Part shown: piece after piece, positions 1-64,000 of the stretch
Layout: each line of letters begins with the position of its first letter
Position numbering within the stretch: the stretch's first letter is position 1
From: Amphiscolops sp. MND2022
Lineage: Eukaryota
Length of the DNA: 64,000 nucleotides
Direction: 5' to 3'
NCBI GenBank assembly: GCA_964187785.1
Contig: OZ076412.1
Coordinates: forward strand, 32,612,001-32,676,000
The notes under the pieces: model-generated
Told to the model about the DNA's origin: nothing
Seen by the model: the letters and a program-made list of their open reading frames with translations, nothing else
Databases searched by the model: none
Program-made: the position numbers and the translations under genes

Positions 1-945
1 TTGAATTGTTCTGCCTGGACTGGTCCTTCCGTTGTGTCGTTTAGTATTCGACACTGCTGGTCTTTTCCCGAGTATCTTCCTCGGTTTCTGGTGTCTTCTG
101 GGCATTTAGTCTGTTTACGGTGTTTCCTGTAATCAGATGTTATGGGATTATTGAATCTAATAATGGGGTTTGTTTTTGTTAATCTCTTCGATCTACGTAG
201 GTTATGTTCTTTTGTTTCTTGTTCTATTTCGGTGCTAGAACTTAGGTTACTAATTAATTCTAGATCGGAGGTTTCTGTTTCTAAGTTGTTTTTCTCCTTA
301 TTTTCTTCCCCTCCGTAAACGGTATTATTGTAATTATGAGTTACCTTACCGTTTAAGTCTTTGATAAAAAGTTCTGTGTCATTTTGTTTGGCGTCTTCAA
401 TGATACGGTCAATGTCCGTATCTGTCATGTTCTCCGTGATGATGGTTAAAGGGCCGAGACTGTCCGTTGAGCCGGTAAGTGAACCAGGGCTTTGTCTGTT
501 GCGGACCAGTTTCGGACGCCCTCTTCCGAATGATCCACTTGTTTTTGTGGTTGGCGTTGTTGGGTTGCTTCGAGATTGTGTGCCCTCTGTTATCTGAGTA
601 GTATCCATTTGTGGTGTTGCTGGATTGCTCTTCTCCGAGTCGCTGTCTGATTTGGCTTCTCGTGTCAGTCTGCGGGATTTTATGAACCGGCCGTCCGGTC
701 CTCTCAGTCCCATACCTCTGTTGTTCTGTTCCTGTGCAAATTCAGAGATTGGTTTACTAATGTGTTTCCTATGTAGAATTTTATTGTCCGCGGTTGTAAC
801 CGTGTGCTTAATTCCCGATACGGCAGTTTGTAGTTTATTTGAGTAGGCGCTTTCAAATTTCGGTTTATTTATTCTTTTCTCGAAAAATTGAAATGGGTAA
901 GTACTCACTCCTTTTGGTCCCTTCTTTTGTTTCATCGGTAGCTGG

Positions 946-1857
946 TCAGAGGCACCGCCAGCTCCGTGGAAGGAATATACCTGTAAGGTATCTGGGTTTG
1001 CTGAAAAACAATTGTTTGTTATAGTTTTCAGTTTTATCTAGGTTTAGAAGGTTACTGATTTCCGTGCTCGGTTCTCGTCCGTAGTGTAGTTCGAAAGCGG
1101 ATTTCCCCAGTCTCGTGTGGGGTGTTTTTCTCATCACATTTAAGGCTATATCTAACGCTTTGTTGAATTTTTCGCCTGCTTTTATGTTTGTCAGCATTGT
1201 CTCTTTTAGTGTCCTTACGCCGCGTTTGACCAGCCCTGTGGGGGTGTGTATATATGGTGTCCCATATATGAGTCTTATATGGTGATTTTTACAAAACTCT
1301 CTAAAAGTGTGGCCGGTAAATGCCGTGGCTTTATCCGTTCTAATAGTTTTCGGAATGCCGTTCAGGTTTATGTATTGTTCCATAAACTTAACCGTGGTTT
1401 CGCCGTCGGTTGATTTACAAAGGCTTGCCGCCGGCCATTTACTAAACCGGTCCATTGAAAGTAAAATAAAGAACCTTTGGTTTCTTTCGGTGAACGGTCC
1501 GATAAAATCCAGTTGTATTTCTTCATTTGGTTTGTCTAATGCCGGTAATTGGTTTTTTTCCGTATTATGTAAGTTAGGTTTGATGTTCTTACCGGACATT
1601 TTGCACGGGATGCAGCCGTCACATTTCTTTTGTATAGCCTTAGTGATTTTCGGCTACCAGAAGTGTCTTGCCGCCATTGACATCTTGTTGATAGCGGGAT
1701 GGCCTTTGTGGAGGAGGCTGATCACCGTTGTTCTGAGATTTTTCGGGACAATTATACGGTCTTCATAAAACACGAGTCCGTACCTGGTAGATAGTTTTCT
1801 TCGGCATTGCTGGTATTCTTCCGGGATGTTGTCTTGTTGCTGTCTCTCAAGGCACAC
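946..1857 (-). pseudogene. Integrase (HHCC remnant plus DDE core) of element A
   Basis: LLHKGHPAINKM...W, then IQLDFIGP, IRTDKATAF, TPTGLVKRGVRTLK (catalytic E position reads K). Split over ORFs 1654-1857 and 946-1599. Confidence 0.9.
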
Positions 1858-2204
1858 GAGTGTTTTTAGAGAGTCGGGTCGTTTGTTGTCTCTGTCATCA
1901 GCAACTGGAGGTCTGTGGAGAAATTCTTCTCCGGTTCACGTACCGCGTTTCCGAGGTCCCAATCATTCTGCTCTTCTGCGGTGGTTCTAGGGGCATGTCC
2001 CATTTTTGTATATTGGACGCTTTTAACGCCTGCGTATTTTGCCCAATTTATTGCGGGGACTTCGAGTATGGACGGGTCTTGATCGGATTCCGAGTCAATT
2101 TCCCCTTCTTCCATCGGTATTGGTTGTTGCTGTGAGGGCCCGGGTCTGTCTTCTGTGTTGGCCGGTGTTCGCGGTCTGTCGACGTCCCAGAACGGGTCGA
2201 CCGA

Positions 2205-3290
2205 TCATTGCTCCTGTCTTCTGGTTTCTGGTTGAAATCCCCCGGCTGGTTCTTGTTGACTTTGGTTTTCAACATTTCTGATGGCTTGTTGGAGTTGTTC
2301 TTCGATGACTCGCCTTTCATTTCTCAGGAATTTGGGTTCGTGGTACTTTTTCCAGCGGCCACCTGACTGTCTGTGAACCCCGGGCTTTACAATATCTCTC
2401 CATCTAGCAATGAGATATCTAGTTTCCGCCGATTTATCGGCTCGTTCGAGATTATCGATGGTTCTGGCGTCCATGATAATTTTAGCTTTTGATGCGGTTT
2501 GAAATGAGCTGCTGACTTGTGAACTTTTAGGGCAATCAATGGCGATTTGTTCACGCGTTTTGGAATGCTTTGGTGTGTTGTTTGCTTTGCGCGTAGTTTC
2601 TTGTTGCGCTCCGTGTTTTGATTGATTAAAATGGTTGCTAAGGCAACCGTATTTGGTCACAAATTTGTAGTGCGGGATGACGTTTTTGATTACGTATTCT
2701 TCGTCGTATACGTCATCGGCTTGTGGAGGTGCCGACGGATTACGACTGAGATAATCCGTGAGCGCTAAGTGCTTGCCGGCTATATGGCTGACGTTGATTG
2801 TGAAGTGCGCTAAGCGGTCAAGCCAAATCGTTAGCCGCGCGCTGTATGTTTTGTTGGATCGGTTACGTTTAATTAGTGGCTCTAGTGCTTGGTGGTCTGT
2901 TAATAATTTTATCGGTTTACCGTATATATAAAGGCGGAAGTGTTCTAATCCCCATACAACTGCCAATAATTCCAATTCATTGATTGCATATTTCTTTTCT
3001 GTATCGGAAAGGAAGCGACTGGCAAATCCGATCGGTTTTAAATCTCCATTTGGCTGTTCTTGCCATAGCGTTGCGCCCAGTCCTTTCGTGCTGGCGTCCG
3101 TTGTTAATATATTCGGAAAATTTGAATTGTACTGGGCCAGACACGGTATTTCCGTAATTTTTTGTTTTAAATTTTCAAACGCTGTGGTGTGTTCGTCGGT
3201 CCAATTCCAAAAGTTATCTTTTTTTAGTAAATGTCTTAGAATGTCGGTTTGTGCTGACAGATTTTCGATGTATTTTGATAAATATTGAAT
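2205..3290 (-). pseudogene. RT connection/RNase H plus linker of element A
   Basis: TDASTKGLGATLWQ, FASRFLSDTEKKYA, ELLAVVWGLEHFRLYIYGKPIKLLTDHQAL, HIAGKHLALTDYLSR. Confidence 0.9.
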
Positions 3291-3318
3291 TGCGCCTAGG
3301 AACGATTTTAGTTCCTTC

Positions 3319-3804
3319 TCATTTTCGGGTCTTTTCGGTTAATTTGTCTTGTAACGGTCTAATACCGTTTTGGTCGATTCTGTGGCCGATCCACTCTATT
3401 TCGGTTTTGAAAAGCTCAGATTTGTTCTCGCTTAGTCTGTAACCCGCGTTTTCTAGTCTTGTTAACACATCGGTTAATTCCTCCATGTGTTTTTGTTTTG
3501 AGCCTTTAGTTACTACTATAATGTCATCCAGCCATTCTGGGAGTTTGTTTTCCAATGTTTGGTCAATTTTCTCTTGAAAAATGGTCGGTATGTCCGCTAA
3601 CCCGTAAAATCCTTTTAAAAAACGGTAGTAGCCGGTAAAATTACCTCCGGTCACCGCGAATATGCAAAGGTCCATTGCTCGTTTTGATAATTGTAGTTGG
3701 CCGTACGCATAGTCTAGATCGAACTTCGAAATCCATATTTCGTCTGCCGGTCCGTCGGCTATTTTCCTGGAGATTCTTGAAATCAATTCCTCCATGTTTG
3801 GCAT
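3319..3804 (-). pseudogene. Reverse transcriptase core of element A (frameshifted)
   Basis: SKFDLDYAYGQL, FLKGFYGLADIPTIFQ, WLDDIIV motifs; the frame breaks after LQDKL. Confidence 0.9.
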
Positions 3805-4197
3805 TTGTGCTTTCCTTTTTACCGTTATCTCGTTTAGTTTCCGAGAGTCCAGGGCTATTTTTACCGATTTGTCTTTTTTGATCGTTATTACCGCCGGGCT
3901 GACGAAGCATGTTTCGTCGATATCATTTGCTTTTTCAATGTGCCCTTGGTCTTTTAGTTTTTCTATCTCTTTTTCGACCGCCGGTTGTAAATGGATCGGA
4001 ATTGGTCTGCCCTTTTGTTGGATTAGCTTCGCTTCTTCTTTTAATTGAATATCTACTTTTATGTTATTTACCGTGTGATTTTCGTTAAACAGTTTGTGGA
4101 ACTTACGTTTTAGTGTCGTTATGTCCCGGTCTTCTGTGTTTCCCGTCTTGGTTATGTGGTTGATTTCTGTTTTGGGGGTTTCTACCTCTAGTGTAAT

Positions 4198-5526
4198 TCA
4201 CAATTTTCCCATCCAGTCTAGTCCGAGTAACGGGTGGGTGTTTCTAGTTGTTACCAGTATTTCCAGTTGTTGTTTTGTACCGTTCAATTCAACATTTGCG
4301 GTGGATTTTCCTTCGAATTTTATTTTATTGTCATTCACGTCCTGATAATCTACAGTTATCGGATTGAGTGTTGTCACCTTGTTGAATTTAGATTTTGGAA
4401 TAAGAGTTACTGGTGAGCCTGTGTCAATTATGAATTTGATTGGTCGGTTATTAACCAATACCGTTTTCATGTAGAACGGCGGTCCGTTCTTGTTATTTGT
4501 TGCCAGTGAATGGATTTTTGGTTGTATCAAATGTATTCTGTCTGGTGTCCAGTCATCTTCGTCCGCACTGTAAGTTTCTTCGTCTTCTGCTATATGGTTG
4601 ATTTTTTTCGATGAGCGGCAGCATTTAGCGAAGTGTCCGGGTTTACCGCATTTGGCACATTTCTTTCCTCTCGCCGGACATTCGTGTTGTTTGGACCAAT
4701 TGGGAGCTCCGCATCTGTTGCAGTCCATTCTTCTAAGTTTTGTGTTTTTTTCCGTTTGTTCTTTTGTGGGTTTGAATTTTCTCTTTTCTACATGTCTGAT
4801 TTTCTTTTCTTCGTCAGTTTCTGGAGAATCGTTCAGTTTTTCATACATGTACTCGTGTATTGCGTCTGTTATTGTTTCAACTGACATGTCGCCCTTGCGT
4901 ATTTTCTTTTTCAACTCGTAAGCTCCAGTTGACTTCCCTATGAGTGATAAGAATTTAGATGCAAGTAATTCTGCGGCTGTGATATTTTCGAATTCACAGT
5001 TCTTTTCGATTTCCAGAATTCTTTTCCATACATCTGCTGCCGTTTCTCCGTTTTCTCTCTTAAGATCGAAGAAATCGGATCGGCTGTGTTGTACGTTCCG
5101 TTCCGGTGTGTAATGTAACCGGAATAGTGTGTATAGTTTATGTAGTGGGAGAGAGCTCGGTTCTCTTTCTCTTACCGTCTTGGTCATTTCGGTAAGGGCG
5201 TTTTGTCCAATTGCCCAAAGGAAGATGTCTTTTATCTCGGTTTCTAATTGTTCCCGATATTGTGGTAAGATCTCTTTGGAATTTACCATTGTTGAGATGT
5301 CGATTTCTTTCGTCATTTTCACATATTGGACGAATTTTCGCCACCACAGGTTTGCACTTGTGCTATCATATTTTTCCAGACTTGGTATAGATAGCTTTTG
5401 GGTGCAAGTCCGCTCGCCCGTTCTCATTGAAGTTTCCTTGGGCGGTTGCCGTGTACTTGAAGATTGGTCCAGTGACCGGTTAGATTGTTCACCATTCGTG
5501 GGTGGTGTGCTGTGAGATTCGTCCAT
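4198..5526 (-). CDS. Gag (capsid-like region plus zinc knuckles) fused to a retropepsin aspartic protease
   Basis: 442-aa ORF with CNRCGAPNWSKQHEC and CAKCGKPGHFAKCC knuckles and FIIDTGSPVTLIP. It starts 46 nt after the PBS. Confidence 0.92.
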   Translation of the reverse strand: MDESHSTPPTNGEQSNRSLDQSSSTRQPPKETSMRTGERTCTQKLSIPSLEKYDSTSANLWWRKFVQYVKMTKEIDISTMVNSKEILPQYREQLETEIKDIFLWAIGQNALTEMTKTVREREPSSLPLHKLYTLFRLHYTPERNVQHSRSDFFDLKRENGETAADVWKRILEIEKNCEFENITAAELLASKFLSLIGKSTGAYELKKKIRKGDMSVETITDAIHEYMYEKLNDSPETDEEKKIRHVEKRKFKPTKEQTEKNTKLRRMDCNRCGAPNWSKQHECPARGKKCAKCGKPGHFAKCCRSSKKINHIAEDEETYSADEDDWTPDRIHLIQPKIHSLATNNKNGPPFYMKTVLVNNRPIKFIIDTGSPVTLIPKSKFNKVTTLNPITVDYQDVNDNKIKFEGKSTANVELNGTKQQLEILVTTRNTHPLLGLDWMGKL

Positions 5527-5571
5527 TTTCGAATCGTATGTAATAGTTCTTGGCTAAGTGTAAGTTAGCCT

Positions 5572-5581
5572 GACTGCGCCA
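5572..5581 (-). promoter_or_regulatory. Primer-binding site, tRNA-Ser-like
   Basis: Minus strand reads ...ACAACA|TGGCGCAGTC, matching the TGGCGCAGTC PBS type known from tRNA-Ser-primed Gypsy elements (17.6/297 group). The tRNA assignment is from memory. Confidence 0.75.
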
Positions 5582-5792
5582 TGTTGTAATCTCTTTGCTT
5601 GACAAAAGTTACACAACATAAAACTGTATTCGTCTATCAATCTTTTTGTACTGAATAAAGATCAGCTTTTTAAGTATAGACAATAGTAACAGGTACTAAG
5701 GACATGTAGACAATTAAGTATAATGATATCAAACAATGATAATGTCTGTCTATGGTTTGTCCTCTAATTCTAGTTCTTTAGCTGCTACTTCA
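5582..5792 (-). repeat. 5' LTR of element A (~211 bp; outer boundary inferred)
   Basis: Ends in CA next to the PBS. Shares CATAAAACTGTATT, GTTTGTCCTCT and terminal TACTTCA with the LTRs of element B (54603-54720, 59359-59559). An alternative boundary at 6102 cannot be excluded. Confidence 0.65.
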
Positions 5793-7790
5793 GACTCTGT
5801 TTATGTGTTCTGGTTGCCCAAGTTCCTCTGACATTGCTTCAAGATAGCTTCCGTTAATCGGAGTTTCTCGGATGATATCGCTTCCTCCTCAGCAGTGAGG
5901 AGTGGTACTGGCTACTGCCACTTGTGTGTTTGACACAGTCATTGGTAGTGTCTTCAGTGGTTCCAGCTGCCCTGCCTATGTCTTTCACTTCTGATACAAT
6001 TGCGCGGTGGTTAGGTTGTGTCGCCTTGCTCTCTTCCCTTCAAACAAAAGAGGTGCTCCCGGGCATCCCAATGATTCAATCTATTGAATATAGAAGTCCA
6101 CATTTTTAGCGTTTCCAGAGTTTCGACTAACTGGATGTTTCAGCAAGTTTCTGAAATGTAGAATTTTTTTCCAGCTGTCGTAGCGGAACAAAACTTGCAC
6201 TGCGTGTTTTCTGTAATACCTAAAGCCAGAAAATGCTCTTTCGAGGATCTTGGCGATTGTTGCTTTATTCAAGTTTTCTAAAAAACACTCAAATCGCTCG
6301 CAATTTTATCAGAAACGGTCGAAATTTGGCCAAGCAATCTTTGGTAAAGTGGTGTGCACGAAAAAAGTAGAAACTAAGGTGTGGGTGCCTATATGAACTT
6401 TCGATTCGATACTGACCTGCTGTACCCTTAGGTACTTTAGAACGCTTTTTTCTAAGTTCTTTCTCACTGCGTTTCCGTCAATCAGTATCACATTGAGCGT
6501 CAGTTATGAGAGTGAGAAGCACATTGGTCCCACTTTTCGATTAGGGTTTCGCAAAACTTTAGAAAAACGTCAGACTTTTTTCCGTTTTGTTAGTGTTTTA
6601 GGCAAGATAGTTTGCCGATTTTTCTTACCCTTTGACACCAACCTCGATACTTGCCGTCTAAAGTTTCAAGAGAATCTCGCGAGTTTCTCTAGGTTTTTGA
6701 AAGGGCACTGATAATACGTTCCAGAAACGTCAGGTGTTTAGGTGACGTTTTTGCAATTTGGTCACGTAAGCTGTTCCAAAAAATGCAATTTCTTGGTGTA
6801 GAGGTTCAATACGTTGCTCTATTGGTGGTAACGCTGGGATAAGCCCTTAATCACCCGTGACCAAGAAGTATAGGGCACCGTAAGTTCAATAAGTTTGGAA
6901 AAATTCGGTAACTTCGCTCTTTTTTAGAGTTAAAAACGTTAAAGAGCTTTTCTCAAATTCGGTAAGCGTTCATTTGGTCAAGCAATTGTTTTGATGACGG
7001 TTACTAAAACTTAACCGCGTTTGGGGCAGTGTTATGATTTAAGTGACCCGATACTACTTTTGGGACGGTCCGGTTTATGAGGATTTAGTGGTTTCCAGAG
7101 CGTTTGTACTTTTCCCGACACTGAAGACAAATTTTTCAAAGCAGTTTTCTTTGGTGAACAATAAAAGTCACCAGAAAAACCAGCACTTAGCCGCTGGCTT
7201 ATTCAAATCTATGAACTCCTATTGGGGTTTATAATAACTCCAGAACAACTCTGATACAACCCTAACATCAAGGTTTTTGAGGCTATATTGAAAACTGAAC
7301 CTTTTAAAATTTTTCAAAAGTTCAGAATAAATGACTTTCCGGTGCCCTGAAGTTCGCCCAAAACTTGTTTCAGCAACCTGGATGTCTTTTAATGTTCAGA
7401 CCACAGTCCTCAGGTGACGTTTTCTACCGTGCTTGAGTCAATTTTGGTGCAAAAGGGGTTTTTCCTAGTGAAATACGTTTGTCAAAGCGCGCAAACGGCA
7501 ACTCATTCCAAGCAAATATTACGATTGGTAGCGTCATCATCCGATGTCAGTTTTTGTCCACAATTTGTCCTGGCAAGATTAGAAGTTTGCTAATTGAGTC
7601 TTTGTAGCAACAATTTAGCGTTCTTTCAACATGCTTTTTTGAGTCTGCCTCGTGGTTGTAGTGATTTTAGTCTTTTGCATTTCTGCGAACAGGTCCTTTG
7701 AAGCCGACGAACACGATTTGCGGAAGCTGATCAAAAAATGGAGTTTCCTCTCGTGAAAGAATTTTTCAACCATGGCTTGAAAGGTGATCG

Positions 7791-8261
7791 TTACGTCTTC
7801 TGATAGTTAGTTGTGGTCATATTCACAGCCAAGTGGTTAGTTAATATTGAATGGTCATAAGTGTTACGACATGTGCTCGGGTCGTCGTTAGGCGTTAAGT
7901 TTATCCTAACGGATTTTGTAGGAGTGTAAAAACTCCTTGTTTCATTTTCTGGTTCTTCATCAATACTTTCTTTTACGTTTTTCCCTATTATAGGTTTCAA
8001 CGGTCTCAACATTTCTTTCTGAGACTCTACGAGGAGATTTTTGATTTCGGAAGATATTTCCTCTTTCAAAGAAGCTCTCAAGCTCTCACGAAGACTATTT
8101 TCCACTCTGGGGGAATTCGCAATAGAAGGTCCCGCAATGCTTGCGTCTTGCTCTGGATGACAAACGTTTTCCAATATTATTGGTGAAATTAAACCTTCAC
8201 TTACACTTTCGGTGATCTCCTGCTGATTGTTACTTCTCTTTTGACATATTGTTGTCGACAT
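7791..8261 (-). CDS. LTR-encoded N-terminal Gag extension; ORF reads out of the 3' LTR into flanking DNA
   Basis: 156-aa ORF. The first ~133 codons lie in the LTR and match sequence directly upstream of gag at 28277-28623 and 39550-39896; the last ~23 codons are flank. Confidence 0.7.
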   Translation of the reverse strand: MSTTICQKRSNNQQEITESVSEGLISPIILENVCHPEQDASIAGPSIANSPRVENSLRESLRASLKEEISSEIKNLLVESQKEMLRPLKPIIGKNVKESIDEEPENETRSFYTPTKSVRINLTPNDDPSTCRNTYDHSILTNHLAVNMTTTNYQKT

Positions 8262-8600
8262 CTTCGGAAAAAAGATTCAATTTTGGATTTTTAATTGACT
8301 TTGAAACTATTTTTCAACAAAGTTGAGATGTGGGCTTTTAATCAGAGACAAATTGTACAACTGTTTTATACCAGAAATAAAAGACTGAGTCCCTCAGAAA
8401 TTGAGGCACCTCATATTTATACCATCCTAGCATCATTTGATCACGTATAAATTCCTAATTATCCCAAAACAATTAGTCATTCCCTGTATTTTTGATGAAA
8501 GAAATCATTTATATCCCAAATTTGCGTCGACATTCCGTCAAATTCAAGACACGACAATTTCAATCTAGTATCAGTCATCAACCATGATCATATCGTTTCA
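7862..8600 (-). repeat. Full-length 739-bp terminal 3' LTR of the array
   Basis: Minus strand begins TGAAACG (8600) and ends CGTAACA (7862), an imperfect inverted pair. It is preceded by a purine tract and followed by unrelated DNA, whereas internal copies are followed by a PBS-like sequence. TATAAATA at 8421-8414. Confidence 0.8.
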
Positions 8601-8625
8601 TTCCGGCGTCCTTTTGTTTCCTCCC
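8601..8625 (-). promoter_or_regulatory. Probable polypurine tract
   Basis: Minus strand GGGAGGAAACAAAAGGACGCCGGAA|TGAAACG directly upstream of the LTR start. Confidence 0.55.
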
Positions 8626-8799
8626 AAGCAGGAAGTAGATATTATTTCAATCTGTCGAAAAGGAAATACTTCCCTGTTTTACTGCTTTGGTTCGTAGGAA
8701 AGTGGACGCGGATATGACGCTGACATGAAAAACTAATTCCTGATTTTGAATTTTGACTTGAACAAAATTATGATCAATATTTTTCAGCTTGGAATCTTC

Positions 8800-9305
8800 A
8801 ACGATGATAAGAGGGAACAAAGTTATAAAATAGCAACCAATTATGATTTATTCAATTTGGATTAGTTATGCATTTTATTTAACAAAACACGAAACAACGA
8901 AGCAATGACGTCGGCTAATCATCGGACATGACAGAGCTTCAAACAATTAACGCTAACACTAGTTTTAAATAACGCTTTGAGTATAAATGAGCGTTAGTGA
9001 TGCACCAAAACCTGTACACTGTTAATAAAAACTGATTCATAGTCCCTAAGAACTACAAAATTTACCGGATTATTCATTTTGAACCAGCGTAATGATTACG
9101 TGGTCCACAAAATGGATTTACAAATTCGAGAATATCGTACGACAACAAGCAGTATAAATATCGCGCAATAATAATTTGCGAGAGATGAAATTTACTCTTA
9201 ACTGGTAACAAGTAATAACTGTTGAAGACACGTTTAATAGTTTAGCTCATTACTCGTTATTCCATTACATGCTCATTACATCGAATTCATTAAAACAGTA
9301 TTCAT
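8800..9305 (-). pseudogene. Accessory ORF-B remnant, copy 1 (internally deleted), unknown product
   Basis: Starts MNTVLMNS, as in the longer copies at 29406 and 40679; lacks ~300 bp present there. Many stops. Confidence 0.3.
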
Positions 9306-9329
9306 TCCAGTATTCTGGACGGAATAAAA

Positions 9330-9600
9330 CAGCTATTATGATTGATTTGCGACGTAGCGTTGACAAATTTTCTTAGCTATCTTGGCAAGCTGCCAATTTT
9401 GACGAGATGCTGACGAGTATTTTAGAATGAAATTCTGACTAGCTGCCAAGTTAGTGACGTCATACCGTCGACCAATTTGGAATACTTTCAACTAGCCGAC
9501 TGCCAAGTTGCGTAGTGCTGACGTCACTAGTATACTTTTCAGGTGGCGAATGTTTCTATTGTGACGTGGCAAAAACGTTTTGCCGGAAATGCGTGAAATC
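9330..9600. promoter_or_regulatory. CRE-like motif cluster 1 (repeated at ~29440-29700, ~40720-40980, partly ~49030-49105)
   Basis: Perfect TGACGTCA at 9455-9462 and 9519-9526, repeated CTGCCAAG/CTGCCAA, and the inverted pair GGCAAAA-ACG-TTTTGCC. Confidence 0.55.
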
Positions 9601-9705
9601 TTTGTAGCTCATTTAATTTCCTGTTTTCATTTTCATTTGTGATTTGTGCGAAATAGACGTACTTTTTGTTTTTTTTTCAGTCACAGTTCATCACGAAAAT
9701 GACTA

Positions 9706-10545
9706 TTAATGTTTGAAATCAGTGATTGAAGTACCACCTGGGAAACCATAGACTGCAACCGTGTCCTCTCCCGATCCCAATGCGTTTGCAGCAGCATCCC
9801 AGACCGGGAGCGGGCAGCGACAGGGCCACTCTTGTCGGGCAAACACCTCTCCCTGATTGTCGTGGCGCGAACGAGATTTGGGGCAATTCTCCACCCTGAC
9901 ATCTGTTGTTCTGCTGGTGTTGCCTTCTTCTCCGAGGTCGTTTAGAGGGCTCGCCGGTTTAAAGATTACCTTTTTAATTATGCCGGGGGATGAAGAAGTA
10001 CGATTCAGTGTCTTTCTGTTGGACTCGTTCGAGGTATTCTGCCACTTTACTGCTCGTTATGGACTCTTCATGTGTAGAGGGTTCCTCTACAATGAACACG
10101 TCTGAACACACGCTCTCGTCGGGGCTTACACGGCTGTCCGGCAGCTCTTCGTTTCAGCTCACAGCACGGTCTTATCGCGGGGCGTACGTCTCAGGTTCGA
10201 CGGATTCTAGACTTCAGTTCAGCTTCATGTTTTTGCAATTCGAATCAAGGGAGTCCGCCGAGATATCGAAATATTCCTCCCCGTCTGCGACTGCTTCTGC
10301 CGAGGAGTGTGATACCTCTAACACTACCCTGTAGTTGGATATGAATCCTCGAGGAGGGTGTTGATGCTCGCTCTAGTAACCCTTCTTCGTCTTCGCCCGA
10401 GAAAATGTCGATCAGCTCGAAAACGTTTTTGTAGCTGTTTATCTTCTTAGCTGCTTTCTTTCCTTCTGTTATTCACTTTTGATTGTTCCAGAATGAGGTT
10501 AGAAATAATTAGGATTAAGGAAATTGTCGGGACGAGTCCCTCCAT
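9706..10545 (-). pseudogene. Accessory ORF-C, copy 1: hydrophobic N-terminus plus acidic/Ser-rich region, unknown product
   Basis: MEGLVPTISLILIISNLILEQ...VFELIDIFSGEDEEGLLE...AEAVADGEEYFDISADSLDS...DAAANALGSGED, reconstructed across frameshifts. Confidence 0.45.
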
Positions 10546-10898
10546 TCTGATTGATTAATCAATCATTTTAATCTTTATAGAATCCCAGGTGCTGACGTTA
10601 TGCCAACGTCGCGTTTTTATTGGCTGCAAATTAAATCATTCGCCTTACCAAACTTGTCAACTATTTGCTGACGTCAAGTTCGTTAGCAATTAGCTAACTT
10701 AGAATTTATCACCGTTTTGATGACGTCATAAAAATTATAGCATTAATTTTTTACCCCTGATAAGTTTTTTGTCGACGTTTTGCCGACGTCAATTTCGTTG
10801 GTGAATTACCAACTTTAATTTTTGTCACAGTTTTGATGACGTCACTTTTGGAAATTGTTTCCATTTTGTTTGATTTTCAAATTCTCAGCTGTTTTGTG
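10546..10898. promoter_or_regulatory. Putative bidirectional promoter between ORF-C (-) and gene E (+), copy 1
   Basis: TGACGTCA at 10669, 10721 and 10837; an ATTGG (CCAAT) box near 10619; perfect 16-bp palindrome GATTGATTAATCAATC at 10549-10564. Confidence 0.55.
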
Positions 10899-13800
10899 AT
10901 GTCCGCTTCTCGTGGTCTTATCGAGTCAGGTGCTGTGAGCGGCAATGGGACGCAGTTCCTGTTCTCAGATGTCGATGTGCGCGAGAGTGACGCTGACCTT
11001 TTTCATCGGCCTGCACTTGGTAAGTATTCTATTCCTAGTTCCATTAAGCTTTTGTGAAATATACTTTCAACAGATAGGCCTTTTCTGTAGCAGTATTTTC
11101 ACAGCGTAGATTTTCTTGACGCGTCGATATTAGGAATGTTTTTCAGTGCCTGGTCTGGAGTCTTTGTTTCTTCTGGTCGGAACTTCTGCTACCGTTGTCA
11201 CAGCTTCCTTACCTGATGATCTTTCTGGCATCGCCATTGAATCGCTTGAAGGTTCTGCCACTACTGTTGACGCTGTTCCTCCTGTCCTTGAGGTGCCTGC
11301 TTCTCGCGTATCCCCCATCTGTAGAAGACAGATAACATGCCGAAAAAGAAGATGTCCCCCCTCTGTCGAAGACAGAAGGCATGCATAGAAAGAAGCTGTT
11401 CCATCGGCTAGAATGGTAGTAAGTGGTGATTATCTGATTGGTTCCCCAAAGCCTGTTGCTGGGAGGCCTGGCCCTCCAGTTTTTGTACCAGGTAATGTTA
11501 TTGTCTGTTTTGCTTTGATTGGGTTCTTTCTATCATATACTGTTTGATCATGTTTGTTTAGTATTGTCTTGCAGGGTATGTTGTTTATTTGTAGGGGAGA
11601 CCTCTGGCTTTGGTGTGGAAACTATGGGGGCATCATCGAGTAAGCGTCGCCGTTCTGTGCGCTTCTCGTCCTTGAGTCGTCAATTTTATGTCAATGCCCC
11701 AGTAGTAGTTACGACCGAGATGAAATAATTGACGCTTGCATGCAGGTTTCGAGGCTTAGCGAGTTGGTCGCCACCGAGCTGGGAACCCGCACATTGGAGC
11801 CTTTCGTTTCCAGTGAGTATTAGTGTGTTACTTGTTTTTTGTGCTTTTCGTTTGTTTTGGTGGAGGGTGTCTTGTGGTTGTCACAATCCGTTGAGGTGGT
11901 TTTGTTGTTATAGGGCTTGAAGCTTTGGTTTCTCGGGTAGAGCACAGTGTGGAGAGTGTGACGCCTTCCCAGCAACAAAAGAAATGGACTTAAAGTTCGC
12001 GGAATCGACTCGGCCGTGAGATGGTCCGGGACCACCATGTTCTGGAGTTGTTTGTGAGTGGGTCGAGCACTGGCTCAGATAGGACTTTTTTCTGCATCGT
12101 TTGTCACTGAGACGTGTCAATGGAGACCCGGGGGGCAGGCGAGTTGAGTCGTCATTTCTCTGAATACCGTCATTGGCAGGCTGACGTGACTTATCGAGTT
12201 CACCAAGGATTTCCAGTTTTTAATAAACTGATGGATCCTATCGAACTGTCGGAGTCTCAGAGGAGTTATTTCCTCTCTTGTCTTTTCAAGGATAAGTCGG
12301 AAGGATTCAGCTTCCCTGAGGACCTCCTCCCGCCCAGTACACTGTGTCCCTACTAACAATGGTGAATCGTCTCGTCGAGCTGTTGCGTGCTGGCGGAACG
12401 TACGTCCTCCTACGCTGATTGTGGGATTGTTTTCAGGCAACACTGGGGCCAGACAATCAGCTATATGCGCTGAACTGGAGTAAAGATGAGTCGTTGGTAA
12501 CTGTGTTCGCTTCTGTCCAAGGCGTGACTCTGATGTGTTTCTTCCCTAGGTTTTGGTGGGTGGGATACTATGGTCTATTTTGTCACTGATTGTAATTGGT
12601 TGTTGTTTGCAGGCGTTAGTTTGTCGCGCACTGTGGCCGCGAGTGTTGAGGATGTTACTGTCACGAGTGTCATCCTTCAAAGAATATTCAGTGATATTCG
12701 AGGAAAGTGGTGAGAAGCAGTCGTGTTTTGTCAGAACTTGGGAAGACAATTTTTTGTTGGACATCTGTGCGAATGTTGAGGTGCTTGGTCAACGCGTGCC
12801 TGCTTCCGAGTCGTCTTGAGCGGTGTGTAGTGTAGAGTCTAGTCGCATGTCCGTGAGTATTCGTGGTGGTCCTCAGGCTTTCCTGTGAGTATTAAGCGAT
12901 GCTCGTACTGATGGACGCTTGTTTAAATACTGTCGAGAGTTCACAAGTGATGTGTGTATGCAGTGCTACCGTCAGACCGACCAGGAGATTTTCGGTATAC
13001 TGGAGGTGACAGCGATGATTGACTTTTTATTGCTGAGATTGAAAACTGCCTTGCCTGAACCGTAGATGGAGGATTCGCCAACATTGCGTCGCTGTGTTGT
13101 CGCTGGCTGTGTCATGTTCTTTGATCTCCGTGCTGTCATCCGGTAGTTGCTTTCTGTGTGGGAAAGTGTTCGCGAATTCGTTCGTTATACTGGACCCCGG
13201 CAAATCAAGTCTACTTCTGATACGGTAATTATTACTTGTGTTGTCTGTTTTCTCGTTTCTATTTCGTCTTTTATCTCGGCTGATTGGGAAATGTGGATGA
13301 TTGGTCCGCAGGCTGAACCTTGCGGTTTTGTTTTAGATGCGAGAAGAGACAGTTTGATCTATTCGGATGAAAGAGGCGACTTGCGTTTGAAATTATTGCT
13401 CCACGTGTTGGATTGTTGTTATTATTGGTGTTTCTTGTTGTGTGTGATATAGGGAGAAAAAAGAAAGAAAAAACAGGTGGAGCTAAAAGAGGAGGGTGAT
13501 CTGGTTTTTAGTTTGTGATTATAATTTGTTTGTTCTGTTGCAGATTGGTGTAATTTCCCAAAGCAATTGTCTGGACGAGACGACTACAGTTTTCACAGTT
13601 ATTCGGAGCTCTGTCATTTTATCTACTGTGTATTGTCACGAACTCGGAAATTGTCGTCGCTTCCTGGGATTCAGGCATGAGACGATTATATGGATCGCGA
13701 TAAACTGGCTGAGATAGAGAAAATTGACTTGAGGGTTTCTTGTTGACAGGCGAGTTCGGTGACGAATTGCAACAAGGGGCCACCGTGAAGTGCGAGTGTT

Positions 13801-14766
13801 TAAAAAACGAGTTCTTGAATTCTTGGATCATTTCGTTGACGTCGTTTCATTGTTGTATTTGATTTCGTCCAACGTTATGCAAGGGCTGTTTTCCTTTTGT
13901 TCAGATACTTTACTCGAAGGGGACGATTTTCGTGGTTTAGTTCAAGTGGTTCAAGTGGTTCCAGTGATCTTCAAGTGGTTTCGTAAGTTGCTTTCTGTTC
14001 TGAAGAAGAGTGGATGTTTGAGTGAGGATGAGTCTGTGGCCAGTTGTGAAGAACTTACGACTTGTGCTGTTGATGCGCGTGCACGACCTTCGATTAGTGA
14101 GAAGAACGCTGAAGATATTCCTGACATCGTGGTTATCTATTAGCTGTTTAGTTTCTTGTCACGGGGGCATTTGTGACGAACTTTTAAAATCTGTTGCCTT
14201 GTTGTTGTGCAGCGTCGGAAATTGTATCCAACTGTTTCATTCGAACTGGGTGGATGTGCTGTTACTCCAGCTCTGCTGTCGTCCTGCATTACGGGGGTAC
14301 AGCGTTATGTGCTGTCGCCCTGTTATAAGCAGAAAAGTTTTGTTACGAAGAGCACTATGGAAGCTGTACGTGATGCTATCCGTGGGTCTCGGTCTTTTTT
14401 ATCTGATGCGAGTTTCGATCCTTGGGCTGGCTTGTTGAGTGGAGATCGTGATGCCTTCGTCAAGCAGTACGTCGATGAGTTTACGTCTTTTTTGGCTGGG
14501 ATACATATCAGTATTTGTATGGTGCTAAGAGGCATAGTAGTCGAGTGGCCACTGGTGAGCTGTCTGAATCTTCGTCCGGTGTGAGTGGTGAGAAACTGTT
14601 TGCTGGTGCGGGAGCGGCCTTCAGTAAATCTGCACGCGTTGCTGAGGCGTCTAAAGCGTGTCCGTCTGTTTGTAGTAACGATAGTGACGAGAGTCTTTCG
14701 AAATTATTGAAGAAGAAAAGTAAAGGCCGAAAAAGTCGAAATTCAGGATCACGTTCCAATTTGTAG
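10899..14766 (+). pseudogene. Spliced accessory gene E, copy 1: BED-like C2H2 finger and hAT-transposase-like motifs, ~1,000 aa reconstructed
   Basis: GT-AG introns at 11020-11146, 11492-11594, 11813-11913, 12497-12612, 13225-13452 and 13496-13543 join open frames with matching phases. Motifs: FFCIVCHRDVSMETRGAGELSRHFSEYRHW (C-x2-C-x16-H-x5-H), YSVIFEESG...CFVRTW, LRAVIR.LLSVWESVREF, basic C-terminus KKKSKGRKSR. In-frame stops and frameshifts are present. The spliced gene is well supported; the hAT identity only moderately. Confidence 0.7.
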
Positions 14767-14778
14767 AAGAAATAACTT

Positions 14779-17165
14779 TCACGCTGTATTGAACTTTGAA
14801 ACCTTGCTTGTTATGTGTTTATTTATTTCTTTTATTGAGTGTCCTTTTTGGACATTTGGTTGTGAATCTGCTGGAAATATAAAATCTGGTAAGACAAAAA
14901 GCTCCCCAGCAGAGTATTCAAAATAGCCTGGTGTCAAAGAAAAAGCAAGTGAAAAGGCCGTATTATGCCAGTAATTGGACTCTGAATCATGTCTTTTCCT
15001 TTTAGTGAGTCGTAGTGATAGCGTCAAGTTGTCTGAAGTCAGGAATAGCAAAGGCTTAAGATTAGTTCGCAATTTGTACTTTGCTGTTTTTCTCGGATAA
15101 TATCCGACGACTCTAGTCGGTGATTTTCAGGGAATAGGTGGATTTTCAGTGAGTGGGGGGCGATGTATATATGGACTATCCCCTACGTCTGTATTGAGAT
15201 TTGAGAAATCTGGTAACGACGCCGTGACGTCATTCGTGTTTTCGGTTTGATTTTCTGTTACGTTTTGCATCGACTTTTCGTCATTCGTGTTCAACTTTTT
15301 TAGTGTCGCAGCTTGTTGTTTATTGCTTGCAATTTCTGACGTCTCGTATTCGTCAGTTTGCTTTCCAGTATCCATTTCCCAAGATACTGCATACCATTCG
15401 TTGTGCGACACATTGACGTCCGGATCTGGGAGATATTCGTTTGATCGTACAGTGACGTCAGGTATTCGTTGTTCTGGCACGGTAGGACGTATTCGGATTC
15501 TGTGTAGAATTTGTGTATATCTTTTGCCAATTTTCCGTATCGTGTAATTGTTATTTGATAGTACTTTTTTGACTATTTACGGTCCCATCCAAATGCAATC
15601 TAGAAAAGTATATTTTGTCGATTGGCTGTCAGCTTACGGATTAAGAATATAGCAACAGTCAATTATTTTGAGCAGAGCTGCAGACGTTTTGCGGTGTAAA
15701 ATGTTTTGTATTCGAGATAAGACAGCATGAAATTGTCCTTTGCTGTCGCGCGCACTTCGTCAATTTGGTTTTGGAGTTGCTCTGCTATATCTGAGTTAGG
15801 TCTAGTTTTCCATTTTGGCTTGATGCCCAGTTTTAAGTCAAGAACGTTGTAAGGTTTTCGTCCATGAAATACCGTAGATGGCGCGCAGCCTAGAGTTCCA
15901 TGGTAGGTCTTGTTGTAGTTCATGACTGCAATTTGGACATATTTGTGGCATCTTGAACGTTTCTCTCCCGTTAATATTTTTAAAGCTGTTTTGATAGAAG
16001 CGTGTGTTCGTTCCAAGATTCCAAATATTTGTGCATGTTCTGTGAACGCATAAGTACGCGTGTCTTGTCATGACGTCGACAATGCATCGTCCAGTTGTTT
16101 TTGCTGTAACGTTCTGCGTTGGATATGCAAATAGATAGCGCGAGAATACATCGATCACGGTTACAATGTTTTGGTATTCTGCGGAATTTGGAAGATTCGG
16201 TAATATATCGATCTGTAGGATATCTTCCGGTCCCAAGACGTGTTCTGTATTGTTGATCATTTTTGGTCTGATTTGATTTTTACTAATTTTCTTGTATTTA
16301 ATACTGACTTCGCACTGTGAAACCCATTGTTTGATTCTTCTGGCTAATCCTGGGTAGTATTGCTTCGATCAGCATTCTTGGATCAACTTCGTGATTCCTG
16401 GGTCTTTTCCCATTTGTCCGTGAATTGCTCTTAGAAGTTCTGTTATTAGGTGTTCGGGGAGTAATATTTTGATGGTGGGTGACTTGTCTGCTTTCCCCAT
16501 AGTATTTCCTCATTAATATGCCGTCTTTGACTATTAGTCTATTTTCGTGGACTAATAAGCGTTTTGCGTTCGTATTCGTTTGTAATAGGTGTTTGTTGTA
16601 TTCTTCGCAGATGAGTTTTCGTTTTATTGCTTTGAACACCAAGTCCGCGTCTTGCTCGACTCTGATGCGTGCATCTTCTTTTATTGCCCTAAAAGGTGTA
16701 TGATGCCTTGTTTTTTGGAATTGGGGTTGTTTCTTATTAGCCAGTTTTAGTTTTGTCGTCTCTTCGTTGCGCGCATTTTGTCTCGCTTGCTCTTTTTGTA
16801 GCAGAATTTCTTCCTCAAATTCAAGAGTTTGTTCTGGAAGGAAGAAAAGTTATTCTTCGTCTGCAACGTCTGGTGATTGTAAATTGACTTGTATCGGTCG
16901 GATTGTGATATCGTTTTTGATTTTCAGTTCAAATCTTTCTTCGAGATTGAGCTCGATCCTTGACAAAAAATCAGCTGCTGTGTTTTGCGTCCCCGCTACG
17001 TGCATGATGTGGAAATTGAATTGTAGCACATAATCACTTGCATTCCATAGTGTGGGAGGGATCGCTTTTGTTGGAAAAAGCGTGTTACCGACCTAATGTC
17101 AGTCATTACAAGTGTCGGTAGATTTGTTTCCCACAAGATTTGGCTGTAGTCTACAAATGCGTGAT
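14779..17165 (-). pseudogene. pol 3' part, copy 1 (C-terminal tail, integrase, partial RNase H)
   Basis: HGQMG...YYPGLARRIKQWVSQCEV, LQIDILPNLP...IDVFSRYLFAYP, ILERTHASIK. Frameshifted; the second-Asp segment is deleted. Confidence 0.88.
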
Positions 17166-18349
17166 ACTACAGTTTTCACAGTTATTCGGAGCTCTGTCAT
17201 TTTATCTACTGTGTATTGTCACGAACTCGGAAATTGTCGTCGCTTCCTGGGATTCAGGCATGAGACGATTATATGGATCGCGATAAACTGGCTGAGATAG
17301 AGAAAATTGACTTGAGGGTTTCTTGTTGACAGGCGAGTTCGGTGACCAATTGCAACAAGGGGCCACCGTGAAGTGCGAGTGTTTAAAAAACGAGTTCTTG
17401 AATTCTTGGATCATTTCGTTGACGTCGTTTCATTGTTGTATTTGATTTCGTCCAACGTTATGCAAGGGCTGTTTTCCTTTTGTTCAGATACTTTACTCGA
17501 AGGGGACGATTTTCGTGGTTTAGTTCAAGTGGTTCAAGTGGTTCCAGTGATCTTCAAGTGGTTTCGTAAGTTGCTTTCTGTTCTGAAGAAGAGTGGATGT
17601 TTGAGTGAGGATGAGTCTGTGGCCAGTTGTGAAGAACTTACGACTTGTGCTGTTGATGCGCGTGCACGACCTTCGATTAGTGAGAAGAACGCTGAAGATA
17701 TTCCTGACATCGTGGTTATCTATTAGCTGTTTAGTTTCTTGTCACGGGGGCATTTGTGACGAACTTTTAAAATCTGTTGCCTTGTTGTTGTGCAGCGTCG
17801 GAAATTGTATCCAACTGTTTCATTCGAACTGGGTGGATGTGCTGTTACTCCAGCTCTGCTGTCGTCCTGCATTACGGGGGTACAGCGTTATGTGCTGTCG
17901 CCCTGTTATAAGCAGAAAAGTTTTGTTACGAAGAGCACTATGGAAGCTGTACGTGATGCTATCCGTGGGTCTCGGTCTTTTTTATCTGATGCGAGTTTCG
18001 ATCCTTGGGCTGGCTTGTTGAGTGGAGATCGTGATGCCTTCGTCAAGCAGTACGTCGATGAGTTTACGTCTTTTTTGGCTGGGATACATATCAGTATTTG
18101 TATGGTGCTAAGAGGCATAGTAGTCGAGTGGCCACTGGTGAGCTGTCTGAATCTTCGTCCGGTGTGAGTGGTGAGAAACTGTTTGCTGGTGCGGGAGCGG
18201 CCTTCAGTAAATCTGCACGCGTTGCTGAGGCGTCTAAAGCGTGTCCGTCTGTTTGTAGTAACGATAGTGACGAGAGTCTTTCGAAATTATTGAAGAAGAA
18301 AAGTAAAGGCCGAAAAAGTCGAAATTCAGGATCACGTTCCAATTTGTAG
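17166..18349 (+). pseudogene. Gene E last-exon fragment (duplicated)
   Basis: Copy of 13583-14766. Confidence 0.8.
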
Positions 18350-18359
18350 AAGAAATGAC

Positions 18360-20975
18360 TTTCACGTTGTATTGAACTTTGAAACCTTGCTTGTTATGTG
18401 TTTATTTATTTTCTTTTATTGAGTGTCCTTTTTGGACATTTGGTTGTGAATCTGCTGGAAATATAAAATCTGGTAAGACAAAAAGCTCCCCAGCAGAGTA
18501 TTCAAAATGGTCTGGTGTCAAAGAAAAAGCAAGTGAAAAGGCCGTATTATGCCAGTAATTGGACTCTGAATCATGTCTTTTTCTTTTAGTGAGTCGTAGT
18601 GATAGCGTCAAGTTGTCTGAAGTCAGGAATAGCAAAGGCTTAAGATTAGTTCGCAATTTGTACTTCGCTGTTTTTCTCGGATAATATCCGACGACTCTAG
18701 TCGGTGATTTTAAGGGAATAGGTGGATTTTCAGTGAGTGGGGGGCGATGTATATATGGACTATCCCCTACGTCTGTATTGAGATTTGAGAAATCTGGTAA
18801 CGACGCCGTGACGTCATTCGTGTTTTCGGTTTGATTTTCTGTTACGTTTTGCATCGACTTTTCGTCATTCGTGTTCAACTTTTTTAGTGTCGCAGCTTGT
18901 TGTTTATTGCTTGCAATTTCTGACGTCTCGTATTCGTCAGTTTGCTTTCCAGTATCCATTTCCCAAGATACTGCATACCATTCGTTGTGCGACACATTGA
19001 CGTCCGGATCTGGGAGATATTCGTTTGATCGTACAGTGACGTCAGGTATTCGTTGTTCTGGCACGGTAGGACGTATTCGGATTCTGTGTAGAATTTGTGT
19101 ATATCTTTTGCCAATTTTCCGTATCGTGTAATTGTTATTTGATAGTACTTTTTTGACTATTTACGGTCCCATCCAAATGCAATCTTGAAATGTATATTTT
19201 GTCGATTGGCTGTCAGCTTACGGATTATGAATATAGCAACAGTCAGTTATTTTGAGCAGAGCTGCAGACGTTTTGCGGTGTAAAATGTTTTGTATTCGAG
19301 ATAAGACAGCATGAAATTGTCCTTTGCTGTCGCGCGCACTTCGTCAATTTGTTTTTGGAGTTGCTCTGCTATATCTGAGTTAGGCCTAGTTTTCCATTTT
19401 GGCTTGATGCCCAGTTTTAAGTCAAGAACGTTGTAAGGTTTTCGTCCATGAAATACCGTAGATGGCGCGCAGCCTAGAGTTCCATGGTAGGTCTTGTTGT
19501 AGTTCATGACTGCAATTTGGACATATTTGTGGCATCTTGAACGTTTCTCTCCCGTTAATATTTTTAAAGCTGTTTTGATAGAAGCGTGTGTTCGTTCCAA
19601 GATTCCAAATATTTGTGCATGTTCTGTGAACGCATAAGTACGCGTGTCTCGTCATGACGTCGACAATGCATCGTCCAGTTGTTTTTGCTGTAACGTTCTG
19701 CGTTGGATATGCAAATAGATAGCGCGAGAATACATCGATCACGGTTACAATGTTTTGGTATTCTGCGGAATTTGGAAGATTCGGTAATATATCGATCTGT
19801 AGGATATCTTCCGGTCCCAAGACGTGTTCTGTATTGTTGATCATTTTTGGTCTGATTTGATTTTTACTAATTTTCTTGTATTTAATACTGACTTCGCACT
19901 GTGAAACCCATTGTTTGATTCTTCTGGCTAATCCTGGGTAGTATTGCTTCGATCAGCATTCTTGGATCAACTTCTTGATTCCTGGGTGTTTTCCCATTTG
20001 TCCGTGAATTGCTCTTAGAAGTTCTGTTATTAGGTGTTCGGGGAGTAATATTTTGATGGTGGGTGACTTGTCTGCTTTCCCCATAGTATTTCCTCATTAG
20101 TATGCCGTCTTTGACTATTAGTCTATTTTCGTGGACTAATAAGCGTTTTGCGTTCGTATTCGTTTGTAATAGGTGTTTGTTGTATTCTTCGCAGATGAGT
20201 TTTCGTTTTATTGCTTTGAACACCAAGTCCGCGTCTTGCTCGACTCTGATGCGTGCATCTTCTTTTATTGTCCCAAAAGGTGTATGATGCCTTGTTTTTT
20301 GGAATTGGGGTTGTTTCTTATTAGCCAGTTTTAGTTTTGTCGTCTCTTCGTTGCGCGCATTTTGTCTCGCTGGCTCTTTTTGTAGCAGAATTTCTTCCTC
20401 AAATTCAAGAGTTTGTTCTGGAAGGAAGAAAAGTTATTCTTCGTCTGCAACGTCTGGTGATTGTAAATTGACTTGTATCGGTCGGATTGTGATATCGTTT
20501 TTGATTTTTAGTTCAAATCTTTCTTCGAGATTGAGGTCGATCCTTGATAAAAAATCAGCTGCTGTATTTTGCGTCCCCGCTACGTGCATGATGTGGAAAT
20601 TGAATTGTAGCACATAATCACTTGCATTCCGTAGTGTGGAAGGGATCGTTTTTGTTTGAAAAAGCGTGTTACCGACCTAATGTCAGTCATTACAAGTGTC
20701 GGTAGATTTGTTTCCCACAAGAATTGGCTGTAGTCTACAAATGCGTGATACATCACTAAGGACTCTTTGCAGTAGATTGACATTTTTATTTGTGCTGGGT
20801 AAAACACTTTCGATCCGAATGCGACTGGGGCGAAAATATTCTTTTTTGATTTGAGTTTTTTATCCTTGTCTTCTATCATTAGCTCATAGCCTGAGGCGCG
20901 AAAGCTGGCATCCGCCATTAGGACGGATTGGCGTCCTGTAATTAGTTTTTTGAAAGCCAATCCGCATGCTTATGT
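18360..20975 (-). pseudogene. pol 3' part, duplicated copy (tail, integrase, RNase H)
   Basis: As 14779-17165, plus LMADASFRASGY...APVAFGSKVF...CKESL (RNase H). Confidence 0.88.
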
Positions 20976-21081
20976 GTGTTTTGGTGAATTACCAACTTTA
21001 ATTTTTGTCACCGTTTTGATGACGTCACTTTTGGAAATTGTTTCCATTTTGTTTGATTTTCAAATTCTCAGCTGTTTTGTG

Positions 21082-24000
21082 ATGTCCGCTTCTCGTGGTC
21101 TTATCGAGACAGGTGCTGTGAGCGGCAATGGGACGCAGTTCCTGTTCTCAGATGGCGATGTGCGCGAGAGTGACGCTGACCTTGTTCATCGGCCTGCACT
21201 TGGTAAGTTTTCTATTCCTAGTTCCATTAAGCTTTTGTGAAATATACTTTCAACAGATAGGCCTTTTCTGTAGCAGTATTTTCACAGCGTAGATTTTCTT
21301 GACGCGTCGATATTAGGAATGTTTTTCAGTGCCTGGTCTGGAGTCTTTGTTTCTTCGGGTCGGAACTTCTGCTACCGTTGTCACAGCTTCCTTACCTGAT
21401 GATCATTCTGGCATCGCCATTGAGTCGCTTGAAGTTTCTGCCACTACTGTTGACGCTGTTCCTCCTGTCCTTGAGGTGCCTGCTTCTCGCAAATCCCCCA
21501 TCTGTAGAAGACAGATAACATGCCGAAAAAGAAGATGTCCCCCCCTCTGTCGAAGACAAAAGGCATGCATAGAAAGAAGATGTTCCATCGGCTAGAATGG
21601 TAGTAGGTGGTGATTATCTGACTGGTTGCCCAAAGCCTGTTGCTGGGAGGCCTGGCCCTCCAGTTTGTGTACCAGGTAATGTTTTTTTCTGTTTTGCTTT
21701 GATTGGGTTTTTCTATCATATACTGTTTGATCATGTTTGTATAGTATTGTCTTGCAGGGTATGTTGCTTATTTGTAGGGGAGACCTCTGGCTTTGGTGTG
21801 GAAACTATGGGGGCATCATCGAGTAAGCGTCGCCGTTCTGTGCGCTTGTCGTCCTTGAGTCGTCAATATTATGTCAATGTCTCCAGTAGTAGTTACGACC
21901 GAGATGAAATAATTGACGCTTGCATGCAGGTTTCGAGTCTTACCGAGTTGGTCGCCACCGAGCTGGGAACCCGCACATTGGAGCCTTTCGTTTCAGTGAG
22001 TATTAGTGTGTTACTTGTTTTTTTGTGTGTTTTCGTTTGTTTTGGTGGAGGGTGTCTTGTGGTTGTCACAATCCGTTGAGGTGGTTTTGTTGTTATAGGG
22101 CTTGAAGCTTTGGTTTCTCGGGTAGAGCACAGTGTGGAGAGTGTGACGCCTTCCCAGCAACAAAAGAAATGGACTTAAAGTTCGCGGAATCGACTCGGCC
22201 GTGAGATGGTCCGGGACCACCCTGTTCTGGAGTTGTTTGTGAGTGGGTCGAGCACTGGCTCAGATAAGACTTTTTTCTGCATCATTTGTCACTGAGACGT
22301 GTCAATGGAGACCCGGGGGGCAGGCGAGTTGAGTCGTCATTTCTCTGAATACCGTCATTGGCAGGCTGACGTGACTAATCGAGTTCACCAAGGATTTCCA
22401 GTTTTTAATAAACTGATGGATCCTATCGAACTGTCGGAGTCTCGGAGGAGTTATTTCCTCTCTTGTCCTTTCAAGGATAAGTCGGAAGGATTCAGCTTCC
22501 CTGAGGACCTCCTCCCGCCCAGTAAACTGTGTCCCTACTAACAATGGTGAATCGTCTCGTCGAGTTGTTGCGTGCTGGTGGAACGTACATCCTCCTACAC
22601 CGATTGTGGGATTGTTTTCAGGCAACACTTGGGCCAGACAATCAGCTATATGCGCTGAACTGGAGTAAAGATGAGTCGTTGGTAACTGTGTTTGCTTCTG
22701 TCCAAGGCGTGACTCTGATGTTTTTCTTCCCTAGGTTTTGGTGAGAGGGATACTATGGTCTGTTTTGTCACCGATTGTAATTGGTTGTTGTTTGCAGGCG
22801 TTAGTATGTCGCGCACTGTGGCCGCGAGTGTTGAGGATGTTACTGTCACGAGTGTCATCTTCAAAGAATATTCAGTGATATTCGAGGAAAGTGGTGAGAA
22901 GCAGTCGTGTTTTGTCAGAACTTGGGAAGACAATTCTTTGTTGGACATCTGTGCGAATGTTGAAGTGCTTGGTCAACGCGTGCCTGCTTCCGAGTCGTCT
23001 CGAGCGGTGTGTAGTGTAGAGTCTAGTCGCATGTCCTTGAGTATTCGTAGTGGTCCTCAGGCTTTCCTGTGAGTATTAAGCGATGCTCGTACTGATGGAC
23101 GCTTGTTTAATTACTGTCGAGAGTTCACAAGTGATGTGTGTATGCAGTGCTCCCGTCAGACCGACCAGGAGGTTTTCGGCATACTGGAGGTGACAGCGAT
23201 GATTGACTTTTTATTGCTGAGATTGAAAACTGCCTTGCCTGAACCGTAGATGGAGGATTTGCCAACATTGCGTCGCTGTGTTGTCGCTGGCCGTGTCATG
23301 TTCTTTGATCTCCGTGCTGTCATCCGGTAGTTGCTTTCTGTGTGGGAAAGTGTTCGCGAATTCGTTCGTTATACTGGACCCCGGCATGTCAAGTCGACTT
23401 CTGATACGGTAATTATTACTTGTGTTGTCTGTATTCTCGTTTCTATTTCGTCTTTCATCTTGGATGATTGGGAAATGTGGATGATTGGTCCGCAGGCTGA
23501 ACCTTGCGGTTTTGTTTCAGATGCGAGAAGAGACAGTTTGATCTATTCGGATGAAAGAAGCGACTTTCGTTTGCAATTATTGCTCCACGTGTTGGATCGT
23601 TGTTAATATTGGTGTTTCTTGTTGTGTGTGATATAGGGAGAAGAAAAAGAAAGAAAAAACAGGTGAAGCTAAAAGAGGAGGGTGATATGGTTTTTAGTTT
23701 GTGTTTATAATTTGTTTGTTCTGTTGCAGATTGGTGTAATTTCCCAAACCAATTGTCTGGACGAGATGACTACAGTTTTTACAGTTATTCGGAGCTGTGT
23801 CATTTTATCCACTGTGTATTGTCACGAATTTGGAAATTGTCGTCGCTTCCTGGGATTCAGGCATGAGACGGTTATTTGGATCGCGATAAACTGGCTGAGA
23901 TAGAGAAAAATGACCAGAGGGTTTCTTGTTGACAGGCGAAATCGGTGACGAATTGCAACAAGGGGCCACCGTGAAGTTTGTTGACGTCGTTTCATCGTTG

Positions 24001-24310
24001 TATTTGATTTCGTCCAACGTTATGCAAGGGCTGATTTCCTTTTGTCCAGATACTTTACTGGAGGGGGACGGTAAACGTGGTCTGTTCAAGTGGTTCAAGT
24101 GATCTTCAAGTGGTTTAGTAAGTTGCTTTCTGTTCTGAAGGAGAGTGGATGTTTGAGTGAGGATGAGTCTGTGGCCAGTTGTGAAGAACTTACGACTTAT
24201 GCTGTTGATGCGCGTGCACGACCTCGATTAGTTAGAAGAACGCTGAAGATATTCCTGACATCGTGGGTTATCTATTAGCTGATTAGTTTCTTGTCACGGG
24301 GGCATTTGTT
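21082..24310 (+). pseudogene. Gene E, copy 2 (internal and 3' deletions)
   Basis: Same exons and splice sites (e.g. CTTG|GTAAGT, TTTTTCAG|TGCC). Deletions at ~23975 and ~24310; most of the promoter is missing upstream. Confidence 0.7.
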
Positions 24311-27300
24311 AACGGGAAAATTAAAATCTGGTAAGACAAAAAGCTCCCCAGAAGAGTATTCAAAATAGTCTGGTGTCAAAGAAAAAGCAAGTGAAAAGGC
24401 CGTATTATGCCAGTAATTGGACTCTGAATCATGTCTTTTCCTTTTAGTGAGTCGTAGTCATAGCGTCAAATTGTCTGAAGTCAGGATTAGCAAAGGCTTA
24501 GGATTAGTTCGCCATTTGTACTTCGCTGTTTTTCTCGGATTACATCCGACGACTCTAGTCGGTGATTTTCAGGGAATAGGTGGATTTTCAGTGGGTGGGG
24601 GGCGATGTATATATGGACTATCCCCTACGTCTGTATTGAATTTTGAGAAATCTGGTGACGACGCCGTCACGTCATTCGTGTCTTCGGTTTGATTTTCTGT
24701 TACGTTTTGCATCGACTTTTCGTCATTCGTGTTCGTCTTTTTTAGTGTCGCAGCTTGCTGTTTATTGCTTGCAATTTCTGACGTCTCGTGTTTGTCAATT
24801 TGCTTTCCAGAATCCATTTCCCAAGATACTGCATACCATTCGTTGTGCGACACATTGACGTCCGGATCTGGGAGATATTCGTTTGATCGTACAGTGACGT
24901 CAGGTATTCGTTGTTCTGGCACGGTAGGACGTATTCGGATTTTGTGTAGAATTTGTGTATATCTTTTGCCAATTTTCCGTACCGTGTAATTGTTATTTGA
25001 TAATACTTTTTTGACTCTTTACGGTCCCATCCAAATGCAATCTTGAAATGTAAATTTTGTCGATTGGCTGTCAGCTTTCGGATTAAGAATATAGCAACAG
25101 TCAATTATTTTGAGCAGAGCTGCAGACGTTTTGCGGTGTAAAATTTTTTGTATTCGAGATAAGACAGCATGAAATTGTCCTTTGCTGTCGCGCGCACTTC
25201 GTCAATTTGTTTTTGGAGTTGCTCCGCTATATCTGAGTTAGGCCTAGTTTTCCATTTTGTCTTGATGCCCAGTTTTAAGTCAAGAACGTTGTAAGGTTTT
25301 TGTCCATGAAATACCGTAAATGGCGCGCAGCCTAGAGTTTCATGGTATGTCTTGTTGTAGTTCATGACTGCAATTTGGACATATTTGTGGCATCTTGAAC
25401 GATTCTCTCCCGTTAATATTTTTAAAGCTGTTTTGCTAGAAGCGTTTGTTCGTTCCAAGATTCCAAATATTTGGTCATGTTCTGTGGACGCATAAGTACG
25501 CGTGTCTCGTCATGACGTCGACAATGCATCGTCCAGTTGTTTTTGCTGCAACGTTCTGCGTTGGATATGCAAATAGATAGCGCGAGAATACATCGATCAC
25601 GGTTACGATGTTTTGGTATTCTGCGGATTTTGGAAGATTCGGTAATATATCGATCTGTAGGATATCTCCCGGTCCCAAGACGTGTTCTGTTTGTTGATCA
25701 TTTTTGGTCTGATTTGATTCTTACCAATTTTCTTGTATTTAATACAGACTTCGCACTGTGAAACCCATTGTTTGATTCTTTTGGCTAATCCTGGGTAGTA
25801 TTGTTTCGATCAGCATTCTTGGATCAACTTCGTGATTCCTGGGTGTTTTCCCATTTATCCGTGAATTGCTCTTAAAAGTTCTGTTATTAGGTGTTCGGGG
25901 AGTAATATTTTGATGGTGGGTGACTTGTCTGCTTTCCCCATAGTATTTCCTCATTAGTATGCCGTCTTTGACTATTAGTCTATTTTCGTAGATTAATAAG
26001 CGTTTTGCGTTCGGATTCGTTTGTAACAGGTGTTTGTTGTATTCTTCGCAGATGTGTTTTCGTTTTATTGCTTTGAACACCAAGTCCGCGTCTTGCTCGA
26101 CTCTGATGCGTGCATCTTCTCTTATTGCCCCAAAAGGTGTATTATTCCTTGTTTTTTGGAATTGGGGTTGTTTTTTATTAGCCAGTTTTAGTTTTGTCGT
26201 CTCTTCGTCGCGCGCATTTTGTCTCGCTTGCTCTTTTTGTAGCAGAACTTCTTCCTCAAATTCAAGAGTTTGTTCTGGAAGGAAGAAAATTAATTCTTCG
26301 TCTGCGACGTCTGGTGATTGTAAATTGACTTGTATTGGTCGGATTGTGATATCGTTTTCGATTTTTAGTTCAACTTTTTCTTCGAGATTGAGGTCGATCC
26401 TTGATGAAAAATCAGCTGCTGTCTTTTGCGTACTCGCTAGGTGCATGATGGGGAAATTGATTTGTAGCACATAATCACATGCATTCCATAGTGTGGGAGG
26501 GATCGCTTTTGTTTGGAAAAAGCGTGTTACCGACCTAATGTCAGTCATTACAAGTGTCGGTAGATTTGTTTCCCACAAGATTTGGCTGTACTCCAGAAAT
26601 GCGTGATACATCGCTAAGAACTCTTTGCAGTAGATTGGCATTTTTATTTGTGCTGGGTAAAACACTTTCGATCCGAATGCGACTGGGGCAAAAATATTCT
26701 TTTTTGATTTGAGTTTTTTATCCTTGTCTTCTTCTATCATTAGCTCATAGCATGAGGCGCGAAAGCTGGCATCCGTCATTAGGACGGATTGGCGTCCTGT
26801 AGTTGGTTGTTTGAGAGCCAATCCGCATGCTTATGTGTGTTTTTGATTGTGTTGTAAACAGACCAGGCCATTGCGTTGATGAACGCTCCTGAGTCAACAA
26901 GTCCATCCAATGTTTATTCACCGAACTCAAGTGGCAGGTATAACATTCGTCGTCGTTTTTTGAGTACTATGGTTGAGTGTAGGGGTATGTACGTGTCTCC
27001 ATCTTTTTCAGCTATGTATTTTTTGATTGAGTTGAGTGAGACGGGGATCCATTCTGCTTATTCTTTTTGTTGGTCATTTTTGGCGTTATGCCGTTTTTTG
27101 GTGGCGATTGCTTGTCAGTCTTCCGTTGGTGTTCCATTGCATTCTGTTGTGGTGTCATTGTTGTGTTCGGTGGATCCTCTATTAAATACGCCCTCCCAAC
27201 TACTGTTTCCTCGAAGCGCAGGTGCGGCGTAATTAGTTTTTTGATTCATCGACAGTTTAAGCTGTCGTTGGTTGGACGGAGCTTTCCGTCTTTCGTTCTT

Positions 27301-28276
27301 GTTGGTTGTGACGCTTAGGTCGTGGATGTTGGCAGAGTTGGCTCCATTCCAAAAACCTTCCGTTTTGTGAAGTTTGCCGCAAGTGTCGCATTTAAGCGTA
27401 TTGCCTGCATTGCTGTTTGTTTGGCCATTGTTTTTTCGTGTTTGTTGCCACTTGTCTCATTTCATTTTTTGGCATTCGGCTTTGAAATGGCCGAATTCAT
27501 TGCATAAAAGCAATACACCTTTTTGATTTTCTGGGTGGTATTTTCTACTGGTTTTGTTTCAGTTTTAGGTTGGGCCGTTTCTAGCACGTTTAGAGGGACG
27601 AGGGTCACCTCATCTGACGCTCCAAGGCCGTTGAGTCTCCTTTCCTTTTCTAGGCGAAGTACAATATCGTTATACGGCTTGTCCTCAAGATGCGCTTCAT
27701 TGAGTGTTTTCTTGAAGTGGTCGGGCGTTTTTGCATATATTGCCTTGTCTATGAACTTTTGGGCTTCTGCTCCAAAGGTTTCTTTTGCGGTTTTTTTAAG
27801 TACGTCCAACAATTCGTGGAGCTTTTGTGTTGATGGATCGAATTTGAGCGCATCCCTTTCGCATCTTGCTTTTGCCATCGACAGGTAGTCTCCAAAGCGA
27901 CGTTTAAAGACCGTCATTCTTTTGTCCAATGAATCTTTTTTCGTCGAGTCTTCTTTGTTACAAAACGCTTGTAGTGCGTCTCCTCGGAGCAAGGAATGAA
28001 AACAATTTATTTTCTGGTTTTCCGTGAGATGCGAATACATTTTGATATTATTACGGAAAACGACTTCGAAGAGCTCGAAATTTTCAGACTTCTCATCAAA
28101 AGTTGGAGAGTGATGCCGTTAAAGCTTTTGGACTAGACAACGTAGTGTTGTCGTTCTTGTCCGATGCAAAAAGTGTCGTGGCCACTACGGGACGCTCTTT
28201 TGACGCTGGTTGGCTTTGGGACCTTATTTTTGGGGTTTTCAGCTAGTTGATGGAGTCGTTTAAACTCCTGTCATCA
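24310..28276 (-). pseudogene. gag-pol, copy 2: gag, protease, RNase H, integrase; RT entirely deleted
   Basis: FHSLLRGDALQAF (gag), LVDSGAFINA (protease), a 360-aa RH-IN ORF at 25739-26821. Sequence just after the protease is joined directly to the RH region at ~26840. Confidence 0.9.
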
Positions 28277-28623
28277 TGTTACGACTTGTGCTCGGGTCGT
28301 CGTTATGCGTTGAGTTTATCCTAACAGATTGTAGGAGTGTAGAAACTCCTTGTTTCATTTTCTGGTTTTTAATCAACATTTTCTTTTACGTTTTTCCCTA
28401 TTTTTGGTTTCAACAGATTCAACTTTTCTTTCTGAGAGTCTATGAGGGGATTCTTGATTTCGGAAGTTATTTCCTCTTTCAAAGAAGCTCTCAAGCTGTC
28501 ACGAAGTCTATTTTCCACTCTGAGGTAATTCGCACTGGAAGGTCCGCAATGCTTGCGTCTTGCTCTGGATGACAAACGTTTTCCAATATTATTGGTGAAA
28601 TTAAACCTTCACTTATACTTTCG
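28265..28623 (-). repeat. 5'-truncated internal LTR (28277-28623) plus mutated PBS TGATGACAGGAG (28276-28265)
   Basis: Matches 7862-8211. A ~590-bp deletion (equivalent to 8212-8803) removed the TATA, ATG, LTR start and PPT. Confidence 0.8.
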
Positions 28624-28624
28624 A

Positions 28625-29406
28625 TGCTAAGATGGAACAAAGTTAAAAAATAACAACCAATTATGATTTATTCAATTTAGATTAGGTATGCATTTTAATT
28701 AACAAAACACGAAACAACGAAGCAATGACGTCGGCTAATTATCGGACATGACAGAACTTCAAACAGTTAACGCTAACACCAGTTTCAAATAACGCTTTGA
28801 GTACAAATGAGCGTTAGTGATGCACCAAAACCTGTACACTGTCAATAAAAACTGAGTCATAGTCCCCAAGAACTACAAAATTTACGGGATTATTCAATTT
28901 TAACCAGCGACATGATAACATGGTCCACAAAATTGATTTACAAATTCGAGAATATCGTACGTCAACAAGCAGTATAAATATCGCGCAATACTGATTTGCG
29001 AGAGATGAAATTTACTCTTAACTGGTAAGAAGTAATACCTGTTGAAGACACGTTTAATAGCTTAGCTCATTACTCGTCACGACAACAAGACGACATTTCT
29101 AACTTCCTTCATTATAAATGAACCACAAAGTTTAAGACACAACACTAAAAATATAAAAATATCCGCACTTTACAAAATACAAGTTTCTTCTGTGCTAAAA
29201 GATAAACTGTGTCTTCTATCCATTAAATAAGTAGAAGATTCCGTAAAATTTGAGCCTTGATACGTTTTTAATCTGATCTCCAACTTGTCGGTAATTTGTT
29301 TGACGAAAAATTGACCTGAATTTACAAGTTTCTTGCTACTTCGAATACTAAAATAGACATTGCCTAAGCGCTTTTCTTGTATCGAATTCATTAAAACAGT
29401 ATTCAT
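28625..29406 (-). pseudogene. Accessory ORF-B remnant, copy 2
   Basis: MNTVLMNSIQEKRLGNVYF...; downstream coding-like stretches (KRVFNRYYFLPVKSKF...EFVNQFCGPCYH; NNPVNFVVLGDYDSVFID) broken by stops. Confidence 0.3.
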
Positions 29407-29789
29407 TTCAATATTCTGGATGAAAAAAAAACAGCTATTTTGATTGATTTGCGACGTAGCGTTGACAAATTTTCTTAGCTAGCTTGGCAAGCTGCCAAGT
29501 TTGACGAGTTGCTGACGAGTATTTTAGAAAGAAATTCTGACTAGCTGCCAAGTTAGTGACGTCATACCGTCGACAAGTTTGGAATACTTACAACTAGCCG
29601 ACTGCCCAATTGCGTAGTGCTGACGTCACTAGTATAGTTTTCAGGTGGTGAAAATTTCTATTCTGACGTGGCAAAAACGTTTTGCCGGAAATGCGTGAAA
29701 TCTTTTTAGCTCATTTAAATTCCTGTTTTCATTTTCATTGGTGATTTGTGCGAAATAGACGTACTTTTTTTTCAGCCACAGTTTATTTC

Positions 29790-30633
29790 GAAAATGAGTA
29801 TTAATGTTTCAAATCAGAAATTGAAGTACAACCTGGGAAACCATAGACTGCAGCCGTGTCCTCTCCCGATCCCAATGCGTTTGCAGCAGCATCTCAGACC
29901 GGAAGCGGGCTGCGACCGGGCCACTCTTGTCGGGCAAACACCTCTGCCAGGTTCTCGTGGCACGAACGAGGGTTGGGGCAATTCTCCACCCTGGCATCTG
30001 TTGTTCTGCTGGTGTTGCCGTCTTCTCCGAGGTCGTTTAGAGAGCTCGCCGGTTGAAATATTACATTTTTTTATTAGGCCGGAGGGTGAAGAAGTACGAG
30101 TCGGTGTCTTTCTGTTCGACTCGTTCGAGGTATTCTGCCACTTTACTGCTCGTTATGGACTCTTCATGTGTAGTGGGTTCCTCTACAATGAACACGTCTG
30201 AACACACGCTCTCGTCGGGGCTTACAGGGCTGTCCCACAGCTGTTCGTTTCAGCTCACAGCAGGGTCTTGTCGCGGGGCGTACGTCTCAGGTTCGAAGGA
30301 TTCTAGACTTGAATTCAGTCTCAACTTTTTGCAATTCGAATCAAGGGAGTCCGCCGAGATATCGAAATATTCCTCCCCGTCTGCGACTGCTTCTGCCGAG
30401 GAGTGGGATACCTCTAACACTACCCTGTAGTTGGATTTGAATTCTCGAGGAGGGTGTTGATGCTCGCTCTAGTAACCCTTCTTCGTCTTCGCCCGAAGAA
30501 ATGTCGATCAGCTCGAAAACGTTTTTGCAGCTGTTCATCTTTTAAGCTGCTTTTTTTCGTTCTGTTTTGATTGTTCCAGAATGAGGTGAGAAATAATTAG
30601 GATTAAGAAAATTGTCGGGACGAGTCCCTCCAT
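29790..30633 (-). pseudogene. Accessory ORF-C, copy 2
   Basis: Homologous to 9706-10545 (MEGLVPTIFLILIISHLILEQ). Confidence 0.45.
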
Positions 30634-30972
30634 TCTGATTGGTTAATCAATCATTTTAATCTTTATCAAATCCCAGGTACTGACGTTATGCCAACGTCGC
30701 GTTTTTATTGGCTGCAAATTAAATAATTCGCTTAAGTAAACTTGCCAACTATTTGCTGACGTCAAGTTCGTTAGCAATTAGCTAACTTGGACTTTATCAC
30801 CGTTTTGATGACGTCATAATAAATTATAGCATTAATTTTTTAACCCTGATAACCTTTTTTTCGACGTTTTGCCGACGTCAATTTCGTTGGTGAATTACCA
30901 ACTTCACTGATGACGTCACGTTTTGAAATTTTTTCCATTCTGTTTGATTTTCAAATTCTCAGCTGTTTTGTG
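30634..30972. promoter_or_regulatory. CRE-rich divergent promoter, second full copy
   Basis: Three TGACGTCA motifs are retained although a flanking segment is deleted; the palindrome has one mismatch. Confidence 0.55.
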
Positions 30973-33900
30973 ATGTCCGCTTCTCGTGGTCTTATCGAGT
31001 CAGGTGCTGTGAGCAGCAATAGGACGCAGTTCCTGTTCTCAGATGGCGATGTGCTTGAGAGCGACGCTGACCTTGTTCATCGGCCTGCACTTGGTAAGTT
31101 TTCTATTCCTAGTTCCATTAAACTTTTGTGAAATATACTTTCAACAGCTAGGCTTTTTCTGTAGCAGTATTTTCGCAGAGTAGATTTTCTTGACGCGTCG
31201 ATATTAGGAATGTTTTTCAGCGCCGGGTCCGGAGTTTGTTTCTTCTGGTCGGAACTTCTGCTACCGTTGTCACAGCTTCCTTACCTGATGATCTTTTCGG
31301 CATCGCCATTGAGTCGCTTGAAGTTTCTGCCACTACTCTTGACGCTGTTCCTCCTGTCTTTGAGATGCCTGCTTCTCGCGTATCTTCCATCTGTAGAAGA
31401 CAGATAACACACCGAAAAAGAAGATGTCCCCCCTCTGTCGAAGACAAAAGGCATGCATAGAAAGAAGATGTTCCATCGGCTAGGATGGTAGTAAGTGGTG
31501 ATTATCTGACTGGTTCCCCAAAGCCTGTTGCTGGGAGGCCTGGCCCTTCAGTTTTTGTACCAGGTAATGTTTTTGTCTGTTTTGCTTTAATTGGGTTCTT
31601 TCTATCATATACTGTTTGATCATGTTTGTATAGTATTGTCTTGCAGGGTATGTTGTTAATTTGTAGGGGAGACCTCTGGTTTTGGCGTGGAAACTATGGG
31701 GGCATCATCGAGTAAGTGTGGCCGTTCTGTGCGCTTGTCGTCCTTGAGTCGTCAATATTATGTCAATGTCTCCAGTAGTAGTTACGACCGAGATGAAATA
31801 ATTGACGCTCTCATACAGGCTTCGAGGCAACCCGCACATTGGAGCCTTTCGTTTCCAGTGAGTATTAGGGTGTTACTTATTTTTTTGTGTTTTTTGTTTG
31901 TTTTGGTGGAGGGTGGTTTGTGGTTGTCACATTCCGTTGAGGTGGTTTTGTTGTTATAGGGCTTGAAGCTTTAGTTTCTCGGATAGAGAACAGTGTGGAG
32001 AGTGTGACGCCTTCCCAGCAACAAAAGAAATGGTCTTAAAGTTCGCGGAATCGACTCGGCCGTGAGATGTTCCGGGACCACCCTGTTCTGGAGTTGTTTG
32101 TGAGTGGGTCGAGCACTGGCTCAGATAAGACTTTTTTCTGCACCATTTATCACAGAGACGTGTCAATGGAGACCCGGGGGGCAGGCGAGCTGAGTCATCA
32201 TTTCTCTGAAGACCGTCATTGGCAGGCTGACGTGACTTATCGAGTTCACCAAGGATTGCCAGTTTTTAATAAACTGATGGATCCTATCGAACTGTCGGAG
32301 TCTCAGAGGAGTTATTTCCTCTCTTGTCCCTTCAAGGATAAGTCGGAAGGATCCAGCTTCCCTGAGGACCTCCTCCCGCCCAGTACACTGTGTCCCTACT
32401 AACAATCGTGAATCGTCTCGTCGAGCTGTTGCGTCCTGGCGGAACGTACATCCTCCTACGCCGATTGTGGGATTGTTTTCAGGCAACACTTGGCAAGACA
32501 ATCCGCTATATGCGCTGAACTGGAGTAAAGATGAGTCGTTGGTAACTGTGTTTGCTTCTGTCCAAGGCGTGACTCTGATGTTTTTCTTCCCTAGGTTTTG
32601 GTGGGTGTGATACTATGGTCTATTTTGTCACTGATTGTATTTGGTTGTTGTTTGCAGGCGTTAGTATGTCGCGCACTGTGCCTGCGAGTGTTGAGGATGT
32701 TACTGTCACGAGTGTCGTCCTTCAAAGAATATTCAGTGATAATCGAGGAAAGTGGTGAGAAGCAGTCGTGTTTTGTCAGAACTTGGGAAGACAATTCTTT
32801 GTTGGACATCTGTGCGAATGTTGAGGTGCTTGGTCAACGCGTGCCTGCTTCCGAGTCGTCTCGAGCGGTGTGTAGTGTAGAGTCTAGTCATATGTCCTTG
32901 AGTATTCGTGGTGGTCCTCAGGCTTTCATGTGAGTATTAAGGGATGCTCGTACTGATGGACGCTTGCTTAATTACTGTCGAGAGTTCACAAGTGACAGGT
33001 ACCGTCAGACCGACCAGGAGATTTTCGGTGACAGCGATGTTTGACTTTTTATTGCTGAGATTGAAAACTGCCTTGCCTGAACCGTAAATGGAGGATTTGC
33101 CAACATTGCGTCGCTGTGTTGTCGCTGGCTGTGTCATGTTCTTTGATCTCCGTGCTGTCATCCGGTAGTTGCTTTCTGTGTGGGAAAGTGTTCGCGAATT
33201 CGTTCGTTATACTGGACCCCGGCATGTCAAGTCTACTGCTGATACGATAATTATTACTTGTGTTGTCTGTTTTCTCGTTTCTATTTCGTCTTTAATCTTA
33301 GCTGATTGGGAAATGTGGATGATTGGTCCGCGGGCTGAACCTTGCGGTTTTGTTTTAGATGCGAGAAGAGACAGTTTGATCTATTCGGATGAAAGAGGCG
33401 ACTTGCGTTTGAAATTATTGCTCCACGTGTTGGATCGTTGTTATTATTGGTGTTTCTTGTTGTGTATGATATAGGGAGAAAAAAAGAAAGAACAAACAGG
33501 TGGAGCTAAAAGAAGTAGGTGATCTGGGTTTTAGTTTGTGTTTATAATTTGTTTGTTTTGTTGCAGATTGGTGTAATTTCCCAAAGCAATTGTCTGGACG
33601 AGATGACTACAGTTTGCACAGTTATTCGGAGCTGTCATTTTATCTACTGTGTATTGTCACGAACTCGGAATTTGTCGTCGCTTCCTGGGATTCAGGCATG
33701 AGACGATTATATGGATCGCGATAAACTGGCTGAGATAGAGAAAATTGACCTGAGGGTTTATTGTTGACAGGCGAGTTCGGTGACGAATTGCAACATGGGG
33801 CCACTGTGAAGTGCGAGTGTTTAAAAAACGAGTTTGTGAAATTTTGGACCATCTCGTTGACCATGTCGTTTCATCGTTGTATTTGATTTCGTCCAATGTT

Positions 33901-34792
33901 ATGCACGGGCTGTTTTCCTCTTGTTCAGATACTTTACTCGAGGGGGACGATCAACGTGGTTTAGTTCAAGTGGTTCAAGTGGTTCAAGTGATCTTCAAGT
34001 GGTTTAGTAAGTTGCTTTCTGTTCTGAAGAAGAGTGGATGTTTGAGTGAGGATGAGTCTGTGGCCAGTTGTGAAGAACTTACGACTTATGCTGTTGATGC
34101 GCGTGCACCCTCGTTTAGTGAGAAGAACGCTGAAGATATTCCTGACATCGTGGAATATCTATTAGTTGATTACAGTTTCTTGTCACGGGGGCATTTGTTA
34201 CGAGTTTTTAAAATATGTTGCCTTGTGGTTGTCAGCGTCGGAAATTGTATCCAACTGTTTCATTCGAACTGGGTGGATGTGCAGTTACTCCAGCTGTGCT
34301 ATCGTCCTGCATTACGGGGGGTACAGAGTTATGTCGCCCTGTTATAAGCAGAAAAACTTCTTTACGAAGAGCACTATAGAAGCTGTACGTGATGCGATCC
34401 GTGGGTCTCGGGCTTTCTTATCTGATGCGAGTTTCGATGCTTGGGCTGGCTTGTTGAGTGGAGATCGTGATGCCTTCGTCAAGCAGTAAGACGATGAGTT
34501 TACGTTTTTTTGGCTGGGAAGAAAAAAATTCATATCAGTATTTGTATCGCATAGTAGTTGAGTGGTCACTGGTGAGCTGTCTGAATCTTCGTCCTGTGTT
34601 AGTGGTGAGAAACTGTTTGCTGGAGCGGGAGTGGCCTTCAGTAAATCTGCACGCGTTGCTGAGACGTCTAAAGCGTGTCCGTCTCTTTGTAGTAACGATA
34701 GTGACGAGAGTCTTTCGCAATTATTGAAGAAGAAAGGTAAAGGCCGAAAAGGTCAAAATTCAAGATCACGTTCCATTTTGGAGAAGAAATAA
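30973..34792 (+). pseudogene. Gene E, copy 3
   Basis: Same exon structure; FFCTIYHRDVSMETRGAGELSHHFSEDRHW; IPDIVEYLLVDYSFLSRGHLLRVFKICCLVV. Confidence 0.7.
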
Positions 34793-34794
34793 CT

Positions 34795-37700
34795 GTCACG
34801 TTGTATTGAAATTTGAAACCTTGCTTGTTATGTGTTTATTTAATTCTTTTCTTGAGTGTCCTTTTTGGACAGTTGGTTGTGAATCTGCTGGAAAATTAAA
34901 ATCTGATAGGACAAAAAGCTCCCCAGCAGAGTATTCAAAACAGTCTGGTGTCAAAGAAAAAGCAAGTAAAAATGCCGCAGTATGCCAGTAATTGAATTTG
35001 TCGGATCGGTTCGGTCTGGACTCTGAATCATGTCTTTTCCTTTTAGTGAGTCATAGTCATAGCGTCAAGTCGTCTGAAGTCAGGATTAGCATAGGCTTAG
35101 GATTAGTTCGCAATTTGTACTTTGTTGTTTTTCTCGGATTATATACGACGACTCTAGTCGGTGATTTTCAGGGAATAGGTGGATTTTCAGTGGGTGGGGG
35201 GCAATGTATATATGGACTATCCCCTACGTCCGTTTTGAGTTTTGAGAAATCTAGTGACGACGGCGTCACGTCATTGGTGTCTTCGGTTTGATTTTCTGTT
35301 ACGTTTTGCATCGACTTTTCGTCATTCGTGTTCGTCTTTGTTAGTGTCGCAGCTTGCTGTTTATTGCTTGCAACTTCTGACCTCTCGTGTTCGTCAATTT
35401 GCTTTCAAGAATCCATTTCCCAAGATACTGCATACCATTCGTTGTGCGACACCTTGACGTCCGGATCTGGGAGATATTCGTTTGATCGTACAGTGACGTC
35501 AGGTTTTCGTTGTTCTGGCACGGTAGGACGTATTCGGGTTCCAGGTAGACTTTGTGTATATCTTCTGCCAATTTTCCGTATCGTGTAATTGTTATTTGAT
35601 AGTAATTTTATGACTATATCCGGTCCTTGAAATGCAAATTTTGTCGGTTGGCTGTCAGCTTTTGGATTAAGAATATAGCAACAGTCATTTATTTCGAGCA
35701 GAGCTGCAGACGTTTTGCGGTGTAAAATTTTTTGTATTCGAGATAAGACAGCATGAAATTGTCCTTTGCTGTCGCGCGCACTCCGTCAATTTGTTTTTGG
35801 AGTTGCTCTGCTATATCTGAGTTAGGCCTAGTTTTCCATTTTGGCTTGATGCCCAGTTTCAATTCAAGAACGTTGTAGGGTTTTCGTCCATGAAATACCG
35901 TAGATGGCGCGCAGCCTACAGTTTCATGGTATGTCTTGTTGTAGTTCATGTCTTGTGTTCGTTCCAAGATTCCAATACTTTGTGCATGTTCTGTGGACGC
36001 ATAGCTAATTTGAATTTCTAGTATCTGCGTTATTTCTGCGAGGACGTCTGATCGGAATTGTGAGCCTTTGTCTTTTTAAATTTGTGTTGGCAAGTACGCG
36101 TGTCTCGTCATGACGTTGACAATGCATTGTCAGTTGTTTTTGCTGTAACGTTCTGCGTTGGATATGCAAATAGATAGCGCGAGAATACATCGATCATGGT
36201 TACGATGTTTTGGTGTTCTGCGGAATTTGGAAGATTCGGTAATATATCGATCTCTAGGATATCTTTCGGTCCCAAGATGTGTTCTGTATTGTTGATCATT
36301 TTCGGTCTGATTTGATTGTTACTAATTTTCTTGTATTTAATACAGACTTCGCACTGTGAAACCCATTGTTTAATTCTTTTGGCTAATCCTGGGTAGTATT
36401 ACTTCGATCTGCATTCTTGGATCAACTTCGTGATTCCTGGGTGTTTTCCCATTTGTCCGTGAATTGCTCTTAGAAGTTCTGTTATTAGGTGTTCGGGGAG
36501 TAATATTTGATGGTGGGTGACTTGTCCGCATTCCCCATAGTATTTCGTCATTAGTTTGCCGTCTTTGACTATTAGTCTATTTTCGTGGACTGATAAGCGT
36601 TTTGCGTTCGGGTTCGTTTGTAATAGGTGTTTGATGTATTCGTCGCAGATGAGTTTTCGTTTTATTGCTTTGAACACCAAGTCCGCGTCTTGCTCGACTC
36701 TGATGCGTGCATCCTCTTTTATTGCCCCAAAGGTGTGTGATGCCTTGTTTATTGGAATTGGGGTTGTTTCGTTAATAGCCAGTTTTAGTTTTGTCGTCTC
36801 TTCGTCGCGCGCATCTTGCTCGCTTGCTTTTTTTGTAGCAGAATTTCTTCCTCAGTTTCAAGAGTTTGTTCTGGAAGGAAGAAAAATTCTTCTTCGTCTG
36901 CGACGTCTGGTGATTGTAAATTGACTTGTATCGGTCGGATCGTGATATCGTTTCTGATTTTTAGTTCAACTCTTTCTTCGAGATTGAGGTCGATCCTTGA
37001 TAAAAAAAATCAGCTGCTGTGTTTTGCGTCCCCGCTACGTGCATGATGTGGAAATTGAATTGTAGCACATAATCACTTGCATTCCATAGTGTAGGAGGGA
37101 TCGCTTTTGTTTGAAAAAGCGTGTTACCGACCTAATGTCAGTAATTACAAGTGTCGGTAGATTTGTTTCCCACAAGATTTGGCTGTAGTCTACAAATGCG
37201 TGATACATCGCTAAAAACTCTTTGCAGTAGATTGACATTTTTATTTGTGCTGGGTGAAACACTTTCGATCCGAATGCGACTGGGGCGAAACTTTTTTTGA
37301 TTTGAGTTTTTTATCTTTGTCTTCTTCTATCATTAGCTCATAGCCTGAGGCGCGAAAGCTGTCATCCGTCATTAGGACGGATTGGCGTCTTGTAATTGGT
37401 TGTTTGAGAGCCAATTCGCATGCTTCCGATGGTTCTGCGTTGATCGCTTTTGTCGTTGTCTAGCATTTCTTCCGTCGCTTTAATTTGCTTGTCTGCCTTC
37501 GGGAGTTCGTAGAACCAAGCAGATGTTCTGATAGCCTCTGAATGTAGTTGAGATAATAAGTGACGAAGCCGATGTATCTTTTGTACTTGTTCATTTGATT
37601 TTGGAAACTTCACATTTGCTAAGAATTTTTGGATTTTGTGATCTTGCGGAGCAATTGCTTGTGGTGTGATAGTTCTCCCAAAAAATTCGACTTTAGGAAC

Positions 37701-39549
37701 TCCGAAATGACATTTTTCAATAGTTCGTTTGAGTCCTGCCTTTCTGATGCTTTCGAAGACGGCGCGGATATTACGTATCAATTGCGTCGCAGCGTTTTGT
37801 GTCCTTTCACCAATACTTGTAGAGGTTTAGGATTGCAGTTTTTCATTTCGTCTGTTGTCATGGCCAACGTGATAACGACGTGTGGGAATTGGATAGTTCC
37901 ATTTACTGTGTCTATTACCGCCTGATGAAGTTCAGTACTATTACAGGGAAGGACGTCTTCGAGAGGGTAACAAAAGTGTCCGTGAATGTGTATGTTCCGA
38001 TTTTGAATTGGATATTAGCTGTGGCTATTGGTTTTTCCAATTGGGCATTTGCGCATTCGATTTTGAAAGGGGGTTCGGGGTACTTCTTGATGAAGCAACT
38101 GACGTTATTCATTTCGATTGTGTTGTAAACAGACCAGGACATTGCGTTGTAGAACGCTCCGGAGGTAACAAGTACATCCAATGTTTGTTCACCGAACCCA
38201 AGTGGCAGGTATAACATTTTTCGTCGTTTTTTGAGTACTATTGTTGAGTGTAGGGGTTTGTACGTGTCTCCATCTTTTTCAGCTATGTATTTTTTGATTG
38301 AGTTGAGTGAGACGGGGATCCATTCTGCTTATTCTTCTTGTTGGTCATTTTTGGCGTTAAGCCGTTTTTTGGTGACGATTGCTTGTCAGTCTTCCGTTGG
38401 TGTTCCATTGCATTCTGTTGTGGTGTCATTGTTGTGTTCGGTGGATCCTCTATTAAATACGCCCTCCCAACTACTGTTTCCCCGAAGCGCAGGTGCGGCG
38501 TAATTAGTTTTTTGATTCATCGACAGTTTAAGTTGTCGTTGGTTGGACGGAGCTTTCCGTCTTTCGTTCTTGTTGGTTGTGACGCTTAGGTCGTGGATCG
38601 TTGGCGGAGTTGGCTCCATTCCAACAGTCTTCCGTTTTGTGAAGTTTGCCGCAAGTGTCGCATTTAAGCGTATTGCCTGCATTGCTGTTTGTTTGGCCAT
38701 TGTTTTTTCGTGTTTGTTGCCACTTGTCTCATTTCATTTTTTGGCATTCGGCTTTGAAATGGCCGAATTCATTGCAATAAAAGCAATACACCTTTTCGGT
38801 GTTCTGCGGGATATTTTCTACTGGTTTTGATTCAGTTTTAAGTTGGGCCGTTTCTAGCAAGTTTAGAGGGACGAGGGTCACCTCATCTGTCGCTCCAAGG
38901 CCGTTGAGTCTCCTTTCCTTCTCTAGGCGAACTACAATATCGTTATACGGCTTGTCCTCAAGATGCGCTCTATTGAGTGTTTTCTTGACGTGGTCGGGCG
39001 TTTTTGCATATACCGCCTTGTCTGTGAACTGTTGGGCTTCTGCTCCAAAGGTTTCTTTTACGGTTTTTTGAAGTACGTCCAAAAATTCGTGGAGCTTTTG
39101 TGTTGATGGATCGAATTTGAGCGCATACCTTTCGCATCTTGCTTTTGCCATCGACAGGTAGTCTCCAAAGCGACGTTTGAAGATCGTCATTCTTTTGTCC
39201 AATGAATCTTTTTTCGTCCAGTCTTCTTTGTTACAAAACGCTTGTAGTGCGTCTCCTCGGAGCAAGGAATGAAAACAATTTATTTTCTGGTTTTCCGTGA
39301 GATGCGAATACATTTTGATATTATTACGGAAAAAGTCTTCGAAGAGCTCGAAATTTTCAGACTTCTCATCAAAAGTTGGAGAGTGATGCCGTTAAAGCTT
39401 TTGGACTAGACAACGTAGTGTTGTCGTTCTTGTCCGATGCAAAAAGTGTCCTGGCCACTACGGGACGCTCTTTTGACGCTGGTTGGCTTTGGGACCTTAT
39501 TTTTGGGGTTTTCAGCTAGTTGATGGAGTCGTTTAAACTCCTGTCATCA
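34795..39549 (-). pseudogene. gag-pol, copy 3: gag with knuckle, protease, C-terminal RT remnant, RNase H, integrase
   Basis: CFYCNEFGHFKAEC, LVTSGAF (protease, D lost), IRNIRAVFESIRKAGLKRTIEKCHFG (RT downstream of the YxDD motif, 37362-37790), DKGSQF, HGQMGKHPG. The RT catalytic core is deleted. Confidence 0.9.
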
Positions 39550-39896
39550 TGTTACGACTTGTGCTCGGGTCGTCGTTATGCGTTGAGTTTATCCTAACAG
39601 ATTGTAGGAGTGTAGAAACTCCTTGTTTCATTTTCTGGTTTTTCATCAACATTTTCTTTTACGTTTTTGCCAATTTTAGGTTTCAACAGTTTCAACTTTT
39701 CTTTCTGAGAGTCTATGAGGAGATTCTTGATTTCGGAAGTTATGTCCTCTTTCGAAGAAGCTCTCAAGCTCTCACGAAGTCTATTTTCCACTCTGGGGGA
39801 ATTCGCACTGGAAGGTCCGCAATGCTTGCGTCTTGCTCTGGATGACAAACGTTTTCCAATATTATTGGTGAAATCAAACCTTCACTTATACTGTCG
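39538..39896 (-). repeat. 5'-truncated internal LTR (39550-39896) plus mutated PBS
   Basis: Same deletion junction and TGATGACAGGAG as at 28265-28623. Confidence 0.8.
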
Positions 39897-40679
39897 ATGC
39901 TAAGATGGAACAAAGTTAAAAAATAACAACCAATTATGATTTATTCAATTTAGATTAGGTATGCATTTTAATTAACAAAACACGAAACAACGAAGCAATG
40001 ACGTCGGCTAATTATCGGACATGACAGAACTTCAAACAGTTAACGCTAACACCAGTTTTAAATAACGCTTTGAGTACAAATGAGCGTTAGTGATGCACCA
40101 AAACCTGTACACTGTTAATAAAAACTGATTCATAGTCCCCAAGAACTACAAAATTTACGGGATTATTCATTTTTAACCAGCGACATGATTACATGGTCCA
40201 CAAAATTGATTTACAAATTCGAGAATATCGTACGTCAACAAGCAGTATAAATATCGTGCAATACTGATTTGCGAGAAATGAAATTTACTCTTAACAGGTA
40301 ACAAGTAATACCTGTTGAAGACACGTTTAATAGCTTAGCTCATTACTCGTCACGACAACAAGACAACATTTCTAACTTCCTTCATTATAAATGAACCACA
40401 AAGTTTAAGACACAACACTAAAAATATAAAAAGATCCCCACTTTACAAAATACAAGTTTCTTCTGTGCTAAAAGATAAACTGTGTCTTCTATCCATTAAA
40501 TAAGTAGAAGATTCCGTAAAATTTGAGCCTTGATACGTTTTTAATCTTATCTCCAACTTGTCGGTAATTTGTTTGACGAAAGATTGACGTGAATTTACAA
40601 GTTTCTTGCTACTTCCCGTACTAAAATAGACATTGCCTAAGCGTTTTTTTTGTATCGAATTCATTAAAACAGTATTCAT
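39897..40679 (-). pseudogene. Accessory ORF-B remnant, copy 3
   Basis: Homologous to 28625-29406. Confidence 0.3.
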
Positions 40680-41079
40680 TTCAATATTCTGGATGAAAAA
40701 AAAACAGCTATTTTGATTGATTTGCGACGTAGCGTTGACAAAATTTCTTAGCTAGCTTGGCAAGCTGCCAAGTTTGACGAGTTGCTGACGAGTATTTTAG
40801 AAAGAAATTCTGACTAGCTGCCAAGTTAGTGACGTCATACCGTCGACAAATTTGGAATACTTACAACTAGCCGACTGCCCAATTGCGTAGTGCTGACGTC
40901 ACTAGTATAGTTTTCAGGTGGTGAATGTTTCTATTCTGACGTGGCAAAAACGTTTTGCCGGAATTGCGTGAAATCTTTTTAGCTCATTTAATTTCCTGTT
41001 TTCATTTTCATTTGTGATTTGTGCGAAATAGACGTACTTTTTGTTTTTTTTTCAGTCACAGTTTATTTCGAAAATGAGT

Positions 41080-41914
41080 ATTAATGTTTGAAATCAGTAC
41101 TTGAAGTACCACCTGGGAAACTATACACTGCAGCCGTGTCCTCTCCCGATCCCAATGCGTTTGCAGCAGCATCTCAGACTGGAAGCGGGCTGCGACAGGG
41201 CCACTCTTGTCGGGCAAACACCTCTCCCAGGTTGTCGTGGCACGAACTAGGGTTGGGGCAATTCTCCACCCTGGCATCTGTTGTTCTGCTGGTGTTGCCG
41301 TCTTCTCCGAGGTCGTTTAGAGAGCTCGCCGGTTGAAAGATTACATTTTTTTTATTGAGCCGGAGGGTGAAGAAGTACGAGTGGGTGTCTTTCTGTTCGA
41401 CTCGTTCGAGGTATTCTGCCACTTTACTGCTCGTTATGGACTCTTCATGTGTAGTGGGTTCCTCTACAATGAACACGTCTGAACACACGCTCTCGTCGGG
41501 GCTTACAGGGCTGTCCCACAGCTGTTTGTTTCAGCTCACAGCAGGGTCTTGTCGCGTGGCGTACGTCTCAGGTTCGAAGGGTTCTAGACTTGAATTCAGC
41601 CTCATCTTTTTGCAATTCGAATCAAGGGAGTCCGCCGAGATATCGAAATATTCCTCCCAGTCTGCGACTGCTTCTGCCGAGGAGTGGGATACCTCTAACA
41701 CTACCCTGTAGTTGGATTTGAATTCTCGAGGCGGGTGTTGATGCTCGCTCTAGTAACCCTTCTTCGTCTTCGCCCGAAGAAATGTCGATCAGCTCGAAAA
41801 CGTTTTTGCAGCTGTTCATCTTCTAAGCTGCTTTTTTTCCTTCTGTTTTGATTGTTCCAGAATGAGGTTAGAAATAATTAGGATTAGGAAAATTGTCGGG
41901 ACGAGTCCCTCCAT
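41080..41914 (-). pseudogene. Accessory ORF-C, copy 3
   Basis: MEGLVPTIFLILIISNLILEQ; ORFs 41622-41819 and 41174-41488. Confidence 0.45.
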
Positions 41915-42254
41915 TCTGATTGGTTAATCAATAATTTTAATCTTTATCAAATCCCAGGTACTGACGTTATGCCAACGTCGCGTTTTTATTGGCTGCAAAT
42001 TAAATAATTCGCCTTACTAAACTTGTCAACTATTTGCTGACGTCAAGTTCGTTAGCAATTAGCTAACTTAGACTTTATCACCGTTTTGATGACGTCATAA
42101 TAAACTATAGCATTATTTTTTTTAACCCTGATAACCTTTTTGTCGACGTTTTGCCGACGTCAATTTCGTTGGTGAATTACCAACTTCACTGATGACGTCA
42201 CTTTTGGAAATTTTTTCCATTCTGTTTGATTTTCAAATTCTCAGCTGTTTTGTG
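41915..42254. promoter_or_regulatory. CRE-rich divergent promoter, third full copy
   Basis: Three TGACGTCA motifs and ATTGG boxes. Confidence 0.55.
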
Positions 42255-45200
42255 ATGTCCGCTTCTCGTGGTCTTATCGAGTCAGGTGCTGTGAGCGGCA
42301 ATGGGACGCAGTTCCTGTTCTCAGATGGCGATGTGCTTGAGAGTGACGCTGACCTTGTTCATCGGCCTGCACTTGGTAAGTTTTCTATTCCTAGTTCCAT
42401 TAAGCTTTTGTGAAATATACTTTCAACAGCTAGGCTTTTTCTGTAGCAGTATTTTCGCAGCGTAGATTTTCTTGACGCGTCGATGTTAGGAATGTTTTTC
42501 AGCGCCTGGTCCGGAGTTTGTTTCTTCTGGTCGGAACTTCCGCTACCGTTGTCACAGCTTCCTTACCTGATGATCTTTTCGGCATCGCCATTGAGTCTCT
42601 TGAAGTTTCTGCCACTACTCTTGACGCTGTTCCTCCTGTCTTTGAGATGCCTGCTTCTCGCGCATCTTCCATCTGTAGAAGACAGATAACACACCGAAAA
42701 AGAAGATGTCCCCCCCCTCTGTCGAAGACAAAAGGCATGCATAGAAAGAAGATGTTCCATCGGCTAGGATGGTAGTAAGTGGTGATTATCTGACTGGTTC
42801 CCCAAAGCCTGTTGCTGGGAGGCCTGGCCCTTCAGTTTTTGTACCAGGTAATGTTTTAGTCTGTTTTGCTTTAATTGGGTTCTTTCTATCATATACTGTT
42901 TGATCATGTTTGTATAGTATTGTCTTGCAGGGTATGTTGTTAATTTGTAGGGGAGACCTCTGGTTATGGCGTGGAAACTATGGGGGCATCATCGAGTAAG
43001 TGTGGCCGTTCTGTGCGCGTGTCGTCCTTGAGTCGTCAATATTATGTCAATGTCTCCAGTAGTAGTTACGACCGAGATGAAATAATTGACGCTCTCATAC
43101 AGGCTTCGAGGCAACCCGCACATTGGAGCCTTTCGTTTCCAGTGAGTATTAGGGTGTTACTTATTTTTTTTGTGTTCTTTGTTTGTTTTGGTGGATGGTG
43201 GTTTGTGGTTGTCACATTCCGTTGAGGTGGTTTTGTTGTTATAGGGCTTGAAGCTTTAGTTTCTCGGATAGAGCACAGTGTGGAGAGTGTGACGCCTTCC
43301 CAGCAACAAAAGAAATGGTCTTAAAGTTCGCGGAATCGACTCGGCCGTGAGATGTTCCGGGACCACTCTGTTCTGGAGTTGTTTGTGAGTGGGTCGAGCA
43401 CTGGCTCAGATAAGACTTTTTCCGCACCATTTGTCACAGAGACGTGTCAATGGAGACCCGGGGGGCAGGCGAGCTGAGTCATCATTTCTCTGAAGACCGT
43501 CATTGGCAGGCTGACGTGATTTATCGAGTTCAACAAGGATTGCCAGTTTTTAATAAACTGATGGATCCTATCGAACTGTCGGAGTCTCAGAGGAGTTATT
43601 TCCTCTCTTGTCCCTTCAAGGATAAGTCGGAAGGATCCAGCTTCCCTGAGGACCTCCTCCCGCCCAGTACACTGTGTCCCTACTAACAATGGTGAATCGT
43701 CTCGTCGAGCTGTTGCGTTCTGGCGGAACGTACATCCTCCTACGCCGATTGTGGGATTGTTTTCAGGCAACACTTGGCAAGACAATCCGCTATATGCGCT
43801 GAACTGGAGTAAAGATGAGTCGTTGGTAACTGTGTTTGCTTCTGTCCAAGGCGTGACTCTGATGTTTTTCTTCCCTAGGTTTTGGTGGGTGTGATACTAT
43901 GGTCTATTTTGTCACTGATTGTATTTGGTTGTTGTTTGCAGGCGTTAGTATGTCGCGCACTGTGCCTGCGAGTGTTGAGGATGTTACTGTCACGAGTGTC
44001 GTCCTTCAAAGAATATTCAGTGATAATCGAGGAAAGTGGTGAGAAGCAGTCGTGTTTTGTCAGAACTTGGGAAGACAATTCTTTGTTGGACATCTGTGCG
44101 AATGTTGAGGTGCTTGGTCAACGCGTGCCTGCTTCCGAGTCGTCTCGAGCGGTGTGTAGTGTAGAGTCTAGTCGTATGTCCTTGAGTATTCGTGGTGGTC
44201 CTCAGGCTTTCATGTGAGTATTAAGGGATGCTCGTACTGATGGACGCTTGCTTAATTACTGTCGAGAGTTCACAAGTGACAGGTACCGTCAGACCGACCA
44301 GGAGATTTTCGGTGACAGCGATGATTGACTTTTTATTGCTGAGATTGAAAACTGCCTTGCATGAACCGTAAATGGAGGATTTGCCAACATTGCGTCGCTG
44401 TGTTGTCGCTGGCTGTGTCATGTTCTTTGATCTCCGTGCTGTCATCCGGTAGTTGCTTTCTGTATGGGAAAGTGTTCGCGAATTCGTTCGTTATACTGGA
44501 CCCCGGCATGTCAAGTCTACTTCTGATACGATAATTATTACTTGTGTTGTCTGTTTTCTCGTTTCTATTTCGTCTTTCATCTTAGCTGATTGGGAAATGT
44601 GGATGATTGGTCCGCGGGCTGAACCTTGCGGTTTTGTTTTAGATGCGAGAAGAGACAGTTTGATCTATTCGGATGAAAGAGGTAACTTGCGTTTGAAATT
44701 ATTGCTCCACGTGTTGGATCGTTGTTATTATTGGTGTTTCTTGTTGTGTATGATATAGGGAGAAAAATGAAAGAACAAACAGGTAGAGCTAAAAGAAGTA
44801 GGTGATCTGGTTTTTAGTTTGTGTTTTTAATTTGTTTGTTCTGTTGCAGATTGGTGTAATTTCCCAAAGCAATTGTCTGGACGAGATGACTACAGTTTGC
44901 ACAGTTATTCGGGGCTCTGTCATTTTATCTACTGTGTATTGTCACGAACTCGGAATTTGTCGTCGCTTCCTGGGATTCAGGCATGAGACGATTATATGGA
45001 TCGCGATAAACTGGCTGAGATAGAGAAAATTGACCTGAGGGTTTCTTGTTGACAGGCGAGTTCGGTGACGAATTGCAACATGGGGCCACTGTGAAGTGCG
45101 AGTGTTTAAAAAACGAGTTTTTGAGTTTTTGGACCATCTCGGTGACCATGTCGTTTCATCGTTGTATTTGATTTCGTCCAATGTTATGCAAGGGCTGTTT

Positions 45201-46083
45201 TCCTTTTGTTCAGATACTTTACTCGAGGGGGACGTTCAACGTGGTTTAGTTCAAGTGGTTCAAGTGGTTCAAGTGATCTTCAAGTGGTTTAGTAAGTTGC
45301 TTTCTGTTCTGAAGAAGAGTGGATGTTTGAGTGAGGATGAGTCTGTGGCCAGTTGTGAAGAACTTACGACTCATGCTGTTGATGCGCGTGCACCTTCGTT
45401 TAGTGAGAAGAACGCTGAAGATATTCCTGACATCGTGGAATATCTATTAGCTGATTACAGTTTCTTTCCCAGTCACGGGGGCATTTGTTATGAGTTTTTA
45501 AAATATGTTGCCTTGTGGTTGTCAGCGTCGGAAATCGTATCCAACTGTTTCATTCGAACTGGGTGGATGTGCAGTTACTCCAGCTGTGCTTTCGTCCTGC
45601 ATTACGGGGTGTACAGAGTTATGTCGCCCTGTTATAAGCAGAAAAGTTTCTTTACGAAGAGCACTATAGAAGCTGTACGTGATGCTATCCGTGGGTCTCG
45701 GGCTTTCTTATCTGATGCGAGTTTCGATCCTTGGGCTGGCTTGTTGAGTGGAGATTGTGATGCCTTCGTCAAGCAGTAAGACGATGAGTTTACGTTTTTT
45801 TTGGCTGGGAAGAAAAAAATTCATATCAGTATTTGTATCGCATAGTAGTTGAGTGGTCACTGGTGAGCTGTCTGAATCTTCGTCCTGTGTGAGTGGTGAG
45901 AAACTGTTTGCTGGCGCGGGAGCGGCCTTCAGTAAATCTGCACGCGTTGCTGAGACGTCTAAAGCGTGTCCGTCTCTTTGTAGTAACGATAGTGACGAGA
46001 GTCTTTCGCAATTATTGAAGAAGAAAGGTAAAGGCCGAAAAGGTTGAAATTCAAGATCACGTTCCATTTTGGAGAAGAAATAA
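42255..46083 (+). pseudogene. Gene E, copy 4
   Basis: Closest to copy 3 (shared indels); 227-aa open stretch at 45096-45779. Confidence 0.7.
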
Positions 46084-46084
46084 C

Positions 46085-48630
46085 TTTCACGTTGTATTGA
46101 AATTTGAAACCTTGCTTGTTATGTGTTTTTATTTATTTCTTTTCTTGAGTGTCCTTTCTGGACAGTTGGTTTTGAATCTGCTGGAAAATTAAAATCTGAT
46201 AGGACAAAAAGCTCCCCAGCAGAGTATTCAAAACAGTCTGGTGTCAAGGAAAAAGCAAGTAAAAAGGCCGCAGTATGCCAGTAATTGAATTTGTCGGATC
46301 GGTTCGGTCTGGACTCTGAATCATGTCTTTTCCTTTTAGTGAGTCGTAGTCATAGCGTCAAGTCGTCTGAAGTCAGGATTAGCATAGGCTTAGGATTAGT
46401 TCGCAATTTGTACCTTGTTGTTTTTCTCGGATTATATCCGACGACTCTAGTCGGTGATTTCCAGGGAATAGGTGGATTTTCAGTGTGTTGGGGGCGATGT
46501 ATATATGGACTATCCCCTACGTCTGTTTTGAGTTTTGAGAAATCTGGTGACGACGGCCTCACGTCATTGGTGTCTTCGGTTTGATTTTCTGTTACGTTTT
46601 GCATCGACTTTTCGTCATTCGTGTTCGTCTTCTTTAGTGTCGCAGCTTGCTGTTTATTGCTTGCAATTTCTGACGTCTCGTGTTCGTCAATTTGCTTTCC
46701 AAAATCCATTTCCCAGGATACTGCATACCATTCGTTGTGCGACACCTTGATGTCCGGATCTGGGAGATATTCGTTTGATCGTACAGTGACGTCAGGTATT
46801 CGTTGTTCTGGCACGGTAGGACGTATTCGGGTTCCAGGTAGACTTTGTGTATATCTTTTGCCAATTTTCCGTATCGTGTAATTGTTATTTGATAGTAATT
46901 TTATGACTATATACGGTCCCATCCAAATGCAATCTTGAAATGTAAATTTTGTGGATTGGCTGTCAGCTTTCGGATTAAGAATATAGCAACAGTCATTTAT
47001 TTTGAGCAGAGCTGCAGACGTTTTGCGGTGTAAAATTTTTTGTATTCGAGATAAGACAGCATGAAATTGTCCTTTGCTGTCGCGCGCACTCCGTCAATTT
47101 GTTTTTGGAGTTGCTCTGCTATATCTGAGTTAGGCCTAGTTTTCCATTTTGGCTTGATGCCCAGTTTCAAGTCAAGAACGTTGTAGGGTTTTCGTCCATG
47201 AAATACCGTAGATGGCGCGCAGCCTAGAGTTTCATGGTATGTCTTGTTGTAGTTCATGTCTTGTGTTCGTTCCAAGATTCCAATACTTTGTGCATGTTCT
47301 GTGAACGCATAGCTAGTTTGAATTTCTAGTATCTGCGTTATTTCTGCGAGGACGTCTGATCGGAATTGTGAGCCTTTGTCTTTTTAAATTTGTGTTGGCA
47401 AGTACGCGTGTCTCGTCATGACGTTGACAATGCATCGTCAGTTGTTTTTGCTGTAACGTTCTGCGTTGGATATGCAAATAGATAGCGCGAGAATACATCG
47501 ATCATGGTTACGATGTTTTGGTATTCTGCGGAATTTGGAAGATTCGGTAATATATCGATCTCTAGGATATCTTCCGGTCCCAAGACGTGTTCTGTATTGT
47601 TGATCATTTTCGGTCTGATTTGATTGTTACTAATTTGCTTGTATTTAATACAGACTTCGCATTGTGAAACCCATTGTTTAATTCTTTTGGCTAATCCTGG
47701 GTAGTATTACTTCGATCTGCATTCTTGGATCAACTTCGTGATTCCTGGATGTTTTCCCATTTGTCCGTGAATTGCTCTTAGAAGTTCTGTTAATAGGTGT
47801 TCGGGGAGTAATATTTGATGGTGGGTGACTTGTCCGCATTCCCCATAGTATTTCCTCATTAGTTTGCCGTCTTTGACTATTAGTCTATTTTCGTGGACTG
47901 ATAAGCGTTTTGCGTTCGGGTTCGTTTGTAATAGGTGTTTGACGTATTCGTCGCAGATGAGTTTTCGTTTTATTGCTTTGAACACCAAGTCCGCGTCTTG
48001 CTCGACTCTGATGCGTGCATCCTCTTTTATTGCCCCAAAAGGTGTATGATTCCTTGTTTTTTGGAATTGGGGTTGTTTTTTATTAGCCAGTTTTAGTTTT
48101 GTTGTCTCTTCGTCGCGCGCATTTTGTCTCGCTTGCTCTTTTTGTAGCAGAACTTCTTCCTCAAATTCAAGAGTTTGTTCTGGAAGGAAGAAAATTAATT
48201 CTTCGTCTGCGACGTCTGGTGATTGTAAATTGACTTGTATTGGTCGGATTGTGATATCGTTTCTGATTTTTAGTTCAACTCTTTCTTCGAGATTGAGGTC
48301 GATCCTTGATAAAAAAATGAGCTGCTGTGTTTTGCGTCCCCGCTACGTGCATGATGTGGAAATTGAATTGTAGCACATAATCACTTGCATTCCATTGTGT
48401 GGGAGGGATCGCTTTTGTTCGAAAAAGCGTGTTACCGACCTAATGTCAGTCATTACAAGTGTCGGTAGATTTGTTTCCCACAAGATTTGGCTGTAGTCCA
48501 CAAATGCGGGATACATCGCTAAAAACTCTTTGCAGTAGATTGACATTTTTATTTGTGCTGGGTAAAACACTTTCAATCCGAATGCGACTGGGGCGAAACT
48601 TTTTTTGATTTGAGTTTTTTATCCTTGTCT
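46085..48630 (-). pseudogene. pol 3' part, copy 4 (tail, integrase, RNase H), truncated
   Basis: As 34795-37330; joined at ~48631 to an ORF-B/CRE fragment. Confidence 0.88.
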
Positions 48631-49105
48631 TGATACGTTGAAGACACGTTTAATAGCCTAGCTCATTACTCGTCACGACAACAAGACGACATTTCTAACT
48701 TCCTTCTTTATAAATGAACCACAAAGTTTAAGACACAACACTAAAAATATAAAAATATCCCCACTTTACAAAATACAAGTTTCTTCTGTGCTAAAAGATA
48801 AACTGTGTCTTCTATCCATTAAATAAGTAGAAGATTCCGTAAAATTTCAGCCTTGAAACGTTTTTAATCTTATCTCCAACTAGTCGGTAATTTGTTTGAC
48901 GAAAGATTGACGTGAAATTACAAGTTTCTTGCTACTTCCCATACTAAAATAGACATTGCCTAAGCGTTTTTCTTGTATCGAATTCATTAAAACAGTATTC
49001 ATTTCAATATTCTGGATGAAAAAAAAACAGCTATTTTGATTGATTTGCGACGTAGCGTTGACAAGTTTTCTTAGCTAGCTTGGCAAGGTGCCAAGTTTGA
49101 CGAGG
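48631..49105 (-). repeat. Fragment of the ORF-B/CRE-cluster module; right end of the array
   Basis: Matches ~29040-29510, then switches abruptly to unrelated DNA after TTTGACGAGGTGC. Confidence 0.8.
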
Positions 49106-50495
49106 TGCTTCAGAGTTTTATCCTCTCGAGTTTTTCGAAGTTTTTATTTTACAGAAACTTTTTAATCTCAAATAAAATTTCAATGAAAATGTCAGAAATT
49201 GACAAAATAATAAAAAATTTCGGGTTTCTGCGGTCAATTTGCAATCACTTCCAACCGAAGTCTGCAAATATTCCTCCAGGAGCCTAATGGATTTTGAGTG
49301 CAATGTTTGTTGAACGTTTGCGGACATTCTGACTCCAAAACGATTCAAAAAGTACACAAGTTGCACAAAAACGAAGTGTTGAAATATGTCGACTCCTTTG
49401 GAGTCAATCTGAAGTGTTTTTGAAGCAAAACACTGCAATGTTCTCTTCAAAAAATGTGATACAGAGCTCATTCGTTTGTTACTGAGTTGACTGTGTTGGA
49501 AGTTAGGACGAAATCCATCGGAAAATGTACAGAAATTACATCAAAAACGACAAAAACATCAATTTTTTGATAATTCAGTTCAATTTGAGGTACTTTTTAT
49601 AATACTGTAACGAAGTCTTAAATGGGTTTCAATTATAGTTCAGATGGCTTTGAAAGATGGCCTCCTGGCTTCGAAAACGTTATATACGAAAACGATGCGG
49701 TCGAGATGTCATTGCTTGAATCTGTTTGGATTAAAAATTCTGTGAAGAAAGGAGTTTATCTGTAAAAGCCGTATTTGTTTTTCGCAAAAGGCGCCAAATA
49801 ACAACAAGATTTCATTCCATGTAATCTTATATCATGGTAATAGTTTGTTTGGTAATATTTGACTTTGGCGAACTTGCCTTGTGAACACAGTGGCAATACA
49901 CAGCCTCACTCAGGATAATTTCCATCCAGCCGGTACCATGAGTTCTGGTCACTTGAGACTGTTATTTTCTCTCACACTATCTGCCTTTCAAAACCTCGAG
50001 TGATTCGAATTATTTGTTTGTACAACAAATCCGTTTTCTTTATTTCCTTATTTCTGCAAAGAAAGGCATTCTGGTACAAATAATCGGTTACGGGAATTTG
50101 TCAACAAATTCTATGGATAATTAGCCAGGCTGAATGTTAAAGAATTTCAAAGTACATCATTGAAAGTAATAAAAAAAATCTCATTTAGGCTATCAGGGAT
50201 AAAAGTGAACCCTTTAATTAGGGAATTAAGGAAATCTCATTTAGGAAAAACCAATAGATCAAAGAAAAAACCCGGAATTCGCTCCAGTTTTAAACGCGTC
50301 CATTTTTTTAAAAAACAAATGGACCATGTCATCTATTTCCCCCCAAACTGCCGCGGGGGGAATAAGACAGAAGGTTGAAGGTTCAAATACCATTATGTCG
50401 ACATCGTTTGCGTTGAAATTTTGGTCCAATAAAATAATTGATGTCGACATAATCTTATCCATTACATTGACTGTCAGTTAAAAGTTGCTCATTGG

Positions 50496-50883
50496 GGTTC
50501 TAGGACAATACGCCCAAAGACATTTCGCCCAAGGACATTACGCCCAAGGAAATTACGCCCAAGGAAATTAAGCTATTCAAAGCGAAAAACAGCGATTATT
50601 TTCAGGTTATTATTTGAAGAGGTTTACATATTTGTTGTATGGCTCGGTAGCTTCGCTCCCTTCGCCAAGTAGCAACATTGAGGCATGGCCATATGGCACG
50701 TCGCTCCGCTTCGCTTCGCTCCTGCATTTAGGGCACTAGGGGTATGTGTGAATATATGCTGATTACATTATCGTAATTTCCTTGTGCGTAATTTACGTTT
50801 GGGCGTAATGTCCGCTTTGGGCGTATTGTCCTTGGGCGTAATGTACTTGGACGTAATGTCTTTGGGCGTAATGTCCGGACACC
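50496..50883. mobile_element. 388-bp MITE with subrepeat-containing TIRs and a 9-bp TSD (Mutator/Foldback-like)
   Basis: Flanked by the direct repeat GCTCATTGG (50487-50495, 50884-50892). The left end has four (G)GACATTACGCCCAA-type units and the right end five or six inverted TTGGGCGTAATGTCC-type units. The terminal 20-mers match as inverted repeats at 15/20. Confidence 0.8.
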
Positions 50884-53412
50884 GCTCATTGGATATCATA
50901 GAGAAAATTTGCGTTGGAATAGGGGCCTATTTATTCAATTTTAGCTTGTTCCAAGCGTAGATTTCTTCTATTTTGGACAATAATATCATAAAATTATGGT
51001 ATTTTTTGCCTGAAGTGTCCAAACAGTTGTAGAGACAATGCTCTAAGTATTTACATTCATATAATATTCTCTTATTAGTGAAATATTTTTCAAGAGCAAA
51101 ATGTGCTTTCGTGATGGGGGGGGGGGGTGTACCTTGGGAGGGGGGATATGGTGTGGGGATAGATGACATGGTCCAAACAAATACTTAGGGGCTCCTTTTT
51201 GTAAGAGTTCAGAAATATTGAAGGTGCCAAAAAGTATTCAAAAGCCCATAAAGACTTTGCTTATTCTGATAATATCAAGAAAAATTGAAAGCAAACTTTT
51301 TTCGGAAAAAGTGCTCAAAATGTTGATACAAAACCCGAAAAAGGACCATGTGATCTCGTTGCTCTTTCATTTGACGCATTTCATATATTTTACTGCACAA
51401 TAACTTGCTGAGCACAAAAAATTGACGTTTTAGCGTGAGGCTGCGGAAAACAAGATGGGAACGTCTGAAGTCGGCGCTATATCTAAGGCTCAAAAAGCGC
51501 AAACTTTTTAAAATTGTAAAAGGGGGGGAGACCTTTTGGGATTTTTAAAAATCCAGTTTGTTACAGAATACCAAAAAAATTTAAAGGAGAGACAAAAAAC
51601 ATCGAAAAAAAATCGTACAGTGCCGAAAAAAGTCAAAGGGGGACCCTACAGTCTCGTCCGGTTTTGTATCTTACGTTAAAAGTGGAATGAATGAAAGGGG
51701 GACTCTTTGCACTAAGTTAGTAGTTCTGTAAAAAGTGTCCACTACGCATACATTCTGTTATCTGACGAAAAAAGAAAAAGACTTGCCACTTATTAGTCGG
51801 GCTTTTTTCGTTAAAAGGAAAAAGCGCCGACTAAAAACAGACGAAATCATGTAATATTCTGTTATTGTTCTTTAAAAAAGTGCCGTCCATTACAAAAACA
51901 CACCTCTAATATACATCAAACGAAATTCATTAATGGTTGTAGCCAAGAGCTTTCAGAAAGCTACTCCAGGAATTCGCTCAATCGAGTTTGACCCTGGAAA
52001 AATTCTAGGAGCATCAATTTGAAAACACTTTAGTTGAAAAATCATTTTAAAAAATAATAATCATGAAAAAAATTTAAAAGAGAAAAACTAAATAAGAGAA
52101 CTTATATAGAAGTCTTCTCTTTTGAAATTTTTCATATTATTTTTTATATGAGGTTTCATAATGTTTCGTAAGTTTTAAATCATTTTTTTCTTTTGAATTT
52201 ACTTCTGGCGTTGCGTTATTCAAATATTTACAAAGATTATTTTTAACTTTTCAATGCATTCGTTCGGGTTAGAAGAGCTCTTGTGGTTGCAATTAAGCCA
52301 TAAAAACTCACAAATTTTGCTTCAAAACAAAATGAAAAACTCTTCAATTTTTGGTATTTTGATGACGCGGCAAAACCATATCTCAAGATATTCTGACTCG
52401 GTTCACCAAAAGATAAATTGAAGACATGTAAAAGTAAGTGCAACGTTTCAAATTAACTCAAATTTGAAATTATAAAAGTTACGAAATTCAAATAGTTTTT
52501 GTCATGAATATTTTTAAATTTAACCGTTGGAAAGTCAGTTTGGGCGTCGAACATAGTTGAACGAATGGCGAACCGGTTTCCACTCAAGTTCCTTTGATAG
52601 TTAAGTCTGGCAAAAGAACTCTTTCTTCAGCACTCCCACAAAACGTACGCCTATTGAGGTGGGAACTTTCAGTCTCTTCCTTTATTTTGCAATAGATTCC
52701 TTATTTCTATTAACTTGGTATTTTCCCGGACGATGGGATCAAAGTCTGGCAAAAATTGAGGAAAATTAAAGTTCCCAATTTGATAATCTCTCCTCTTTGA
52801 TTAGATTTAGGCTCATTTGCAGTTTCATTCAAAAATACTTTTTATGCTTTATTTTATGACTCGTATGATTGGATGCTTGATTGCACGACTATATTTCAGT
52901 TGGAAGACTTCCAATCTTACTTTTTCTTTGTTTATACAGCTTTCTGGCGTAATTAACAGTTAATAACTTTTGGAAAACAAAGGCAATGAATTAATAATTC
53001 AAAGCCCACCTTGCAAAGCCAGAGAAAACACATTTGGTACTCCGCACATTTTTAATTCTTTCATTTCGTTTGGAAAATCCGAAAGTCACGGTTAGAGCCA
53101 TATCGTTTCGTGAGTTATTTTAACTGTTGAATTTGGTGTCTTTACGAGAAAAATCTATGTATATCTAAATCATACCAATTTTCAATTTGCGGCACGTCGC
53201 TTCACTTCATTGTAAAATGTGTGAAATTTGTGCGCAATGAGATAAAAACGAGAGGTCAATTTTGCTGAAACTGACTGCATGGCATTGGACTTCGGTTTAG
53301 AGAACACATGAATTGTTTGTTTTCAGACAACCCACGCAATTGTTTTGAAATTAGCCAGAAGGAAGTACAGTAAATACCGTCCACAGAAATCAAATCTATA
53401 ACTTCATATGAA

Positions 53413-54127
53413 ATGTCAGTGATTCACAACGTACTGTTGGCCTTGAGTTTAAGTCTGCACCTGTTTGCGAGCAGTGTTTCAAGTCACTTCGCCGATTCAG
53501 ATGCCGAAGAAGTGCTTGCGGCCAAATTGCAGAAACGACTCACCAAAAGGTTAGAGGTCGGCGGGCGGTTGAATTTAGTTAGTATTTGGTTTGGCTGGTT
53601 TTTGTAGCCGGATGTCTAAAATACCGTTATCAATTTCATTCAATTCAGTTCATTGAAAAATTGACGCCTTGTTAAGTTAGAACTATCCAAATAGAGAGAT
53701 CTCAACTTTCGGTAGTTCTCAAGTCACTGTGAGGCGCTTTCAACTTCAATCAAAAAGGTGTCAACCCCTATAGCATGAGAGGAAATCTTCTCATTATGTT
53801 TGACAAGCTCTCTTCTTCAAAATCATACCAACATTTTGGCAGCTGTATGCCAGCAAATGATCTAAAAAAGTAGACAGTTGATGTGGAACGTTGTTTTTTG
53901 GCTCTTTTGGCGAAGGTCACCGCCCATGGGAATGGTGGACAACAAGGTTTACCTCTATATTGACCTCTACCAGATAGTTGACGTAGACGAAAGGAATGGC
54001 GTGCTTGCTCTCAAGCTGTGGATATTCGTTTACTACCGAATCAATGAGCAGTTGTGGGAACCTGATGACTTCAGTGGAGCTAGGAGAATGCAGTTTCCTA
54101 TGAACACTTTTTGGCAACCCGATGTTG
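53413..54127 (+). CDS. Cys-loop ligand-gated ion channel subunit (nicotinic acetylcholine receptor-like), exons 1-2 only (53413-53549, 53916-54127)
   Basis: Signal peptide MSVIHNVLLALSLSLHLFASSVSS; a phase-2 intron AAAAG|GTTAGA...CGAAG|G joins in frame. Exon 2 reads IDLYQIVDVDERNGVLALKLW...LWEPDDFSG...FWQPDV, matching the ligand-binding-domain N-terminal pattern; donor GTTAGT at 54128. Downstream exons were not identified. Confidence 0.85.
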
Positions 54128-54602
54128 GTTAGTCGTCATGTTCGCACCGTGTAATACCAACGGCTCTCTTCGAAAAATCATTTACAGCGCAAAAAAACTC
54201 TACGAATTTATTCTAACGTATGTATTTCGACAGATGACGGGTTCAGTTATGAAGTCGTCAGCAGTTAAATTGTTCTGTTGCCAGGCAGTTTGTACAGAAC
54301 TTTTGTTTGCTTTTAAATTGAACTGCACCAAAACCTTCAGAAAAATCGATTACACACTGCAATTTTAGTATATGACGCATCTGGTTAAAACGTATAGGTT
54401 TCGGTGCAAAATAACATTTGTAAGTTTCAACCAAATCCGGTTATTAGAAATCTCTGCTGTGTTGAGTCAATTAAATAGTTTGTTACTAAAATCAATTAAG
54501 GGTAGAGCGCAAATCTGTGAAAAGGGCACAAGAACTACATAATATCTTGTTCTCTAAAACTGCTTATTGGCTCCAAATTTTCAGCGCCCAATCTAAGGCC
54601 TA

Positions 54603-54720
54603 TGTCGTATACTTGCAATGTAAAGTGGCAGGTACTTCATACGTACTACAGACTAATCATCTATAAATAAACATAACATAAATAGTCTGAGTCTAGAGTT
54701 TGTCCTCTTGATGTACTTCA
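54603..54720 (-). repeat. 3' LTR of element B (118 bp, internally deleted)
   Basis: Aligns to both ends of 59359-59559 with ~83 bp missing; adjacent to the PPT. Confidence 0.9.
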
Positions 54721-57700
54721 CTCCCCCCTCCGCGATCCGGAGCCGGATCTTCTTTATGGCGGTGTTCCCTCCATAGCTCGTCTTTTGTATTCACGGTGGT
54801 CCGCGTCAGGTCATTATGTGTCGTCCGGTCTGTTTTGATTTCCTGAACGGTCCAGTCATGGTTGTGCGTCCTTAGTAGCTCGGGCTTTTGTCTGATTCCG
54901 CTTTGTTTTCCAGGGTGATTGTTGGCCCTCGGTCGTTCAGCCTTTTGACGGTATTTCCTGTAATCAGATGGTTATGCAGTCTAACTATTGGGTTTGTTTT
55001 CGTTAAGCGTTTTGATCTGCGTAGAATATTTTCTTAAGTATCCTGTTCTATTTATGTGCTTGAACTAAGGTTACGGAGTAGTTTCAAATCGGATGTTTCT
55101 GAATCTATGTCTCCTTCCCTTTCGTTGAAAGTGTGAGTTACATTATCGTTTGTGTCTTTGATGTGAAGTTCTTTGATTACCTTTTTAGCTTCCTCCATGA
55201 TACGGTATATCTCCGCATCTGTCTTGTTTTCGGCTGTTATCGTGAGTGGACCCATGCCGTCTTTGCTTTGGTTTGGTTGTATGTGTGGGGCCTCAAGATG
55301 AACCAAAGCTTTGTCTTTCCCGGATTAGCTCCGGCCCTCTTCGAAATGCTTCAGTCTTTTTCTGGGACCGGCCTGGTTTCGTTGGTGTTTTCCCGGTTGT
55401 TGTTGTATCCATTTGTTGTGTGGATGTTTGGTCCCCGGAGTCGCTGTCTGAGTCCAGGTTTTTTCAAAGTTTGGGGGATTAGGCGAACTGGCCGTCTGGT
55501 CCACGGGGCCCGGTCCCTCTGTTGTTCGGCTCCTGTACAAATTCAGAAATGGGTTAACTGTGTGTTTTCTGTGTAAAGCATTTTTTTAGATGTTGTCATT
55601 GTGTGTTATTGCTGTTTGTGGTTTATCGGAATATACAAAATCAGGTTTTGATTTTGTTGTCTCGAAAAATGTTATTCGATAGTTACCAACACCCTTCGTC
55701 CTCTTCTTGTTTCATCGGTAGGTGGTCAGAGGCACCGCCAGCTCCGTTGAACGAATATACCTGTAGGGAATCTGGTTTTGCTGAAATAGACTTTTTCGTC
55801 ATCTCTTTCAGTTTATCAATTTTTAACATCTCGGTTACTGATCTCGGTGTTTAGGCGGTAATGCATTTCGGAAGCGGATTTTGTTAGCCTAGTGTAAGGC
55901 GTTTTTATCATTACATCCAATGCTATATCTAAGGCTATACTTGGGCTTTCCCCCGCCTTAACGTTTGTCAGTAGTGTTTCTTTCAATGTTCGTACTCCGC
56001 GTTCGACCAATCCCTTGCGAGTATGAGCTTGATATAGCTGCTTTAGCAAAATTCTCTAAATTTCTACCCGTAAATGTGGTAGCTTTATCTGTTGTGATTG
56101 TTTTTGGAATGCCGCTCAGTTTTATGTATTGTTCCAAAAGTTTAACCGCCGTTTTGCCGTCGTTCGTTTCACAAAAGGTTGCCACTGGCCGTTTACTGTA
56201 GCGGTCCATGGGAAGTAAAATGTAAAATCTGCAACTCTTTTGCGTAGTGGACCGATGAAATCCGGCTGGATTTCGTTGTTCGATTTAATTACTGCTGCTA
56301 ATAAGTTTGATCCGCACTACGTATATTAGATTTATTGTTCTTACCGGACATTTTACATCCGTGGCATTTCTTTAGAATAGCCTCCGTGATCGTTGGCCCC
56401 TAGAAGTGTCTTCCCGCCATAAACATTTTGCTGACGGCGAGATGGCCCTTGTGTAGCAGGCTTATCATCGTTGTCCTCAGGTTTTTTGGCGGAATGATAC
56501 GGTCTTCGTAGAAAACTAAATCGTATTTTGTTGATAACTTCTTCCGGTAGGCAATGTAATATTTCGGTATGTTGTCATGTTGTTGTCTTTCAAAACAGAC
56601 TAACGTTTTCAGGAGGTGGGGATCATTTGTAGTTTCTGTCATCAGGAGCTGCAGGGCTGTTGAAAAATTCTTCTTTGTTTCTATCACCGCATTGCCAAGA
56701 TCCCAGTTGTTTGACTCTTCTGCGTTGAACCGAGGTGCGTGGCCCTTCTTTAATGCGTCGCTGGTTTCTGAGAAATTTTGGCTCGTGGTATTTCTTCCAG
56801 GTGCCACCCGATTGACGGTAGATGATTGGTTCTTCTATCCCATCATTTTGCATGTATATTCCTCATTTCGGCAGACGGATCCGCATTTCAAGGTTGTCTA
56901 ATGTTCTGGCGTCTATTTCGATTTTGTTGTTTGGTTTAACGCGACTATTTAGTGTGACAGTAAGGCAATCAATAGCAGTTTATTCATGCGTTTTGCGTTG
57001 CTTTAGGTTGTTGTTTGTTTTGTGTGTTGACGTATTGGATGCGTCGCTCTGTGATTGGTTGAAATGATTGCTAAGGCAAACGTATTTACCACGAACTTGT
57101 AATGCGGTATGATGTTGTTGATCACGTATTCTTCTGCGTATACGTCATCCGCTTGCGGTGGTGTGGACGGATATTTGCTCAGATAGTACGTCAGCGCTAA
57201 AGGTTTACTAGGTATGTGGCCTACTTTAACTGAAAAGTGTGATATTCGGTCAAGCCATCTCGTTAGCTGCGCTCTTCCCGTCTTGGTTGACCGGTTGCGT
57301 TTAAATAATGGTTCTAATACTTAGTGATACGTGAGTAATTTTATCGGTTTACCGTAAATAAAAAGACGGAAGTGTTCCAGTCCTCATAGCTAATAGTTCT
57401 AATTCGTTAGTTGCGTATTTCTTTTGTGTCTCGGAAAGAAATCAACTGGGGAGTCCGTTTGATTTCAATTTACTATCCAGCTGTTTTTGCCACAGTGTGG
57501 CGCCCAGTTCTTCAATGCTGGCTTCTGTTACTGTGTTCGGGGAATTTGAATTGTAATGTGCCAAACACCGAACACCCGTGACTTTTTTGTTTCAAAATTG
57601 GGAATTCTTTTGTATGTTCTTCTGTCTAATTCAGACATTTTTTTTCAATATTTGTTTCAAGATGTCTGCTTGAAATGAAAAATTTTAAATATAATTGGAC

Positions 57701-59346
57701 AGGTGTTGGATTGCACCCAGGAACGATTTTATTCCTTTTTTGTTTTCCTGGTTTTTACAATGCTTTTATTGCCAGCAATTTATCTTGAAACGGTCTGATA
57801 CCGTTCTGATCTGTTTTATGACCAAACCATTCAAATTGTTTTGAACCATTCGGATTTGCTCTCGCTCAGTCTATATCCGGCGTTTTCCAGTTTTGTTAAT
57901 ACGTCTCTGATTTTCTCCATATGTTTTTGTTTTCAGTCTTTTGTAACTACTATATTGTCATCTATCCAGGCTGAATGTTTGTTTTCAAGCGTTTGATAAT
58001 TTTTTCTTGAAGTATGGTTAGAATGTCGGCTAGCCTGTAAAATCCTTTTACAAATCGGTAGTATCCGGTGAAAATTCCTCCAGTGACTGCAAAAATGCAC
58101 AGGTCCATTGCTCTTTTATAGAGCTGTAATTTTTGCCCGTATGCATTGTCTAGGTAAAACTTTGATATCCAAATTTCGTCTGCTTTTTCGGTTCGCTTTT
58201 TCTCTGGATATTCTTGACATCAGCTCTTCCATTTTCGGCATTTGGGCTTTACTTCTTACCTTTTTTTGTTCAATTTTCGTGAGCCCAAGGGAAATTTGGC
58301 AGATTTGTCTTTTGTAAAGTGACTACTGCAAGGCTTACGAAACATTTTTCGTCTATGTTTTTTGCTTTTTCAATAGTTTTTTCGACCGCGGGTTGCAATT
58401 GAATTGGTATCGGACTACCTTTTTGCTGGATCAATTTCGCTCCTTCCTCCAATTGTATAGCAACTTCTATGTTTTCACTGTTTGGTTTTCTGAAAATAAA
58501 TAGGTAAACTTACGTTTGAGCGTTGTTATGTTTCGTTCTATCGTGTTCTGTGGCTTTTTCACTTGGTTGATGTTTGTGATGATTTTGTCCGATTCGAGTG
58601 TTCTTCCCAATTTTCCCATCCAGTCGAGTCCGAGTAGGTAGTAAGTGTTTGTTTTTGATTTCTATCAAAAACTCCAGTTGTTGATTTGTACCGTCTAAAT
58701 AGACATTTGCTGTTGCTTTTCCTTCGAACTTTGTTCTGTTGTCGTTCACGTCCCAGTAATCTATAGTTACCGGTTTTCTTGCTGTTGTATTATTAAAAAT
58801 TGATTTTGGATGAGAGTCGCTGATGAGCCCGTATCTATTATAAAATTGATTGGTCTGTTATTGACCACTAGCGTCGCTGTACAGAACGGTGGACCTTTTT
58901 CAACGTTCGTACGCCGTGAATGGATTTTCTGTTGTATTGAGTGAATTCTGTCGGGTGTCCATTCTTCTTCCTCCGCGCTGTTTGTTTCTTTCTCCGCTAC
59001 ATGGTTTATTCTCCATGATGAGCGGCAGCATTTTTCGTGATGTCAAATTTTACCGCATTTTACTCACTTTTTTCCTCTTGCGGGACATTCATGTTGTTTG
59101 GACCAGTGGGGTGCCCCGCATCTGTTACGATCTATTTTTCTGGATTTTATGCTCCGGTCTATTTGTTCTCTGGTGAGTTTTATTTTTTTCTTATTCGACG
59201 TCGTATCATTGAACGGTAGCTGCCTGCTCGAAGCTTGTCCAGTCGTTTGACGAGATTTGTCACCGTTCTGCAGTGACATGTTGTTTTTATCGTCCATTCC
59301 TGGAGGGTTTGGATACTCTTTTCGATAGGTTCCAGCTAGGGTTAAT

Positions 59347-59358
59347 CCGACTGTGCCA
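59347..59358 (-). promoter_or_regulatory. Primer-binding site of element B, tRNA-Ser-like
   Basis: TGGCACAGTCGG directly after the LTR CA. Confidence 0.75.
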
Positions 59359-59559
59359 TGTCGAATACTTGTTCCAAGTACGAAAGTTTGTTAGCATAAA
59401 ACTGTATTGTTAGCACTAAACTCATGTTAGTAAAAGTAACTTGCATAATGAGTGCAATATAAAGTGGCAGGTACTTCCGACGTCCTACAGACTAATCATT
59501 TATAAATAAACAAAACATAAATAGTCTATGTCTAGAGTTTGTCCTCTATGTAAACTTCA
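59359..59559 (-). repeat. 5' LTR of element B (201 bp)
   Basis: Minus strand TGAAGTTTAC...ATTCGACA, followed by the PBS. Confidence 0.9.
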
Positions 59560-61009
59560 GCCTAAAAAACGCAAACGCTTTTGCAATGCTCCATTTTTTC
59601 TGCGTTTTCTGAGTAATCTCACTCTATCTAAAGTATCCGGAAGAAGACTCTTGGGATTTTCAAAAATTCTTACTCACTAGCAGCAATGAAAACAAAAAAA
59701 ACTTTACTTGCGAGACAAAAATTTATCCAACAAAATTGCGCAATGTCAAAACAACTCGATTGCAGAGTTTCATTCAAAAGACTGGAGAAATCCTCAAAAG
59801 GGTTCCGTTTAACCCCTTTTAAACTTCTTAGATCTCAGGCTAAAAGTCTGTAAAATGTAGACCATTCAGTGTGAGCGCAGTGGCCCGAAACGAAAACCAA
59901 ACTACAGTACTGTGACAAAAGAATGAAACCCTTAATTGATATCGACGTTAGGAAAACTCTAGTTATCTGCTAATGTCTCAAAAACTATTGGTTTTCAGAT
60001 GGAATGTTTCATTTAAATTTTCATGAAATAAACATAGGTAACATTCGTGTTGTTTGAATGCCATTGTCGCAGGCTGCCGCCTGTGATGGCACAAGGATCA
60101 CCACTACCTCTACAGGTCAGGAATCGGTACCGGGCACGTTGCCCATATTTTACACTAAAACTCTCAAAACTATTCAATTATTACTCCTGCTAATAATGTA
60201 GTACCATTGAACATTTCGTTGATTTTATTGTCTTTTTGATTAGTCTGTTAAAGCCCACAATCGAAATTTACAAGTTAATCGTTTTGTAATATTATCGGTG
60301 CAGTTAAAATTGTAGTACAAGATGAATTGGAATACAAGCAAATGCACGCAGTATAGGAAACGAGTTCAAATGAACGCAACTCTTTTTCCGGAGATGTCAC
60401 TTGCGCTCAGTATTTCAACCAATCATGTTGCTTCGTTTTGCTGTACTAGTACCACTTTAATGTAGTGGCGGCCGAGTAAGGCCAATTGACTCAATGCAAT
60501 TATTTTAATCTACGCTTTGGTCAAATGGCCGATTCCAGCCATTTCAAATAAATGTGATGTTACTATTCTGATTGTGGCAGTAATTACCCGGTGTTGCTAT
60601 AGCTATGATCTTAGTACTAAATAATCATTTTGTGCTGTTCTGATGACTTTTCTGATTTTGTGCTGTTTCTTCCGGTGCTCATCTAGTAATTTGGATCTGG
60701 CAAATTCCGGCCCTATTATGAGAATGTTGTATTTTGCGCTATTATAGTAAATAGTATTGTATTGAAGCGTCCATAAGACTTTGCATGTATTTTCATTCTT
60801 CAGCAAACTCAACTCCACTCGTGTGCCGGCACGTGCCAACACCGTCCTCTGAAGTTGAATGCATTGAATTCTATTGTTGAATATTAACATTTGTTGACAC
60901 CATAATGATGATGTTTTGTTAAATAGGTTGTTTGAAGTTGCGGTATGTGTTAAATACCTTTCAAAATGTTGTCTGTTAATTTTCCAGGAAATGTAAAGTA
61001 TTGGGAAAA

Positions 61010-61805
61010 TGTCATGTGCATTATATACCTTATGATACTAATCTTGACTAGAAATATGTGGAAAATGTGAGTGTCATCCACTCAGGGTTGTAAATACCGG
61101 TGCTGAGCCTGAGTGGGACACAATTCATATTCAACGCGTCTAGTAAAGATTGTTTTACAAACGGTTTCACTGTTATTTTCCGAGTTGAGTAATTCATTGT
61201 TTATTTCAGACTTTTCTCAATGCCCACTACTAAAAAACAGAAGAAAGCTAGGAAATCTAGAGGAATTGAGATGCTCTCAGATAATAGAAAGCTTAGACAT
61301 CGTGCTTGGTGAAAATCATTTCGACAGAAATGAAAGAGATGAAAGCCTCAATAGTAATTGTGCCAGAAGGCTAGAAAGCACTATAGAAGATGAGGTCGAA
61401 AAAATAACGGAAATAGACAATTAGACTCAAGGGAAATCAATCCTGAAACTAATGCCAACTACAGTCACAACTCATCGGAAGGTAATTCCAGTGCAGAGAT
61501 CAATAGATTGTCAAGTGAACTGAATTCAAGGTTGTCGAGGGAATTAGACGAACTGATGAGTAGTGTTAACACCCAGATCCAAAAAGCAATTAGTGACGCA
61601 ATTGGAAATCAGATATTACCAAACATCTAAACTGCCCTGAATGCCGGATCAGGTCAAATGACACACAACAGGTGGAACGTTCCGTCCGAGAGACCTGAAG
61701 TATATCCCGAAGATACTTACGGCGAGAAAGCTAAGAGAACTAACAGGAACGACCAGCGCTTTGAATACCAAAATAGTAGTCAACCTAATTTACGCGCTCA
61801 CGACA
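61010..61805 (+). repeat. Putative 5' LTR of element C (~796 bp) containing the ORF start at 61220
   Basis: Starts TGTCATG and ends CACGACA (imperfect inverted termini), followed by TGG-PBS. No second LTR lies in the window to confirm it. Confidence 0.65.
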
Positions 61806-61817
61806 TGGTGACAGGAG
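61806..61817 (+). promoter_or_regulatory. Primer-binding site (tRNA-Leu-like, 1 mismatch to TGGTGTCAGGAG)
   Basis: CA|TGGTGACAGGAG. The tRNA assignment is from memory of the Leu(CAG/CAA) 3' end. Confidence 0.6.
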
Positions 61818-63044
61818 ACAACGAATCTCCAATCGAAGCTCCTGAGTTTCTCACGGGACGAATGCCATCTAGAAATCATCTTCACAGTTCCCATAATGAC
61901 TTCAACCCCCTCCTTGATACGACGATCCCAGCACAAGAAAAGACCGTTCCGGCTACAGAACAAGACCCCATCAACAGGCTAGCTGACGTCTTGACAAACA
62001 TGCAGAATCGTCCAACAGCCCAAAAGCTCACTATCCGCCCGGTCAACTCAAACACAATGACCTTTGACAGCAAAATGAGAAATTTGAACTGTTCAAAGAT
62101 CTATTCCACATGATGATCAAGATGCAGCCTGAGATGTTTGAGCAGATGAAAATTAATCATTTTCATTCGCTCTTGCGGAAAAATGTCTTACAAACATTCC
62201 TCAATATTAGCACAGCTAACTGACAAACCATCGAAGACGTGTTATTCATTTTCAGACAAAAAGACCTCAAACCTGAATCACAGGCGACAGCCAAACACAA
62301 ATGGCACCGTCTGGTAATTGACCCAAACAGGACAAAATTACCACATTTTCTTGAAGAACTCAATCAAGGCGCCGAAAAGGCGTTTGGAGACAACGCCCAA
62401 AAGATGATTGACAGTCTCCTATACGCAATATTGCCGCCGAAGTTGAAAAGATCAGCCAACATGGCCAAGACTAGAAAACGGCTCCTACGACGAAATCGTC
62501 ACTCATCTTGAAAGAGAGCTTCAGTTAAATGCCCTTGAAGAATCCGACGACCTACCAATGGCGTCATGGACATCTTCAGTCACCAAACCAAAAACTGTTT
62601 CTTCCAATGTACAGATGAGTGACAAACTTGCAACTATTGCAAGGAAAAGGGCCATATGGTCAAAAACTGTAAAAAACTCAAAAAGAAAAAAGAAAAAAAT
62701 CTTTGCCAACAAGGCAAATCAACCCAGAAAAAAACTTATCCTGAGTGTGGAACTTAACTGTGGTAAGAAAAATCATCCCGAGGAAAGGTGTTGGCAAGGT
62801 GCAGGTGCACACCTCAAACCCAAACGCACCAGGTCAGAAGACCCTAGTGATAACAAACTGGACTCCAAAGCTCCAAAACTTCATCCCAAGCCACCATCAT
62901 CCAATTCCCAACCCTCTTCTAAAAATGATGATTCAAAAAACTAGCTTCGCCACGACTCCAATATAACCAACTGGTATCAGTCCGACAATATATCAGTTTG
63001 GATCCTCCAACAAAGGCATTCCATGATTATCAACAACAACTAAT

Positions 63045-63926
63045 GTGCTATCCCTCTGTTGTCTAGCAGCAGCAGTTGGAAAATTTACCATTATTACCTA
63101 TAATAACACCCACCTGTTCCAAAAACCAATTCCTGTTTGGGATCCTGATTACACAGCTGCAATTACTACCCGCTTCAGGCCCATTCCATTAATAGACGAT
63201 TACAGGCCAACATACATCGACCCAGAGTATTGTAGAGATCCCTACTGGGATACCGAGATCTATAACCAGGACCTATTGCAATTCCAATATGTCATAGATG
63301 ACAATGACCATTACAACAAGACAGTCCACGAGAATCCTCCAATTACCCACAACAAGAAAACGAGAGCACTCATTCAGAATTGGCAAATGAATGATGGTAC
63401 CAACCATCCCGTGTTCCCAAACCCTTTGGGGACTGAGAATACTGAAAACACTGCTGAATCAATTTCACAATCCCTACTAGATGAAACACAATTCCAGAAT
63501 GTACTCATCACCAAAGAAGGTGAGCCAGACTATATACCCCTGTCAACCAACATTAGTCTTAAAAGCAAGAAACGCATGCTCTATTTTCCAATGGACTTTG
63601 GGGAATTGACCATAGATGGATTAATTGATACTGAGGCACTATCCAGTGCAATCCCAGAAATGGACCTACGGAAAATCCGACTTCTATTTCCACAATCTGT
63701 TGTCCGGGAAAGTCCACCTCCGAATTTCCAAATCATGGTCGCAAAAGGGCAACTAGAGACTCCCAGAGGTACCATAGAGCTCAAAATTGAAGTTGGTGAT
63801 ATTTTCATTGTAATGGAACATTTGACAGGACCTATCATTGGACTAATGTTCCTTCAAAGGAATCATACAGTACTGGACATGAGACAAGGAATACTGAATC
63901 TTCCCGTTCTTTTCGATGCAGCTTAA
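63045..63926 (+). pseudogene. pol N-terminal region and aspartic protease of element C
   Basis: MLYFPMDFGELTIDGLIDTEALSSAIPE (DTG to DTE), IGLMFLQRNHTVLD. Confidence 0.85.
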
Positions 63927-64000
63927 AACAGCTGATCACAAATACTCAAATGTATTAGAACCGATTCTCAATCCTAATGAGATAACCATTCCGCCAAATG

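Follow-up and report, generated by a model that had tools for sequence, protein, structure and literature searches.

Layout of the array

The analysed window, 64,000 nucleotides of contig OZ076412.1 from Amphiscolops sp. MND2022, consists in part of broken, rearranged tandem pieces of an element that reaches about 16 kb in complete dispersed copies with LTR pairs, rather than the roughly 14 kb proposed in an earlier note on this DNA (Table 1). Array units are 91-99% alike to each other in a self-BLAST of the window, and the feature order recurs along the array by self-BLAST and mapping, as that note had described for the other units. On the minus strand, the 3' end of pol (RNase H-integrase) runs from 17166 to about 15000, in agreement with the end previously placed near 14.8-15.1 kb, and is 69-82% identical to an uninterrupted pol. 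A target duplication cannot be demonstrated for the array, since its left LTR start is missing.

Table 1. Positions of the element-derived features in the window
Feature	Position	Strand	Remarks
3' LTR, last array unit	7862..9822	-	Same end motifs as in dispersed LTR pairs flanked by 5-bp target duplications
gag, first ~130 codons, within LTR	7863..8261	-	66% identical to residues 24-159 of gag from an uninterrupted copy
Conserved purine-rich element in LTR (formerly 'PPT')	8600..8635	-	
U3 cluster in LTR, two TGACGTCA sites and short repeats	9380..9570	.	Sites at 9455, 9519
ORF-C, broken in window (frameshift near 10350)	about 9734..10442	-	Last ~30 codons in LTR
Head-to-head gap, E/ORF-C	10443..10898	.	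Three TGACGTCA sites: 10669, 10721, 10837
Gene E, antisense, broken in window	10899..14766	+	Frameshifts near 12335 and 13750, plus stops
pol 3' part (RNase H end, integrase), frameshifted	14975..17166	-	Pfam rve, RT_RNaseH, Integrase_p58_C
Remainder of head-to-tail array (partial, internally deleted copies)	17166..49109	-	
Shared LTRs in array	28277-29917; 39550-41197	-	
LTR fragment in array	48637-49109	-	

The direct repeat of the dispersed copies starts at a motif corresponding to window position 9822, ends at one corresponding to 7862 and has the target duplications outside it, which replaces the 739-bp LTR reported earlier. The window LTR measures 1,961 bp after a deletion of about 300 bp at 9257/9280; complete copies measure 2.3-2.5 kb. 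In 15 of 20 elements, the purine-rich tract near 8625, formerly read as the PPT, lies within both copies of the LTR; in the other five it occurs once. It likely serves as a core-promoter element. Before the true LTR start, where a PPT would be expected, the tract is only loosely purine-rich. A constant TGGTGACAGGAG directly follows the 5' LTR, where a PBS would be expected, in all three families of the element, and in 5' LTR copies the gag frame continues past the LTR and through the PBS.

The proposed order of gene E, CRE-rich gap, ORF-C and second TGACGTCA cluster holds, but the second cluster is inside the LTR, and a conserved ORF-B, the supposed third cassette, is not found. ORF-B had been reported without coordinates and was placed inside the LTR from its position in this order; 20 LTR stretches have no conserved ORF in common, and a 102-aa frame of units 3 and 4 has no tblastn match in 32 other element stretches. 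At least one TGACGTCA site is present in 18 of the 20 LTR stretches. What had been viewed as a three-cassette cargo of about 6 kb is a pair of genes in about 5.2 kb.

The element family and its integral cargo

By its pol sequence and its TG...CA LTR pairs with 5-bp target duplications, the family belongs to the Ty3/Gypsy LTR retrotransposons. An uninterrupted pol carries, in order, the Pfam domains Asp_protease (weak), RVT_1, RT_RNaseH, Integrase_H2C2 and rve; its best PDB sequence match is Ty3 Gag-Pol (E 4e-45), and no Pfam match to a chromodomain is seen on it. A search with the zinc-finger exon of E returned 6,754 first-look candidates, and 145 of the 150 that were scored are stop-free. At 20 hand-picked loci, an LTR pair is present in 18 (10 pairs with at least 99% identity), and a script recovered 5-bp target duplications at 13, 12 of them exact; such duplications also flank 2/2 closer relatives and 3/10 distant relatives. 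The integrase-E-ORF-C order is kept at 19 of 20 further loci, sampled stepwise down the hit list. In this sample, which was picked through E itself, the E exon has ORF-C beside it in all 20 and integrase in 19, and none shows an E exon with its own termini.

The pol-to-LTR block is integral cargo of the element. A single nested insertion, later multiplied by tandem duplication in the window, would fit the broken copies that stand rearranged in tandem there, but it is refuted: the block recurs on many contigs in a conserved order and evolves under purifying selection. The check suggested earlier found dispersed blocks between the same pol and the same LTR, with their own target duplications, and upheld both the internal position of the block and an LTR lineage equipped with accessory genes of its own and a putative internal promoter region.

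The cargo also spans three old families. Trees of integrase and E, built with elements from this genome only, have three deep groups in common (32/35 elements; Spearman 0.85). Two supported integrase splits contradict the E tree, so strict co-inheritance of the cassette does not hold between close families. Along the deep branch, divergence is 1.29 for E and 0.43 for integrase, making E about three times faster.

Gene E, ORF-C and the gap between them

Gene E is predicted to contain seven exons and six GT-AG introns, which yield 1,112 stop-free codons in one copy. In a sister family, E is a single uninterrupted frame of about 880 codons, and the spliced prediction is colinear with it (30% over 793 columns, E 1e-89). 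Splice sites are retained in the aligned rows, with GT donors in 24/24 and 16/16 and AG acceptors in 17/17. The predicted protein proceeds from a zinc finger through a beta/alpha core and a helical domain to a basic tail (22 K/R in 112 aa). The zinc ligands C80, C83, H100 and H106 are invariant in 38-39 of 39 rows, and all exon rows of E stay below 1.9 in 19-residue hydropathy.

ORF-C encodes an acidic protein of about 240 aa on the sense strand and reaches into the LTR. SUMO-interacting-like motifs match 2-4 times per row in 16/16 rows, against 0.3-0.6 in shuffles, under a pattern that was defined after the motifs had been seen; on these motifs, ORF-C is likely a SUMO-binding acidic protein. 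An envelope role was rejected: maximum 19-residue hydropathy is 0.36-1.09 in 16/16 rows, with no hydrophobic segment, and the cargo has no env Pfam match. Pfam scans of both E and ORF-C return nothing above cut-off.

Codon comparisons place E and ORF-C under purifying selection. In stop-free copies selected by protein similarity, pN/pS is 0.27, 0.36 and 0.40 for exons of E and 0.44 for ORF-C, while control frames (three per tested region) give 1.0-1.85.

E exon 1 and ORF-C stand head to head in 20/20 elements, 366-550 nt apart, with 1-4 full TGACGTCA sites in the gap of every one. Where 0.004 full sites are expected, the two clusters of the analysed window hold 3 and 2; these counts were reached by 0 of 2000 resamples, in test windows that were set after the sites had been seen. 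The gap is a likely bidirectional promoter. The most distant family is without CRE clusters, and its sense ORF is unalignable to ORF-C.

Origin, role and known counterparts of the cargo

The lead that we moderately favour is that the ancestor of E was a catalytically dead hAT transposase. In an Atlas search with E, all seven Pfam-named rows shown are hAT-type families, with scores of 0.79-0.82 where anything below 0.9 counts as a lead only and with recognition for E below 2300. In exon 5, the predicted strand/helix order follows the RNase H pattern in a low-confidence model (pLDDT 52). hAT enzymes carry an Asp at the ends of RNase H strands 1 and 4; E has no conserved Asp ending predicted strands 1 and 4, in a register assigned by eye. 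For the last E exon, Hermes shared the first rank with unrelated rows (Z 4.4, rmsd 4.0, 52 aligned), and the region concerned was not the expected one; an Atlas search with this exon gave no usable match.

E might instead have been captured from a host or a virus, or be a zinc-finger protein of unrelated descent, and play another accessory role. Such an origin is unlikely: it accords with the lack of a significant Pfam, PDB, viral-fold or profile match, yet it leaves aside that the family-bearing Atlas neighbours are all hAT-type, that domain order and secondary structure parallel those of hAT proteins, and that no solo host copy of E occurs among the scored matches retrieved. Alignment of E to two hAT profiles (PRKRIR-type and Ac-type) in hhalign gave probabilities of at most 1.3%, not above those of reversed controls, and hmmsearch of E against 18 hAT frames of the same genome gave no match. 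Foldseek placed several integrases among the top rows, but with E of at least 0.2, not significant. Fold searches (pdb, pdb_via_wide, viral) gave no significant row, a result that excludes no fold, and PDB sequence searches found nothing. No match to PF04195 (TRP28/Transposase_28) appeared among 48 E-alignment members at E<=1. A genome search with PF14291 was silent throughout, as were its controls, and a metagenome scan gave 89 pattern matches, none confirmed. No inverted repeat of at least 40 nt surrounds E in the window. E as a hAT DNA transposon with its own ends was rejected, given its place between integrase and ORF-C at 19/20 loci.

Concerning function, we see an even chance that a selected, dead-hAT-derived, DNA-binding E and a SUMO-binding ORF-C, encoded head to head, keep the Ty3/Gypsy element transcribed against silencing. 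Both genes would be driven from the CRE-rich gap. E would bind the element's own DNA via its C2H2 finger, ORF-C would engage SUMO-dependent chromatin machinery, and together they would maintain transcription of the element despite host silencing. The reason that E keeps its introns may be that its splice sites are hidden in the packaged RNA, which is of the sense strand.

Cargo that restrains copying is an improbable alternative, in which E is a self-limiting repressor or regulates in a dominant-negative way, or the element is dampened by the antisense RNA of E. Repression by truncated transposases is established, and a dead DNA-binding transposase would be able to repress; the E transcript would moreover terminate next to the 3' end of pol and might base-pair with genomic RNA, a dampening mechanism also raised for plant antisense ORFs (PMC7264820). 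RNA alone, however, leaves the protein-level selection unexplained, and the very large number of candidates and the many LTR pairs of at least 99% identity show that the family amplifies with its cargo. We likewise consider it doubtful that E serves integration or targeting as a cofactor, attaching to LTR ends or to target DNA and acting with integrase rather than on transcription. A zinc finger joined to a transposase-like body would be suited to binding ends or targets, as would the basic tail beside a pol without a chromodomain match, but the 12 exact target duplications have no obvious common motif, and the faster divergence of E than of integrase resembles a host-facing protein more.

The anti-silencing reading extends, tentatively and with a probability well below even, to a hAT transposase domesticated and disarmed by a retrotransposon clade and expressed together with a multi-SIM acidic protein from a single bidirectional CRE promoter. 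The pair would form a two-component system, encoded by the element in an animal, against SUMO-dependent heterochromatin and may have aided spread to thousands of copies. In VANC anti-silencing, an element-encoded factor acts on its own DNA against silencing. VANC proteins are accessory proteins of VANDAL elements, which are plant DNA transposons (PMC13547354), and they model E/ORF-C by analogy only.

Dead or host-domesticated hAT transposases include the ZNF862, ZBED, GTF2IRD2/EPM2AIP1 and PRKRIR types. E has the same predicted order of zinc finger, helical linker, RNase-H-like core and helical domain, but its keeper would be a retrotransposon rather than a host, and profile homology is not significant. 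In literature outside subscription journals, Repbase and supplements, we found no account of this family or of a DNA transposase kept within an LTR element.

The E/ORF-C clade is a new version, now in an animal, of antisense accessory ORFs known in plants and fungi. The earlier suggestion of a new cargo-carrying lineage is apt for its own accessory genes, but genes in the antisense slot have precedents in plant and fungal Gypsy elements. The clade is a large, selected, intron-bearing animal example in intron-rich and intron-poor forms. Antisense accessory ORFs are described as unlike other transposons in sequence (PMC7264820). For the present clade, another transposon class is a candidate source of the antisense gene, and ORF-C is a candidate partner. 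Accessory-gene origin, the gain or loss of introns within a retroelement, and counter-silencing by transposons thereby become testable.

Plant Ty3/Gypsy elements with antisense ORFs between pol and the 3' LTR include maize Grande (gene23), rice RIRE2 and Retand; gene23 is equipped with a promoter of its own and its product is nuclear, and Retand encodes TRP28/Transposase_28 (PF04195) within a pol-to-LTR distance of 2.9-6.6 kb (PMC7264820, PMC11963269). E shares with them the slot, the antisense orientation and family-wide conservation, at a pol-to-LTR distance of about 5.2 kb. Unlike them, it resides in an animal, spans about 1,100 aa with a C2H2 finger and no PF04195 match, and is paired with a sense ORF reaching into a 2.3-2.5-kb LTR. 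E has six predicted introns, whereas the word 'intron' is absent from the main text of the Retand paper. Outside plants, the antisense gene brtn occupies the same slot in Boty-like Gypsy elements of the fungi Botrytis and Sclerotinia (PMC7264820, PMC8365987), a likeness of position and orientation. Bdelloid rotifer LTR elements carry ORF3 cargo comprising env, GDSL esterase and DEDDy exonuclease (PMC5408684). Like the present family, they are LTR elements of invertebrates in which several lineages share a third ORF other than env; ORF3 products are recognisable enzymes or fusogens, whereas E has no Pfam match, is antisense and is predicted to be spliced.

Limits of the element and its cargo

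Dispersed copies of the Ty3/Gypsy element keep the order of the block between pol and the 3' LTR, with LTR pairs and target duplications of their own, confirming the earlier note's placement of this block inside the element. The cargo, consisting of the antisense C2H2 zinc-finger gene E and the acidic sense ORF-C, is almost certainly integral to the element; it transposes with the element, keeps its gene order, is under selection and is old. Two E queries returned 6,754 and 8,255 first-look candidates in the 1.07-Gb genome; these figures should not be read as copy numbers, and the two sets may share members. Twenty loci were hand-picked for spread among 150 scored matches of the zinc-finger exon and fetched. 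An LTR pair is present in 18 (at least 99% identical in 10), 13 of the 20 carry a 5-bp target duplication (by script), and the elements span 15.8-17.3 kb. At 19 of 20 further loci, chosen at steps down the E match list, integrase on the opposite strand is followed by E and then ORF-C; this sample was selected via E and so counts only cargo-bearing copies. The remaining locus has ORF-C but lacks both integrase and the last E exon, and in some older relatives the cargo is partly lost.

The feature described in the earlier note is therefore real, but its LTR, PPT and third cassette were misdrawn. Dispersed relatives found with cargo and LTR queries share a direct repeat bounded by the LTR start and end motifs (table), and CCGTA flanks both sides of one 14.4-kb relative. 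Because repeat ends, LTR pairs and 5-bp target duplications agree, the LTR measures 2.3-2.5 kb rather than 739 bp, and the window copy has 1,961 bp. In 15 of 20 elements the PPT proposed near 8625 is found within each of the two LTRs, and the second CRE cluster, counted as part of the accessory region in the earlier note, belongs to the LTR U3. No conserved ORF was found across U3, so there is no third cassette and ORF-B is dropped. Gag starts about 400 nt within the LTR, and each 3' LTR therefore ends in an open gag fragment.

Features in and around the window array
Feature	Position	Strand	Basis
Gene E	10899-14766	+	predicted, 7 exons
ORF-C	~10442-9734	-	
LTR, window copy	9822 (start motif) to 7862 (end motif)		direct repeat
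Gag start	8261	-	
Gag stretch in LTR	7863-8261	-	
Array of partial units, head-to-tail	7862-49109	-	91-99% identical, self-comparison
Small element, inverted arms of 15-nt repeats	50503-50876		repeat structure
Cys-loop ligand-gated ion channel exon (host gene)	53866-54129	+	Pfam Neur_chan_LBD, E 1e-7
Unrelated smaller Gypsy family, short LTRs, two copies	1-5600; 54614-59559	both -	68-72% mutually identical
Gag and protease-region fragments, another E-bearing-clade relative	61631-63926	+	42% and 32%

Structure, descent and origin of gene E

In one uninterrupted copy, predicted splicing of six GT-AG introns (73-135 nt each) joins E into 1,112 stop-free codons, and the splice dinucleotides are conserved among subfamilies with saturated synonymous sites. 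Three E exons have pN/pS of 0.27-0.40, versus 1.0-1.85 in control frames. Retrotransposition copies sense-strand RNA, and the introns of an antisense gene lie on the other strand. Since the copied RNA is the opposite strand, E would be able to keep its introns through its antisense orientation.

In an intron-poor sister family (gag 37-38%, pol about 52% identity), the E core is a single frame of 790-930 codons, in the same slot and orientation within LTR pairs and colinear with the spliced model (30%, E-value 1e-89); a third family is intermediate. The sister family also has a low-complexity antisense frame of 170-270 codons upstream of E (L225:5188-5703 (+), with equivalents in loci L229 and L243), possibly corresponding to E's first exons. 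Trees of integrase and E, built from 32 of 35 elements (C6_63616001, C9_48177001 and C10_29644001 left out), have three deep groups in common. Of nine supported integrase splits, the E tree recovers six and contradicts two, suggesting some cassette exchange. One copy interrupted by another element (L109/L110, C6:63616001-63636000) has a 661-codon E exon frame with a 621-nt internal repeat.

An origin of E from a hAT transposase is slightly favored. The C2H2 finger of E is invariant; the protein also has a beta/alpha core, a helical domain whose model reaches pLDDT 79, and a basic tail. By eye this layout runs parallel to hAT transposases, with the catalytic aspartates missing. The predicted secondary structure of E matches the RNase H strand/helix order, and for an 890-aa relative every Atlas row that carries a Pfam name is of hAT type, at lead-level scores. 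None of the profile and fold tests reached significance; the best hhalign register (E-value 0.46, not significant) aligns exon 5 with a PRKRIR-type profile at its first catalytic strand and its CxxH region.

ORF-C and a possible role for the cargo

ORF-C encodes about 240 aa with 15-19% acidic residues, has its last ~30 codons within the LTR and shows a pN/pS of 0.44; no hydrophobic segment was found in it. SUMO-interacting motifs combine a hydrophobic core with an acidic tail. With a pattern composed after the motifs were seen, ORF-C retains 2-4 matches per row, versus 0.3-0.6 in shuffles. E and ORF-C stand head to head in 20/20 elements, across a gap of 366-550 nt containing 1-4 TGACGTCA sites. 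In the intron-poor family the ORF-C slot holds a sense ORF that is likewise acidic but does not align to ORF-C, and the CRE clusters are missing.

On a reading to which, taken as a whole, we give an even chance, the cargo keeps the element transcribed: a shared internal promoter would drive both genes, E acting on the element as a DNA-binding, non-cutting protein and ORF-C serving as a SUMO-binding partner. E evolves faster than integrase (deep-branch divergence 1.29 versus 0.43), which fits a host-facing role.

The antisense accessory slot is already known, and the E/ORF-C cargo is a further variant. Published accounts place antisense ORFs of unknown origin in the same pol-3' LTR slot in Grande, RIRE2, Retand and Boty (PMC7264820; PMC11963269; PMC8365987). 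Rotifer LTR elements have different third ORFs (PMC5408684), and VANB/VANC are named as accessory proteins for which many contacts with the host are predicted (PMC13547354). Among the papers listed in literature searches, none deals with the retrotransposon family described here.

The window array and its neighbors

Compared with an uninterrupted relative, gag, pol and cargo carry frameshifts or deletions in every array unit. The inverted-arm element is probably a miniature inverted-repeat transposon. The Cys-loop channel exon indicates an animal genome; a likely first exon of this gene lies near 53410-53560, and an element is inserted at 54.6-59.6 kb, downstream of the channel exon. Neither copy of the smaller Gypsy family gave a match to E or ORF-C. 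Elsewhere in the genome, E matches lie ~13.6-14 kb apart on two contigs (G000 C10:2574504-2602549 and C13:16515582-16554205), a spacing that suggests further head-to-tail arrays of the E-bearing clade.
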